Part shown: piece by piece, positions 1 to 64,000 of the stretch | How the letters are laid out: each line of letters opens with the position of its first letter | Numbering within the stretch: the first letter of the stretch is position 1 | Source of the DNA: Mesotaenium endlicherianum | Taxonomy: Eukaryota | Direction of reading: 5' to 3' | DNA length: 64,000 nt | NCBI GenBank assembly: GCA_009602735.1 | Contig: WELA01001939.1 | Span: 636,579-700,578 of the forward strand | Program-made: the position numbers and the translations under genes | Notes under the pieces: generated by a model | The model's input: the letters and a program-made list of their open reading frames with translations, nothing else | Databases searched by the model: none | Told to the model about the DNA's origin: nothing

Positions 1-44
1 GGGGGTGGATTTGGGGGGGGGGGGAGGGGAGAGGCGCTGCTCAC

Positions 45-1124
45 CATGTCCACGACGGCTTGGCTGGAAAGGAACTCGAAGACGCCGTCGCTGGCGATGA
101 GGAAGAAGGGGTGCTGTCCCGTGAGCTCGAGAACGAGCACTTCGGGGACAGCTGTCACGCCGATGCGTTCCGCCACGGTGTCGCCCACGCTGCGCGTGAA
201 GGCGGTCCCGGGGTACATCCCGTTGGGCACCCAGAGGCGCGGGGGGTCGCCGTCGTCGTCGTCCTCACCGCCCCAGCACTGCACGTTGGGGTTCTTGAGG
301 CCCTCGAGCTGGTCGAGCGTGAGCACGCGCGCGCCGCACGCCTTGACGCGCGCGCACTCGTCCGGCCGGAACGGCGTCTGGTCGTTGGAGAGGTCGACCG
401 CAACGAGCTGGCTGCCGCGGCGTTCCGCCAGCACTGCGCGCGAGTCGCCCACGTTAGCGGCGTACAGCGTGCGCCCCCGCAGGAACACGGAGATCCCCGT
501 GGTCCCGCTCATCGTGTCGTCGACGGGCGACTTGTGCAGCTGCAGGTTTGTCGTCACAAACGCCGCGTGCAGCGTCTGCGGCACGTCCGTCGCAAACAGC
601 CGGTGCTTCAGCACGTTCTCCTGCAGCTTGTCGCGGCAGTACTGGGAGCAGGGGGTGCCGTGCTCCCCGTGCCCGTCGAACACCCCAAACAAGTGGTCAT
701 CGGGGTTCGGCCCGAAGTGGGGGCACACGCAGAATGCGTCCTGGTTGGGCTTGTTGGGGGCCTCCGGGTAGTAGCCCCGTTGGGTGAGGTAGGCGATGTT
801 GAGAGAGATTCCGGCCTCCCCGGGCTCCGTCCGATGCACCCCGTTTGGCGCAGGCTCCGAAAGGGGCTCGGGTGGCGGGGCGTCCTTTCTGCTAGCTGCA
901 CTTGCAACAGGCTGCACTACCTTTACTGGCGGAGCAACCTTCTGGTCCTCTGCTTCGTCTACCTGTGCGCCATTCGGCTGCTCCTTTTGCGGCCGGCTGT
1001 CTGGCGCGGGCTGCTCGACAGCTGGCACTTGCGGTGCTTCTTTTACTTGCTTCGCTGCAGAGGCTACCGCCCCTACCTCTTTCTTTTCGTCCTCGCGCAC
1101 GGGCTTGCTACTCAAGCAGCCCAT
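45..1124 (-). CDS. Plant-type PP2C protein phosphatase, first exon (PP2C/cNMP-binding/kinase-type family or its PP2C-only relative); gene continues beyond the left window edge
   Basis: Minus frame not in the ORF track: MGCLSSKP...YLTQRGYYPEAPNKPNQDAF...FGVFDGHG...SGTT...ANVGDSRAVL...DGDPPRLWVPNGMYPGTAFTRSVGD...IASDGVFEFLSSQAVVDM, then a GTGAG donor at 44. PP2C metal-binding motifs and an N-terminal MGC acylation signal are present. Confidence 0.92.
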
Positions 1125-2720
1125 TACTGGTTCCCAATAACCCGGCTAGCCCACGGGGGAGCAACCTATACCGTAACCTTCATCAGCATAACTGAAGTTC
1201 CCTTCTGCAATTGCAATTGTTCAGATTGAAGGCTGCTCACTCCAGGATATCGACTAAATTTCAAATTAGGGACTGCGTTGGCAAAATGCAATGCACCACC
1301 ACCGTCATAACGTATATCAGTCTGAACTTGGACTTGACTGGCCCTTGTGCAGGCTTGTAGCAATTGGCAGGAGGCTGCAGTGCCCGATGCAGTGTAAACG
1401 AGAGTGGACAATATTTGGCCCAACAACTTTCCTTGAAAGCTCGACGATGTAATTCCGTAGATACGTGCTAAATTTAGAGCTGAGAGGAGGAAACTGAATT
1501 CAGGCCTCGACTTTCAAGTTCTTATCTGCTTCTATCTGCCACCTCCAATTCCGCTGTGACCTTAACCTGAGCTGGTTAGATCGCGACCTACAAATCTAGG
1601 AGGTCGATGAGGTGGCACCTGCTCGACCACTTACACTTGGAAAAAAGTACGGGCGGCAAACGTGATGGATAAAGAGGAGAAAAACGAAATGCCGTGGATT
1701 CATTCGAGGGCGGGAAGGGGCGGAAGCAGGCGGAAGCTATCATACAAAGTGATACAAAGTGGTAAAAAGTGAAACTTGTTTGCTTCATGTTGGCAATTAT
1801 TAAGTTTTAGACGTCCGTGTTGTCGGTCTATATGCGTTTATGCTTCATCGTGGCAACCCCTGGCCAATTTCTTGGTGATCAGCCGCCGACTCCATGCTGG
1901 ATCACTAAAAATAAGCTGCAGACAGAAATCTTGCAGAACTGTGTTTGGTTCTGTGATGTGCTCGCGTTCCGCCCGAGACCAGGTTATCACGAATGTCCAT
2001 TCTGTTGCGACAGGTTACGACTCGAGTCGGGACTAGACTGGTGGGAACGAGTTGAACAATGTAGAGGACTTTGAGTTGACATTCACGAGATCGTCATCGT
2101 GAAACGTTTTGAGGGTTATTTAAAACATTGAGTTTTCAAATGCATGTGAAGTCTTATCAGCACAACCAGATAGCATGCGTTGATCAGCAACACAGTCCCA
2201 GACAGGTCATGGAGAGAGCGTGTCGTGCCTAATCGCGTCGACACCACAGGCACGTGTGATGGTCGCAACCACGTGTGCCGTCGACCTGATCGCCTTGTCA
2301 GTGGTCCTCCACACGTGGGTCGCCAACTCGGTCGTTCACCACAGACCGGTTTTTGCACGTGTGTCGGTGGCAGGTTGCACTCGGTTGACTATGCACTGGT
2401 CATCCTGAACTGGCACGAACCAATTTTGTGTTAACACTTTTTAATGTGTTTCATACCGAGTCCTTTCTTGATCCTTCTTGCAAGGACTTCAGCAATTTTG
2501 CAAGTTGTTTTTTACAGCTTAAATCTCCTTACAAGGACAAAAGCATCTACATCTTAGCAAGCTCTTCGTCCAAGTTGAAGACTTCATAGTTGATGACAAT
2601 TTGGTTTGCAAAAAACACAAAGCAATTAAACAAGAAAGTACCAGCACCCAAAAAAAATCGCCCACAAGGGCTTTTGCTTTACTTTCAAAAGAACAAGCTT
2701 ACAAAACTCCAAATTCTATT

Positions 2721-3093
2721 TGTAATAAATCAGTATGTTGCAGATATGATATTCAATTAAATATAATAGTTAACAAACTTCAGTTTGTTGAACCATATGT
2801 TATATTAAGTCATCTGCTGGACTTTTAGTAATATTCAATATAATGACTTAGCCAGAAGCAACAGGCTGAAGTCTATTATGTCAGCTTGCTGACACATTCT
2901 TTGACATTCAGGTGACCACTTACGTGGTGCCAGTAAACTGCCTAAGTATGCACTTGAGTGTGATATGCTAGATGAATGGCTAGATGACACCTCGAGTGGA
3001 TGGCGATTCGAGATGAGGGGAGATGGCTATGGATTTGGTTAGCCGAGGTCTTACCGACGTGGTTAACTCTTGGGTAGGCGGTGCCATTGCACT
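2721..3093 (+). mobile_element. Degenerate 5' half of a family-A LTR, cut by a family-E LTR
   Basis: Starts TGTAATAAATCAGTATG and aligns by eye with 20737-21110 up to GGTGCCATTGCAC, where the family-E LTR begins. Confidence 0.8.
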
Positions 3094-4039
3094 TGTAAGG
3101 TCATAGGATTGTAGAGTGCATTTTGTGGTCATTTTGGTATAAAATTCGTCGAATTTGGATGAGTATTGGGAAAGTTATAAATTTCGGAAGTTTTGTTGAT
3201 TCTAAGGTTGGTCCACGACTGTTCTTAATTTGCGGTGAGTGCGACCGTCGGATTGACCGACAGCATCGAGCAATCTGGGCCGTTAGAGTGAATCCAAACC
3301 TTCACGTAATTTCGGCTGACGCGGAACCAGGTCAATTTACTTAGAAGTTCCGGAATAGCCTAGCGCGCCTAACTTAGCATATTCTAGATATTTTCATGCC
3401 TTCATGTGAGCGTCAAATCGACTCGACACGTCGGATGAGGCTGATTTGGCTTACTCACAAATATTCTGGAAGGGACGAGTTGACAAAGACATAGAAATTT
3501 TGTTGCTAAGCGGCCCTCCCTCCTAGAGGTGAGCGGTCGTCATGAAAACTTTAAATAGGCATGACTTTTTCGTTTCTTATCAATTTTCACTTATGTAAAT
3601 TTCTACGAGTTTGTAATAACAAGGCCTTTCATCCTACTCCATTTGTGAGCACTTTCTTGCTACTCAAAATATTGAGTAATTTTCCTAAGCTTTCTTAGCA
3701 ATATGCCACTGCACTCTCGAGTATGATTGCAACTAGTTTTGTTCCTCGTGAGTCACTATGCTTTCATTAGGGCACTTTGCCCTTTTCGTCTGGTATCGGT
3801 GCTGGGCTAGTTTGCATATTATATTATGGAGTCGCAGTCGGCAGCCGGAGGAGGCAAACATGTCGAGCATGTTGAGCGCGTGGAGCAGCAGACAATGTTA
3901 ACAATGACTAAAGAGCAACAAGATATGCAGGCGATGCTAAGGCACATGACAACCGCAATTGGAGGAGAAGTCTACACCCATTTTCAACAAAATATGCGCA
4001 AGGAGGTGGAGAAAATGGTGCAAATTGATGTTCGGAACG
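3094..4039 (+). mobile_element. Family-E LTR retroelement 5' end: LTR (~3094-3788), PBS (3791-3802) and start of a gag-like ORF (3826), truncated by the family-B element
   Basis: TGTAAGGTCATAG start; homologous to the minus-strand solo LTR 17912-19394; TGGTATCGGTGC tRNA-iMet-type PBS follows. Confidence 0.75.
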
Positions 4040-4559
4040 TGTAGTGATTTAAGTTATAATATATTAATTTGCAAATATTTTAATGCTTTTGAATATATTT
4101 GGAGTAGTATTGTGTGGAGTCAAGTGTGAATAGATACTCTAGTGACGTGGTTCATGTCTTTGAACCTTCTAAGGCATTTTCGAAGTTAGAGGAAAGACCT
4201 ACAAGAACTCCATGTGGCAAAAGTCAAATGTGCCATTTTTAGGTCAAAAGGACATGTGTACATTATTCTAGAAAGAGGTGGCAAGTTTTGGGATGTGTTG
4301 GGTGCCAACACATCAACATGCACCTTCCTAGAGATTACTTATGTAGCAAGTATATAAACAAGAGCCAGAACATAGAAAGACATGGGAGAATCACTCTTGT
4401 ACTTGCCAAATTCCAGAAATATATTAACTTCCAAGAAGCTACCACTTGTGTTCAAAGATCCTTGTCTTGAATAGATAAAGTATTATATTTCACTAAGTAC
4501 TTTATCTATCTGTTTCACTACAGTGGTATCAAAGCTAGGCACTTTGGTAGCACAAGAAG

Positions 4560-7500
4560 ATGGCCGATCCTCAAGACCAACAGCAAGCTTTCAAAGGAAG
4601 CACTTCATCTTCAAGAGACCCTCCTCCAACGTCGATGGGAGAGCCCACTCGAGAAAATCTGCAACAACAAGAAGCACCACAAGGAGGAGCACCGTCAAAT
4701 CCCGTGGCAGCCGCTATAGCAAAGTTGACCCCACCACAAGGAGTTCCCGCAAATGAGTGGGCAGCCTTCCTAATGACCGTCCACAAGCAAGTGGGCTTGG
4801 CCACCTATGAAGCAACCGTGCAAGCGTCAAGAGAAGCTATGGCTGCCATGGTTGCCCCTATTGCGAGCAACGCTCAAAATTCAGCCCAGGCTCAAGCGCC
4901 TCCACAAGAGCCTATAAGAGCAAGGAAACTCATCAAGCCCGGCAAACCAGACACTTTCAATCTTGGGAGAGGAGCCAAATTGAATCTGTGGCTCTACCAA
5001 GTGGAGACGTACCTTACATTCCTTAAAGTACCCGAGAAGGACTGCGTCCCTTTTGCCGTTACCTTGCTCAGAGGAGCAGCAACATCATTGTGGTGTAACC
5101 ATCAAGCGACTGTATATCAAGCTGTGGCGCATGGCGTACCCGGCCAAGAGCCCCCACCATCATATGCAAGATGGCTGGATTTTCGTGAAGCCCTCCGGAA
5201 GCAATTCATGCCCATCAATGCGGATAAAATATGGAGAAAAACTTCGCCATCTCAAGCAAACAACGTCCGTTCAAGAATATACATCCATATTTCATGACCT
5301 CACTCTTGAGATCCCCAGCATGGCGCTCGAGGAGAAGATTGATCGTTATGTATCTGGCCTGAAGCCCAAGGTGGCAAACGAAGTGGAATTGCGCGACTTG
5401 ACGGACTTTTTAAAGATTATTGAAGTGGCTCAAAAGGTGGATACCTTAGATTTCAAGCACTCCGTACCTTCATCTTCACGGGCACTGGCGGCGCGGGTGT
5501 ACGCAGCCCCTTCCCCATCTGAATCAAGATCCACACCCAGGGAAATTTGAGTTATTAAAAGGGACCCCGCGGCTGCCCGAAAGAGTGGAAGACCCTCGAA
5601 AGACATTTATGATGCAAGAAACCAGCAAGGAGTGAAAGCAAGACTCTCCCCGGCCGAAAAAGAAGCTCTCATGACGGCTGGATTATGCTTTTATTCTAAG
5701 GAGAAGGGCCATCGTGCACTCTTATGCCCCAAAAAGTTGTCAAAAAACGGGCAGCGCCCGAAGGCCAGGAGCCTACCACCCCAAAACCCACTTTACGAGA
5801 AGACAACAAGCCAAGTGAGGTGGAGATCCTCGTTGAAGACGACGTTCCAGCCCCAATGAGTTTGAGAGGTAACCTTGGAGGAGAGAAGGTCCACATCTTG
5901 GTGGATAGCGGAGCTCAAGGCAACTTCATTGCTGCAGATTTTGCCACCAAGCACAGTATTACTATGCGAACTCTTGACCACGACGAGGAGATTATGATGC
6001 CCGACGGATTCTCCTATACTACCCCTTCCAAGAAGACGTACTCCTTGGCACTCTCTATCAAGTCCTTCAAGGATAGAGTAGTGTTCTCCCCCATGCAATT
6101 GGGCAAGTACGACGTCATCCTAGGGACGCCTTGGTTGACCAAGCACAACCCTCAAGTTGATTGGAGGGACGGTACTATCAAGATCAGGAATGACATCACT
6201 TCAAGAACCTGTATTTTGCGCGCAATCCAGAATATCCAGATCCAAGACATCCAGAAGCCGGCACACGAGATACTATTGTCCGCCCTCCAACTCAAGAGAC
6301 TTGTGAGGAAGGGACACGAGCTTCTTTTGGCCTTGATCACGCCAAAAGACATCAAGAAAGACATCGAGAGTCAAGAAGGCAGCCCCGTTCCCAAGGAGAT
6401 ACAAGAAGTCTTAGAGGACTACAAAGAAGTATTCTCCCCGGAATTGCCCAAGGGCCTACCCCCCAAAAGATTCGTAGACCACAAGATAGAGTTGGAGCCC
6501 GGAAGCAAGCCCATCTCTCGGCCTACGTTCAAAATGTCATACACGGAGCTAGACGAAGTCAAGAAGCAAATCAAGGAGCTACTGGAGCATGGCTTCATTC
6601 GACCTAGCAAGTCGCCATTTGGAGCCCCGGTGCTATTTGTCAAGAGAAAGATGGTACCTTGAGGATGTGTGTGGACTATCGCGCCCTCAACAAGATCACC
6701 ATCAAGAATCGATATCGGCTGCCGCGCATGGATGAGCTCATGGACCGGCTGGTTGGAGCCAAGTACTTCATGAAGGTGGACTTGAGAAGCGGCTACCACC
6801 AGATTTGCATTGCTGAACCTGACATAGAGAAAACGGCATTCATGACAAGATATGGACATTTTGAGTTCATGGTCCTGCCATTGGGACTCACCAACGCGCC
6901 AGCAACTTTCATGACTATGATGAACACCATGTTTCAGCCCATGTTGGACAGATTTGTGGTGGCATTCATTGATGACATCCTTATTTGCAGCAAGACCCTT
7001 GAAGAGCATGCGAGCCACTCAAAAGAAGTCCTCGAAGTATTGAAGCAAAACAAGCTATTTGCAAAGGAGTCAAAGTGCGAGTTTGCCAAACAAGAAGTGG
7101 AGTTCCTAGGTCTCCACGTGACTGCTGATGGCATCAAGATGGACCCCAAGAAGCCCACGGTGGTGGAGGAATGGCCAACCCCCACGACCAAGAAAGAACT
7201 CCAATCATTCTTGTGATTTGCCAATTGGTACAAGAGATTCATCCAAAGCTTCTCGCACATAGCAGCCCCTCTCACGAATCTACTCAAAAAAGACAAGCCA
7301 TATGTTTGGACCAAGAAAGAGGAGGAAGGATTCCAACTGAAGCAAAGATTGGGGACATCCCCAATGCTCACACTCCCAAGTCCAAACCCAAATTGGCCCT
7401 TCCACGTCATCACCGATGCATCTTCTTATGCAATTGGAGCAACCTTGCTCCAAGACCAAGGCAAGGGATTGTAGCCCATCGCCTACGAGTCAAGGAAGCT

Positions 7501-9791
7501 AAATCCAGCCGAGCAAAATTATACAACCACGGAGCGAGAGGCGTTAGCGATTATACATGCCTTGCAGGTTTGGCGCTGTTATGTTGAAGGACGCAAGGTG
7601 CTGGTCACTACGGACTACGAGGCGTTGAAGCACCTTCAGATGCAGCCGTATCTCATAAGGAGACAAGCAAGATGGAGTGGATACTTGCAACAATACAACA
7701 TCAAGATTCAGTACCAACCCGGGAAGACAAATCCAACCGACCCTCTTTCAAGACTACAAGCGAACTCGGTTACGACAACCTTACATACGAATTTGAAGCC
7801 AAGATTTTCAACCGCCTATGAAAGAGACCCTTACTACAACAACGGAGAAGCGGCCTTGGACCCATACAAGAAGCAAGAAGGCAATTATTGGGTGAGGCAA
7901 GACACAGGCCAGAGATGTGTTCCAAATGACTTAGACCTCCGGCTCTTGCTTCTTTGAGAAGCACACAACAACCCTCTTGGAGGACACTTTGGGATCCTCA
8001 AGACCACGGGCGTTCTAGCCAGGACTTATTGCTGGCCAGGCATGTCTAAGCAAGTCAAGGAATACTGCAGGAGTTGTGACACGTGCCAAAGGGTCAAGCC
8101 CTCATCACAAAAGGCGGGAGGACTCCTCCAACTACTACCAATTCCGGAAAGACAATGGACGAACATCTCGATGGACCTTATCGTGGACCTGCCCGTGACA
8201 CCTCGAGGCCATAATGCAATACTAACGGTGATGGACAGACTTACCAAGATGGCTCATTTTATTCCCACAACGACTAAGGCTACAGCACCACAACTTGCAA
8301 GACTCATCTTTGACAACATCTTCCGACTCCATGGACTACCATCAAGAATTGTATTGGATAGAGAGCCCTTCGGGAAAATAAACATTTTCGCCCGGATCCA
8401 AGATTCACAAGCCATTTCTGGAAAAATCTCTTCAAGAACTTGGGTACATCGCTGGATATGTCCACTGCCTACCACCCGCAATCAGATGGACATACAGAGC
8501 GTATGAATCGTACCCTAAAGAACTTTCTAAAGGCCTACGTGTCTATCCTGAAGCAAAACTGGGGAATGTACTTGACCACCTTGGGGTTTGACTACAACAA
8601 CACTACTATAGTGAAATAGATAGGATAAAGTACTTAGTTGAAGGCAATACTTTATCTATTCAAGACAAGGATCTTTGAACACAAGTGGTAGCTTCTTGAA
8701 AGAGAGATGGCTTCTTGAAAGTTAATATATTTCTGGAATTTGGCAAGTACAAGAGTGATTCTCCAATGCCTTTCTATGTTCTAGCTCTTGCTTATGTACT
8801 TGCTACATAAGTAGTTTCTAGGAAGGTGCATGTTGATGTGTTGGCATCCAACACATCCCAAAATTTGCCACCTCTTTCTAGAATAATGTACACATGTTTT
8901 TTTGACCTCAAAATGGCACATTTGACTTTTGCCACATGGAGTTCTTCTAGGTCCTTCCTCTAACTTCGAAAATGCCTTAGAAGGTTCAAAGGACATGAAC
9001 AAGTCACTAGAGTATCTATTCACACTTGAATCCACACAATACTACTCCAAATATATTTGAAAACATTAAAATAATAGCAAGCTAATATATTATAACTCAA
9101 ATCTCTACACTTCGCAGGCCTCTACCCAAGAGTCCCCATTCTTCCTCAACTATGGATTCCATCCAACCACGCCACTGAGCTTCACGGCTGGCCATGATGA
9201 ATCACCTGCAGCAACAGATTTTTTCGAAACATTAGAAGCAACCCTTACAGCAGCGAAGAAAGCTCTACAACAGGCGCAAGATGCTCAAGCAAGAGTCGCA
9301 AACAGGTCCACAAGTCTTTGGGACCCTTCAAGATTATCCAGCAAGTCAACCCCGTTGCTTTCAATCTAGAACTTCCCTAGACTATGCATATCGATCCCGT
9401 ATTCCACGCTTCCCTCTTCAAGCCATATGTGCAACCCGACAACAAGTTCCCAGGACGAGTGACAACCCCACCAGCCCCAACAATAGTGGATGATCATATG
9501 GAGTACGAAGTGGAAGACATAAGGGCTATTAGAAATTTCAGGAGACAACAGCAATACTTGATCAAGTGGAAAGGATATCCAGATTCGGAAAATGATTGGG
9601 TGGCAGCGCACTACCTTGACAAAGTTCAGAGAAAGCTGAAACGCTTCCATGCCGCCAACCCCCATCTTGAACCAGCCCCAAGTCTCTCTACTAGAAGCCC
9701 GAAGAATTCAAGGAGGCGGCTTGCCACCATGAAGAAGCAACAGAAGTCCCCTTGGAGGCAGCCTGCAAGAACAAGAGAGAGGAAAAATTGA
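4560..9791 (+). pseudogene. Family-B gag-pol (gag, protease, RT, RNase H, integrase, chromodomain) with frameshifts and stops
   Basis: LVDSGA protease, [10 protein letters not shown] and FIDDILI RT, CRSCDTCQ/ISMDLIVDLP integrase, YEVEDI...YLIKWKGY chromodomain, split across several ORFs. Confidence 0.92.
8607..9109 (-). mobile_element. Family-B solo LTR inserted antisense in the family-B integrase
   Basis: Reverse complement of 4040-4522; integrase coding (GFDYNN... / QASTQESPFFLNYG) is interrupted and resumes at ~9110. Confidence 0.85.
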
Positions 9792-9882
9792 CATTAGACA
9801 CTCATCTCTTCTCGCAATTTCTGGACATAATTCTAAAACTGCTACTGGTGATAGGTCTCTGCAAAATAACTTGTAAGATTCT

Positions 9883-12800
9883 ACGTGTACGCGACTCCGC
9901 GAACAGTTACGACTTTTCAAAAAGTCGCGTGAACGCAAATACGCCCGTTTGGCGTGAAACGGTTTTTCGGAAATTGTCGAAAAGTCTCCAAACGGCCAAA
10001 CGGCGCGTTTCGTGCATTCGGCCGAATGGGTCGTACCCCTTCGTCTGTTTACGTTGAACATGAACCAGTGCCCTAGGTGGTGACTCGAAGCACTCCAGTG
10101 CCTCATGTTGTGCAAGTATAAATACTTGCAAGAGTCATTGTGAGTGCAACTCTCACAAGCACACATTCTACGTTAGTTTTCATTTTCGCTTTCTCGAGGA
10201 TTTGTCAATTTGCACAAGTATATAGATTTCCTTTCCACTTCAATTAAATAATCCTTGAATACCGAGGAAAAGATCCTCTCGAAAAGCAGAAACATTACAT
10301 TGGTATCGGAGCCGATCTCGGTTTCTCCAAGGAATTTAATTTTTTGTAGTGGTTGAAATATATTTCGGGGTCTTTTTTGTACTGGGAGGGTCACCCATCC
10401 CAGTACTGCCCTGGGCTACGGTCGCTTATCGTAGAAATCTGTTATGGGCAATTCTTCGAACTGGACGGTCACCCATCCCAGTTCTGCTCTGAACCTACGG
10501 TCGCTTATCGTAGCCACTTTCGACGGGAATTTTTTTCTCCATTTTTCGGCGTTTCCTAGGGTTTCCAGAAAAATCCTTACGCCGGCGCCAACGCAGCGGT
10601 TGTTGGTGCAACTGCGCTGCTGCCGCTCTTGCCGCTGGCCACGACTACACCCTCAACGGTCCCTCAGGCCAACTAGGCGCTGTCGGAATCTTTTCCGTTG
10701 AACCCTTTTTTCGCCACGTTCATTGCGCACAGTCGCTGGGTTTCCAAGATGGTTATTAACACCGCAATTCGTTCATACTTGCAGGCTGTCCAGGGGGTTG
10801 CTAGCACATCTGGGACCGCTGGCAACGTTACTCTTCAGCCCCTCCCACTTGCCACCCCTGGGCAGGCCTCGGCATCGACGCCTACCCACAAACCCTCCCC
10901 GCTTGAGGAATTTCAAGGTCGCCCAAAGTCCACAGCAGCTCGCGAGACGAGACAACAAAAGGAGCCAGCCGTACAGCCTCGTCGTCAGCCTGTTCGCACT
11001 ATACATCCTCCTCATACCGGTTTTCATACGTCTCGTAAGGGAGGTCCGAAACGGCATAACCCTTCCAAAAACGGAAACATTGCCAATTCACCAGGACCTG
11101 CCCTAAAGACTCGTAAGATTAATAACACCGAGACTCGTCTCCACATTGTGGCGCCGGGTATGTATTTTTCATGTGGCAAAAAGGGACATACCTTTGAAAC
11201 GTATCCATTAAGAAAGGATTCGCGGTATAGTCCCGACGACGTAGCTCGGGAGCCAGTCATTGCGCCTCTTTCTGAGCTATTGACAACACTATTTAGTGAG
11301 CAAGAACTTCTAGGTGTATGTTCGCATACACCCAAGATTCTTGTTCTCTCCGACATACCCGATATAAATATACTTCAAAACGAATATATTTGTATGCAAG
11401 TGTTGAGCTTTGTTGAGTTCTTGGAACTCGAGTGCATCTATGATTCCATGTTCTTGCACTTTTAGCCGCATGATCCTAACCTTGACAAGTGTTACGCACA
11501 CTTGGCTCGTTTAAGGAAAATGCATAAATGCCTTGCATCAATTTATATTGCTGCATTCGCAACACGACACCCGTATGGTGAGTCAATAACTCATTTTCGG
11601 GCTGGACTGGCAATGCAAAATAGGATTTTGGTAAAGGACCTCGAAATTTCTCACATTCCTCTCAAGGCGAGGACATTGCTAGTGATGCATAAAGCTTCTT
11701 TGGGGTTAAGTATGACGTTTGACGCGAAAGTTTCAGGCAAGTCATGCTTTACAATCATTGATTCAGGCGCATCAGTGAGCTTCATTAGTGCACGTTTTGC
11801 ACAAGGGATGAAGTTGATTCCACCACTCAAGGACGAGGAACTTCGCCTTGGCAATGGCTCGTTAGCTTGTATTATTGGAAAGATAAAATTGCAACTCAAA
11901 GTGCAATCATACATCGGCCACGAACAATTCTACGTCACTGAATTGCCCGCTGGTATTGATGCAATTATGGGTACAACTTGGCTTACGCAGACCAGTGCAT
12001 TGCTTGACTTCCGTCCAAAGACATGCATTGTTCGCAAAGGGACAAGGAAGATTACTCTCCAGTCTCTTAAGCCCGACATGGCCATAAAAATTCCTTCGAA
12101 GACTCTTCTATTGTCCATCAAGCAAGCTAGACGTTTGGCAAAACGAGGTCAAAATATTTTCTTTGGATTACTGCGACCTGATTCCCCAGTCACTTCCATT
12201 AAGCTCTTTACGGAGGAGCCCGTGTTAGACGTGATTGGTCATGAGAGACACTCACAGTTGAACTTTCTGCTCTTTTGCAAAAGTACAAATCAGTATTCCC
12301 AAGTGAAATACCAGCCGGGCTTCCGCCTGATAGGGATATTGGACATACGATTCCTCTCATTCCCAATTCTCAACCGACTTGGAGACCGATTTATCGCCTC
12401 AGTCCGTTGGAGATGAACAAAATGAAGGACCAAATTAGCAATTTGCTTGAGAAAGGATGGATTGAGCCGAGCTCTTCTCCATTCGGGGCGCCCATTCTAT
12501 TTGTTCAAAAGAAAGATGGGACGCTTAGAATGTGCATTGATTATCGTGCGCTGAACATCATAACGGTCAAGAACCGCTATTCGTTGCCTCGCATTGATGA
12601 CTTGTTTGATTCGCTGAAGGGGGCATGCGTGTTCTCCTCGCTTGATTTAGCCCAAGGCTATCGTCAGATACAAATCATACCAGAGGATGTATCCAAGACA
12701 GCGTTTCGGACGCCTATTGGGCATTTCCAATACAAAGTCCTAAGTTTTGGACTTACCAATGCACCCGCGACATTCCAAAGCACGATGAACGATTTGTTTT

Positions 12801-15648
12801 GATCGTACTTGGGGAAATTTGTCCAGGTTTACCTCGACGATATCCTGGTCTATTCAAAGAACAAGGACAAACATTACAAGCACTTGGAAGTAGTGTTGCA
12901 AATCCTTCGTGAGCAACAGCTATATGCTGAGCTCAAGAAATGTTCCTTCCTGAAGGATGAATTGTTGTACCTCGGACATATAGTGGGTTCGAAAGGGGTG
13001 CGCCCTAACCCAGCCAAGATTGCGTGCGTCGTTGACTGGCCTGTCCCAAAAGATGTGCATAGTGTACGTTCATTCCTTGGGATTGCTAACTACTTTCGTA
13101 AGTTTATGCAAGGTTATTCAGTGATGGCCGCGCCACTCACTGCTCTGACAAGGAAAGGTAAGCCGTCCATTTGGGATGAGAATACGCAACATGCGTTCGA
13201 ACGCATCAAGCATGCACTCACTAATGCGCCACTTCTTTCATTAGCCGATCTCAACTTGCCTTACGAGTTAGTCGCCGATGCGTCTGGTGTTGGAATAGGG
13301 ACTGTTCTGCTGCACGCAAACAAGCCTATCAGTTTTGAGAGTCAATAGCTGACACCTGCCGAACAAAATTACTCCACAACAGAGCAGGAGCTCTGGGTAG
13401 TCATATACGCTTTAAAGACTTGGCGATGTTATTTGGAAGGCTGCAAGGGTTTGACAGTGGTTACGGACGACTGCCCAAATACCTTCTTTCAAATACAGCC
13501 AACGCTATCGAGGCGCCAGACGAGATGGTCTGAGTTCTTGCAACGATTCCACTTTAACTGGGCGTATCGCCCTGGTCGCAATAATGTTGCGGACCCTCTA
13601 AGTTGAATTCCCCTGCACCACTTGATGTTGGGGACTGTTGCTACTTTGCAAGGACGAAACAGTCAAGTTTCAAGGGCGGCCACCCTTGATTCCGCTGTAC
13701 CCCCCCAGACGATTGGCGTTGCACGGCCTGGTGACGTGGGCCAACCCAATTTGGGTAGCATGCAAACCTCTGAAGTACTTGACCTGCATCAACTATTTCA
13801 TGAGGGCTATTTAAAAAATCCATTTTTCCTAGATCTCCAGGGTACCAACTTGAGCGGTGTAGCCGTGACGAACTAATGCTTATCAGAAAAGTGTTAAGGA
13901 AACTCCATTTTTCCTTAACTATGGACGACATCCGCACACTCCCCTGACACGGGCGGTTTTCGGTCAGATGGGGATGTCAACCATGAGAGTGCCAAGTGCA
14001 CGTCTATTTGTCCATTCAAGAGGTGCACAAAAACGCGAAGCTAGCTTTAGCAGCTGCTTGAGATTGGCAGAAAAAGTTTGCTGACACGCACAGGATTGAG
14101 TTGAGTTTTCAAGTTGGCAATAAAGTACTTTTGCAAACTAAAATCTCCAACTCAAGCACCCAAAAAAGCGCAAGCATCTGCCTTGCTGGGTAGGCCCTTT
14201 TATCGTTATCGCAAAGGTTGGACCTGTTGCATACCGACTGGATTTGCCTAAATCCATGGACGAACGCATCCTGTGTTCCATGTTAGTTTACTTAAGCAGT
14301 TTAGATCCGATGGCCGCTATCAGCCGCAAGCACCGGAATTGGAACTCGCCAATAATGATAAGGCCTGGGATGTAGAGGAGGTCTTAGGACACCGCTACAC
14401 TCGTCATAAGCCTCCATGCGTGGAGCTTTTGATAAAGTGGCTCGATTATGATTCTAGTTGGAACTCCTACGAACCTTAGGACAAATCCTACTTAACTGTA
14501 AGGACCTGGTTCAACAATATTGGTTACGATGGGCTGCTGCTCAACAGCTTTGTCCCACGGGCAGTGTGCTACCTGAGCCAATTCATAAGCCAAGGAACAA
14601 ACGCAAAAGAGACGCGGCCAACTATTCGCTCTTTTCCGTCACTGTGATGATGATGCATAGTCCAATCGCTCACCAGTGTTTTCCGCTAGTCAAGGCTAGT
14701 ATTGACATATTCAGACTTAAAAGACGTACGCTTAACGAGGACGTTAAGTTCTTTTAAGGGGGGAGGAGTGTAACGATCCGAGCTATTGTAGGCGTATTTG
14801 GGACGTTTCCCCAATTACCTAAAGTACGTTATACTATTTATTATATTATTTGATAAATGATTGCATCATATTCAATTCGTCAATTGGCGAAACGACCGAG
14901 ATACTATTGCAAAAAGCGTTGTAACGTTACTTGACTACTTCGCAAAAGTACGACATAATTATTCATGAAGGTACTTTGATTAATTATGAGATTATAACTT
15001 AATAAATCACTGAGTGATTAAGTTGATTTGATTGTCATTATTTCGGATAATGCACAGTCACAGATTTCGCATTTACGACCAGTCGTTAATACGAAGAAAG
15101 AAACGTAAAAGTCAAACGACATATAATATGCAAAGCAGCTTTGCATCCGAGCAGATTCGAACCCGCGACCTGTCATTTGAAACGTTCACACCTAACCGAT
15201 TGGCGAAGTAGTTTTCATAACTACCGGTTCATGACGAAAGCACGTGTACGCGACTCCGCGAACAGTCGCAACTTTTCAAAAGGTCGCGTGAACGCGAATA
15301 CGCCCGTTTGGCGTGAAACGGGTTTTCGGAAACTGTCGAAAAGTCTCCAAACGGCCAAACGGCGAGTTTCGAGCATTCGGCCAAATGGGTCGTCCGTTCA
15401 CGTTGAACATGAACCAATGCCCTAGGTGGTGACTCAAAGCACTCCAGTGTCTCATGTCGTGCAAGTATTTATACTTGCAAGAGTCATTGTGAGTGCAACT
15501 CTCACAAGCACACATTCTACATTAGTTTTCATTTTTGCTTTCTCGAGGATTTGTCAATTTGCACAAGTATATACATTTCCTTTCCACTTCAATTAAATAT
15601 TCCTTGAATACCGAGGAAAAGATCCTCTCGAAAAGCAGAAACGTTACA
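9883..15648 (+). mobile_element. Family-C Ty3/Gypsy chromovirus, degenerate; 5' LTR truncated (~9883-10299), 3' LTR 14769-15648
   Basis: 9883-10299 matches 15243-15648; PBS TGGTATCGGAGC at 10301; PPT AAGGGGGGAGGAG before TGTAACGATCCG at 14769. Confidence 0.85.
11502..14479 (+). pseudogene. Family-C pol (protease, RT, RNase H, chromodomain); most of the integrase core is deleted near 13.95 kb
   Basis: [45 protein letters not shown]...LLIKWLDY; frameshifts and stops. Confidence 0.9.
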
Positions 15649-16081
15649 GACAGGCTGCTGGCATTATTAGGGCAGAAGATGCCTTCTAATATTGTGCCCT
15701 CCCTTGAACTTGGAATGCTTTGAAACTCAAGACTATGGTCAAAGGTCTTGTTGCGCTCATTTTAAGACTAATTTTGCAAAGTTTAGGGAAGAATAGAAGG
15801 ACTTACGATTTTCAGAAGTTCCTGCATAGATGTGGAGGAGTACCTACTCTCTCTGCTCTCGACAACACTCAAGAACTTGGAATGCTCTCAAATTTAGTGA
15901 CCTAGTAAACTTCTCCAACGCGCTTTGTCTGGCATTAATTTTTTTTGATTTGGAGCAGTTCCGTGGACGCTATGAATTTTTGAATCCGTGGAAGATTTTG
16001 GGCCAACTTGTACTATTTTCCTTATCATCAAGGTGTAGGCTAGCCAATAAGGTCACACCACCCACGACCTTGCCTAATCTA

Positions 16082-16195
16082 CCTTACATGTGTAGCACCT
16101 AACTTGGCGCCTTTGACTAATCCTCTTCACATGTGTGGCACCTGACTTGAAGCTGTTGACTAGTCTGCTCCACATGTGTAAGATCCTGACTTGAC
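16082..16195 (+). repeat. About three imperfect ~42-bp tandem units (CACATGTGT.GCACCTGACTTG...) in the family-B 3' UTR
   Basis: Unit cores visible at ~16085, ~16127 and ~16170. Confidence 0.7.
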
Positions 16196-17911
16196 GCTCC
16201 AAGACGTCGCTTGTTCTGTTGGGGGAATAATGTAGTGATTTGAGTTATAATATATTAGTTTGGTTTTATTTTATTGCTTTTGAATATGTCTAGAGTAGTA
16301 TTGTGGTATCAAGTGTGAATAGATACTTTAGTGACTTGGTTCATGTCCTTTAAACCTTCTAAGGCACTTTCGAAGTTAGAGGAAGGACCTATAAGAACTC
16401 CATGTGGCAAAAGTCAAATGTGCCATTTATAGGTCAAAAGGACATGTGTACTTTATTCTAGAAAGAGGTGGCAAATTTTGGGATGTGTTGGGTGCCAACA
16501 CATCAATATGCACCTTCCTAGAAATTACTTATGTAGCAAGTATATACTTAAGAGCTAAAACATAGAAAGATAGGGGAGAATCACTCTTGTACTCGCCAAA
16601 TTCCAGAAATATATTAACTTTCAAGAAGCCATCTCTCTTTCAAGAAGCTACTATTTGTGTTCAAAGATTCTTGTCTTGAATAGATAAAATATTGTATTTT
16701 ACTAAGTACTTTATCTATCTATTTCACTACAAGCTCATCCAACTAATCATCTTCAGCCTGGTCTTCCTCAATCGCATTGTAGGAACCATGTGGCTTTTTG
16801 ACAACCTTAGCTACTAGAGCACTATTCTGACGCTTGTGGTTGAACTGCTGTTGATCCCAAGTATAAGTATCTCGAATCAAGTCAGCCAACTTCTCATACT
16901 TTTTCTCAGCAAAATGGCTTGATACCTCAGATTTCAAGCCAAACCTGAAGTATGCTATCTTATACAGCCCCGGCAATGCGGGTGGTTTTATTATGTTCTC
17001 CTGAAATTTTTAAGCATACTCTGCAATTGCAGTGGTCTGCTTTGGTGTCAGGGATATAATTGTTTATAGATAGCTTTCTCCCGCTAATTGATGACATCAA
17101 ACTTTTCATGCATTTGCTCAACGAACTCTTTCCAAGAGGGGTCACTACGTTGGTTAACATTACGCTCTTCTTTATAGAAGAGCCACCAGTTTGCTGCGTT
17201 GCCCTTCAGCAAAGCACCGATGTGTCTGATCTTCTCATAATCTTGCATGTTTGGATAGTTGTCCAGCCACTGCGCTACATCATCGAGAAACTTTATGAGG
17301 TGATACTTTTTGTTTCCCTCAGGTTCCTAATCCTGAGGTGGCTTTGGCTTTGGCCTATACTAGGCCCTCTGTCACCACCAATATTGTTAAAACCTAATTG
17401 GTCCTATGCACGTAGCAATTCCATCATAATCCTCTTGTCCTCCTGTTGAGACTGATACATCATAGTCATCTGAGATTGCATTTGACAAACAAAGCACCCA
17501 TATCAATATTCTGAGGTGGCAACGCAAACATAGCAGCAGTGGCGGCATTGATTTGCTTGGCAGCAGTTTCGGTATTTCCTCTTGTTGCTGCATTTGCAAT
17601 TCCTGCTCCACTCAACTATCAATTTAGCTGACCAAAAGGTATTGTCTTAACCCCAGCAAGAGGTTGGTTTCAAAGATTGGCCCTTTCTGCCATCATCTTA
17701 TCAACCGTTTTGTTATGAGCCAGATGCCTTCTTCCGCCCTTTGCATCCTCCTCTGCTTTAGCTTGATGCTCAGCTTCTTTTCTGATGCGTTCTTCTCCAG
17801 CTTGCTGGGCTCTTGTTGTGGCAAAGGTTGCCACCTCTTTTGCAACTTCTCTATTTGCTGTATCGGCTAAAGCTTCTAAATAAGTGCAAGATCCAAAGAT
17901 ATGACTCTCGG

Positions 17912-19394
17912 TGAAAGGGACAGAGGGCCCTAGTGGAAGCGTAGTGACTCACGAGGAAAAGAACTAGTTGCAATCATACTAAAGAGTGCAGCGACATATC
18001 ACTAAGAAAGCTTGGGAAAATTACTCAACACTTTGAGTAGCAAGAAAGTGCTCACAAATAATGTAGGATAAAAGGCCTTGTCATTACAAACTCGCAGAAA
18101 TTTACAGAATGAAAATTGATAAGAAATGAGAAAGTTACGCCTATTTATAGTTTTCTTACCTAAGTCCTCCTCTCTAGTGTAATGAATCAGTATATTAGTG
18201 GATATAATATTCATTTAAATATAATACTTAATTAAGTTCAGCCTGCTGAACTTTAGTTAATAGTCAGTCTGCTGGACTTTACATAATTATCAGTTTAATG
18301 ACTCAGTAAAAAGCAGCAGGCTGAAAGTCCATATAAGTCAGCTTGCTGACACATTCTTTGACAGCAAGCTTTTTCCGTACTCGGTAGCAGCGAACTTCCT
18401 TGATATGCATCTAAGTGCGATATGCTAGATGAATAGCCAGATGACATCCCTATGATGGATGGCTATTCGGGATGATGGGAGATGGCGGTGGATTTGGTTA
18501 ACCGAGGTCCTACCAACGTGGTTAACTCCCGGGTAGGCGGTGCCATCGCACTGACCGTTGAACAGTAAACTCATTCCATGTACATATGCTAGGCATTGCC
18601 CTCGAGTTCGGCATTCGGAAACGAGGCCAACTCTCTTGTACAGCTTACTGAGAGAGATCTGAATCCAAGGCGAGAAGCCATTGATACGCACTGTCTTCTA
18701 ACCTTGCTTATGTATGAGTATACTGATTTGCATTATTGATGCTAGTTTACTCTCATTTGACTGACGAGTATTATTCATTGCTAGTGCGTTGTCCTTTTGC
18801 CGTTTAAACATTTAACGGAAAGTACCATAAAGATTACTTGCTGATATAAAGATCTTTATTAATTGTTAATCGCCTATTTGGTAAGTCGATTCATTTCATC
18901 TAGGCGGGAGGGTCGCTTAGCAACGGACTTTCCTAAGTGTTTGTCAAATCATCCCTTCCAAAATATTTGTGAGTAAGCCAGATTAGTCTCATCAGACGTG
19001 TCGGGCCGATTTGACGTCCACATGCATGCATCGAAGTATCTATAATATACTAACTTAGATGCGGTAGATTAATCCGAAACTTCTAGATGAATAGACCCGG
19101 TCGGCACTACGGGTCAGCCAAAATTACGTGAAAATTCGGATACACTCTAACGGCCTAGATCGCTCGACGCAGTCGATCAATCCGACGGTCGCGCTCACCG
19201 CGAATTAAGGACAGTCGTCAACCGACCTCAAAATTAATTAAACTTCGAAAATCCATAACTCTTTGAATACTTAACCAAATTCGATGAACTTTATATCAAA
19301 ATGATCACAAAAAACATGCACTCTAAACCACTATGCAATCAAAGCAGACTTTCATGGAATTAAAAAATGCACTTTATAAAGCTATGACCTTACA
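17912..19394 (-). mobile_element. Family-E solo LTR with TSD CTCGG, containing a family-A solo LTR
   Basis: TG...CA termini; CTCGG at 17907-17911 and 19395-19399. Confidence 0.88.
18178..18898 (+). mobile_element. Family-A solo LTR with TSD TCTAG
   Basis: TGTAATGAATCAG...GATTCATTTCA; TCTAG on both sides. Confidence 0.93.
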
Positions 19395-20736
19395 CTCGGC
19401 CTGTCCTTCAATGTTATCATCATTCTCACCCTCCATTTTCCGAGAGTTGCTAGTTTGGACCAGTTCGTGTAACGACTTCACAACCTTGGATCCAGATGTC
19501 CTCTTAGTAAGCTATACAAAGAGTTGGCCTCGTTTCCAAATGTCAAATTCGAGGGCATAATCTAATCTATGTACATGGAATGAGTTTACTATTCAAGGGC
19601 AACTGCGATGGCACCGCCTACTCAGGAGTTAACCACGTCGGTAGGACCTCGGCTAACCAAATTCACAGCCATCTTCATCCCGAATTGCCATCCACCCAAG
19701 TGGTGTCATCTGACCACTCATCTAGCATATCACACTTAGTAGCATAATTAGGCAGTTCACTGATATCGAGTACGACAGTCAGCTGACTGCCAAAGAATGT
19801 GTCAGCAAGCTGACGTATGGAGAACTTTAGCTTGCTCCTCTCGACTGAGTCATTATATATTGAATAAGACTAAGAAGTCCAACACACTTTATACTAACTA
19901 AAATTCAGCGGTATGAACCTAATTAACTATTATAATTTCTAATGAATATTATACTATCAGTATTGATTCATTACACATTGGAACTTGTGGGTGCCCCGTG
20001 GGAAAGCATTAGTCTCGACTTTGTCGTGGATTTGCCTACCACCGAAAGGGGACAAATGGGGTGTTGAAGATCGTTAATCATTTCACTAAGGTTGCGCACT
20101 TTGTGGCCACTAAATCATCACTTGATGCAAAAGAGACGGCTCGTCTCTTCATGAATCACGTGTTCAAGTTACATGACATGCCTAAAGAAATCATAAGTGA
20201 TCGTGATAGTACATTCACAAGCCACTTAAGGACGTTTGCATGAATTTTGGCACGAAACTAAAGATGTCAACGAGCTTCGATCCTCAGACCGATGGCCAGA
20301 CAAGAACGAATGAATCACGTGCTTCAAACTGTTTGTTCGGCATAATAAAAATCCTCGCCGAGACAACTGGGGTTTCTAAGGCATTATGTGAATTCTCACG
20401 AAGGCAACTGGGATACCCTCATTTCAATTGTCGAGTTTGCCGTAAATAATGCTCATCAGGTAAATGTTAAAAAAATTTCAGTTTTTCTTAATTATGGAAA
20501 ACACCCGCACACTCCGCTGACTGCGGTTGTTCCTAGTCAGATGAGGGTCTCAACCATGAGAGTACCAAGTGCACGCCAATTTGTCTATTCTCTGCAAGAG
20601 GTGCACAAACAAGCAAATTTGGTGTAACGATTCGCCGCGTGGTCGGATGCGGCGCGTGCGACACGTCGCCAAAAGGCGACAAAAGTGTCGGTTTGAATTG
20701 TATGAGTACAATTGGCGCGCGATCGAAGTACCTCAA

Positions 20737-21453
20737 TGTAATGAATCAGTATATTAGTGGATATAATATTCATTTAAATCTAATAGTTAATTAAGTTCAG
20801 CCTGCTGAACTTTAGTTAATAATCAGTCTGCTGGACTTTACATAATTATCAGTTTAATGACTCGGCCGAAAGCAGCAGGCTGAAGTCAACTTAAGTCAGC
20901 TTGCTGACACATTCTTTGACAGCCAGCTGACTTCCGTGCTCGGTAGCAGCGAACTGCCTTGATATGCATCTAAGTACGACATGCTAGATGAATGGCCAGA
21001 TGACATCCCTATGATGGATGGCTATTCGGGATGATGGGAGATGGCGGTGGATTTGGTTAACCGAGGTCCTACCAACGTGGTTAACTCCCGGGTAGGCGGT
21101 GCCATTGCACTAGCCGTTGAACAGTAAACTCATTCCATGTACATATGCAAGAATTGCTCCCGAGTTCGGCATTCGGAAACAAGGCCAACTCTCTTGTACA
21201 GCTTACTGAGAGGGATCTGAATCCAAGGCGAGAAGCCATTGATACGCACTGTCTTCCAACCTTGCTTATGTATGAGTTTACTGATTTGCATTATTGATGC
21301 TAGTTTACTCGCATTTGACTTACGAGTATTATTCACTGCTAGTGTGTTGNCCTTTGCCGAAAACCAGTTAACGGAAATACCATAAAGATTACTTGCTGAT
21401 ATAAAGATCTTTATTAATCGTTAATCGCCTATTTGGTAAGTCGATTCGTTTCA
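20737..21453 (+). repeat. 5' LTR of the intact family-A element
   Basis: Direct repeat of 28809-29528. Confidence 0.95.
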
Positions 21454-21454
21454 G

Positions 21455-21466
21455 TGGTATCGGAGC
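21455..21466 (+). promoter_or_regulatory. Primer-binding site, tRNA-iMet type
   Basis: TGGTATCGGAGC one base after the 5' LTR. Confidence 0.88.
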
Positions 21467-21487
21467 AGTTATCACAGTCTTCTTTGT

Positions 21488-22966
21488 ATGGTAAGGACAA
21501 GGTCTCAAACTAGCAACTCCCGAGACATGGAGAACCAGGATAACGAGAATGTCAAAAACCAGGCGGAAAGCCATGTAGCGGGAAACCGTACCTATTCGGA
21601 AGCAGTAGCGGATACTGCAGCTAGGGAGGCTGCAGATGAGGCAGCTGCTATTGCCTCAGTCGCAGCTCAGCAAGCTGAGGAGGAGATAGCCAGACTAGAA
21701 GCTGAACAAGTAGCAAAGGCCGCTGAAGATATACAAAGGAGGGAAGGACAGCCAGCTGACGAGCGCACTGTTGAAGAACTTATGGCATCAAGGGCCAATG
21801 TTCTGAACCCACCTCCTGCCGTACAACTCAATGTACCCCTAGGTCAAATACGTGACCGGCTGAATGCGGCAGGAATTGCTGCTGCAGGAGCGAGAGGGAT
21901 TGTTGAGGACACTACTCAGCGAGTAGATGCCAATGCTGCTGCTGCATTTGCTAATCTACCACCCCAAAATGTAGACTTGGGAGCATTGTTCGTTCAGATG
22001 CAGTCGCAAATGGCGACCATGTATCAGTCCCAGCAGGAGGACAAAAGAATCATAATGTCCCTACTCCGGGACAGAGACCAACTGGGGTCTCACACCACTA
22101 GTGGTGGTGGCCGAGGGCCTAGTAAGCCCAAGCCGAAACCTCCCCAGGACTATGATCCTGAGGGAAACAGAAAATATTACCTGATCAAGTTTCTCGCGGA
22201 TGTTGAGCAGTGGCTGGAGAACTACCCAGAACTGCAAGATTACGAGAAGGTCAGGCACACCGGTGCGCTACTGAAAGGCAGTGCCGCAGACTGGTGGCTT
22301 TACTGGAAGGAAGAGCGTAAGGCTCGGCAACTCGGTGACCCTACGTGGGTAGAGTTTGTCGAGAAGTTGCATGAGAAGTTTGATGTCATCAACCAGCAGG
22401 AGAAAGCTATCTATGCGATGATCTCCCTGACACTGAAGCAGACCACTTCAGTTGCTGAGTTTGCTCAAAAGTTCCAAGAGAACATGATGAAGCAGCCTGA
22501 TTTGCCAGAACGGTATAGGATAGCATACTTCAGGTATGGCTTGAAATCCGAGGTCTCTGGTCATTTTGCTGAGAAAAAGTATGAGAAACTGGCTGACTTG
22601 ATCCAGGATGCTGACGCCTGGGATCAGCAGCAGTTCAATCACAAGCGCCAGAGTAACGCTTTGGTGTCTAAGATTGTCAAAAAGCCCCACGGTTCCTACA
22701 ATGCAGTTGAAGGAGACCAGGCTGAGGATAATCAGGGTGATGAATATGAGTATGAGGACAATGCTATTCAGTCTAGAGGTAGAGGTGGTCCCCCTCGAGG
22801 TGGCTATGGAAGGGGTGGTGGTAGGACTAAGCCGAGACCAGCCTCAGCAAAATCTACTTGCTACCATTGTCAGCAGAAAGGCCACTACAGAGAACAGTGT
22901 CCGGTCAAGCACCTGCCTAAGGTCGAGAGAAAAGACCAGCCTTTAAAAGACAGCAACAGTCAGTAA
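21488..22966 (+). CDS. gag: Gag, 492 aa, with retrotransposon gag core and CCHC zinc knuckle
   Basis: LKGSAADWW...TWVEFVEKL core; RGG tract; [14 protein letters not shown] knuckle. Confidence 0.93.
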
Positions 22967-25900
22967 TCCAGTCTACTGACTGTGAGGATGCTAGAGATAG
23001 TGAGTCGTCACTAGCTGCCCTCGTAGCAGGTATTATGGGTCCTGCTGAACTGGATTCACTATGCATGCCTGACAAACAGATAAAGGAGACCATCAGTAAT
23101 ATAGACGTCCAGAGAGTGCACACTCTGGATGCTCTTGTTCCACCTGATGTCCAACATTTCTTTGCTACGTCAGGAGAACAATGCGAAAGTCAGGAAAAGA
23201 CAGTCCCCCCTATCCTACTGCATTGCATGATTGCAGGTAGGAAGGTGAGGGCATTTGTTGACGGAGGGGCGTCACATACTTTTATCCACAAGGACTTAGT
23301 TAAGCGGCTAAGGCTGCCTACTGTCACCCAAGGGAATAGAAAAATATTCCTTGGAGATGCCTCAAGTATCCCGGGAGGAGTTATAACCAAGCCTATTGAG
23401 GTCCAGTTAGGTTCTGGCATTGCAGTTCTAACTGAAACGCTTACATTTGAGGTACTCAACACTGGCTTTTATGATCTCGTGCTAGGCAGGTCCTGGCTTA
23501 ATAGACATCAAGCTGAAGTGTGTTGGAGCAGAGGTACAGTTAAAGTGAGAGGAGCCAGTGATGGGCAGACTGACTTGGCACCCACCAGTGCTCTTCCTCT
23601 TGTCCTGTGTGGATGGCAAATGAAGGAAAAGAAGAGGCTTCCAGAAGGATGCAAGTTGCTGAATGCAATGGAGTTCGTCAAAAGCTGGAACCAGAAGGAA
23701 GACAGAATGTTCTGTCTGCTGCTAAGAGAGGTACCTCCTCAACCTGAAGAAGTGGTTGAGAAAAAGGTAAGCCCTCCGGAGCACCCTACTGCTGCAAAAA
23801 TTGTTGCTCAGTACACTGATGTGTTTAACATGCCTCCAGGACTACCCCCTAAAAGGGAAGTAGATCATAGGATTGATCTATTACCTGGTAGCCAGCCACC
23901 CTGGCAACGCACTTATGGCTTGTCTTATTTGGAGAGCGAGGAGTTGAAAACACAGATTGCAGAGCTGGAGGAAAATGGTTACATTTCTCCCAGTAAATCA
24001 CCGTACGGCGCACCTATCCTATTTGTTAAGAAAAAGGATGGCAGTATGCGGATGTGTGTGGATTACAGAGCCCTGAACAGAATTACAGTAAAGAACAAGT
24101 ATGCTTTACCCAGAATCGAGGACTTGCTTGATACCCTGTCTGGCGCTAAGGTGTTCAGTAAGATAGATCTCAAGAGTGGTTATCATCAAATCAGAATTGC
24201 TGAGGGGGATGAACACAAGACTGCTTTCCGCACACGTTATGGACACTATGAGTTCAACGTGATGCCATTTGGACTGACTAATGCTCCTGCTACCTTTATG
24301 GGTGCTATGAATGACATTTTCAGACCTTATTTGGATAAGTTTGTGCAAGTTTTCCTGGATGATATTTTAATTTTCTCTAAAGATGAAGCTCAGCACACTG
24401 AACACTTAAAGAAAGTGCTGGACACTCTGCGGAAAAATCACTTGTATGCTAAAATGAGCAAGTGTGATTTCTTTAAGGAAAGTATTGAATTCTTAGGCCA
24501 CGTTGTCAGTAAAGAGGGCATCAGTGTGGATCCTAAGAAAGTCCAGACCATAAGGGACTGGCCAGTACCACAGTCTGTCTCTGAAGTTAGATCCTTCCTC
24601 GGGTTGGCTAACTACTATAGGAGATTTATTGAGAATTATTCCACAAAGGCCAGTAAACTGACTGACCTTACTAAGAAAGACATCGGGTATGTGTGGGGGG
24701 AAGAGCAGCAGGCTGCCTTCCAGACCCTTAAAGATGCCCTTTGTTCTGCCCCAGTGCTAGCCGTGTATGACCCCAGCAAACCGGTGCAGGTGGTTACTGA
24801 TGCCTCTGATTTTGCCATGGGTGCTATTTTGTTGCAGCCTGCTGACAAAACCACAAAGGATGGTAAGGTACGGCAGGAGTGGCATCCTGTGTTGTATGAG
24901 TCTATGAAATTTAATCCAGCGGAGATTAATTACTCAGTGCATGATAAAGAGCTGCTAGCTATCATTCATGTACTCAAACAGTGGAGAGCATACTTACATG
25001 GTAAAGCTTTTAAGGTGATTACAGATCATCTAGCTCTGACCCACTTTCAGAAGAAGTCCAAGCTGTCGAGGAGGGAGAACCGCTGGAGCCAGATGCTGGA
25101 GCAGTTCCAAGTCCAGATCGACTACAAACCAGGGAAGTTGAATCCTGCTGATGCACTCTCTAGAAGACCTGACTTGCAAGAAAGGAACTTTAGTCAGCAT
25201 GCTGTAGATAAAGTCCTGTGTGCACTCACTTCACTAAAGGTGAAAAAGTCCTTCCTTGAACAACTTAGGAAAGCCTACCTTTCTGACCCAACATTTGAGC
25301 CCAGCCCCACTACTGGTGTGTGTCGTGCTACTGCACTCGGGTATAAGCTCAAGGGAGGGGTCTGGGTGACTGAAACCACTTCAGGCAGGCTGAAGCTGGT
25401 CATTCCTAATAACTTGGAAATAAGGTCTCTCTTACTGAGTCAAGCTCATGACAGTCTCCTGGGTGGACATTTGGGGCAGGCCAAAACTGTTGGCAAACTG
25501 GCAAAACATTATCATTGGGAGGGGTTACCCCGGGAGGTCTTGAAATATGTCAAGTCCTGTGACCAGTGTCAGAGAAATAAGTCTCGGCACACACCACCCG
25601 GAGGTCTCTTGCAACCGCTACCCATCCCAGCGGGACGCTGGGAAACTATATCCATGGACTGGGTGGTCTCACTACCAAGAACTGCCAACGGGCATGATTC
25701 AATACTGGTAGTCGTGGATAAACTGACAAAAATGGTCATTTTTATCCCCACAACTGTCAAAGTGACTGCACTCGAAACAGCGAGACAGTTTTACAACCAT
25801 GTAGTATGCCAACATGGGCTCCCTTCTAATATCATCTCAGACAGAGACTCAAAATTCACCTCTAAGTTCTGGAGAGCTTTAATGGGGTTAATGGGAGTCA

Positions 25901-26751
25901 AACAGCTGCTCAGCACAGCAAACCACCCTCAGACTGATGGGCAGACTGAAAGAACTAACCGAGTTCTGCAGGAGGTGCTGAGAGCATATATTAACCAAAA
26001 ACAAGATAATTGGGATGACCTGTTGCCTCAAATTCAGTTTGCGGTCAACAGTGCGGTGCACGCGTCAACGGGCAAAACTCCTTTTGAACTCAGCCTGGGT
26101 AGAGTCCCTAAGTCTCCTCTAGATGTGCTAGGGGAATCTTTAACTCACCCTGAAGGGATTGACAACCCGGTCTCCCTCCAGTTAACTCAGGAGTTTGCTG
26201 ACACCCTGTCAGAAGTCCAACGAAACTTGCACACGGCCCAAGAAAACCAACAAAAATACGCTAATCAACACCGTCGGGAACTGACATTTTCCAAGGGGGA
26301 TTTAGTCAAACTGCATTCTCAGCACCTGTACCTCCCTGGTGTGGTCAAGAAAAAGCTTGGCCCTGTCTGGGTCGGTCCATATTCGGTGGTCCGTCGTGTC
26401 GGTCAGAATGCTTACAAACTGAACATGTCAGCTGAATACAAGGGGCACCCGGTCTTTAATGTCTCCTTCCTGGAACCGTACATCAAAGGTGATACACTGT
26501 TCACAGGTCGGTTCCCTGTCCAACCGGGACCGGTCCCCGCTGTCCGGGACGGCGACCCTGAGGAATATGAGGTCGATGAGATTTTAGACGCTCGCTCGGT
26601 CCGTCGATCGTCTAAATATGTCATGAAATACCTCATTCGATGGAAGGGTTACGATGCCTCTGGGGACACTTGGGAGTTTAAGGACCACTTGACCAATGCC
26701 AAAGGGGCGTTGACACGGTTCCACCTTCGGGCCGCTGGAGTCCCTCCATAA
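22921..26751 (+). CDS. pol: Pol (protease, RT, RNase H, integrase, chromodomain); frame opens at 22921, first ATG 23035, -1 relative to gag
   Basis: [41 protein letters not shown]...CDQC, ISMDWV...SDRD...QTERTN, WVGPY, YEVDEIL...YLIRWKGY. Confidence 0.96.
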
Positions 26752-27018
26752 CTGTCATTTCAGTTGACACGGGAAGGTGACAGGCGGTCCTGTCTCCATT
26801 TAAGTTGGAGGGGAAAATATATGACAGTTAGTGAGCGAGAGCGATAAAAACACACTCATACGTTTATGTGTAGCGCATCGCAACTACGTCAACTTTTAGC
26901 AATCATCCTGTAAGGTAAACAGCAGCGAAGCCACTATACTAAATACTAACATACTTCCTGCAATCCCTATGACAAAGGTCCATATCCTACTAACTTGTGC
27001 CCTGGTTACATGTGCAGG

Positions 27019-28695
27019 ATGGCGCCCACCACACAAAAGGAGGACAGAAAGCGCAAGGCAGAAGAAGCCAGGAGGACAATGGAGCAATACCAGAAGGAGC
27101 TGGCGGCGACGTCCCTCACCAGGAGAGAACAAGAAAGGGTCCGCAAGCAACAAGAGGCGGCAGAAGAGGCACAGAGGAAGAAGGATCAGGAAGCGGAAAA
27201 CCTCAGGAAGGCTGAGGAGGAGAGACAGAAGAAACAGCAAGAAGAAGCGGCAGCGGCAGAAGAGGAGAAAAGAAAAAAGATTGAAGCGGACAGACAGAAG
27301 AGCTTGGCCACTTACAGGTATACTGTGGTGGGTGGCCAAAACTTCGATAACCTGAAGGAAGCATTGCTGGCAGCCCAGGAGATCAACAGGCTGGAACAGA
27401 CAACACTGCTACAGAAGGAAGGAGCTACAGCACTGGACAGGTACATCGAGACACACACCGGCGTGGTCCTTTACGAAGATTATGCTAAGATGGTGGGCTA
27501 TACAGCAGAGCAGGCCCGGTATCTCGCAGATGATTCAGAGGACAAGCCGGTCCCCATACCGGGAATAGTGGGAGATCAGAGACTCATCCGGATGGTGAGC
27601 ATGCGGCCCGATAGCTTTAAGGATACGGTATTCTACCTCACACTCCTGCCAGCTTACAATGAAGTTGAGAGAAGGAGCTGGGAGTACTTGGCCAGGGAAG
27701 CAGGACAGCAGATGTTCTCTCCCCACTGGTTCCCGTGTAAACTGAGGAAGGCTGAGCACGGACCCCAGTACTACCAGCAGCCAACAGACTGGAGGTGGAT
27801 GACCGTCACAAATAAGAAGCAGGAGTGTGACCGAGCCCAACCGGATGACTTCCACTATGGCCTAGACGGCTATCTCATCCTACCACCTCACATTGCCCCT
27901 TGGGACCCCAGGCTGAATGGATGCCTGAGCAATATGAATGCAGAGACCAAGGAACATAGGAGGAGGGGAAGAGAGTACTTCTCTAAGGGAAAGCATGCCT
28001 TTGTCAAATGGGCAAAGAATGCAGGCCGGATAGATATCAGTAGGCTGAAGGCCAAGCAACCTCCAGCGCGCCCTAAGAAAGGGAGGTCGGTAGACTACTC
28101 CATGTCTACTAGGGAGCAGGACGACTTAGTGGACGAGACCCCTACTCTCTCCGAAGAGGAGGATGAGGAGGATGAGGAAGGAGAACAAGGCAGAGGAGAA
28201 GCATCAGCAGCAGGTACTCAGGATACCCAGGGACAGGCAGTGGCACTTCCTAAAGAACCACGATCAGGTGTGTGGAATGTGATCCCCGTTATGGCGACAA
28301 CTGGACCCCGCGCTCGCTCCCCCAGCCCACCTGCCCAAGCAGGGGAAGAAGCTGATCTGACTGTACTGGGCAGCAGACACAGACAGAAATCCCCAGAGGA
28401 CAGGGGTGCCAGAAGAGGGACACGCGGGTGGGCCAGAGGTATGCCAGCCTCCCCCTCCGCTCAGGGGCATGTACCTCTAGCCAATGTATTTCAGCATCCT
28501 ACTGGAATGCCTGTCTATGTGGGAATCAACACCCAAGTGGTTGAAGAGCAGGCCACCATCCTCCGTTCTCCTCGAGGGCCAACTTTAGAGCAAACAGGGT
28601 TCTTTAGAAGGCCAGCTGACAGACCTAGAGGGCTGTCCAGATCTAGGTCCAGATCTCCGTCTCCTGATCCTGAAGCCCCAGGAACAACCCCTTAA
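27019..28695 (+). CDS. Extra sense ORF3 of the family-A element, ~558 aa, unknown function
   Basis: Uninterrupted frame between pol and the 3' LTR; E/K/R/Q-rich coiled-coil-like N-terminus, aromatic-rich middle, acidic tract and RSRSRSPSP tail. The start could also be ATG 27010. Confidence 0.75.
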   Translation: MAPTTQKEDRKRKAEEARRTMEQYQKELAATSLTRREQERVRKQQEAAEEAQRKKDQEAENLRKAEEERQKKQQEEAAAAEEEKRKKIEADRQKSLATYRYTVVGGQNFDNLKEALLAAQEINRLEQTTLLQKEGATALDRYIETHTGVVLYEDYAKMVGYTAEQARYLADDSEDKPVPIPGIVGDQRLIRMVSMRPDSFKDTVFYLTLLPAYNEVERRSWEYLAREAGQQMFSPHWFPCKLRKAEHGPQYYQQPTDWRWMTVTNKKQECDRAQPDDFHYGLDGYLILPPHIAPWDPRLNGCLSNMNAETKEHRRRGREYFSKGKHAFVKWAKNAGRIDISRLKAKQPPARPKKGRSVDYSMSTREQDDLVDETPTLSEEEDEEDEEGEQGRGEASAAGTQDTQGQAVALPKEPRSGVWNVIPVMATTGPRARSPSPPAQAGEEADLTVLGSRHRQKSPEDRGARRGTRGWARGMPASPSAQGHVPLANVFQHPTGMPVYVGINTQVVEEQATILRSPRGPTLEQTGFFRRPADRPRGLSRSRSRSPSPDPEAPGTTP

Positions 28696-28808
28696 GGTGA
28701 CACGCTGAAGAGGCAGTCAGTAAGGGAGGCTGGTCAGGTTCAGTTCCCTTATTTAAAATTTCTGCAGTTTAATGTTGTCGAGGCGACAACAAGTTAAGTT
28801 GGAGGGAT

Positions 28809-29528
28809 TGTAATGAATCAGTATATTAGTGGATATAATATTCATTTAAATATAATAGTTAATTAAGTTCAGCCTGCTGAACTTTAGTTAATAATCAGTC
28901 TGCTGGACTTTACATAATTATCAATTTAATGACTCGGCCGAAAGCAGCAGGCTGAAGTCAACTTAAGTCAGCTTGCTGACACATTCTTTGACAGCCAGCT
29001 GACTTCCGTGCTCGGTAGCAGCGAACTGCCTTGATATGCATCTAAGTGCGATATGCTAGATGAATGGCCAGATGACATCCCTATGATGGATGGCTATTCG
29101 GGATGATGGGAGATGGCGGTGGATTTGGTTAACCGAGGTCCTACCAACGTGGTTAACTCCCGGGTAGGCGGTGCCATCGCACTGACCGTTGAACAGTAAA
29201 CTCATTCCATGTACATATGCTAGGCATTGCTCTCGAGTTCGGCATTTGGAAACGAGGCCAACTCTCTTGTACAGCTTACTGAGAGAGATCTGAATCCAAG
29301 GCGAGAAGCCATTGATACGCACTGTCTTCTAACCTTGCTTATGTATGAGTTTACTGATTTGCATTATTGATGCTAGTTTACTCTCATTTGACTGACGAGT
29401 ATTATTCACTGCTAGTACGTTGTCCTTTGCCGTTTAAACAGTTAACGGAAAGTACCATAAAGATTACTTGCTGATATAAAGATCTTTATTAATCGTTAAT
29501 CGCCTATTTGGTAAGTCGATTCGTTTCA
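28809..29528 (+). repeat. 3' LTR of the intact family-A element
   Basis: Preceded by PPT AAGTTGGAGGGAT; followed by TSD CTCAA. Confidence 0.95.
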
Positions 29529-30425
29529 CTCAAGTTATCTTTTTGTTCATATTGCTACATTGGTATCGAAGCGCAAACGTACGCAATCGTGTACAGGAGA
29601 CGAGGGTCCAAATCCTGCGGGGTGCGAAACTCGTTGACGGTACAACCGTATGGCAATCTTTGGATTGCACAAAGAAAAGACACTATCTCGGAACAACGTT
29701 CCTCGCGCCGCCGCGGCCTAAGTTCTTGGGACGTGCACACTTGTAGGTGGGAGGAATGTAACGATCCGCCGCGTGGCCGGATGCTGCGCGTGCGACATGT
29801 CGCCAGAAGGCGACGGAAGTGTCGGTTTGAATTGTATAAGTACAATTGGCGCGCAATTAAAGTAATTTGTTCAAACCGCTGCAGTTGGCTTTAGCCGCTG
29901 CTCGAGATTGACAGAAGAAGTTTCCTGATACGCACACGAAAGAGCTTAGCCTTTAAATCACCAATAAAGTATTTTTGCAGATTAGAAACTTACAACTCAA
30001 GCATCTAGGAAATTGCAAGCTTCTGCCTTGCTAGGTAGGCCCTTTTATCGTCAGTGCAAAGGTTGGACCAAATGCCAATCGACTGGGTTTGCCTAAGTCC
30101 ATGGGGCAAACGCATCCTGTGTTCCCTGTTAGTTTATTGAAATTGTTTCGATCTGACCGCCGCTATCAGACACGAGTACCAAAATTGGATCTCAAACAAG
30201 ATGACATAGCCTTGGAAGTAGAGGAGGTCATTGGACATTGCTACACCCGTCATAAGCCTCCACGCGTGGAACTTTTGATCAAATGGCTCGACTATGATTC
30301 CAGCTGGAATTCGTAAGAACCCCAAGACGAAATCCTACATAATTGTAGTGACGTCGTTCAACAGTATTGGTTACGATGGGCTAAAGCTCAATATCTCTTT
30401 GCCCAAGATAGTGTGTTAGTAGGCA

Positions 30426-31345
30426 TGTTACGTTTCTGCTTTTCGAGAGGATCTTTCCTCGGTATTCAAGGAATATTTAATTCAAGTGGAAGGAAAATCT
30501 GTATAATTGTGCAAATCGATGAATACTCGAAAGAGCGAAAATGTAAACTAACGTAGAATGTGTGCTCGTGAGAGTTGCACTCACAATGACTCTTGCAAGT
30601 ATATATACTTGCAAATCTTGAGGCACTGGAGTGCTTCGAGTCACCACCTAGGGCACAGGTTCATGTTCAACGAAAACGGTCGAAAGGTTACAAAACCGTT
30701 CGGCCGAATGCCCCAAACGAGCCGTTTGGACGTTTGGAGACTTTTCGACGGTTTTCCGAAATAACCGTTTCACGCCAAACGGGCGTATTCGCGTTCACGC
30801 GACTTTTGAAAAGCCGCGATGGTTCGCGGAGTCGCGTACACTTACTTTCGCCATGACCTGTAGTTACGAATAACTACTTCGCCAATTGGTTAGGTGTGAA
30901 CGTTTCAAACGACGAGCGCGGGTTCGAATCCGCTCGGATGGAAAGTCGCTTTGCATATTAATTGTTGTTTGAATTTTACGACGCTTTCTCCGTATTAACG
31001 ACTGGTCGTAAATGCGAAGTTTGTGACTGTGCATTATCCGAAATAATGACAATCAAATCAACTTAATCAATCCGTGATTTATTAAGTTATCATCTCATAA
31101 TTAATCAAAGTAACTTCATGAATAATTATGTCGTACTTTTGCGAAGTAGTCGAGTTACGTTACGACGCTTTTGCAATAGTATCTTGGTCGTTTCGCCAAT
31201 CGACCAGGAATTAATCGACACACACCTGTGACGAATAATTGAATGTGATGCAATCATATATCAAATAATACGATAAATAGTATAACGTACTTTAGGTAAT
31301 TGGGAAAACGTCCCAAATACGCCTAAAATAGCTCGGATCGTTACA
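30426..31345 (-). mobile_element. Family-C solo LTR with TSD AGGCA
   Basis: Reverse complement of 14769-15648; AGGCA at 30421-30425 and 31346-31350. Confidence 0.92.
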
Positions 31346-34202
31346 AGGCAAGCTTCGTAACACAATGAACAAACGCAAAAAAGCTGCGGCCAAATACTCG
31401 ATCTTTTTCGACCCTGTTCCAATGCAACCGTCCGTTGGCCCGAACTTGTGTTTCACGCTCGCTATGGCAAGTATTAACCAAGAATACTTAAACAATATAT
31501 GCTTAACAAGGACGTTAAGTTCTTTTGAGGGAGGAGTGTAACAATTTGAGCTTTTTAGGCGCATTTAGAATGTTTCTCTAATTGTCTAACATACGTTATA
31601 CTTTTTTATTCTAGAAGATTGTAAATCTGTTGAATTATTTTCCACACACGTGTGTCAACTAATTTCGAGTCGAGTAGCGAAACGACCACACTACTATTGC
31701 AAAAAGAATCGTAAAGTAACTCGATTACCTCGCAAAAATTAAACGTAATTAATCATACAATTAGCTTGATAATTATGGCCGAATAACGTTATTAATAACA
31801 AATTAATTGGTATTTTGACTGTCATTATCTCGGTTAATGAACTGTCATTGTTTTCGGTCAACAACGCTTGATAACCCGAAAGAAAACACCAATTGTGGCC
31901 TAAGGGAGCCACCGGCCGGAATCGAGCCCGCAACCTTCCGGTCGACGTGTCGCAATTCCGAGAATAGTCGTAAAAGTCAAAAGACACAAAGCATGCAATG
32001 TCGCTTTGCCTCCATGAGGATTTGATCCCTCGACCCTTCGTTTGATTTGTCACACCTAACCAGATGGCGAAGTAGTTATTATAAACTACTGGTTTATGTC
32101 AAATTTATCTGTACGCGACCTCGCGAGCAGTCGCGACTTTTCCAAAATTCGCGTGAACGCGAAAACGCCCGTTAATCGATAAATCGAAACCGTTGTGAAA
32201 TCTCCAAACAGCCAAACGGCGTGTTTTGAGTATTCGGCCAAACAAATTATACCCTTTTTGATCGCTTTTGTTGAACATGAACCATTGCCCTAGGTGGTGA
32301 CTCGAAGCACTCTAGTGCCTCATGTTGTGCAAGTATGTATACTTGCAAGAGTCATTGTGAGTGCAACTCTCACAAGCACACTTATTAAATCTTGCTTATT
32401 CAAGGCATATATATTTCATTTAAATATAAAATCAGAGTTAGGTGCAAGCGTGTAAAATCAAGGAGCAATAAATCTTTGCCCTTAGAATGAATTCCGTTTA
32501 TTCATCTATACCTCTTGACTCACTGACCATAGTGTGCCATAGTTGCAAACTAACTCAAGGCACAAGAAAGAGGTGAACTTGAGAACTAGAGCTTCTCCTT
32601 TAGAAACTCATGGCCTCTTGCCCACCAAGCATACAAGCATGTATAAGCACATACACAACATCAGAGGATTGAATAGCAAAGGCGCTCTCATTCAGATGAC
32701 CATTATATAGCTAGAACACATCCCACTGACTTAGGTGCAAAACCATAGAATTTGTCCGCTATGTGACCCCGAAATGTCAGAAGGCATAACTTTGTCAAAT
32801 ACTTCTTCAAATTGAGCAAACTTCACGGCAACGGACGCGTCTTGACGAGACCTTTCCAAAAGGTTCTAGTTTGTTTCATTTGGAGCACAGACAAAGAAGC
32901 CATGTCAATTTCCGTGCAAGTTGGTCATAATAACTAACCCAAAAGTGCACACATGACTTGCCTGTAGAAATCCGACTCTGTCCAGAATGAGGGACCACGA
33001 AATCCCAGCCTGCTATGTACCTAGTGACCACCAGGTTGACCACGGCACAAGGTGCGTCGTTTCGTGGAAAACCCGTTAAGTCGGGAGCCAGGTGTAACGA
33101 CCATATTAATTGGTCGGTTGACTGAGGTCCTGATTGCTCAATTGACTGACGACGGCTCCGCCTACCCAGGAGTTAACCACACTGGTAGGACATCGATTTA
33201 TCAAATCTCAGTCGACCTCCCGACTTCCAGTATACTACGGTCACATGTGCCAATCTACAAAGAACTATCTATATGAATATATCTATCCTCAGCGTACTAA
33301 GTCCAAGTATACAAACTGTTATTGTACAAGCTTATTATATATCAACCTATTCATATTATGTTTTATATATGTACAAATAATCTCAGCAAATTATACTCTG
33401 ATACAAAATGTCATCTTGCTGACCTTCTGACAAAGTCAACAAACTACATTATATTATAAAAGTCATCCTGCTGACCTTCTTGACAAAGTAAGTAAACTCG
33501 CATTATATCAATACGTATTCATTTCGATGAACTCGCACATGTGAGTTTATCAACATATTACTTATTTAATGATATATGTGTATGTGCAATAATTAAATAA
33601 ATAATGAACTGAGTAATTGCAATCTCCGCAACTTAAATTGTTGTCGCCTCGACAACACTTAGCATATGATACATTTATTTAATACTACACTTCAGTCCAC
33701 CAAGTGAAGCCAAGCAAGCAAACAACCATGCGTGTGATATATTCGCCTACCAAATGCAAGTAAAACTAATCACGACAGATTGCCTTGTAAGCAACCATCT
33801 GACTTCACAATCAATAACAAAAGACATGCATAGACATACCCATATTCACAATAGTCCTTCCAGTTAAAAGACACAATAGAGCACCTCACACCATGCAAAC
33901 CACACCCAAATCAAACAGCCTTCTTCCGAGGTCAAACAATAAAAGAATATTATTAAAGCTCTGCCTACTATACTAAGCCTTTTCTCCTTCCGCTGGTCTT
34001 CAACTCCTGCCTTGCTCACACTTTGAAAGCTCCCCCCACAAGCCATTTCTTGTGACTTAAGTTCCTGCTCAAAATTTGAACATACTGAAGGAAAAGGGAG
34101 ACCAACTGGTTTGATGGCATTGAAGGCCCTTACAAGGTTAGTAGCATCAGGTTGATGAAGCACAAGAAAATTTACAATTTTAAGCATATTTTCAGAACAC
34201 AT

Positions 34203-34921
34203 TGTAATGAATCAGTATATTAGTAGATGTAATATTCATATAAATATAATAGTAAATTAAATTCAGCCTGCTGAACTCTAGTTAATAATCAGTCTGCTGG
34301 ACTTCATATTTAATATCAGTTTAATGACTCAGCCGAAAGCAGTAGGCTGAAGTCAACTTAAGTCAGCTTGCTGACACATTCTTTGACAGCCAGCTGACTT
34401 CCGTACTCGGTAGCAGCGAACTCCCTCGATATGCATCTAAGTGTGGTATGCTAGATGAATGGCCAAATGATATCCCTATGATGGATGGCGATTCGGGATG
34501 ATGGGAGATGGCGGTGAATTTGGTTAACCGAGGTCCTAACAACGTGGTTAACTCCCGGGTAAGCTGTGCCATCGCATTGGCCGTTGAACAGTAAACTCAT
34601 TCCATGTACACATGCTAGGATTGCTCTCGAGTTCGGCATTCGGAAACGAGGCCAACTCTCCTGTACAGCTTACTGAGAGAGATCTGAATCCAAGGCGAGA
34701 AGCCATTGATACGCACTGTCTTCTAACCTTGCTTATGTATGAGTTTACTGATTGCATTATTGATGCTAGTGTACTCGCATTTGACTTACGAGTATTGTTC
34801 ACTACTAGTGAGTTGTCCTTTGCCGTTTAACCAGTTAAGGGAAAATACCATAAAGATTACTTGCTGATATAAAGATCTTTATTAATTGTTAATCGCCTAT
34901 TTGGTAAGTCGATTCATTTCA
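34203..34921 (+). mobile_element. Family-A solo LTR with TSD CACAT
   Basis: Full LTR termini; CACAT on both sides. Confidence 0.93.
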
Positions 34922-36316
34922 CACATTAAGTCCAAAGAAACATATGGTTGTAAGCAATATTTTGGTCACCTCAAGCAGTTCCCTGATGTGCCATGTATCA
35001 TTTCTATCCAATCCCAACTCCTGGCAATGTACATACGCAGTTAGTACGTACACTTGCTCCAGCAGTGTACTGCAACCCAGAGTTTACATGAGTCAGTCAC
35101 TGATGCTCCTGATATTGATGCAGTACACACATAGGATGTGGCAGTGTATGACTCAGTTAGTACATACACTTGCTGTTGAGTATGCAAGTAAGCACAACTT
35201 ATTGAATACTCGTAATACACATCCCATCTCCCTCTCCCCAACTTTAATAATTGTCGACTCAACAGCTCTAACCACATAGACACACCAAGAAGTGCCTATA
35301 ATTCCTCATCAGAAGAACACACACACAAGGATATTCACAAAGGATTGCGGAGGCACGATTGGGTGGGGAAGAATCAAACAAATGAAAAGCAAGAGAGGAC
35401 ACAAAGTGCGAACATCTAAGTAAGCAAGAAAGAAAGTTCCCCCTCCCAAAAAAAAAAATAGTCCATTTTTCAGGATTATAGCAATGCCCCGAGTGGCATA
35501 GTGAAGAGTATACTGCCATTCATACCATTTCACAATAAAGCTCTATCCCCGAATATCCCAAACGCAAACGAACATATCACACCCCTCCATTCGAGAGTGT
35601 AGATAGCTTGCTATGAGATAAAAACAATCGGCTCCATAAGCAGGTTTCATCCAAATACCAGAGAGTAGCTCAATTAGCTGACTCTCCCAACGCATACATA
35701 CGATGACTCATACTAGTCATTTCTAGCAAGATATACACCAAAATGACAAACACCCAATAGTGAGAGTCAACAATCCAAGTGAAAAGGGAACATAAACAAC
35801 CAGCCGTATCATAATTTTGATGTTTCAAGATACTCCTTCCTTCAACCTTCACAGCCTGAAGTTGCCTAGAGGACAGATGGGGAAGCGTCACGTGGCAACG
35901 TCCAGCATGCCAACTCCTCGGCCTCTCTCGACCTGTGTGTCACCATTGCTTCACACTCTGCTTGCTGGTCTCAGTCTGTTGAACAGACAACAAACAAGTG
36001 TGTGAGTTGCCTTCAATGAGCTAAGCTACGCATGGTAAACACCACACTCTAGTTGCATCAATCTACTCAAAATTGGATGACTCCATTACAAAATTCTCGG
36101 GAGGGCAAGGCAAACATAGAGATCACATAGACTCAATCAATGACAATGGGCAAACTCAGTATAGCTCAAAATAAAGTTTCTCTTGAGGAGCACATACATG
36201 GCACCTTTATCATTGCAGCAAGCACTTTGCAAGCCAATTACGACAGCGTGCAGAAATCACTAGTAAGACTTTTGCACTGTAACCCCAAGCTAGTAAGAAA
36301 AATGTTTGTGCATCAG

Positions 36317-37743
36317 TGAAATGAATCGACTTACCAAATAAGCGATTAACAATTAATGAAGATCTTTATATCAGCAAGTAATCTTTATGGTTTTTCTTGT
36401 TGATTGATTAAACAACAAAGACAACATACTAACAGTGAACAATACTTGCAAGTCCAATGGAAATGAACTAGCATCAATAATGCAATCAATAAACTCATAC
36501 ATAAGCAAGGCTAGAAGATAGTGCATATCAATGGCTTCTCGCCTTGGAATCAGATCTCTCTCCATACGCTGTACAAGAGAGTTGGCCTTATTTCCGAATG
36601 CCAAACTCGAGAGCAATACCTAGCATATGTACTTGGAATGATTTTACTGTTCAACGGCCAGTGCGATGGCACCGCCTACCCGGGAGTTAACCACGTTGGT
36701 AGAACAACCAAATCCACCGCCATCTCCCATCATCCCGAATCGCCATCCATCCTAAGAATGTCATCTAGCCATTCATCTAGCACACCACACTTAGATGCAT
36801 ATTTAGGCTGTTCACTGCTACCGAGTACGGAAGTCAACTGGCTGTCAAAGAATTTGTCAACAAGCTGATGAAAGAGGGAAGGGTGCGGGGAGTGCGCCCA
36901 TACACACTCACGCACCCTCACCCGCGAGTGGAAGCGTGCACGAGAACCTTTCCTAGTTGCATACACAAGGTGGAGTGGCCTGGTGGTATGCCACCCTTGC
37001 AAGAGTTAGAGGGCTACATGAGAGAGGAGTGGAAAAGAACTCACTTTATTAAGAAAAGTCGTGTACAAGATACGAAGGTTAGACTTGAATAAGCCCCCTC
37101 TACCTCTTTTTGCTTCCCATTTATGCTTTAACTCCAAGTGTCCTCTCTAGCAAAGTACCTCCAGAACCTTCTCCTATGGCTCCTTCCATGTAGGTGACCT
37201 TGCCTAGTTGGACAAGCTAGCACACTCACACGCACACAATCACGCTCTAGAATATTCTACTACACAATCCACTAACTCCTCACGGAGCTTCTAGAAATTC
37301 CACAATCACTTTCGCACTCTACGTAATTGTACGTAGTTTCTGGAACCCTCATGTTTCAATGTCCAACTTCCTGGACTCCAACCGAAGTTTTCGTCACCGG
37401 ACCTGTCCTTGTCACTAAATAGAATCTGTGACATTAAAAACTCACCAAAACTTCCAAAATTCATAACTTTCTCAATACTTGTACAAATGACTTGAAATGA
37501 AGGCCAAAGTTCTTCTAAAATCACACTCTATGCATATAAAATACTAGAAAGATACAAACTACACTTTGATAACCTTACAACTGACCTAAGTTGACTTCAG
37601 CCTGCTGCTCTTGGCTGAGTCATTAGACTGATTATCCTATAAAGTCCAGCAAACTCAATATGAACTAAAGTTCAGCAGGTTGAACTTGTTTAACTATTTT
37701 ACTTAAATGAATATTATATCTACCAATATACTGATTCATTACA
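36317..37743 (-). mobile_element. Family-A solo LTR with TSD ATCAG, split by a nested LTR
   Basis: TGAAATGAATCGAC...GATTCATTACA; ATCAG at 36312-36316 and 37744-37748. Confidence 0.9.
36869..37579 (-). mobile_element. Solo LTR, divergent family-E-like
   Basis: TGAAAGAG...CCTTACA termini like 17912-19394; near-TSD GCTGA/ACTGA; the host LTR resumes after it. Confidence 0.78.
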
Positions 37744-40363
37744 ATCAGACTGAACAAGATCATTCAAGCCATGCAGTGCGAGAACGTCCATGATGTCGAT
37801 GGTCTCTTCTGTCTGTACTTAGGTGTGCATAGTGAATATATATCACAACAGGGCCTCTTTTACACCTGCACTACGGTTTGCTAACGGCAATCCACTACCT
37901 CTAGCACCCGGGATGCAAATTCCATGCACCTGATGCATATACGAATGCATCTTGCATGCTACCTAGCATGCGCCTCTAGCGAGCTCCGTTAGCTGCAAGG
38001 CCGGCAGAAACTTAGCATACTAGTAATATGCCCAGACCGTCCCTATGACAAAGACACAGACCTCCTTACACTTGACCAAGTGTACAGGTGGCATCCAAAA
38101 ACATATAGCCAACTGGACCTACGGCAAGTAGTCAAATTCCCTCTAGAATCTACGTTGACTTCCCATACATCAGTCAACATACCGTACAGACCTAAGTCTC
38201 GATATGCTGATTTATCTAAATCTCTTGCTGGCTCCAACAAGCCACAATGCTATAGTAAGACATGCCAAGCACCAAGCATGGCAACACCCAAAGCTCATTC
38301 AACTCAAGCACTCAAAGTACTCATTGACCGCAGCTGCTCTCGAACACTTGACCCTTAATAAACCATGCAAAATAAAAGAGAGTAAAAGGAAAGCCCGTGC
38401 GTCCATAAACCCAAGCCCTTAACCCCTGTGACCACATTAGGTCAAATAATCCAGCAGACTGACTTAACCTAAGTCAGCAATCACATAAGATCCGCATCCA
38501 TAAACCTCAGCACACTGATTAAACCCATTTTAAGCTTAAACCCAAAGCTCCTATGATCCCATCAAGTACCACTAAAGCACCGTCTCACACATAGCACTCA
38601 AGCACAAGGCACATATCCTAAACCCACCAAGCACAAATCGATGTGGCAAACAATAGAAGCACACAATGTCACAGCCACGATTGGGAGTAGGGGGTATTTG
38701 TAGGATGCCATTGTTTCTGCCGAAGCCTCTTCTTATAGAAGTTGCAGCATGATGAAGCTTGTGGACGACGTAGTGCACTTAGACCGTGGCAAGGATAACC
38801 TTCGTCAAGCCATACTTGGAAACTTAAGTTAGTAATTCATGTGTGCACGTATTGTCTCAAGTGCTCAACACATGCAGCCATACTCAAGCTCCCTCAACCT
38901 AACTACCACACATATAACGAGAGAGGAACGTCTCTTGCAAAGCAACAAGATTAAATCCTAAGGGATAGCACAACTGACTAACAAGTCCTCTAGCATAGCT
39001 GGAGTGCACACCTCTCTCTATACTAGCCGTGGATTGCATATAACAACACACAACGACTATGATCAAGTGAGGTAAATGAGTCATATCCAGCTTGCTAGGA
39101 TGCAACTCCCTTGCGGCTGCCCTTGATGCTTGCAGACACCTCTTCCATCAAGCCTCCACTTTAGGCTTCTCATTGCGTGCATCTGTACACAAGAGGCTAG
39201 GAAAGTCAAGTTAGTATGCCGCATAATACATTTTGAGCCAAGCGGCACACTAGGTGAGCAATTAAGTGGAAGGATCCTGGACAGAATGTGCAATGCTCTA
39301 CGTCATACAATTCCCAAGCTCCACCTAGACACAGCATACCACACAAGTAAGCCTCACACAATTACCTCATGAGACAAAGAAGACAAGCACGGACATTTTA
39401 GAAAGGACTTAGCTCCAATACCATTGAAATGAATCTTGCTTATTCAAGATAAATATATATCATTTAAATATATAAGATCAGAGATACGTGGAAGCGTATA
39501 AAATCAAGGAGCGATCTTTGTCCTTAGAACAAATCGTGTAACTCATCTATACCTCTTGACTCACTTACCGTAGTGTGCCATAGTTGCACACTAACACAAG
39601 GCACAAGAAAGAGGCGAGCTTGAGGACTAAAGCTTCTCCTTTAGAAGCTTATGGCCCCAAAAGTGCACACATGACTTGCAAGTAGAAAATTTGACTCCAA
39701 AGCCTACTGTCCAGAATGAGAGACCACGAGATCCCAGCCTGCTATGTACCTAGTGACCACCTGGTTGACCACGACGCAAGGTGCGCCGTTTCGTGGGAAA
39801 CCCGTTAAGTTGGGACCTACGGATCTAGGTATAACGACCATATCAATTGGTCGATTTACTGAAGTCCTAACTGTTCAGTTGACTGACGACGGCTCCGCCT
39901 ACCCAGGAGTTAACCACACTGGTAGGACATCGGTTTACCAAATCTCAGTTGACTTCCCGACTTTCAGTACACTATGGTCACATGTGCCAACCTACAAATA
40001 GTAATCTAAATGAATTTATCTATTCTCAGCGTACTGAAGCTAAGTATACTGACTAATATCAAGCGAGCTTACAATATGTCAACTTACTGATGTTATATCC
40101 TAAACATAACTGATATATAAATCTCAGCAAACTATACTATGATACAAAAGTCATCCTGCTGACTTTTTCAACAAAGTCAGCAAACTACACTATGATACAA
40201 AAGTCATCCTGCTGACCTTTTTGACAAAGTCAGTAAACTCGCATTATGTCGACATACATTCATTTAGATGAAGTAGCGCATGTGAGTATGTTGATACATT
40301 ACTTATTTAGAGGTGTAATTATATATGCAATTGATTAAGTAGATAATGAACTAATTCATTACA

Positions 40364-41308
40364 TGCTGCCTTCTTTGCAGCTTCTTTGGCTCCTGCATCA
40401 TGCAGCGTTTTTAAGTAGGTACATTTTCAAAGATGCGGCTTTCATCTTGCTCTTTCTCAATGTTATCATTGTCCTCACCCTCCATTTCACGAGAGTTGCT
40501 AGCTTGAGACCCAGTCCTTACCATACAAGACGACTGTGCTAGCTTGCTCCAATAACTCTGAAATGAATCGACTTACGAGTAGGCGATTAATAATTAATGG
40601 AAGATCTTTATGTGAGCAAGTAATCTCTATGGTATTTTTTGTTAATTGATTTAACAACAAAAGACAAGACACTAGCAGCGAACAATACTCATAAGTCAAA
40701 TGCAAGTAAACAAGAATCAATCATGCAATGAGTAAACTTATACATAAGCAAGGTTGGAAGACAGGTCGCATCAATGGCTTCTCGCCTTGAATTCAGTTAT
40801 CTCTCAGTAAGCAGTACAAGAGAGTTGGCCTCGTTTCCGAATCCAAACTCGAGAGCAATACCTAGCATATGTACATCGAGTGAGTTTATTGTTCAACGGC
40901 AAGTGCAATGGCACCGCCTACCCGGGACTTAACCTCGTCGGTAAGACCTCGGCTAACCAAATCCACAGCCACCTCCCATCATCCGGCATTGCCATCTACC
41001 TTAAGGGTGTCATGTGACTATTCATCTAGCACACCACGCTTAGATGCATAACTACGCAGTTCGCTGCTACTGAGTACGGCAGTCAGCTGACTGTCAAAGA
41101 ATGTGTTAGCAAGCTGACCTAAGTCAGCAAGCTAACCTAAGTTAACTTCAGCCTGCTGCTCCCAGCTGAGTCATTAAACTAAGTATTAAACATCCACCAG
41201 ACTTAATATTAACTAAAGTTCAGCAGACTTTACTTATTTGACTATTATTTTTATTAATAATTGCATTTAAATGAACATTATATCTACTCAATATACTGAT
41301 TCATTACA
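40364..41308 (-). mobile_element. Degenerate family-A 5' LTR (40559-41308), decayed PBS and gag start
   Basis: LTR homology; the minus strand then reads ATGGTAAGGACTGGGTCTCAAGCTAGCAACTC, like the gag start at 21488. Confidence 0.82.
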
Positions 41309-42871
41309 ACAATCTTGTTAAGAACTCATGGCAACGTGGAATGCTTGCCCCGCTTACGTTTGTTTTCGGAATTGCTGCCTACTCTCACGCTTGAGTCCTC
41401 CTCCACCTCCACTACTCGCTCTTCATCTTCCTGTGAGCTCGAAGAAAGGGAGTCTCCACCGTCGCCCATCATCACTAATACCCTAACTACAAATACTTAG
41501 AAAATATTTAGCCACATTGGAAGTTATGGAGGCTCCAGGCTCCTGGAAAAATTGGAGTGCATTCAGCATCGAAGTTGTAAACTGGTAGCAGTGAACGAGG
41601 TGGTGACGAAGCTGGTGGGCTATGGGTAGTTAATCTAGTGCGTTAGTGTCTACCAGATTGACGTTATTCGTCGTAAGGTGATTAGAATTATATCCAACTT
41701 TACGTGTTAAAACACAATTGTTCCCCCGCCAGCCACTTCCCGCGTAGTCGGCGATGATTGGATATGTTTTCACGATTTCTTTAGTCAGGTTGTCAGAGAC
41801 AACATAGGTTTTGCTTTCCACACACGTCATCGATTTATTTGTCGTTTTTCCCATCGACCAACGTATTTAGCACGTTACGCGTCAAGGTCGGCGTAACACG
41901 TGTGTACGTCCACGTTATACGGATACGACAAAAATGTATTCTATAACTAGGTGTGTTAGGGTCATACACAGCAAGCATAAGGGCAGAATACACAGCATAT
42001 TTAAGGGTCCCATATGTGTTTCTTAGTAAGGTAAGTCAGTTTATTGACCTTAGTAGAATGGTTCTCAATAACTTGCTAATCTTGTGATGAGCAATTGGCC
42101 CTCTCAAAAGGCGCTTTCCAGTTATTTAAAGACCTATCTTGTGGTGAAAGAAGTAAAAACCTTACAATGAAGGCTACTCATTGTACTATCGATGATCCTT
42201 TGGAGCGCGGTGGGTAACACTTGATTATGATCATATACAAACTTGCGTGCAAACAAAATCCCGTTTTCTATGGGACGGGCCAAGTTATGGATCTCACAAA
42301 GTCATAAGTTTTGGATATATTGTAAACACGGCGAATTATGAAACCAACGGACTTCATAAGTAGGAAATTCCGTTGGAATTTGGCTTTCGGGTGCTAGGAT
42401 TTCCATCGCCAATCAGTTGATCGTTCTACTTTAGAAGTTAGTTGGCAGTCTGCGATTTAAGTAATATAATATGCCATTTAATCATAATAGCTCTTCTGCT
42501 TGAGATTGGAAAAATGGTGGTAATGACCAGCCTAGGCCACTTGAGAAGTTGACCGTCTGCGCGGTCAGAAGGTGTGACTTTGACCAATTTTGACGTACAG
42601 TATTGCACGGGCCACGACTGGCCACGACACAAAAGTTGTTCTTGGAAGTCGAGCAGCTAACGATGACGGGGGTTTGGCAACTCGAGTCTTCACCTTGCTG
42701 GAACGCAATTGCGCGCCATAAACGCGGACGCTCGCACGATGGTAACTGGGGCGTCCAGTCGTCCACTGCATTTTGTCAGCTGCAACGTGATGAACGTCGC
42801 AAAAGCCAGATCAGCCGACAACAATCTGAAGATGTAATCATATCAAAATTCACAGACAACTGTGTCCAGAC

Positions 42872-43187
42872 CAGGCCCCAGGATTCGACCATCCTAAAAA
42901 CATCCGGCAATTTTTGAAAACATCAGGACCTGACTCCCATGATTTTTTAGGACATCCGATATTATTCGGAAGATGTTTTTATATTTCTTTGTTTTTGAGA
43001 GAAACATCTTTGTGTTAGAGGAAGAAATCCGAACAAAACATCCGTAAGCTATACAAGGAAATGCGTGACTTTGGACATCCGCTTCCAATGACCAGGATTT
43101 CGTTTGATATAATCTGAAATATGGTACAATTTTGAAAGCATCCAAAAAAGCAAATAACATAAAATTTATCTCAAATCCTGGGGCCTG
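42872..43187. mobile_element. hAT-type MITE, 316 bp
   Basis: 14-bp TIRs CAGGCCCCAGGATT / AATCCTGGGGCCTG; perfect 8-bp TSD GTCCAGAC at 42864-42871 and 43188-43195; internal ACATCCG repeats. Confidence 0.92.
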
Positions 43188-44829
43188 GTCCAGACTCTGT
43201 CATAATGAAATGCAGGGCGCTTTTAGGGCGTTGTCTCCTTGTTATAGCTGTTTCTAGAGCGCACTGTGGTCAAGTTTGGTTTGTCTTACCTGAATTAGGT
43301 CACAAATGGGGCCGGCTACAGCCCCCCTTTGAACAACGGACAAAGTTTCTCATCTGCGTCGCTAATAACTGGCTATAACCCTGTTTGAACCATGGAAATG
43401 TCGTTGTTTTTCTGTCTACCTTGTATCTTTTCGAGGCCGGCTGCAGCTCTTGGGGACATGGATAGTTGAAACTTGGCTATGCAACACTCTTTCAACCACT
43501 TGCGACCCAGGTGGGACGCTGGCCTTGGATCGAGACATCATCAGCGGTCAGTGAATTTCGCGAGGCTTGGAAAACCCTAATGGCCTGCTGGCTGCCTCCA
43601 GTTACCTGCTATATGGGCGTATTTCTTACTTTAGGTAAGCTCTCAAAAGCACACGTACACTCTACGCAACCTCGCAATGAGGTGTGCATCGTAGCGCAGG
43701 AACCGTAGACTGCCGTAGACTGTTTGTGGGCTTTAGACAGTCCATTTTACACACAAGTCTCAGAGGAGCTCATCGCTAGTCATCATCTCTGCAGCATCTG
43801 AAGTCACATCTTCAGCGCGTGCCAACTGGTGCCAACACAACCCGCGAATTTCAGCGCCAGCAGCGTAGAGTCGCCCGGAGCAGCCGACGCCTGCCTCAAC
43901 CTGCATGCCCAGCCGTGCCTGCTATATGGCCAGCTTTGGCCATCTACTTCACACGCACCGAGGCTGGAAAAACTTGCAGAGCCGGCTTGAAACTTTCCTA
44001 TCAAACAAACGAGCTAGGGTCGTTGTCGCGTTCGCATGCCCAGGCGACAATCCGGAGAAAGGTCGCCAAATTGTGAGACAGCACTCCATAGCACTTCAGA
44101 GCATACAAAGGTCGTTTCCAACCTTCATAACGCCCGCCATATCTCAAACTACTGCTGCACAGCTCTACACCGGTTTGCGCCGCCTCTTTTAGTTATTCAT
44201 CTACAAAGCTTGTAGCGTCCGATTGTCTGGTTTCTTTCCAAAGTTGAACTGTATTCGCTACATCGAATTTTGAAGACGCCTTTGGATTTACCCAACCAGC
44301 ACCCTTAAAAAGGTACTTACTCTTCCTTGGAAGTAGACCAAGAAGATTTGTAGCAATTGAACTTCCAGCAGGTACGTTGTAGCTATCGTTGTCCCTGGGT
44401 TGTGCTTTCATGAACTATTTATGGTGCTAGGGTTTCTGTTGACCGCGGAGTTTGAACTTTGGAGCTATTTATTTTGTCCTGACCATGGTTGCAAGATTAC
44501 GAGTGTAACTTGATGCCGTGTCGTTATTGATGTTCGAAAACACCGCGACTTACTTTCCCCTAATGCTTTGACATTTGGCCTCCTCTTCCGCCATGTCCAT
44601 GTTCTGCTTCCAGGAGGCAAACAACCTGTTATCTGATCCTGGTCTTTATAATTGGTTCTCGGTTTGTTTGTGTACTCCGACAATGCCCATTACTCCTGCT
44701 AACATTGGGCGACTTTGTTGAAGTAGGGGTACTTGGTTTGCTGCTAAAACTGTTGGTGTGGTGATACAGCTAGAAAGTGGCAAAAGTTTGTTTGCTAACT
44801 ATCTTGTGCTTGATTGGTTGCAGACCTGA

Positions 44830-44838
44830 ATGATATAA
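44830..44838 (+). promoter_or_regulatory. SAMDC-type tiny uORF (ATG ATA TAA) overlapping the small-uORF start by one base
   Basis: ATGATATAATG directly after a TTGCAG acceptor at 44823, the known plant AdoMetDC leader arrangement. Confidence 0.9.
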
Positions 44839-45303
44839 TGGAGCCAAAGTCTTCAAATTCCAGTAGTAATTCCAGGCAATACGAGAAATCCCTTGGTTAC
44901 GTAACAGAGGACGTGCGCCCCTGCGGTGGAGTTGACTTCTTCCGTTCCGCTGCTTACTCTAACGTACGTATAAACTTCGTTGGTTGCTGGGGTGACTTCT
45001 ATATGTCTTCGAATAATGCCTGGTACTGCATGAGTTGCAGCTGTTAGGTGTGCATCTTACAACGTGCTCGCTATATCAAGCTCAAAAATTGTCGGGATGT
45101 TCAATAGGGTGGTTCCCTACAGAGTGAGTACGCATTACTGTCACCAATTTGCGGACAGGCCATAGTGAGCATCTTTTGGTGTGACATGTTTATGAAGGCT
45201 ATTCTGCCCTCCTGGTTTCAAGAACCTGCCAAATTCTCTGGTCTAATTCTTTGACTTGTTTTCAATGCTTGTGCTGCTGCAGTGCGTCCGCAAGCCATCC
45301 TGA
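44838..45303 (+). CDS. SAMDC conserved small uORF peptide, 48 aa; join(44838..44963,45283..45303)
   Basis: MEPKSSNSSSNSRQYEKSLGYVTEDVRPCGGVDFFRSAAYSN|CVRKPS*; matches the plant AdoMetDC leader peptide pattern (LGY..EDVRP.GG...FRSAAYSNC.RKPS); GT-AG intron 44964-45282. Confidence 0.93.
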
Positions 45304-45446
45304 TACGGTACGGGCGTTTATGTTACACGGTTAGGCAGATTAAGTATTAGATATCTTTAGATTTTAGTCACTAGCCTTAGGCCCCTAGAGAGCCCGATCT
45401 TAGCCACGCAGCATCTCAGCTTGCGCTCTTCAAGACAGTTGCAACC

Positions 45447-48420
45447 ATGGCCCCAGAAATTGGAGCTGGAGCTCCCCCCTCTCTCCCATGCCCTGGGTTC
45501 GAAGGCTTTGAGAAGCGTCTGGAGGTGGAGTTCTCTCTGCCTGCCCGTGCAGGCCTCCTGACATCTGTCCAGATGGTTGATGCCACTGGCCTCCGTGGAA
45601 TCCCGCGCTCTGAGCTTGACACCATGCTCACTGCAGCCCAGTGCACCATTGTCTCTCAGCTCTCCAACGAGCACTTTGACTCGTATGTCCTTTCCGAGTC
45701 CAGCCTCTTTGTCTACCCAACCAAGGTTGTCATCAAGACATGTGGCACCACCAGGCTGCTGCAGGCGATTCCGGAGCTTCTGGACTCGGCCGCGCGCCTC
45801 AACATGGTTGCCCGCCGCTGCAAGTACACCCGGGGCACATTCATGTTCCCCCAGGTGCAGCCTGCACCACATGGAAGCTTCTCGGACGAGGTGAAGACCC
45901 TGGAGGAGCACTTCGGCCACCTGGGAGGTGGTGGGAAGGCGTACGTGATGGGAGACATGACCAAGTTCCCCAACTGGCACATCTATGTGGCTGACGCCGA
46001 GGGGCTGTCCCGGCTGGAGGAGCCCACCTACACTCTGGAGATGTGCATGACGAAGCTTGACAAGGTGGCTGCTGGGCAATTCTTCCAGGATGCGGGCTTT
46101 GCCAATGCCAAGGCAGTCACAAAGGCCTCTGGAATCTCTGGGCTCCTTCCTGGCTCCCAGATCGACGACTTCAGCTTCGAGCCCTGCGGGTACTCGATGA
46201 ACTCCATCGAGATGAACGCCCACTCCACCATCCACATCACCCCGGAGGACGGGTTCAGCTACGCCAGCTTCGAGACCATGGGGTACGGCAACGCTGAGCT
46301 GGAGCTGGGAGAGCTTGTCAAGAAGGTGGCCGCTGTGTTCAAGCCCGGCTGCTTCTCCCTGGCCGTGCATGCCAACGGCCCAGTGGGAGTGAAGGGAGCA
46401 GGCGCTTGGGGCGGGGTGCTTCCCTCCTTTGAGGGGTACTCGTGCGAGGGGACCAACAAGCAGGAGCTCCCCTTTGGCAGCGCGACTGTGTTCCACACTT
46501 ACAAGGCAAACGAGGCTGCCTTTGGACTGGAGTCTGTGGCACCCCTGCCCCTCTTCGAGGCTGCGCAGCAGAAGGCAGCTCCAGCCATGGCTGTGGACCA
46601 GGTGGTGCCTGTGGTGGAGAAGCAGGCTGCAGAGTCGAAGCCCGCGGGAAGGAGGCCCATGTTCCATGCGCAGCCCGTACTGGAGACCACTCTAGAGTTT
46701 GGCCCGGACGCGGCCGCAGTGATGGCTGCCTTCAACGCCAGCCTGGTGGGGACCACGAGCAGCGATATGGATGCATGCATCCGCAAGCAGGTTACGAGCA
46801 CCGGGGCCGAAGAGCCCTTTTACGTGATGGACTTGGGGGTGGTTCTGCGCCTGTGGAAGACGTGGACGTCCGCCATGCCGCGCGTGCAGCCCTTCTACGC
46901 CGTCAAGTGCAACCCCGACCCCGCCCTCCTGTCCCTGCTGGCGGCCCTTGGGGCTGGTTTCGACGTGGCCAGCAAGTCGGAGATCACAGCGGTCGTGACG
47001 CGTGGCGTCAGCAGCGAGCGCATGATCTACGCCAACCCCTGCAAGCTGCCCTCGCACATCACCGCCGCGGCCAAGGATGGCGTGCTGCGGACCACCTTTG
47101 ACTCGGAGTCAGAGCTCGTCAAGTTGAAGAAGTACCACCCGGGCGCGCACGCGGTGCTGCGCCTGCGCGCCGATGACCGCGGCGCGCGCTGCCCCCTGGG
47201 CGTGAAGTACGGCGCCGAGCTGGAGGAGTGCGAGCACCTCCTCAAGGTGGCGCAGTCTCTGGGCATCCATGTGGCGGGCGTGGCCTTCCACGTGGGCAGT
47301 GGCGCTGCGGACTCCCAGTCGTACACGGACGGCATCGAGACGGTGCGCTCGCTCTTTGACATGGCGGAGGCCCTCGGCATGGCCCCCATGACCCTGCTGG
47401 ACATCGGCGGCGGCTTCACGTCCAAGGGCGGCAGCGGCATGGGCTTTGCGCAGGCGGCCACGGCGATCAACGAGGCGCTCGACGAGTACTTCCCCGAGAG
47501 CATGGGTGTGCAGATCATTGGCGAGCCCGGGCGGTTCTTTGCGGAGGCGCCCTCCACGCTGGCGACGCACGTGTTTGGCACGCGCTTCCGCGGCAAGGGC
47601 CACGCCCGCAAGGCGGAGTACTGGATCAACGACGGCATATACGGCTCGATGAACTGCCTGCTCTACGACCACGCAGAGCTCACTGCCCGGCCCCTCATGG
47701 TGGCCTCGGCCGGGGCTGGCGCGAAGGGTGGCGCGTCGTGGCTGTCGCAGAAGATGCTGCCATCGACCATCTTTGGCCCCACCTGCGACGGCCTGGACAC
47801 TGTGCTGCGCGATGTGTGCCTGCCCCAGCTGGAGTGCGGTGACTGGCTGGTGCGTGCCGTTCTCTGCTCTGCTTGTTTGTGCCTGGGGTTGGTGCTGCTG
47901 AGTTGGTGCATTATGCATACTTTTTTTCCCTGTTGAGCTGGTCAGAGATGAAGAGGACTTGCCTTTCAGTTGTAGCTGCGGAGTATTGAACAGGATTGCT
48001 GCTTTGCATCTGGTTGCAGTGAAAGCTGCCACGGCAGCTTCTTATGGTATGAATGCTGGTTGGGATGTAGTGTGCGGTGATGTTCTGTGTTTACTGTGAC
48101 TTATGTGAGCATTTTTTTGTGGATTGCAGGTGTTTCCTCGCATGGGAGCATACACTCAGGCAGCTGGGACGAGCTTCAACGGCTTTGACACCAAGGACAT
48201 TCGCACTGTGTATGTCTACTCAAGCATGAATGCATACGACGAGGATCTGTCGTGTCTCGATGAGCCTGAAGGGGTGGACATTGAGTACAATGACAGTTCT
48301 TCCGACACATGCGAGGAGATCTGTGCTGACATGTATGGCACTGGCTCAGACACTTTTGAGGGTGTGTCATCCTTTGAGCGGGGCGAATCTTCAAGTGGCA
48401 GTGATGATGACAATTTCTGA
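45447..48420 (+). CDS. SAMDC-ODC: Bifunctional S-adenosylmethionine decarboxylase / ornithine decarboxylase fusion, ~897 aa; join(45447..47849,48130..48420)
   Basis: SAMDC: GFEGFEKRLE, YVLSESSLF, KTCGTT, FEPCGYSMN, TIHITPEDGFSYASFE. ODC: PFYAVKCN, YANPCK, FHVGSG, LDIGGGF, EPGRFFA, NDGIYGS..LYDHA, FGPTCDGLD, and GDWL|VFPRMGAYT restored by splicing 47850-48129. Confidence 0.95.
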
Positions 48421-50245
48421 GAGGCTGTTTTCTTTCTTGTTGAGGAGGGGAGAGTGTTTGCAGAAGCAGAGATGCTGTTTTGTTCCCAGTGTTACAGGAG
48501 GTTGATTTTTTCTTCTGTAGTGGCTGAGTTTGGCTAAGCTTTGGGGGCCTTTAGCGTAGCGATCATATGACTAGTTAACTTCCAGAACAACAAACTGACT
48601 TTTGTAGTGGTTTTGATTATTAAAAGTCCATAGTTGACAGGGTGCCTGTCAGCTATGATGAGTACTAATGAGGTGCACAGATGTTGCGGTCCCTTTATGG
48701 AGATTCCCTTTTTTTGCATGTGTATATGCGACCTGCTAGCAGCTGCATGCAAGAAAAGATAATGCTGATACTTCTGTAAATATACTAGGCCCCAGACCAC
48801 ACAGTCAGACGCTTTTAAAAATAGGGGGCAGCATATAACATGCGTGAGGATGAATGGATGCCCTCTTTGCATGGTATAGTGGAAGGTGATGTATGTTGGA
48901 GGCAGATGTAGTACAATCTTCTAGTCGATTGTTAACAATTTGACAACCCATGGTTGTTTTAGACCTTGTCAAAGACTTCAAACAGAGTGATGACTGTAAG
49001 AAATGATTATACTACGGAATGACAAATCTAATCTATCCTACTCAACATATTGAAGGTTTGCAACAAGAAATGTCGCAAACCGAGGTTTGACAAGTGGTCA
49101 AATTTGATGGATTTCACGTGGACCGCGCTACATTGACAAACCAACCCTCGTAAAGGCTTCTCCTTGCAAAGAAGCCTTCATTGCAGCAGGAAGTAGCTGC
49201 TATAGTTAGCCACCCGCCCACCCTCTAACCCTCCCCTTCATGGGGAAGTGCACGAGGCAGGCACCAAAAGCTCGTGCCAGCGCCAGTCACAGCCATGCAC
49301 AATAGTTGTTTGTGTTTGCTTGGTGCGTTTAATGTCTATTGACCTCAAGACAGCAAGAGTGCAGTTGTTAATGAAGCGTTGTTTTTAGAAGATTGAATAT
49401 AGTTGTCTTAACTTAGTCAAGAATATATTTCCGTAGCATCATGTAGGAAAAGACTAGAGAAGAACAGAGGACACGCAAGATTGTAGCATACTACTACTCC
49501 TACTAATCTTTTCTAAATCACCTTCTTTCTTTCGAAATCAGGCAATTTGAACACAAATTGTCAAATGTCTACTTTGAAGCTAAATCCTATTCTTTGTTAA
49601 TCCATCTTGCAGAGTTTCCTACTGCACTTATAGATGTTTTTCCAAGTGAGCTGTATTACCTGCCCTTAGACTTTCTTCTTAATGTTCATCTCATTTCTTT
49701 TCATTCTTCTTTCTTTGGTCAACTGAGTGATGAGAAGCCCAAGGATATGTTCATGTGTGTCCCTGTCCCAACTCCCTTGAAAATTAAAAAATCACCAGCG
49801 AAATATTGACCTGCAAAGCAGTTCCTGAAGATAGTCCATTCCGAAAGTTGATACACTGCTTTGTGGAACAGGATCTACTCCATTACGCATGACTCCTGGG
49901 GCTATTCGGTATGCATAATGATATGCGCATGAAGGTGAGCATACATCCTGCGACTATATAACATTATACATGCAGATCAGAATGAGAAATGTGAGTGCAC
50001 GCTGAGTTCTGAGGGGGCCCCTTTCGGGAATCTAACAGACAAATGATAGCCCTCAAAAAGGTTGGTGCACCAGCATTCTTCTGTGAGCACCCCACGCAAC
50101 AGTGCCACAAGAAACCGATTGCCAAGTCTTAAAAGTCCAGGCTTGATAGCCGTCCTCTCTCAGAAGCAGAGCGGGCCGGCAAAATCTGGAGCCGGAGAGC
50201 GAGGCGAAGAAAATCGTCAGTGCCGTGCCGGCAAAGTAAGCTGCA

Positions 50246-52395
50246 TCAACTGTCGTCACCGTCGGTGCTCATATCCCAAAAGGCCACTTCGAGGCGCAGC
50301 ACTTTCAGAAACGCCTCCTTCGCCTCCACAAACACCCCCCGGCTGCACCCTCGCTCGCGCTCGCCCTCTTGCCCGCGCGCGGCAGCTCCCTCCAGCGCGC
50401 GCTGGGCGGTAACCCCGAGCAGAGAGCAGTAGCTCGCAAACTCGGGGTTGCCCCACCGCTGGCAGCACTCCTGGAGGTCCGCTGGCGTGTGGGCCCCCCT
50501 CTCGGTGCAGCGGGACCACGCCTCGCAGTACACGAGCTCCACGGCCCACAGCGCTGTCAGGGCCACCTCGTACGGCACGGCGGGCCCACTGAGCTCCTCC
50601 AGGTACCTGCTCGTTGCATGCCGAGGAGAGACAGGTAAGAGGTGACAAGCCCCGGAGCCATGAAACCGATTGACAAGCGTCAGCAAAACTGTCGACCACC
50701 CTCCGCAAGACCGCTGCCGCCGGCCCCGGTGCCAACCCACTTTAGCAAACCCGCAGACTGGTGTCATCAAGCCCGTGGACCGATGTTAGCAAAACCTCAA
50801 GCTTCAAGGAATAAGGTTTGTGTTTCTCAGGATGCTGTCAGTGAGTGACGTCGCCACAAGTGGAGCACGGGTACACGCATGCGGGCCTGGAGGCTGAGCT
50901 GCCATCACGTAGCAGAGGAGTACTGCGCACGCACGCGGCTTTCCAGCTGGCCATGCCGCTTGCCAGCTGGCCATGCAGCTTGCCAGATGGCAATGACACG
51001 ACATCAGGGCATGGTACGACAGCGCATGATATCACGGCACGATAAGTCATGGGGCATGCGCCACACTGGCAGCCCTGTTCTGCAAATAAGAAAAACAAAA
51101 AAAACAAAGAGCACATCTTGGCAGCCACGGTGCTGTTTCTAGGCGTGAGGAAGAAGACGAAACTAGGGACTGGGGCCGGAATTGTATGGTCTCGCGGACC
51201 ATCCATCTGCATGATGTGCATCAAAGGGAAGGAAAACGCGTAGGGGGTTTACAACTGCAGCCCATACAACACTTGCTCCCTCCCTCTGCTGGAGCCCGCC
51301 TGCGGCCGCACAGGGGACAGGTGGCGCGCGACCACACCCCAGCTTTTGAGAGCGCCTCAGAGAAGGTCTAAGACAAAAGTCCGATATCTGAACAGAAGCA
51401 CACTCATCCTCTGCCTGCCAGTTGTTTTGCGTTTATGTACAGCACTTCCTTCCCTCTGCTGGTCTAGCAGTTCGTTCTAGAGCTACAGGACAAGTTTTGG
51501 GATACCTGTGTGGTGTGTGAGTGAGAGGGAAGCATGCCTTAGCAGATACTCAGGATCCCGTTCTGCTGTGAGGTACTACTTTGAGCCAGCTGCAGTTTAG
51601 CATCACTCATAACTTCCAATTTTCCGGAGTGGGTGAGGGGCGAGAGGCGAGGGGTTGGTTGAGGGGGCCTGGCCCTGCACCTCTGGAAATGCAACTAGAA
51701 TCTTCAGATTTGAGAACGACTAAGCTGCGCACCATTTGGAACGAGTGTGGAGACTGCAGAATGAGATCCCGTGGCAAAGTACCCACCTCATGTACCAGAC
51801 GTTAGCCTCCAGGGGCTGCAGCCCCGCCAGCTGGACCCCACGCTTGGATGCCAACTCCTTGAACCACTTCAGCTCCGCATCGAGGGCAGAGAGGCTCCCA
51901 AGGAGAACCTCGAAGTCGCCAGGTGGCGACGTGCTCGTGGCCCCGGCATCGTCGTAGTTCTTCTGGGGAAGCTTCAGGAGGGTGCTGGCCACGAAGCGGA
52001 CTAAGGATCTCACAAAGAGGTAGTCTTGAGCCTGCAGTCCACCGAGCAACTTACGCTCGTGTCAAGCTCATAGAAACCCCGAGCGGCGGATGTGACAGTG
52101 AGGTTTACACTCTGGTAGAAAGACACTGTCTCGCCAGACAGATTTTATTAGGATATATTTCCACATCATAGGAATTACTGCAATTAAGCTGATATGACCT
52201 GAGGCTGTAAAAGGCGTGCAACAGGTGGCAGCAGAAGTATATGCCTACCAGCCATCTATCAAATTGTTTCGTTGACACTGTTCCCCCTCGCACAGACTCG
52301 AGGAAAGGGTGCCTGATGGCCCTTGAATAGTCTACTCCATGATGAGATAACCACTGCAAGATGGACGGCGCCGATCCTTCCTGGCCTGCCATCAT
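50246..52395 (-). CDS. TENA_E: TenA/THI-4 family thiamine-salvage protein, TENA_E type; exons 52395-52249, 52031-51787, 50606-50246
   Basis: AIRHPFL...FDRWL|AQDYLFV...ELKWF...R|YLEEL...LWAVELVY...RWGN...LEVAFWDMS; GT-AG junctions are phase-compatible. Confidence 0.88.
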
Positions 52396-53394
52396 GTCCT
52401 TTGATTGCCCGGTCTCCTGGTCGGTCCTCGCCTCTTGACCTCCTGCGTGCACGAGTTTGCAACCCTATGAAGCACTGTGGAATTTGCTCTGCAAGGAGCG
52501 AATGTCCAATGGAAAAAGCTACCACGCCATGCACATTCTGCAAGCGCGCAGCATGAAGCTAAATGAAGCAGAACACTATACTTATCTCCTGCCAATGTCT
52601 GGTCTCTAGGCGAATATGCTTCCTTCGCTCTCATTCCGCCAGTAAGTCGGACATCCGCCACGTGAATGAAGCAGCATTAGGAGAACGCTTTCGGCCACTT
52701 TCGGCTGTCTTTTGGCATCGTTGACTATCCTCACCAATCCTCACAAACGTTCTCAACTTATTGCTCACACTCGCACGCAGCTTGCACGCATTACCACGTT
52801 TTGAACGAATTGAAGTCTCTGAATGGGTCTGGGAGAGTCGGTCGGGGCTCTTCGCATGCCAGCACACACCAGCTCACAGCGCTAAGGAGCCTTTAAACGC
52901 TTCTTGATTTGGTGAAGGTCGCAAGCACTTCATGCAACAGTTATGACGTGGCCCGGAACTTTCAACTGTTTTGATTCGTGAACTATGCAGTGATTATTTT
53001 CCTGCAACTTATTCAGCTGCAGTTGTTGATGTAAATCATGGTAAAGCGGCTTGTCGTTAGATTATAGTTCCAAAAAGTACAAATTATGTACTTCGTTTTT
53101 CACCTTTTGCTTCATACGAGTATAGCGAGAGTACTTCCACGATGTATTATTATTCATGACACCTAAGTCGCTGGACAAAATAAGTCCAGATACTTCAGAT
53201 GCATTCAATACTGAATGCTTCATAACAATTATGCTCAATTTGGTAACTAACGCTATTTACTACAGAACCTGGTCGATATTTTCCATGAATCTCTTCACAT
53301 GCAGGTGCAAAGTGCAAGCTCAACGTCTTATTTAGGTCTTTTATGCCTCTCCACTTTCCTGCATGAGGGGGGGGAGGGGGGGCGAGATGAGGGA

Positions 53395-54138
53395 NNNNNN
53401 NNNNNNNNNNNNNNNNNNNNNNNNNNNNNNNNNNNNNNNNNNNNNNNNNNNNNNNNNNNNNNNNNNNNNNNNNNNNNNNNNNNNNNNNNNNNNNNNNNNN
53501 NNNNNNNNNNNNNNNNNNNNNNNNNNNNNNNNNNNNNNNNNNNNNNNNNNNNNNNNNNNNNNNNNNNNNNNNNNNNNNNNNNNNNNNNNNNNNNNNNNNN
53601 NNNNNNNNNNNNNNNNNNNNNNNNNNNNNNNNNNNNNNNNNNNNNNNNNNNNNNNNNNNNNNNNNNNNNNNNNNNNNNNNNNNNNNNNNNNNNNNNNNNN
53701 NNNNNNNNNNNNNNNNNNNNNNNNNNNNNNNNNNNNNNNNNNNNNNNNNNNNNNNNNNNNNNNNNNNNNNNNNNNNNNNNNNNNNNNNNNNNNNNNNNNN
53801 NNNNNNNNNNNNNNNNNNNNNNNNNNNNNNNNNNNNNNNNNNNNNNNNNNNNNNNNNNNNNNNNNNNNNNNNNNNNNNNNNNNNNNNNNNNNNNNNNNNN
53901 NNNNNNNNNNNNNNNNNNNNNNNNNNNNNNNNNNNNNNNNNNNNNNNNNNNNNNNNNNNNNNNNNNNNNNNNNNNNNNNNNNNNNNNNNNNNNNNNNNNN
54001 NNNNNNNNNNNNNNNNNNNNNNNNNNNNNNNNNNNNNNNNNNNNNNNNNNNNNNNNNNNNNNNNNNNNNNNNNNNNNNNNNNNNNNNNNNNNNNNNNNNN
54101 NNNNNNNNNNNNNNNNNNNNNNNNNNNNNNNNNNNNNN
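53395..54138. other. Assembly gap, 744 N, flanked by poly-G tracts
   Basis: Run of N. Confidence 0.99.
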
Positions 54139-55600
54139 TGAGGGAGGCGGGGTGGGTTGGGGGGGGGGGGTACAAGCAAAGCATTACTGATTATTAGCCA
54201 CCAAAATTGAATACATCCAAACAACCAAGATTTTGGAAATGGATGTGGGTGTCGTCAATAAGCAGATCCAGCTTACTGAGCAGTCCATCCTGCTGCTCCG
54301 AGGTTGACCCCGAGAACGACATGGAGAAAATGTCTATTGTGGTGCCTTGTCTATCACTTGGTTTAGAGGGTCAACAAAGAGCTACATCAAGACTTGCAGC
54401 TTCATTGTAGTATTAGCGCACGTGTGTAGTTTCATATCCCACAGCAGTCCTTATTAGAAGCCACAAGTATGCCTGGGACCAGGCCAAACGATTGCGAGCT
54501 TCATTTAAGTTGGCATTCTACTCATTTGCGAGTTGTTTATTCTTTTGGGAAGGCTTTGTAGGCTGCAATCAGCCGGGAACAACCTGCGGGAGGTCTTCCT
54601 CAATGAAGTAAATCTACAAATTAGCAGTAGTGTTTTTTGCTGTACTTCATGCACTGATCGGGGCCATTACTTCTTTCCATAAACACAGTCTCAATGCCCC
54701 TGACATTCCTGTACGCAAATAAAAGTTAGCCGAGGGGGACCAAGTCGCTCCAAGAAGAGTACCTTAGATGAAACAACTTCAATGCCAGGCTTTGATACTG
54801 CTAACATCTCGATGTGCTTTTGAGGGAAGCAATTGTGCTTGCAATGCTCACTTCATGAGGGTGTCCACATCATTGTTTCAAGAACATCCTCAAAGTACCC
54901 GTCTCCATCCAGGTGTTTTACTCTACATAATCATACATCCCCTTGTAAGACGATCATCGCCAAAAACACCAGACTATCGCATTGGAACGAGGGCGCTACT
55001 TGAAGCATATGTAAAGTCGCCTTGCAATATTATTTGTACTTGTTAGGTGGACTGCCTGTACGCGGGTCAAAGAAGTTTCAGTTGCAACACATGTTACAAA
55101 TGGCCACCACGAAAGAGTCCAGTTCCCCAACAATATTAAACTTTACATGGTATGAACGTTTGCGTCATACTTACACTCTTCTGCCATCTCGAAGCAAGAT
55201 GTGTGCAGTATGTACCGTAGAACCTTCTTATGTTCACAGGGCACCTCCAGCCCCAAAAAAAGTGTCAATCAGGACTCACACCAAATTATTGCAGAAGTAC
55301 GTACTGCTTGTGCTGCTGATTGCTACAATTTCACATGTCATGATGACAATCTGCACTGAGAATTTTGTGCCAAGTTGTAACTGCTAAATTTGAGCGACTA
55401 TAAGGAAAGGAAGCTTCCCCCAAAATTTATGACATTATCCTGGAGCACTCTGTTTACAAAAACATGACCTCACACACTGCCACGAATGCACTACTACAAT
55501 ATTTCATCTAATGACGTGTAAAAAAAGTGAACAATGAAAACAAAAGTTGTGTTACTGATCAATGTCACAACCAACCTTCAGAGCACACACGACCAGTTTC

Positions 55601-57462
55601 CTACTGTCCAGGGACACCAACAGGTCCACCAATTGTCTTGAAAGATTCGTGTATGTGCCGCAATTTGGCCTCATCTCTGCACCCACACGATCACAAACTT
55701 CCTTAGTACAGGAAAGGAAGTTGGCAAGAGGTTTAGCAGGACTTGTTGCACAGGTGTGCAGCTTGCTGTTCTTAAGAATGTCACCCAGACAGCACGAACA
55801 GGCATGCACAGTAGACACCAGCCCCCTCAGCAAGAAAGACTCTGGAACAGCATCCACAAGAGTACTTCTTTGCTCTTTGCACAATTTAGATGCTCAATGC
55901 CAAACCCCGCATAACCTAAAAAACAATGCACCAAATTTGCAAGTACACAAGCCCATGCCTTTCCTTCATCTCCCTCCGTCCTTCTATGCGAGATTAATGG
56001 AGAACCTCTCATAAGCCCGCCCCTTTGGCCTGCTCATATGACTAAGATTTGAGCCCAAATTCAAGACTATTACTTCTGCCATTGCATATGTCATGAATAG
56101 CTCATATGGATAGCTCATACCTGGCCCAGTCAGAAACAGGGGAGTTCACGAAGTGCGAGTAGAGCTTATTTTTAGTGCATGTGACTGCGATCAGACTGTG
56201 GCCCACAGGGCTGTCAATCTCAAAGTCGTAGTACGTCTGTCCATTGGCGTCCGTCCTCTCGGATTGTATGATGTCGTCCGCACTTCCGATTTGGTCCTGC
56301 ATTCCACGTAACCAGGAAAGGTTTGGCATACTCTCCAGAAAAAAGCTCCAAGAATCAATAATGAGCACCTAGAACGTGAAAAATGTCAAGACTTCAGGCA
56401 ACATAAATTAGACAATGACTGGAAAGAGGACTCAAGGTCAGCAAACAACAGAGAGAACGTATGCAGTGGATTTTCTGGACATTTTTCAGATAGTCAAAGG
56501 CAGGGTCTAACACAGGCTTAGAAACATACTCCAACGTGCCCCATTCATCTGTCCTCTACTAAGGTGATATAAAAGGTGAACATAGGTGTCGATATATATA
56601 TATGCTCCACCTTATATTCCAGGAAGCTTTTGCACTGACGTGACAAGCACTAGAGCCTCTCACCTGGAGATTGACATCAGAGAGCGCAAGGTTGCTGAGA
56701 ACATTCTCTTGAGGAGGAAGCCTCCTAAAACCTGCGCGTTTATACATTATCAGAATACAGTCCTTGACCACATATGCACGCAGACAGATTCGCTATTGTG
56801 CAGGACAAGACAGAAACCTGGCCCCAGAGGAATGCAGTTCTTGACATCAGTCAAAGGATCACGTAAAGGTTGAGAAGCAATGCTCCTATCCAACTGACAT
56901 ATTTCAAATATAAATCTACTTTCAAACCTCCAAAATAGCTAAATAGCCCTAAGAACACAGATAACTTACCTGCAAGGTAGGTAAGGTACACCTTCTCCGT
57001 CTTCTTCTTAGGATTGTAGAACTCGCTATCTGTGCCATTGGTGCCTTTCTCTACTTTAGAGATTTGCCTCTCCTTCCAGTTTGTAGGAAAGTCGTATACA
57101 TACTCAGCTGAATCCTGCTTGTTTGAGTTCCCTCCATATCCACCGTAGCTGGAAGCACTAGCTGCTGTGCCATAATAAACATCGAATTCGTCGTCTGCAA
57201 ATGCTGGAAGATTTCCCGACCCTAACACTAGTGTCACTGCAGTAGCTAAAGTTACAGCTCCACGCCCTACAGACCTCCACAAGTCCACCCTGGACTCACC
57301 CTTGCTGCTTGCTATGCATCTTAACCTGGGAAACGCCTTCAGAGTCGTTCCTTGGCACTGATAAGCTGCTCGCGAAAATGTTTTGTCAGCTCTAGAAGCG
57401 CATGAGCTTAAGCCATGTACACCTAAACACGATAGACTTGACGAAACAACCTGAGCCGCCAT
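55601..57462 (-). CDS. PPD4: PsbP domain-containing thylakoid lumen protein, PPD4-like; exons 57462-56970, 56731-56664, 56296-56121, 55676-55601
   Basis: Transit peptide ending PAFA; YYGTAASASSYGGYGGN...WKERQISKVEKGTNGTDSEFYNPKK...LSNLALSDV...HSLIAVTC.KNKLYSHFV...LRHIHESFKTI; GT-AG phases are consistent. Confidence 0.9.
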
Positions 57463-58490
57463 CAAATGCTGAAGTGAGCTCAGGAAAACGTCGAAATCCA
57501 CGTGCTCGAGGAACTTGCTTATGGGTAACCTGTCGCTCCAATGTATACAGAAGAAAGTCTGTACTATGTTAGCATTTGATGCAGAAGCTTACACCACACA
57601 GCACCCTTGCACCTTCACGTTCATTTAGTTTCTCCCAGCATTTACGAATCTCGTTTTATAGCAATACGCCACCGTGGCAAACAAGATATCAACGGATACG
57701 ATAGGGCAAGACTCAGAGCTCGGAACTGCTTGGAACTTGTTGGAACTGCTTGTCGAACAATTTAGCAGGAACAAGTGGGAACACGGCCTGCTAACTACTG
57801 CGAACTGCTGCAAACAGCCTGCAAAGGCCTGCATGTAGTGTGCTTGGGGTGTGCCACAGTGTGCCATGTCATGTGGATGAGGTCTTCCAGAAGTCAAACT
57901 GCAGGAGAGGACGTCAATAGGATGCATCAGGATGGATAACGGCGACCATTGACGAACTTAGGTCACTAAATAGGAATTTAACCTCCTGTCGCCAACCGAC
58001 GCCGGTATCGGGAAGACTTTGAGCTGCTTTGCGCGCCATTGGTATACATGTGCCAAGATGTGCTTGGATTTGCCGCGCTGACTTAGTCTTTGCGGGAGTA
58101 TATGTATCAGTATAAGAGTATATATAAATATCGCTCGAGGTCGTTTACTTGGGGCTACCATGCGCTGCTATGCGCTATTAAATGTTTCATGGATACATGC
58201 AGATGCATACAAGCATACAAAAGCATACACCCTAGTCCTATACCACCATCAAGTGGCAGTTATGGTTACATGTCCAGCATGTCACTCCATTGTTTTTTGG
58301 CCACACTTTACTCCACTTCAATCCATTGTCCTCTGTGTTCTACAGCTGAATTGACATTTGGTACGCTACATTGTGCTGTTGATGTAGAGCTGACCTCTAA
58401 ATTCCTAGTTGGGCAAAATGTAGAGAATGCATGAAAGAGGAAAGTAAGTTGACAAGGTGAGGCTGCTCGACGGAGCACACACTATACGAT

Positions 58491-59476
58491 ATGACCTTGA
58501 AACGTGTCTCATTCGAGGTTTTTGGCAAGGTGAGGTATGCTTGTGATATTGTGCTGCATTACCTCAACTTCCTCTATGCACTTATTTGAAGGTTGCTTCC
58601 TGTCTTTGGCCATCAGGTACGAAGATGACCCACATATCGGTGTATTTCTAGATAGAAGAAGTATCACAGTCATGCATGAGTTTGATCACCAGGACAGAGA
58701 GACATATCTGAGCAGCAGAAGGATCACGGAGCTTTTGGAGTTCAGACAACAGCTGGATGTGTAGAAATAAAGAATGATCAAATCATGAATATAAGTGATA
58801 GGCATACGCATTTTTTGTTTCGGTGATAGGAGATAACACTGTACTGGCTGCTCAAGCTTCTGTTGTGTCCCCTACTGCAGGTCCAGGGGGTTTTCTTCAG
58901 GAAATGCACTCAAGATAAAGCGGACGCTCTTGGCCTCAGTGGATGGTGCGAGAATACAAGTAGGGGAACCGTTGCTGGAGAAGTACAGGGAGACTCTGGC
59001 GCCCTTGAGCAGATGTGCGTCTTGAGTACCTCTTGATCAGAAACAGTGCTGTTGCGTGTGCTTACTGCTAAGCAGTCACTGATACGGAAGAGTAATTTGT
59101 TTCCAACCAACGTTTTGAAAGTTGCCTTGTCCGACAGAGGCTCCGACGACAGGAATTTAACAAGCATATTTGATGTCTTACCTCGGGAGTGGAATAATGA
59201 AGAGCCCTCTACATGGCCCGTGCACATCTTTGCTTCAATATCACTGTGATCTAGCACAAGTTGCAGAAAAAAGAAAGAAGAGCAGACATTACAGATACCT
59301 ACTTCTGATGCTGAGCAACTATATAGATGCCTTGGGGTGGCCTGCATATGTGCAGGAAGGAGTGGCTGCTAAAAGTGGGATCCCCTCAATCCAGGATTGA
59401 CAAATGCGAGTTCACAGAAAAAGAGGTGGACAATAGTATGGCAGCTTCGTTTCAAGTGAAGCGTAGAGGTATGTAA
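58491..59476 (+). CDS. ACYP: Acylphosphatase, ~97 aa; join(58491..58529,58881..59014,59356..59476); not in the ORF track
   Basis: MTLKRVSFEVFGK|VQGVFFRKCT...GLSGWCENTSRGTVAGEVQG...M|KEWLLKVGSPQSRI; signature with catalytic R and N; GT-AG junctions. Confidence 0.9.
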
Positions 59477-61005
59477 AGAATCAGTGACCCTAGAATCGGC
59501 CTTGCATTATCTTGATGCATGCATACCATGGGCAGAGATAAAGAAACCTTTCCAAAAGCATTTCTGCTGCCTCCCGCAATCTTAACGAAGTAGCTCGCGG
59601 CATATGGATTTCACAACAGATGAGATGCACATGTTTGTGATTTTCCCGGCTTGCCTTCCTGTCCCTACGATGGTACTGGAAGAGACAGTAAGAGAGAGCT
59701 TTTTGTGATAAGCGTGGTGTAGCTTGTCCAGTATGTAAAATAAATATTCCTTTTTTTTTTTTTTTTTTTTTTGAACAAAAGAGACCACTACATGTAATTC
59801 TGCAGTGAAGGGCTATTTTTCTTATTTACTCAGAGACAAGTTTCTTACCGCGCTAAGTTTAGACCTTCACAGCTTGGTATATATGTACCTGTATGATAAT
59901 GAGGAGTTCATAACTTGGTGATTTGTGCCTGCGTGATAATGAGGATAGCCGGTCACAAGAAGGGCTCCAAAATGTTTCTTGTATCTCTTGAAACTTTCAC
60001 AATTATCTGTCCTGTAACTTTGCTCGATCACTGTTCTTTAATGCGAGCGGCCACAGAATGCAGTAATAATATCAGTTCCACAAAAATTTCAGGTAGAAGA
60101 TGGAAGTTGAATGTAGTTGCCGGGGAAGGGAAATATGGTACCTGCCCTTCTTATATGTGGTCTAGTCTGATCAAAACGAAAAGTACATGGGTGTGAGGTA
60201 TATGGCTGGCTGCCATTTAGATGTGTATCCTGGTAATATTTATGACCATTCTTACTGTGCGAAAGGTATCTATCATCGCCCTAGCTTCAAAATTACAATT
60301 CCATTGTTCCTAAGTAGTTTGTTCCTGTAGGTATGTCAATGGCTAATTCAGTTATTGAAATTGCTATATTTGTTTTGCCAGTGACTTCCACGTTCGTGCA
60401 TTCAGCTCAAGTACAGGTGGGGCTTGGCGAAGCTAAATGACGACGTGTCTCTAATAGAGAAGTTCCAAAATAACGAAACAATTAGCTCTCATCAAAAAAG
60501 TGCTCAACATCATTGCTAAAACTTGATCAGGGTCAGTGCGCAGTCCTCTTCTTGCTGACAACTCACTGATTCGAGGAATTGTACGGTACACAGATTCTGG
60601 TTCAACGATTGGGAGTTTCTAACATAATCACTTGTGACCCCATTGAGCTCAAGTAAGCAGAGAATCACAACCAGTTCATGAAATCGCCTTAGATACTGCA
60701 TGCCCTGAAGCTTCAAATCAACGCGAGGAAGTAGTGATGAGCTGAGAAGAAGGTCAACATTCCTGTCGGGTCCGCCAAATTAATATATACGGCTAAAAAA
60801 ACCTCTACAGCAGTTGGCAGGACACAGAAGGAGAGCCACATTGATTCTAAGGTTTAATACATGATGTCGTCGAGCAGAGCTTGATTTCTCCACCGTGAAG
60901 ATGCATCCAAGAAACAAAGCCCAACACTTCTGCCAAGAAGAAATACGAGCCCACTTCCATTCCCGATAACCTGACGCGCGCCCCTCTCACTAACCCTGTT
61001 ATGAG

Positions 61006-63952
61006 TCAGAAGCGCCCCCCCCGTCCCCCTCTCCACCCCCCTCTCCCTCGCCCCCTGCCCCTCCCCCTCCCCCGCCTGTCGTACTGGCCACTCCCGTACT
61101 CCCCAGCAGTTGCGCTTTCCTCGTCGGCAGAGCCGAAGTTGAACATGCTCTGCTTTAGCTGCTCTGCGGCGCTCAAAGGCCTGCTCCCTCCCGCCTGCGC
61201 AGAAATGCAACAAAAAGATCAGGAAAGGGGGCAGCACAACGATCACTCACTCGGCGGCGCCAACACGAAGCCCTCCTCGCGCTTCGGCCGCATTCGAGCT
61301 CGTGCTGGCACAGCCAGCCTCAGCACGGTGGGCGGCCTTCTGTGGCATGAAGCTCTCTCGGCAGCGGCAAGACAGGCTTGCCCTGCCGCCCTGGCAAAGC
61401 GAACCTTTGCCTGATGATGCAAAGGTGAACACTCACTGTAACTGCGACCAGCGCAGCGAGCAGAGAGCCTCCCCCTCTTGCCGGGGCCTGACGCCAGCCA
61501 AGTGGGAGGGCGGCAGCCCTGGAAAGTGCGTGCCTAAGCCCTTGAGCTGCAGGACCAGAGCTTAAATTTGAGAAGCCTACCGCACTTGATAGGACTTGAA
61601 AGCACCTGAGAGTTTAGACCTAAGACTTTATTTCAAGTACTCGGGACCCACGCCTTTGGACCTAAACTGTTGGGACCTGAAGTGTTGGGACCTAAAGTGG
61701 TGGAATATAACCCTTCAAGACCTAAGCCTTGGGACCTTGGAGGCTCGAGGAGGGCGAGAGAATAGAGGGGCCTGTCTCCCGCCCTTGCCAGCAGCGCCCG
61801 CGCAGCGCACGCAGCTGCGGGGGGGCAACCCGGAGCCCCGCCACCTCCGAGGCGACAGCTCACAGGGGCTTCAAGGTATAATCAACCTTGCGCGCAAGCA
61901 CATTGCTGAGGCGGCACCAATGCATGCGCACATCTCCAGAAACTTGAACTCCAAACCCTATATCCACAGATCCGTAAACCCCAAGCCCCCAGCCCGGCGC
62001 TCCTAGTATCTACAAGACCCTAGCCCCACAACCCCGGCCTCGCAGCCCTGGCCCCCAGTCCCTGGCCCCACACTTGCACAAAGCCCTTGTCGTGAGCCCC
62101 CCCCAGCCCCTAACAGTTGGCCCAACGCTGGAGAGGGGAGGAGAACCGTCCGCATTCGCACCAGAGCGTCCTCCATGTCGAGCTCCCGCTGGAGCTGCCA
62201 AGCGAGCTCCTCGTCCGACACGAGCTCATTCCAGCTGGCATTATCACCACCACCTCCAGCACCAGCACCAGCAGCAGCACCAGCAGCAGCAGCAGCAGCA
62301 GCAGAATGCAGCCCTTGCGCATCCCCTGGAGCGGCACTCGGCCCAGTTGCGCCTCCCCCGCCAGCCGCCCGGGCGGCCTGCCGGGCTTCCCACTCGTCCA
62401 GAGTTATGCCCTCAGGCTCCTCCTCCTCCCCCCTCTTCCCCCGGCCCCTCCCGCGCCTGGCCGCCCACGGCGCGCGTGCGCGCTCGCGCTCGGGGTTGAG
62501 CCTGCGCTCCAGAAGCTTCTGAGCAGCTGCCTTGTTCTGCGGAGGAGGAGGAGGAGAAGGAGCAACCCCCGCCGTTGCCGCCGCCCCCGCCGCTGCTTCC
62601 CGCACAGCCTGGTGCCTGGCCTCGTCCGCGCCCGCGCCCTTGCGCTCTCCGACTCCGCCAGCTGTGCCGATGCCAGCTGTACCGCCACCGCCGCCATCGG
62701 CGCAGCGGCCCTCTGCACCGCTGCCAGCTGCGCCACCTTCGCCGTTGCTGCTGCTAGCTGTGCCCCCGCCGACGTTCCGCCTGCTGCCGGCATCGCCGCT
62801 GCTGCCTCCGTCGTGCCTGCTGCTGCCGTTGTCGCGCCTGCTGGCGCTGTCGCTGCTCCCGGCATCACAGCTGGCCCTCCCAACGGCAGCGTCGGTGGCA
62901 GCCTGCGCACTGCCGGTAGCAGCCACCCTCCCTGTGGCAGGCGCAGCTGGCAGCCCCCCAGGGGCAGCTGCAGCAGCAGCAGCGGCGGGAGTGGACGGAG
63001 GAAGTGGAGAGGAGCTAGCACCGCTGCCATATCTCTCGTCCGTTGCACGTTCCTCCCGCGTGTCAGCAGCAGCGCCTCCTAGCAATGGAGCGCGGGCCCC
63101 ATCAGCCCCCTCAGGTCTTGCTTCTGCATCCTTCCCACCATCGCGGCCCCCCTCCTTCCCCCCCGCCCCCCGCGCTCTCAGCCGGTATGGCTCTGCCCCG
63201 GGCCGCACCCGCACTGCAGGCTTGGGCACCTTCTGCAAGGGCACCCCCTCCCCAGGCTGAGGCCCGGGCTCTCCCAATGTAGGTGATGCGTTGCTGGCCT
63301 GCTCCCCTCGCCCCTTACTGTGCTGACGCCGTGACACGCCGGGCTGGGAGGCAGCAGCAGCAGCAGCAGGCGAGGAGGAGGAGGAGGCGGAGGAGGAAGA
63401 AGCAGCAGCTGCTGCTGCCATCCCTCCCGCCCCGGCTGGGGTGAGGTCCCCGCAGGGCATTGGGATTTTCCCGCGCTGCCCACCCTCACTTCTCCCCTGG
63501 GGCGAGCTAAGCTTCCCCATGCTGGGGGCCACCATGCGTCCAGCTGGCGCGTGCACAGCTGGCGCATGGTGCACAGGTGGCGCCTGGCGCTTGGCAGCAG
63601 GGCGGGGATGAGCGCCGCTAGTTCCAGCAGCAGGTGGAGAGCTGCTCCTCTCGTCCCACCCTCCCCCCCCTTTCTTGGCAGCAGAGCCAACTCCAGCTGT
63701 CGCCCCGGCGCTCTCTTCCTCCTCGCCCCCTGCAGGGTCTATTGAGACACCTACAAAGGGCGGGGGCCCCGAGTTGCCACTTGGCAGCGCGCCGGGGGAG
63801 GAGCCTGCCAGCACAGCCCTGGAGAATACCGCGCGCTTCCGGTCCGTCTCCCAGGCCTCGACAAGTGGCCCCACCCTGCCGCCCAGGACTCTGACGTTCT
63901 AGTTGTCCAGTAAGATGATGCCGCTTCGCACCGTCGCATCCGTGAGCTCCAC
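61006..63952 (-). CDS. 3' part of an RMI1/TDRD3-like OB-fold (DUF1767-type) protein gene with C-terminal RGG box; exons ~63952-62162 and 61194-61006; in-frame TAG at 63901-63899
   Basis: VRSGIILLDN*NVRVLGGRVGPLVEAW resembles the OB-fold end; ITLDEWEARQ, DEELAWQLQRELDMED, AEQLKQSMFNF and RGRGRGRGGWRGGRGGRF* resemble the plant TDRD3-like C-terminus. Confidence 0.7.
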
Positions 63953-64000
63953 CTGTCAGGCGCCAAGGTGAAAGCGCTCGTTGCCTGCCGTCAGAACGCT

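What the first reader, a model, noticed from the sequence alone, without database searches (positions are those of the whole stretch)
26752..28808. Chromovirus with an intact extra 558-aa ORF in the env position
Seen: 1.7 kb of open sense frame between the chromodomain and the 3' LTR, with a coiled-coil-like N-terminus, an aromatic-rich central domain, a basic patch (RPKKGR), an acidic run and an RS/SP tail. I see no signal peptide or transmembrane helix. Established: extra 3' ORFs are typical of Athila/Tat/Ogre, SIRE and errantiviruses and less so of chromoviruses. Inference: a nuclear accessory factor (anti-silencing or RNA processing) or a captured host gene.
Basis: partly seen in the sequence, partly recalled or inferred. 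Interest (0 to 1): 0.7.

Follow-up and report, generated by a model that had tools for sequence, protein, structure and literature searches.

The report
Spliced orphan gene in algal retrotransposon
A jumping gene, likely from a green alga, carries behind its usual genes an extra gene unlike anything in the databases searched; selection has kept it intact across copies, it is likely read from a spliced RNA, and its protein likely works in the nucleus on the element's own RNA rather than as a viral envelope.

Summary
Confirmed. A complete chromovirus (LTRs 96.5% alike, CTCAA target duplication, tRNA-Met primer site, gag, pol, aromatic-cage chromodomain) carries a sense 558-codon ORF (27019-28695) between chromodomain and 3' LTR. 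It is multi-copy and selected: of 35 ORF variants displayed, 16 of 19 common ones are synonymous (5.4 expected, P=4e-7). A 103-nt GT-AG intron with a TACTAAC branch point ends one base before the ATG, and one contig of a probable DNA run lacks exactly this intron. The gene also sits between two copies of the polypurine tract (PPT); related contigs leave at the first PPT into an LTR-like start, so the gene looks like an add-on module. The protein has no homolog in any library searched, no membrane segment, a charged single helix (not a coiled coil), an unfoldable 250-residue core, and basic, acidic and RS stretches. Three polyA RNA runs, mostly of diverged copies, gave no reads on it. Sense extra ORFs are known in chromoviruses (18% of Tekay) but are not listed for algal or moss clades. 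Best guess: a nuclear Rev/CERV-like regulator of the element's RNA (0.4); rival: anti-silencing factor.

The parts
20732..20736 (+). Target-site duplication CTCAA, left copy
   Evidence: the same 5-mer stands at 29529-29533
20737..21453 (+). 5' LTR (TG...CA)
   Evidence: 96.5% identical to 28809-29528 over 720 nt
21455..21466 (+). Primer-binding site, tRNA-Met type (type recalled from plant elements, not matched to a tRNA here)
21488..22966 (+). gag (Ty3 capsid, Retrotrans_gag, weak CCHC knuckle)
22942..22948 (+). T TTA AAA heptamer in gag phase inside the gag/pol overlap; predicted -1 frameshift site
   Evidence: the frameshift is inferred
22921..26751 (+). pol: protease, RT, RNase H, integrase, SH3, chromodomain (26566-26724) with Y/W/Y aromatic-cage residues
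26800..26812 (+). First (internal) PPT copy, 13 nt identical to the 3' PPT; preceded by a small GC hairpin 26779-26794 (fold z -1.4, not significant)
26813..26914 (+). Leader after the first PPT. Its word at 26822-26834 is shared with the TG-starting sequence into which contigs of runs X6, X8 and X4 diverge at 26813; likely relic of another LTR's start, possibly the gene's promoter and first exon
   Evidence: (loose ends); promoter role inferred
26915..27017 (+). 103-nt GT-AG intron: donor AAG|GTAAAC, TACTAAC at 26944-26950 and 26988-26994, acceptor TGCAG one base before the ATG
   Evidence: table 5 (X1 contig skipping exactly 103 nt, GT..AG)
27019..28695 (+). Extra ORF, 558 aa, orphan, under purifying selection
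27031..27321 (+). N-terminal charged ER/K helix (residues 5-101), with RKRK and KRKK
27301..28053 (+). Aromatic-rich core (residues 95-345): no homolog, no confident model
28069..28185 (+). Basic patch RPKKGR (351-356) and acidic run (379-389)
28636..28665 (+). RS/SP tail SRSRSRSPSP (540-549)
28773..28807 (+). Hairpin 28773-28791 and 3' PPT 28794-28807; the hairpin recurs before another family's LTR at 33657-33629 (-)
   Evidence: z -3.3, 0 of 200 shuffles
28809..29528 (+). 3' LTR
29529..29533 (+). Target-site duplication CTCAA, right copy

Best explanation
This is an intact chromovirus carrying a selection-maintained, non-envelope extra gene of no known family, likely translated from a spliced RNA, whose protein likely acts in the nucleus on the element's own RNA to help the unspliced full-length copy be exported or kept unspliced, as Rev and CERV do. 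Shown: the element, the ORF, its many copies, the excess of synonymous change, the lack of homologs and of membrane features, the GT-AG intron signals, one intron-less contig and the duplicated PPT. Inferred: (1) the gene came in as a module behind the old 3' end of the element (first PPT plus the start of another LTR) by recombination between LTR elements, and brought or kept the second PPT and LTR; (2) removing the intron strips two upstream ATGs (26969, 27010) and leaves ATG 27019 as the start, while the packaged genomic RNA must keep the intron; (3) basic patches take the protein to the nucleus, the RS tail links it to splicing or export factors, the charged helix is a spacer, and the orphan core binds the element's RNA.
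For: Selection: 16 of 19 variants at 5% or more of X1 depth are synonymous against 5.4 expected from mutation types (P=3.9e-7; 15 of 19 at third positions). All 35 displayed ORF variants give 21 synonymous against 9.5 (P=2.7e-5). The 16 rarer ones look neutral (5 of 16). Multi-copy: 6708 X1 contigs lie on the stretch, 760 of them under 90% alike; 20 of 24 listed runs, from 7 studies, hold half or more of its words. The only listed indel seen in more than one run (26941) lies in the intron (table 4). Splicing: 1 of the 14 displayed X1 joints is GT..AG; it is the deepest (473.5 against 60-163) and removes exactly 26915-27017. Random deletions here end GT..AG in 0.9% of cases, and with a branch motif in 0.06%. 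It is the element's only YAG with TACTAAC upstream; the four other hits carry a looser motif. Module: 13-nt PPT duplication; contigs of three runs leave at 26813 and others enter at about 28769 with different upstream sequence. Not Env: hydropathy maximum 0.73, no sequons. Precedent: CERV of C. elegans Cer1 is an env-position, spliced, nuclear, phosphorylated protein needed for genomic RNA export (PMC10309623, passages). Plant LTR elements generally lack introns, and their RNA export has not been studied directly (PMC12786077, passages).
Against: Nothing tests the function: no homolog or fold (pLDDT 34.5 for the core, under 50 over 95-378), and no sequence link to CERV or Rev was tested or seen. 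The RS stretch is only 10 residues, and nuclear localisation is predicted from motifs. Three polyA raw-read runs (6-12% of each read) gave zero depth over 26942-28753, while LTR, gag and pol had low cover. Only 1 of 189, 8 of 264 and 2 of 156 laid reads were 99% alike or more, so these samples mostly express other copies, but expression of the gene is not shown. The intron-less joint rests on one contig with 23 nt on its short side, laid at 80% likeness, in a run only guessed to be DNA. The variant table showed 40 rows, with 257 more hidden; the 5% cut was chosen after seeing them, and only 3 common variants fall in the core. In run X17 contigs carrying over half the local depth have frameshifts and a stop in the first 92 codons, and old X1 copies carry gaps. 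Relatives without the module appear to exist and replicate, so it is not essential.
Confidence: 0.4

Rival explanations
1. Same real, spliced, selected gene, but the protein is a nuclear anti-silencing or chromatin factor (VANC-like in role) that keeps its own family transcribed; the acidic run would bind histones and the core would bind DNA.
For: Selection, basic patches and acidic run. Algal retrotransposons, including chlorophyte chromoviruses, have repeatedly gained epigenetic domains (bioRxiv 10.64898/2026.05.21.726589, passages). The module's depth relative to the PPT/LTR edge is much higher in X1 (about 0.4M against 0.7M) than in X17 (about 60 against 4521), a hint of a burst; depth is no copy number.
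Against: No Pfam hit to a methyltransferase, AlkB, plant mobile domain or Transposase_28. Only 3 cysteines, no zinc-finger pattern. It does not account for the RS tail.
Confidence: 0.25
2. A cytoplasmic or particle-associated accessory protein (capsid scaffold, nuclear-import helper of the pre-integration complex, or movement factor) whose long charged helix is a spacer.
For: Long confident helix 35-101. Env position and spliced expression resemble subgenomic structural genes. Atlas leads at 0.80-0.81 to plant-virus coat proteins are at chance level.
Against: No membrane segment or signal peptide; helix lacks a coiled-coil hydrophobic face; atlas scores all under 0.9.
Confidence: 0.13
3. A host gene transduced with its own promoter and 5' intron, now amplified by the element and kept for its original cellular role.
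For: A 5'-leader intron with a canonical branch point is a cellular-gene layout. LTR elements do transduce genes (PMC7264820).
Against: No homolog in 5.8 billion or 1.84 billion proteins, and no polyA read at 92% or more on the ORF in three runs. The review notes transduced ORFs are usually in one or a few copies; this one is in many. The host genome could not be searched.
Confidence: 0.1
4. A functionless passenger ORF kept open only by recent amplification of one master copy.
For: Copies are young (LTRs about 3% apart); no expression seen; broken copies exist in X17.
Against: 16 of 19 common variants synonymous, P=4e-7; the shared indel avoids the ORF; the intron ends exactly at the start codon.
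Confidence: 0.05
5. An Env-like envelope or fusion protein.
For: Position, sense orientation and likely spliced expression match env.
Against: No signal peptide, transmembrane helix or sequon; 3 cysteines.
Confidence: 0.02

Closest known systems
Forward 3' extra ORFs (eORF-3'F, aORF-3S) of plant Ty3/gypsy elements, including Tekay chromoviruses (PMC6317226; PMC7264820)
   Same: Sense ORF over 250 codons between pol and 3' LTR, present in many copies, heterogeneous and mostly without known domains.
   Different: REXdb lists them for Tekay (18% of 782) but not for Chlamyvir (44), Tcn1 (1500), Galadriel, Reina or CRM. This element has an aromatic-cage chromodomain and groups apart from the named seed-plant sequences. 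No membrane segment, unlike env-like aORF-3S. A leader intron and a PPT-bracketed module were not found in the searches run.
CERV of C. elegans Cer1 (PMC10309623)
   Same: Env-position ORF unlike Env, no outside homologs, made from a spliced mRNA, about 520 aa with a helical N-terminal part; nuclear and phosphorylated.
   Different: CERV is a Gag-derived N-terminal half spliced to the ORF, with a Cys finger and a G-protein-like domain. Here the intron is local and ends at the ORF's own ATG; no Cys finger; function untested.
GENE23 of maize Grande (seen only through the review PMC7264820)
   Same: Conserved accessory gene between pol and 3' LTR, nuclear protein, own internal promoter.
   Different: Grande's gene is antisense, and Grande is a Tat/Retand-type element, not a chromovirus (lineage recalled).
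Fungal chromoviruses with an 'add. ORF' (PMC2864245) and algal DAM/DNMT chromoviruses (bioRxiv 10.64898/2026.05.21.726589)
   Same: Chromodomain elements that gained extra coding capacity.
   Different: No methyltransferase or other known domain here; no detectable homology.
Central polypurine tracts of EVADE, Ty1 and HIV-1 (PMC7197481)
   Same: An internal copy of the PPT that could prime plus-strand synthesis.
   Different: Here it sits exactly where sister contigs go on into an LTR-like start, so it looks like the old 3' end; present use as a primer is untested.

Membership tests
Chromovirus (Ty3/gypsy) | PR-RT-RH-INT domain order in pol | tested here: met
Chromovirus (Ty3/gypsy) | Chromodomain at the integrase C-terminus | tested here: met
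   PF00385, E 2.1e-8, residues 1216-1268; Y/W/Y cage residues visible (cage positions recalled)
Chromovirus (Ty3/gypsy) | LTRs, PBS, PPT, 5-bp target duplication | tested here: met
Tekay clade (the chromovirus clade known to carry eORF-3'F) | Seed-plant range, chromodomain without aromatic cage, RT-RH placement | tested here: not met
   Cage present; PMC6317226 limits the cage to non-seed plants. In a 118-sequence RT-RH FastTree the 11 named seed-plant sequences fall outside a 102-tip clade (support 0.86) holding this element; no labelled Tekay reference was in the tree.
Chlamyvir or Tcn1 clade | Placement with labelled references; PBS and gag-pol layout | tested here: inconclusive
   Nearest named tips are Haematococcus (support 0.51); best identity over most of the query 51%. 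A tRNA-Met PBS fits Chlamyvir (41%) better than Tcn1 (5%); overlapping gag/pol frames fit Tcn1 (60%). The REXdb fasta was too large to read.
Env / env-like aORF-3S | Signal peptide and transmembrane helix | tested here: not met
   Maximum Kyte-Doolittle 19-mer 0.73, charged N-terminus, no sequons
Env / env-like aORF-3S | Sense ORF between pol and 3' LTR, expressed by splicing | tested here: inconclusive
   Position met; splicing rests on intron signals plus one intron-less contig; no RNA junction read
Described plant eORF domains (Athila ORF-1, Transposase_28, plant mobile domain, DUF390, AlkB) and TE methyltransferases | Pfam match | tested here: not met
   only a compositional Borrelia_P83 hit on the helix (14.8 bits, cut-off 33.6) and DUF6462 at E 0.11; list of domains
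Rev/CERV-like RNA export factor (functional class) | Nuclear, binds unspliced element RNA, needed for its export | not testable with these tools
   Only motifs and layout support it
Transduced host gene | Cellular homolog outside retroelements | tested here: not met
   the host's own genome was not available

The most novel reading that the evidence does not exclude
An algal chromovirus has become a 'complex' retroelement: it picked up, as a swappable PPT-bracketed module driven from a relic LTR, a spliced gene for a new protein fold that controls splicing or export of its own RNA. This would be a plant-lineage counterpart of Rev/CERV, and it may have powered a burst of the carrying subfamily.
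Probability: 0.25. Interest if true: 0.8.

Novelty: new variant of a known kind. Interest (0 to 1): 0.5.

Why it matters
Extra ORFs of plant LTR retrotransposons are common but almost none has a known job; the REXdb survey even asks whether they have one (PMC6317226). Here selection is measurable, the way the gene is likely expressed (a leader intron ending at the ATG) and gained (a module behind the old PPT) can be read from the sequence, and relatives with and without the module appear to coexist. That makes it a natural test of what such a gene does. RNA export of plant LTR elements has not been studied directly (PMC12786077), so an element-encoded export or splicing factor would open that question. 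The 250-residue core may also be a new fold.

Tried and rejected
No host genome is held, so no copy count or branch-wise dN/dS. Homology: none among 7992 and 3592 word-sharing candidates of 306-977 aa (longer and shorter proteins were not searched there); 0 at E<=0.001 in 1.84 billion representatives. None in metagenome contigs (81 pattern matches, 0 confirmed) or viral contigs (5, 0 confirmed). PDB best E 0.95; PHROGs best E 0.18, NCBIfam best E 3.9; ESM atlas best 0.84 and 0.88, under the 0.9 lead level; no match in 120 pol homologs. No second copy of the ORF in the window. AlphaFold from one sequence gave no usable core, so no fold search was run. A scan for pol relatives with flanks gave 2 short contigs that end before the 3' region. 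Run search: no RNA holder listed. The X17 joint 26788-27090 (CT..AC, depth 609, 30-nt side) was not interpreted; it may be a chance match of an abundant relative. A Gag-ORF fusion as in CERV has one phase-compatible donor in gag (22534) but no joint supports it. The hairpin before the first PPT is not more stable than shuffles. Paper searches for a second or duplicated PPT in retrotransposons gave 0 papers. 'chromovirus + intron + spliced + additional ORF' gave 3: one read in passages without such a case, two seen as listings only. Steinbauerova 2011 and REXdb additional files 1 and 3 were not seen and may list comparable elements. No complex prediction was run.

Full report
The element. Window 20737-29528 is one complete Ty3/gypsy element. 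Its LTRs (20737-21453, 28809-29528) are 96.5% identical over 720 nt and flanked by a CTCAA duplication. A tRNA-Met-type primer site follows the 5' LTR (type recalled). gag (21488-22966) overlaps pol (22921-26751) in the -1 frame, with a T TTA AAA heptamer in gag phase (frameshift inferred). Pol holds protease, RT, RNase H, integrase, SH3 and a chromodomain that keeps the aromatic-cage residues. PMC6317226 (passages and section 9) limits that cage among plants to algae, mosses and club-mosses. The top named pol hits are Haematococcus and Closterium; the best identity over most of the query is 51%. In an RT-RH tree of 118 sequences (118 of 121; short matches dropped) the 11 named seed-plant sequences fall outside a 102-tip clade, support 0.86, that holds this element. 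I infer an algal or non-seed-plant host and a non-Tekay chromovirus; the clade is not resolved. No host genome was held.

The ORF is real. ATG 27019 to stop 28695 gives 558 aa. The other five frames hold 9-30 stops, and 1000 Markov simulations never exceeded 291 codons. The stretch is held by 20 of 24 listed runs in 7 studies; some of these may share a source with the window. In run X1, 6708 contigs lie on 26720-28830, 760 of them under 90% alike, so it belongs to a multi-copy family with old members.

It is under purifying selection. One search displayed 40 variant rows and hid 257; 35 lie in the ORF. Of 19 at 5% or more of X1 depth, 16 are synonymous against 5.4 expected from the mutation types (P=3.9e-7), 15 at third positions. 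Of 16 rarer ones, 5 are synonymous against 4.0 expected. All 35 give 21 against 9.5 (P=2.7e-5). The cut was set after viewing the table, and only 3 common variants fall in the core, so this is not a full dN/dS. The only listed indel seen in more than one run (26941) is outside the ORF. Against this: single X17 contigs, some carrying over half the local depth, show frameshifts and a stop in the first 92 codons, and five of the six longest displayed X1 records (about 81-86% alike) carry gaps. Dead copies exist, as expected.

It is likely spliced. Just upstream lies AAG|GTAAAC at 26915, TACTAAC twice (26944, 26988; 12 in the window against 5.2 expected) and TGCAG at 27017, one base before the ATG. 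One X1 contig skips exactly these 103 nt. It is the only GT..AG joint among 14 displayed for X1 (27 further joints hidden) and the deepest, 473.5 against 60-163. Random deletions here would end GT..AG in 0.9% of cases, and with a branch motif in 0.06%. If X1 is DNA, this is a reverse-transcribed spliced RNA. The joint has only 23 nt on its short side and was laid at 80% likeness, so it is good but single evidence. Splicing removes ATGs at 26969 and 27010. Whether the transcript starts internally or in the 5' LTR is open.

It looks like an added module. TTAAGTTGGAGGG stands at 26800-26812, 48 nt after the pol stop, and again at 28794-28806 before the 3' LTR. Contigs of X6, X8 and X4 match up to 26813 and then go on into a different TG-starting sequence that shares a 13-nt word with window 26822-26834. 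At the other end, contigs in all four runs enter near 28769-28773 with other upstream sequence. The simplest reading is that an ancestor ended pol-PPT-LTR at 26813, and that recombination between LTR elements added leader, intron, ORF, second PPT and the present LTR, leaving a relic of the old LTR in front of the gene. The first PPT may survive as a central PPT, a feature reported for EVADE, Ty1 and HIV (PMC7197481, passages); this is untested.

The protein. Residues 5-101 form a charged ER/K helix rather than a coiled coil. Residues 95-345 are aromatic-rich and probably folded, but AlphaFold without relatives gives pLDDT 34.5. Then come RPKKGR, an acidic run, a P/S/G-rich stretch and SRSRSRSPSP. 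There is no transmembrane segment, signal peptide or sequon, so it is not Env. No homolog turned up in Pfam, PHROGs, NCBIfam, PDB, the 5.8-billion and 1.84-billion protein sets, metagenome or viral contigs, or the ESM atlas.

Expression is not shown. Three polyA raw-read runs with the same species label as X1 (6-12% of each read) gave no depth over 26942-28753, with low, mixed-strand cover on LTR, gag and pol. Only 1 of 189, 8 of 264 and 2 of 156 laid reads were at least 99% alike, so these samples mainly express other copies and may carry few module-bearing ones. In X17, also organism A, module depth is about 60 against 4521 at the PPT/LTR edge, whereas in X1 it is about 0.4M against 0.7M (depth is only a hint).

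Mechanism. An element whose accessory mRNA is spliced must still package an unspliced genome. A basic, RS-tailed, non-membrane protein made from the spliced RNA fits a feedback regulator of splicing or export. CERV of Cer1 is the tested precedent: env position, spliced, nuclear, phosphorylated, needed for export (PMC10309623, passages). I give this 0.4; anti-silencing or chromatin factor 0.25; particle-associated factor 0.13; transduced host gene 0.1; passenger 0.05; Env 0.02. That the gene is real and selected I put at about 0.9; everything about its action is inference from motifs and layout.

Against what is known. REXdb found extra ORFs of 250 codons or more in 3372 of 8453 Ty3/gypsy elements, in 314 groups, only 21.4% with a known domain. 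Its additional file 5 lists forward 3' ORFs in 18% of 782 Tekay chromoviruses and none in the other chromovirus clades; its algal sample is small (44 Chlamyvir). The review PMC7264820 (main text read, parts 1-2 of 3) calls their origin and role unknown and notes the nuclear, self-promoted GENE23 of Grande. Fungal chromoviruses with an 'add. ORF' are drawn in PMC2864245 (two passages). PMC11963269, PMC12786077 and bioRxiv 10.64898/2026.05.21.726589 were seen as passages. So the arrangement is known in kind. What is new is the protein family, the algal cage-type chromovirus host, the leader intron with an intron-less copy, and the PPT-bracketed module, none of which turned up in searches. REXdb files 1 and 3 and Steinbauerova 2011 were not seen. 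Earlier scan notes show similar env-position orphans in fungi and Euglena (unchecked), none similar in sequence.

Verdict: observation confirmed, interpretation partly supported, new variant of a known kind, interest 0.5.

Noticed in passing
window 45450-47936 (+): One open frame encodes S-adenosylmethionine decarboxylase (E 6e-106) fused to an ornithine/arginine decarboxylase-type PLP enzyme (E 7e-72): two polyamine-pathway enzymes in one protein.
   Followed up: partly
window 3-1118 (-): Protein phosphatase 2C exon (E 1e-34) with an N-terminal MGCLSS sequence that resembles a lipidation motif (recalled).
   Followed up: partly
window 56851-57588 (-): Exon resembling a thylakoid-lumen PsbP-domain protein with transit peptide (recalled; no Pfam hit at 1e-3); suggests a photosynthetic host.
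   Followed up: partly
window 2720-41309: Dense nest of LTR elements: at least nine full or partial copies of this element's LTR family (e.g. 18178-18898, 34203-34921, 40559-41309 minus), a related gag at about 70% identity on the minus strand (16734-17909), and two other degraded chromoviruses (4551-9650; 10301-14473). None shows the extra ORF.
   Followed up: partly
window 33657-33602 (-) and 28773-28828 (+): The hairpin just before the 3' PPT is nearly identical (28 of 29 nt) before the LTR of another family, suggesting a shared cis-element for plus-strand priming or packaging.
   Followed up: partly
window 24837-24997 and 25432-26639: PolyA reads on the pol region are largely first-mate-plus (antisense in a usual stranded library), and three X23 reads skip 159 nt with CT..AC ends, an antisense splice in related copies.
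   Followed up: no
window 26788-27090: An abundant X17 contig (depth 609, about ten times the module's) joins 26788 to 27090 with CT..AC ends, then leaves at 27119; unexplained.
   Followed up: no
window 53395-54140: An assembly gap of about 740 N bases; a single N also lies in the 5' LTR at 21350.
   Followed up: no

Follow-up and report, generated by a model that had tools for sequence, protein, structure and literature searches.

A SAMDC-ODC fusion gene of Mesotaenium endlicherianum lies behind a tiny/small uORF leader of the plant SAMDC type, and stand-alone land-plant SAMDCs probably arose from such a fusion by ODC loss

How is ODC restrained in the green lineage, where antizyme has not been found? 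According to the accessible part of PMC1874602, none had been detected in plants as of 2007. We analysed a window of 64,000 nt of Mesotaenium endlicherianum DNA (GCA_009602735.1, contig WELA01001939.1, 636,579-700,578, forward strand), in which a SAMDC-ODC fusion gene is preceded by a tiny and a small uORF. All coordinates below are positions within the window, and the gene and its features are on the + strand. We consider it probable that polyamine-dependent repression through this uORF pair limits both enzymes, that the layout comes from the green-plant ancestor, and that the stand-alone SAMDCs of land plants arose through ODC loss. On this reading the locus offers a possible answer to the question, and the usual view of how this much-studied regulatory gene of plants arose is reversed. 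The plant uORF pair was already known, as reportedly was a fusion in Micromonas; to these the present analysis adds the occurrence of the fusion across streptophytes and land plants, its tie to the uORF leader, and its apparent ancestry to stand-alone SAMDC.

The tiny uORF (ATG ATA TAA, Met-Ile-stop, two codons) was read from the sequence at 44830-44838. The small-uORF ATG begins with its last A (44838), a one-base overlap. Judged by sequence context only, the tiny AUG is weak (T at -3, A at +4) and the small AUG is strong (A at -3, G at +4). The first exon of the small uORF (44838-44963, 42 codons) was recognized by its Pfam match: the 42-aa peptide scored 60.2 bits (E 1.7e-16) with PF08132, AdoMetDC_leader, the cut-off of which is 25 bits. 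The second exon (45283-45303), read from the sequence, encodes CVRKPS with its penultimate proline and a TGA stop, and the spliced small uORF has 48 codons and the C-terminus KPS. As a chance estimate, the ATG-codon-stop/ATG overlap pattern was counted; it occurs only four times in the 64 kb, twice per strand, and the present one coincides exactly with the start of the Pfam-significant leader peptide. The sequence features that mark the plant SAMDC switch, i.e. a PF08132 small uORF, an overlapping tiny uORF, weak and strong AUGs and a penultimate proline, are thus all present. The first-pass annotation had described ATG ATA TAA overlapping a 48-aa spliced uORF, with an acceptor upstream and an intron before CVRKPS, and both the sequence and PF08132 confirmed this description. 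It had overlooked an additional four-codon uORF with a weak-context ATG (45320-45334). This uORF lies within the TAG-rich spacer of 143 nt, also read from the sequence, that separates the small-uORF stop from the main ATG (45304-45446), and its ATG at 45320 could lower reinitiation.

The uORF intron (44964-45282, GTACGT...TGCAG) is in phase 0 and lies six codons before the small-uORF stop; three neighbouring donor/acceptor choices were tried, and none had GT..AG ends. Another leader intron (44372-44823) is predicted from a donor, a branch-like site and an acceptor. Donor candidates are found at 44372 (CAG/GTACGT) and, as the alternative, at 44313 (AAG/GTACTT), the acceptor AG (TGCAG) ends at 44823, and a branch-like CTAAC is located 29 nt upstream. 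Splicing from 44372 would take out nine ATGs. The candidate non-coding first exon (44037-44371) was proposed as an ATG-free segment ending at this donor candidate; no ATG occurs between 44037 and 44409. Splicing and the transcription start are predictions from the window's letters. The position of the uORF intron was compared among the best 150 of 192 protein-representative matches to small-uORF exon 1. Sixty-six of the 150 end in a spliced tail of the C..PS type (CVRKPS in 26 of the 66). A further 68 continue with Val and indicate the same intron position, because this run-on is what read-through of the GT donor would give; ten had no motif and six were of other kinds. No gene model comprising leader and fusion was present among these 150. 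The matches P0366, P0367 and P0508 were rejected as uORF relatives: they are long multi-stretch matches in which the uORF motif is missing, and they seem to result from sequence composition.

As described in the accessible part of PMC2811004, the plant SAMDC circuit (CPuORF homology group 3, PF08132) shares with the window the one-base overlap, the two-codon tiny uORF, the 48-codon small uORF with its Pro-Ser end, the uORF intron and the intronless SAMDC part. The window differs in that its main ORF adds a complete ODC and its host is a streptophyte alga. The anatomy, the Pfam match and the layout shared with relatives all bear out the earlier identification of the leader as the land-plant tiny/small pair. 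For the green algae Micromonas, Ostreococcus, Chlorella, Chlamydomonas and Ulva, Supplementary Figure 2 of PMC2811004 also reports uORFs with a penultimate proline ahead of SAMDC, but there the tiny uORF is longer or absent, unlike in the window. The accessible part of that paper mentions red-algal and diatom SAMDC uORFs as well; it carries no statement that green-algal SAMDCs are fused to ODC, and the sole 'fusion' in its main text concerns spermine synthase.

The main ATG is at 45447, and the CDS (45447-47849 and 48130-48420) encodes 897 aa. The best database match was an 897-aa model labelled 'Mesen1', which we take to mean Mesotaenium, with 100% identity over the 801 residues searched. The SAMDC proenzyme domain (residues 17-352, 45495-46502; PF01536, 354.9 bits) is followed by the linker and the ODC N-terminal helices, assigned from the structure model (46503-46841; residues 373-407 mostly with low pLDDT), and by the ODC PLP barrel with most of the sheet domain (residues 466-801, 46842-47849; PF02784, 242 bits, and PF00278, 55 bits). 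A phase 0 intron after residue 801 (47850-48129), whose removal yields a protein as long as the database model (897 aa), precedes the last coding exon (48130-48420). By sequence and model, this exon contains the end of ODC with the GAYT motif, an acidic Ser-rich disordered tail and the stop. The structure model has two well-folded halves and a low-confidence linker (pTM 0.55), suggesting that the halves are loosely tethered. We rejected the idea that a gene model had wrongly merged two genes, on the grounds of the single open frame from SAMDC to ODC and of the same fusion in spliced contigs of relatives.

The SAMDC half has the hallmarks of a class 2 pyruvoyl enzyme: PF01536, a Glu-Ser cleavage site and Cys, Ser and His catalytic residues. 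Self-cleavage is predicted at Glu84/Ser85, and residue 2 of PDB alpha chains aligns to residue 86. The ODC half matched mouse ODC (7odc) with E 2.6e-100. Glu84, Ser85, Cys99, Ser250 and His263 of SAMDC and Lys487, His615, Glu693, Asp741, Cys780, Asp781 and Tyr809 of ODC, which we take to be the catalytic positions, align to residues of solved enzymes. The alignment also indicated a plant-type putrescine site (Arg24, Lys126, Thr194), presumably the positions filled by basic residues in plant-type SAMDC; human Asp174 is absent. It could be argued that one half is dead or re-specified (prozyme-like, antizyme-inhibitor-like, or a lysine/arginine decarboxylase) and that just one genuine activity is under the leader. 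The ODC half, having been lost repeatedly in land plants, would be dispensable there, and plant lysine/ornithine decarboxylases are closely related (P0346). However, 12 of the 12 tested motifs were present in the window protein, in both halves (in ODC the PLP lysine, His, glycine loop, EPGR, specificity Asp, Cys-Asp and Tyr), and it keeps Asp at the mouse Asp332 position, presumably the one for ornithine specificity; we regard a dead or re-specified half as highly improbable. With both catalytic residue sets intact and aligning to solved enzymes, the locus looks functional, as the first-pass annotation had held.

The repression that the annotation ascribed to the uORF pair, polyamine-responsive and acting on SAMDC, is established for land plants, and single-uORF systems respond to polyamines likewise (PMC2811004, accessible part). 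For the window such a response would be borrowed from angiosperms by analogy. Once spliced, the leader can contain the tiny uORF with its weak AUG, the small uORF with its strong AUG and Pro-Ser end, and the main AUG 143 nt later. If the land-plant model applies, ribosomes would take the tiny AUG at low polyamine, so that the small AUG is masked and reinitiation occurs at the main ORF; when polyamine is high, the small AUG would be used, and the small-uORF peptide would repress the main ORF. ODC would come under the control of the leader because it is fused in one ORF with SAMDC. Going by the conserved residues, cleavage at Glu84/Ser85 would separate a short beta chain from a long pyruvoyl alpha chain carrying ODC, and the cleaved product may dimerise through ODC. 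Since the halves appear to be loosely tethered, the effect of the fusion would be to make ODC and SAMDC in a 1:1 ratio, not to couple them allosterically. The leader would supply end-product feedback on ODC where no antizyme was found, and it is likely that the uORF brake has set ODC and SAMDC jointly since the green-plant ancestor. Pro-Ser upstream conserved coding regions of animal and fungal ODC/antizyme-inhibitor mRNAs also exert polyamine-responsive control over an ODC-family ORF (PMC2811004, accessible part), but these have mostly non-AUG starts and an independent origin, whereas ODC in the window would be controlled through its fusion to SAMDC.

All 120 of the 120 long homologues listed have SAMDC before ODC. 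The carriers include prasinophytes, trebouxiophytes, Chlorokybus, Klebsormidium, Coleochaete, Spirogloea, Netrium and Closterium among the algae, and liverworts (Marchantia among them), Selaginella, Psilotum and ferns (Ceratopteris among them) among the land plants. ODC of algae, liverworts, lycophytes and ferns can therefore sit hidden under SAMDC annotations. Because Marchantia, a genetic model, and Ceratopteris carry the fusion, joint putrescine/spermidine feedback becomes approachable through one start codon. P0033, labelled as the amoeba Leptophrys, was rejected as a non-green fusion: it adjoins Closterium in the tree and is likely prey-derived. Green et al. reportedly described the SAMDC-ODC fusion of Micromonas in 2011 (Mol Microbiol 81:1109); it would have the same domain order as the window, in a green alga, and the loci L008 and L017 seem to be of the Micromonas type. 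The AdoMetDC/ODC of Plasmodium is bifunctional, one chain with SAMDC N-terminal and ODC C-terminal, the same order as in the window, but it is much longer and has inserts. We know of no plant-type leader for it, and the Plasmodium fusion is presumably independent of the green one. Our literature search found neither a paper reporting a SAMDC-ODC fusion from streptophytes or land plants nor a description of a joint ancestry of uORF pair and fusion; the 2011 work and a 2016 JBC review may cover part of both.

The PF08132 leader is included in three of the 120 listed long fusion gene models. SAMDC and ODC domains were present together in 4 of 79 fetched loci, and all four had a uORF with penultimate proline upstream. 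L001 and L010 are spliced contigs with uORF and fusion together; that of L001 has a uORF scoring 65.5 bits with PF08132, and its fusion is complete. In the chlorophyte fusion loci L008 and L017 the uORF intron has the position and phase of that in the window. The chlorophyte uORFs of L008 and L010 did not match PF08132 and scored only 41 with the window uORF; shuffles gave 20.4±3.8 and 18.6±3.7, and 0 of 1000 reached 41. The tiny uORF was absent from all four other fusion loci, and the dual tiny/small switch on a fusion appears in the window alone. Among the small-uORF loci, 47 of 59 (window included) have the one-base-overlap tiny uORF and 12 do not.

The first-pass annotation had one switch controlling both putrescine and dcAdoMet supply. 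Control of both enzymes was supported, in that a fused ORF would put ODC under the same control and that uORF and fusion share a spliced contig in the relatives L001 and L010; 'putrescine supply' was overstated, as a second route, arginine decarboxylase or a stand-alone ODC, is conceivable. Stand-alone ODC does occur alongside the fusion in the same organism, e.g. in Myrmecia. No stand-alone protein labelled 'Mesen1' was among the best 120 of 2779 short SAMDC or the best 120 of 4318 short ODC matches, which is weak evidence. Such coexistence, and the lack in the four other fusion loci of the tiny uORF that the published model needs for switching, would fit an ancient fusion with a repressive leader in which algal repression is constitutive or follows a different signal (mRNA decay, general stalling), arginine decarboxylase or a separate ODC mainly determines putrescine, and joint polyamine feedback is not effective. 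We find this unlikely: the window keeps the weak-tiny/strong-small AUG contexts, and, in the accessible part of PMC2811004, the Pro-Ser end is common to polyamine-responsive uORFs of animal ODC homologues and single-uORF systems respond to polyamines too. Joint feedback remains our preferred reading.

Domain trees were built from hand-chosen proteins, 40 of 120 fused and 30 of 120 stand-alone for SAMDC, and 33 fused and 26 stand-alone for ODC. They were rooted on chlorophytes, with no non-green outgroup. The stand-alone sets were the best 120 matches to a streptophyte query, which could miss an old unfused algal lineage, and certain stand-alone entries, that of Chara (P0136) among them, may be truncated gene predictions. 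For the fused proteins both trees follow green-plant branching, and each half of the window protein groups with other fused proteins. This bears on the proposal of the first-pass annotation that ODC had been appended to a resident, uORF-controlled stand-alone SAMDC in this lineage. The detailed match of the window leader to that of land-plant stand-alone SAMDC, and the tiny uORF unseen in the four other fusion loci, would suit such a recent graft. The spread of the fusion from prasinophytes to liverworts, Selaginella, Psilotum and ferns, the grouping of both halves and the presence of uORF plus fusion at chlorophyte-type loci contradict it, and we give it very little credence. As a recent event the graft is refuted by the fusion distribution and both trees; it survives only as a single event, in that ODC may have joined a uORF-bearing SAMDC once, before green plants diversified.

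Stand-alone SAMDCs fall inside a land-plant clade together with fused ones (support 100/98). Monophyly of stand-alone SAMDCs was rejected (p-AU 3.8e-9), as was that of streptophyte fusions (p-AU 9.4e-11). The C-terminal tail of the Marchantia fusion is retained in four of the 120 listed stand-alone SAMDCs, each of which belongs to the liverwort clade, and this tail, together with the nesting among fusions, points to ODC loss. Linker remnants were sought in 240 short proteins, with none at E<=0.05. P0241, an ODC fragment without start Met nested in fern fusions, was not counted as a fission case. The family would be a clean example of repeated gene fission with one internal deletion visible. 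We incline slightly towards a fuller account, in which the textbook plant SAMDC is a truncated bifunctional SAMDC-ODC. The Pro-Ser uORF with its fixed intron would have given joint control since the green-plant ancestor, standing in for antizyme, and the tiny uORF would have been added on the fused gene before the Zygnematophyceae/land-plant split. Several losses of the ODC half would have followed, in mosses, in leafy liverworts (there through an internal deletion), in lycophytes and in the line of ferns and seed plants, so that the ODC of seed plants would now be a separate one that has no such leader. In the ODC tree, the fusion clade of Coleochaete, Zygnematophyceae and land plants has support 100/99, and the stand-alone ODCs of seed plants and Sphagnum form their own branch (98/93) outside it; because of this placement, a separate ODC outside uORF control appears to be old in streptophytes.

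The leader of the SAMDC–ODC fusion gene carries a tiny uORF (ATG ATA TAA, 44830-44838), the final base of which is common to the ATG of a small uORF. Without its phase-0 intron (44964-45282) the small uORF (44838-44963 and 45283-45303) comprises 48 codons ending with CVRKPS and a stop; exon 1 alone scores 60.2 bits against the SAMDC leader peptide family (Pfam PF08132). Candidate donors of a further leader intron start at 44313 and 44372. Its candidate acceptor, preceded at 29 nt by CTAAC, ends at 44823, six bases 5′ of the tiny ATG. Of 29 unspliced plant loci that have a tiny uORF, many of them near-duplicates, 11 show a CAG at this distance. The overlapping pair, the acceptor just upstream and the intron before CVRKPS, all described in the first-pass annotation, are present in the sequence. 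The overlap pattern occurs only four times in the window, both strands counted, so chance does not account for its placement at the start of a uORF with a significant Pfam match. The position of the small-uORF intron is conserved, since 66 of the 150 listed relatives of exon 1 have the spliced C..PS tail and 68 continue with Val, as expected of an unspliced GT donor (motif absent in 10, other in 6).

Downstream of the pair there is an additional weak ATG, absent from the earlier description, which opens a short uORF (45320-45334). A comparable short uORF, 13-16 nt past the small-uORF stop, is present in three of the 22 other spliced leaders (four of 23 with the window). The 80 nt following the small-uORF stop are rich in TAG: 23 leaders (the window and 22 spliced metagenome loci) contain 70, whereas dinucleotide shuffles predict 42 and a control stretch further upstream, counted in 21 loci, has 12. 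Neither TAA nor TGA shows enrichment in these leaders, and the window has seven TAG in 90 nt (45304-45393). The stretch is a possible third conserved leader element, and only a lead because the loci are related to one another.

The main ORF (start at 45447, intron 47850-48129) encodes 897 amino acids in a single open frame running through SAMDC (residues 17-352) and ODC (from about residue 466; Pfam). The top database match, identical over the 801 residues searched, is labelled 'jgi/Mesen1', which we take to be Mesotaenium endlicherianum (Zygnematophyceae). Each of the 12 catalytic motifs tested is found in the protein, and they align with those of solved ODC (mouse, human, trypanosome) and SAMDC (potato, human) structures. 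In the alignment the putrescine site of the SAMDC half has Arg24, Lys126 and a Thr where the human enzyme has Asp174, the plant-type pattern, which makes classic putrescine activation unlikely. The AlphaFold model (mean pLDDT 82, pTM 0.55; low confidence in residues 373-407 and 837-897) suggests two folded enzymes that are loosely tethered to each other and followed by an acidic tail without order. The tail (48220-48417) consists of about 50% Asp/Glu/Ser/Thr; this composition is kept in streptophyte-algal and liverwort fusions, and the tail is short in Selaginella and Adiantum. It may possibly serve as a degradation signal.

A length-limited database search gave 615 matches, and all 120 of those listed have PF01536 (SAMDC) followed by PF02784 (ODC). 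They include algae (Nephroselmis, Cymbomonas, Crustomastix, Trebouxia, Coccomyxa, Micractinium, Bryopsis), streptophyte algae (Chlorokybus, Klebsormidium, Coleochaete, Spirogloea, Netrium, Closterium) and land plants (Marchantia, Riccia, Calypogeia, Selaginella, Psilotum, Adiantum, Ceratopteris); none of the names among these 120 is that of a seed plant or a moss. Such database entries are mostly named as one enzyme or 'hypothetical'. At least three of the listed models (two from Chlorokybus, one from Closterium) have the leader peptide at their start and depart from it precisely where the intron lies.

Of 79 metagenome loci, representing the best 80 of 553 matches, four contain both domains. 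L001, a spliced contig whose protein is 86% identical to a Klebsormidium protein, has a 47-codon PF08132 uORF 165 nt 5′ of the full fusion. The chlorophyte-type contig L010 has a 45-codon uORF with a Pro-Ser end. L008 and L017 have a 60-codon uORF that, like the small uORF of the window, is interrupted by a phase-0 intron six codons from its stop; they appear Micromonas-like in that this uORF resembles the one in PMC2811004 Suppl. Fig. 2. The chlorophyte uORFs gave no Pfam match and are distant from that of the window (score 41 versus about 20 for shuffled sequences; none of 1000 shuffles reached 41). A short stretch before the small AUG of L001 (1-246) resembles that of a moss-like stand-alone SAMDC leader, L002 (1-216); neither of these two leaders has a tiny uORF.

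In land plants the inhibitory small uORF is kept masked by the tiny one as long as polyamine levels are low; when they are high, initiation moves to the small uORF and the main ORF is repressed (PMC2811004). For Arabidopsis SAMDC2, the stacked uORFs are described as translated (PMC10896292). Antizyme had not been detected in plants (PMC1874602). The leader anatomy, start contexts and intact residues are directly observed in the window, as are uORF and fusion on one contig in relatives. The window leader would act as the land-plant pair does, with a polyamine-dependent choice between the tiny and the small uORF. With the same switch placed on a fused ORF, ODC and SAMDC would consequently be made 1:1 and shut off together, providing end-product feedback on ODC without antizyme. 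We consider it probable that such a switch governs the fusion in all these respects, and the earlier proposal that ODC came under the SAMDC uORF switch is likely to hold. The main alternative, repression without effective joint polyamine feedback, is rather improbable; it is retained because other putrescine routes are possible and because no tiny uORF was found in the four metagenome fusion loci (40-60 nt 5′ of the uORF inspected in L008 and L017).

Fusion history was analysed with a SAMDC-domain tree of green sequences rooted on chlorophytes (40 of 120 listed fused and 30 of 120 listed stand-alone proteins, chosen for named taxa; the matches are biased toward streptophytes and some gene models are possibly cut). 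The tree follows green-plant branching: Chlorokybus, Klebsormidium, Chara, Zygnematophyceae plus Coleochaete, which group includes the window protein, then land plants. In the land-plant clade (100/98) fused and stand-alone SAMDCs are intermixed. The state changes at least seven times over the tree, and monophyly is rejected both for stand-alone SAMDCs (p-AU 3.8e-9) and for streptophyte fusions (p-AU 9.4e-11). Since fused forms occupy nearly all early branches, Chara being the exception, repeated loss of ODC appears the simplest reading. Four liverwort-clade stand-alone SAMDCs (one named Calypogeia) align to the Marchantia fusion up to the start of the linker and then to its C-terminal tail; among the 120 listed stand-alone SAMDCs only these match the tail significantly (scores 77-101 versus about 30). 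With linker start and tail retained, these proteins show an internal deletion of ODC, which directly supports its loss. The trees and the deletion tails argue against the first-pass annotation, which suggested that ODC was appended to a resident SAMDC gene; judged from these comparisons, that direction should be reversed.

For the fused proteins, an ODC tree built from 33 fused and 26 stand-alone sequences agrees with the SAMDC tree. Stand-alone ODCs of seed plants and Sphagnum form a separate streptophyte branch (98/93). Instead of being the half that was lost, the seed-plant enzyme therefore probably represents an older sister copy. Also inside the streptophyte part is a long-branched group of stand-alone ODCs (L003:3842-5149, P0244-P0246). 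L003 is a gene-dense contig with the ODC beside kinase-like and oxidase-like ORFs, possibly from a non-plant eukaryote that acquired it.

Green et al. 2011 reportedly described a SAMDC–ODC fusion in Micromonas. Literature searches that covered few subscription papers, with the most relevant ones outside that coverage, listed no account of the fusion in streptophytes or land plants, of its regulation by the uORF, or of fission as a source of plant SAMDC. The uORF pair and its introns (PMC5745906) are already published, and so are green-algal SAMDC uORFs, with Marchantia and Micromonas among the taxa (PMC2811004 Suppl.).

The convergent neighbour of the fusion is a spliced TENA/THI-4 domain gene (50249-52464, minus strand; PF03070, E 1e-5). 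The minus strand also carries a protein phosphatase 2C gene fragment (3-1145; PF00481) and two long open frames with no Pfam match (56854-57588 and 62006-63898). There is an assembly gap of 744 bases (53395-54138). Ty3/gypsy-type retrotransposon copies lie at 21440-26748, about 4550-8500 and about 10680-13350, with an open 1276-aa pol frame (22921-26748) encoding protease, RT, RNase H, integrase and chromodomain.

Follow-up and report, generated by a model that had tools for sequence, protein, structure and literature searches.

An expressed gene of the alga Mesotaenium endlicherianum encodes, in a single polypeptide chain, a predicted S-adenosylmethionine decarboxylase (SAMDC or AdoMetDC) followed by a predicted ornithine decarboxylase (ODC), and this arrangement likely represents the ancestral state in green plants and not a new fusion. 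The gene lies in a stretch of 64,000 nucleotides (contig WELA01001939.1 of assembly GCA_009602735.1, positions 636,579 to 700,578 of the forward strand), hereafter the window, and the coordinates given here are positions in the window. Its features are as follows.

44145..44312, + strand: exon 1, non-coding 5' leader without an ATG; RNA 5' ends cluster at 44136-44160
44313..44823, + strand: intron 1, in the leader, 511 nt, GT-AG; 124 reads in run X21 and 262 in run X24
44830..44838, + strand: tiny uORF of 2 codons and a stop, weak start context
44838..45303 (44838-44963 + 45283-45303), + strand: small uORF, 48 aa, strong start context, splice seen in RNA
44964..45282, + strand: intron 2, inside the small uORF, 319 nt, GT-AG; 183 reads in X21 and 386 in X24
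45320..45334, + strand: third uORF of 4 codons, weak context, located after the small uORF and before the main ORF
45447..46502, + strand: class 2 SAMDC domain, aa 1-352, predicted by Pfam, alignment and model
45696-45701, + strand: predicted self-cleavage site between E84 and S85, by alignment
46503..46754, + strand: linker, aa 353-436, with aa 373-406 predicted to be largely disordered and aa 410-429 helical
46755..48222, + strand: fold-type III PLP ODC domain, aa 437-832, split by intron 3, predicted by Pfam, alignment and model
47850..48129, + strand: intron 3, in the C-terminal sheet domain of the ODC, 280 nt, GT-AG; 340 reads in X21 and 555 in X24
48223..48420, + strand: acidic Ser/Asp/Glu-rich tail, aa 833-897, predicted to be disordered, followed by the stop
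48421..48668, + strand: 3' UTR, with the main peak of molecule ends at 48585 and with poly(A) reads at 48668

On the + strand, the open frame 45447-47849 begins at the SAMDC start and takes in the greater part of the ODC domain, with neither a stop nor an intron between the two domains, as a preliminary description of this DNA had stated. Removal of the GT-AG intron 47850-48129 gives a main product of 897 aa with its last position at 48420, and the gene model P0001 (897 aa, source label Mesen1) matches this spliced product, the two being 100% identical across the 801 aa used as the query. The RNA evidence comprises raw poly(A)/PCR RNA-seq reads of runs X21 and X24 from two studies (6095 and 15240 reads, respectively). 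Reads across the linker had been named beforehand as a check on the single chain; in both runs the coverage there is continuous and of undiminished depth, with no splice joint or molecule-end peak between the domains, and the introns seen in the reads are three only (44313-44823, 44964-45282 and 47850-48129). A stranded RNA run reads the + strand across the gene, the transcript starts near 44145, and all four exons occur on a single 3302-nt contig of run X17, the kind of which is guessed to be RNA. Misassembly and split transcripts are thus excluded. An artefact of assembly or annotation that merged two adjacent genes has a negligible probability, being contradicted by the raw reads of two studies and by the many species that share the architecture in chromosome-scale genomes and transcriptomes. 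The single chain with the domain order of Plasmodium, as first described, is therefore real and expressed. No Rfam families were found in 43000-51000.

By its domain, modelled fold and catalytic-site residues, the N-terminal half is a predicted class 2 (eukaryotic) AdoMetDC. The Pfam family SAM_decarbox (PF01536) covers aa 17-352 (E 5.6e-106), and E84, S85, C99, S250, H263 and E267 align with human E67, S68, C82, S229, H243 and E247 (1jl0/1msv), among which we take Cys82, Ser229, His243 and Glu247 to be the catalytic residues and Glu-Ser the cleavage site of class 2 AdoMetDCs. The AlphaFold model of the chain, built with 126 sequences, contains two confident domains (mean pLDDT 85.4, pTM 0.59) and matches the human proenzyme 1jl0 with Z 41.3 and an rmsd of 1.8 over 308 aligned residues. 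The closest solved SAMDC is the potato class 2 enzyme 1mhm (E 1.9e-71), in which R18 and R114 are presumably the residues that mimic putrescine; their positions are occupied here by basic residues, R24 and K126. Whereas the potato enzyme stands alone, the alpha chain of the algal protein carries a full ODC domain. The processing put forward earlier, into a predicted beta chain of 84 aa and an alpha-ODC chain of 813 aa, is consistent with the conserved cleavage site.

The linker, which spans 26-236 aa among 120 homologs, leads into an ODC half that matches Orn_Arg_deC_N (PF02784) at aa 466-699 (E 6.8e-72) and Orn_DAP_Arg_deC (PF00278) from aa 701. K487, Y732, Y740, D741 (which lies in LYDHA), C780 and D781 align with mouse K69, Y323, Y331, D332, C360 and D361, so that the residues assigned earlier to the cleavage site, the active-site Lys, LYDHA and Cys all stand at the positions claimed. 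In the portion of PMC3543441 available, Y323, Y331, D332, C360 and D361 are named as conserved in functional ODCs. The model superimposes on the T. brucei ODC 1f3t with Z 44.0 and an rmsd of 1.7 over 369 aligned residues; the chlorovirus arginine decarboxylase 2nva equals that fold score (Z 44.0), and the fold thus leaves the substrate undecided. Asp at the 332 position favours ornithine, and the ornithine-type residues, present as earlier described, suggest a preference for ornithine over lysine or arginine. It is improbable that the C-terminal half in vivo prefers lysine or arginine, or serves as a regulatory pseudo-enzyme for SAMDC, instead of acting as an ODC. Changes of substrate have occurred before among fold-III ODC homologs (PMC10407285, in the part available) and the ODC halves of some fused homologs (P0375, P0424, P0455) are degenerate; against this, the equivalents of K69, H197, E274, R277, Y323, Y331, D332, C360 and D361 are all kept, and each of them is conserved in 113 or more of the 120 homologs. 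Of the 120 fused homologs, 115 retain every one of 12 catalytic positions, which include the five named in PMC3543441. The algal ODC half thus resembles fold-type III ODCs (mouse 7odc, T. brucei 1f3t and the seed-plant ODC) in fold and active-site residues and differs from them in being fused behind SAMDC, and hence placed under the SAMDC leader. Searches of the PDB found no chain covering both domains, and a predicted complex between the SAMDC and the ODC domains, in which the alignment was not used, scored 0.00 and has no bearing either way.

The mRNA leader is 472 nt long and contains three uORFs; both the leader and the start of the gene near 44145 were missed in the preliminary description. 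The last base of the tiny uORF is the A of the small-uORF start codon, giving an overlap of one base, and the small uORF is an AdoMetDC leader peptide (Pfam PF08132, E 1.7e-16) with a penultimate Pro. According to the available part of PMC2811004, the plant uORF pair consists of a tiny uORF of 2-3 aa and a small uORF of 48-55 aa that overlap by one base, and represses the main ORF at high polyamine levels. The algal leader, with 2 aa, 48 aa, the one-base overlap and the penultimate Pro, agrees with this description, and its uORF arrangement is that of plant SAMDC control (PMC2811004, same part). The PF08132 leader is also joined to the fused ORF in the gene models P0029 and P0047 (both labelled Chlat1) and P0034 (Closterium), which places it upstream of fused genes elsewhere too. 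No unusual RNA structure was detected in 45283-45449 (z 0.71). Since the ODC is on the same chain as the SAMDC, the uORF circuit would gate both activities, and the ODC would also fall under polyamine-dependent translational repression through the leader.

A mechanism may be proposed from these features. Self-cleavage between E84 and S85 would form the pyruvoyl group, and the ODC halves would dimerise head-to-tail, as their family suggests, into an (alpha-ODC/beta)2 complex in which each SAMDC is tethered to the ODC dimer through the flexible linker. Such a complex would yield dcAdoMet and putrescine, that is, both substrates of spermidine synthase. The two reactions are parallel, so the benefit is likely to be co-regulation and not channelling: at high polyamine levels ribosomes would translate the inhibitory small uORF and both activities would be turned off together. 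The earlier proposal that fusion fixes the two activities at 1:1 holds for the number of polypeptides and does not extend to activity.

A full-length search gave 609 matches, and the domain content was taken from the best 120 of them, all of which (120/120) contain both PF01536 and PF02784. The fusion among these matches ranges over prasinophytes, Trebouxiophyceae, Bryopsis, Tetraselmis, Klebsormidium, Zygnematophyceae, liverworts, Selaginella and ferns. The seed-free land plants listed include Marchantia, Riccia and Calypogeia (liverworts), Selaginella (lycophyte), and Adiantum and Ceratopteris (ferns), and the green algae listed include Klebsormidium, Closterium, Netrium, Trebouxia, Coccomyxa, Bryopsis, Tetraselmis, Cymbomonas, Mantoniella and Crustomastix. 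Hornworts and Mesostigma are absent from the labels of the matches listed. Named standalone ODCs among the matches listed are confined to seed plants, Sphagnum and one short Myrmecia protein, and the identity of the ODC half to the 120 standalone ODCs listed is 45-60%. Named standalone SAMDCs among the matches listed belong to mosses, Chara, a liverwort, lycophytes, ferns and seed plants. The best 120 standalone-ODC and the best 120 standalone-SAMDC matches include no protein with a Mesotaenium label, which is weak evidence that the alga lacks standalone genes for the two enzymes. Chlamydomonas, Volvox and Bathycoccus have ODC and SAMDC under separate accessions (PMC6356823, available portion). 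Thus, the general statement that plants encode the two enzymes separately is valid for the seed plants and mosses sampled and fails for the liverworts, Selaginella, the ferns and most of the green algae sampled, and a wide presence of the fusion across the lineage, named beforehand as telling against novelty, is seen in the databases (120/120 matches listed).

Both domains were also found in 41 of 133 new representatives at 50% identity. The 20 representatives that were looked up include fused proteins outside the green lineage in Cyanophora (glaucophyte), Cardiosporidium, Selenidium and Chromera (alveolates), Diphylleia (CRuMs) and Leptophrys, the Diphylleia and Leptophrys records being transcriptomes that may contain prey sequence. 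One of the 20 is a tandem-ODC insect protein. SAMDC is N-terminal to ODC in all of the 170 two-domain proteins examined, near-duplicates included.

The direction of change within green plants was assessed from SAMDC trees of 66 and 30 chosen sequences, inferred by quick searches with SH-aLRT support only, in which the standalone sequences are all best matches to the Mesotaenium query and no animal, fungal or other non-plant standalone outgroup is included. In these trees the fused algal proteins branch first and the standalone land-plant SAMDCs are found among the fused ones. A topology that keeps 12 standalone SAMDCs apart from 18 fused ones is rejected (p-AU 8.6e-64), the AU tests here and below having been run under LG+G4 on subsets picked after the earlier trees. 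An apparent relic of the fusion is seen in a liverwort: in Calypogeia, the C-terminus of the standalone SAMDC P0248 matches the post-ODC tail of the Marchantia fusion (score 97, reached in 0 of 2000 shuffles), and three relatives of P0248 share that tail (scores 79-101 with P0248 included, 0/2000 shuffles each). A post-ODC tail on a standalone SAMDC is the expected remnant of internal loss of the ODC. The P0248 tail has no match in the Calypogeia fusion P0015 (1384 of 2000 shuffles reached the score), and its match to the Mesotaenium protein is weak (10/2000 shuffles), low-complexity tails being prone to inflate such scores. P0375 combines a SAMDC with a decayed ODC half that lacks the Lys and Cys motifs. 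When 119 tails of standalone SAMDCs were tested by HMM, 118 showed no trace of an ODC or hinge, the exception being P0401, and the pre-ODC hinge HMM scored streptophyte fusions only.

The nesting of standalone SAMDCs among fused ones, together with the liverwort tail relic, indicates that the fused state is likely to be ancestral in green plants, and the standalone SAMDC of flowering plants likely descends from the fused enzyme. The last common ancestor of Viridiplantae would already have had the fused gene, and mosses, seed plants and other groups would owe their standalone SAMDCs to several losses of the ODC half among copies of that gene. The initial description had instead derived the fusion from a standalone plant-type SAMDC gene within the lineage, a derivation that is not upheld; the Viridiplantae-wide spread and the nested standalone SAMDCs make the reverse direction likely. 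A recent lineage-specific joining of a standalone plant-type SAMDC gene to an ODC gene would agree with the plant-type SAMDC half and leader and with the lack of an intron separating the domains, and is nevertheless very improbable in view of the fused state of all 120 matches listed from chlorophytes and streptophytes, the nesting, the tail relic and the many parallel fusions in the same order that it requires.

The ODC side is less straightforward. In the ODC trees, the main one of which is a quick search, the ODCs of seed plants and Sphagnum group together as a distinct clade within streptophytes. The AU test does not reject a position of the land-plant standalone ODCs outside every green fused ODC (p-AU 0.27) and does reject a simple ODC split within land plants (p-AU 0.015), so that these tests do not support fission on the ODC side. 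The standalone ODC found in seed plants and Sphagnum would represent an older paralogue and not the broken-off half of the liverwort or fern fusion.

A bifunctional AdoMetDC/ODC has been called unique to malaria parasites, and the Plasmodium enzyme is described as having a hinge, a 330 kDa complex and reciprocal modulation (PMC3253432 and PMC3940083, each in the parts available); a full bifunctional structure was lacking as of 2011 because the parasite protein expresses poorly (PMC3253432, in part). The algal and Plasmodium proteins are alike in having one ORF with AdoMetDC N-terminal, a hinge and ODC C-terminal, on one mRNA in the alga, in catalysing parallel reactions, hence with regulation favoured over channelling, and in an ODC dimer that is expected to be obligate. 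They differ in size, with about 170 kDa per chain in Plasmodium as against 897 aa in the alga; the plant leader with its tiny and small uORFs and the acidic tail also set the alga apart. The heterotetramer, the reciprocal allostery between domains and the putrescine feedback on ODC of the Plasmodium enzyme may or may not extend to the algal one. The comparison was made through Chromera, Selenidium and Cardiosporidium as stand-ins, the Plasmodium sequence being outside the set. Among bacteria, the SpeD-SpeDC and AdoMetDC-aminopropyltransferase fusions likewise join polyamine biosynthetic activities in one chain, and they differ in combining a class 1 AdoMetDC with a pyruvoyl ODC or a synthase (available parts of PMC10407285 and PMC12803844), whereas the algal protein combines a class 2 SAMDC with a PLP ODC. 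An unrelated bacterial cluster appears to fuse a class-1 AdoMetDC to a fold-III protein (score 0.83, a lead only).

Two histories may connect the green fusions with the others. In the first, for which the chances are slightly short of even, the fusion is ancestral in the green lineage and the alveolate and other fusions arose independently or spread by horizontal or endosymbiotic transfer. The ODC trees place green and alveolate fusions in separate clades with support of 98-99, the distribution is patchy, and Mesotaenium and Chromera share about 35% ODC identity with a much more divergent SAMDC half; at least three fusions in the same order would, however, be required, and a single clade of 22 fused ODCs against 18 standalone ones is not rejected (p-AU 0.55, in a test that dropped 24 of the 64 sequences, green standalone ODCs among them).

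The second history, held tentatively as an extension of the best explanation, is one very old eukaryotic fusion that was repeatedly split and is retained in green, glaucophyte, alveolate (Plasmodium-type) and CRuMs lineages. It accords with the fused proteins of Cyanophora, Cardiosporidium, Selenidium, Chromera and Diphylleia, with the SAMDC-first order in 170/170 proteins, with the frequent loss of the ODC half in greens, with the unrejected single clade and with the location of 35 of 35 fused ODCs on one side of a branch of support 95, away from 12 standalone sequences that include the animal ODCs. However, 17 standalone ODCs share the fused side of that branch, the deep nodes are poorly resolved, and vertical descent of ODC alone could yield the same tree. 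The N-terminal location of the SAMDC beta chain may dictate the domain order, and the bacterial cluster suggests that the pairing can re-evolve. The linkers of the green fusions show no similarity to those of the others, separate accessions are recorded for diatoms, red algae and Symbiodinium (PMC6356823, portion available), and the possible prey sequence in Diphylleia and Leptophrys and the position of Plasmodium outside the set further weigh against it. The trees are thus compatible with a single origin shared with the Plasmodium enzyme and equally with several origins, and the independence from the Plasmodium fusion proposed at first does not follow from the data, given the alveolate, glaucophyte and CRuMs fusions and the unrejected clade. 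More speculatively, and with a rather low probability, the malaria AdoMetDC/ODC may be a survivor of one ancient fusion that included greens, glaucophytes, alveolates and CRuMs, the flowering-plant SAMDC its truncated descendant, and the uORF circuit one that first evolved to shut down the two arms of spermidine synthesis together.

No title or abstract reporting a plant or algal SAMDC-ODC fusion was found in the open-access literature, a scope beyond which the likeliest reviews and supplements lie, and the available parts of PMC12803844, PMC2811004, PMC10407285, bioRxiv 2026.04.30.721942, PMC6356823, PMC3476827, PMC9992855 and PMC2075485 carry no statement of such a fusion. Micromonas XP_003057072.1 is entered, uncommented, as both ODC and SAMDC in Table 2 of PMC6356823 (portion available), and the public databases carry the fused architecture under one-sided names that refer to a single half. 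It is about as likely as not that the green fusion has already been noted somewhere in print, a prior functional study being less likely than a mere mention.

The fusion, likely a bifunctional enzyme under the plant uORF circuit, is less special to the Mesotaenium genome than was initially held, and its significance lies in plant polyamine evolution and in the supposed uniqueness of the malaria enzyme. If the proposed history is true, the textbook picture of plant polyamine synthesis would be reversed, with the standalone SAMDC of seed plants as the derived, ODC-less form, and the claim that such a fusion is unique to Plasmodium is weakened. Marchantia, Ceratopteris and Selaginella, which are model seed-free plants, carry the fused enzyme named as one half. 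The supply of putrescine and dcAdoMet from one uORF-gated mRNA would be directly testable in Marchantia, and the compact plant version of 780-900 aa may make the question of inter-domain regulation tractable.

The Mesotaenium window carries several features besides the coding region of the fused SAMDC-ODC gene, which, together with two elements of the gene itself, are as follows.

5700-6662 and 10677-12416, additional fragments bearing protease
21440-26751, + strand, Ty3/gypsy chromodomain retrotransposon with gag and pol in overlapping ORFs
45320-45334, third uORF in the leader of the fused gene, 4 codons
48223-48417, acidic Ser/Asp/Glu tail of the fused gene product
50246-50785, - strand, terminal portion of a TENA/THI-4 family gene (E 1.1e-05)
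53001-54000, very low GC with stacked ORFs
62003-63898, GC-rich region with long overlapping ORFs

The TENA/THI-4 family gene is convergent with the fused gene. The window includes 745 N bases, and a gap in the sequence probably accounts for both the very low GC and the stacking of ORFs at about 53-54 kb. Two of the long ORFs in the GC-rich region at 62-64 kb were scanned against Pfam and gave no match.

Non-reference letters at 45318, 45322 and 45337, one of these positions lying inside the start codon of the third uORF, were observed in about 10% of the reads of the RNA-seq run X24. They are almost missing from X21, a run from another study, and therefore possibly reflect an artefact of the X24 library or another allele.

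The acidic C-terminal tail is 45-100 aa long in the fusions of Zygnematophyceae, liverwort, Klebsormidium and the Chlat1 gene models, but falls below 20 aa in those listed from ferns, Selaginella and chlorophytes. As a guess, it may serve as a degradation or phosphorylation signal.

The second-ranked ESM Atlas match (score 0.83) is a bacterial cluster of 90 members, mainly Actinomycetota, pairing a class 1 AdoMet_dc, found in 88% of the cluster, with a fold-III decarboxylase; this likely represents a separately arisen version of the AdoMetDC-decarboxylase pairing, and is offered as a lead only. Tandem ODC domains, two or three per protein, occur in P0388, P0385, P0381 and P0406, one of which belongs to the insect Ephemera, and these proteins may be gene-model joins. 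The green-algal fusions P0048, P0049, P0068 and P0116 are wrongly named 'Mitochondrial 2-oxoadipate and 2-oxoglutarate transporter' at NCBI, probably through a mix-up over the gene symbol ODC1.

The Diphylleia and Cyanophora fusions (P0382 and P0386) are sisters in the ODC trees (support 96-97) and are also placed together in one SAMDC tree, a pairing that may stem from transfer, contamination or long-branch attraction.

Six further fused homologues (P0375, P0424, P0455, P0487, P0397 and P0418) combine an apparently intact SAMDC with a degenerate ODC half, in which the PLP-Lys motif, the Cys motif or both are absent. Such proteins could possibly be fission intermediates, or carry regulatory pseudo-ODC domains.
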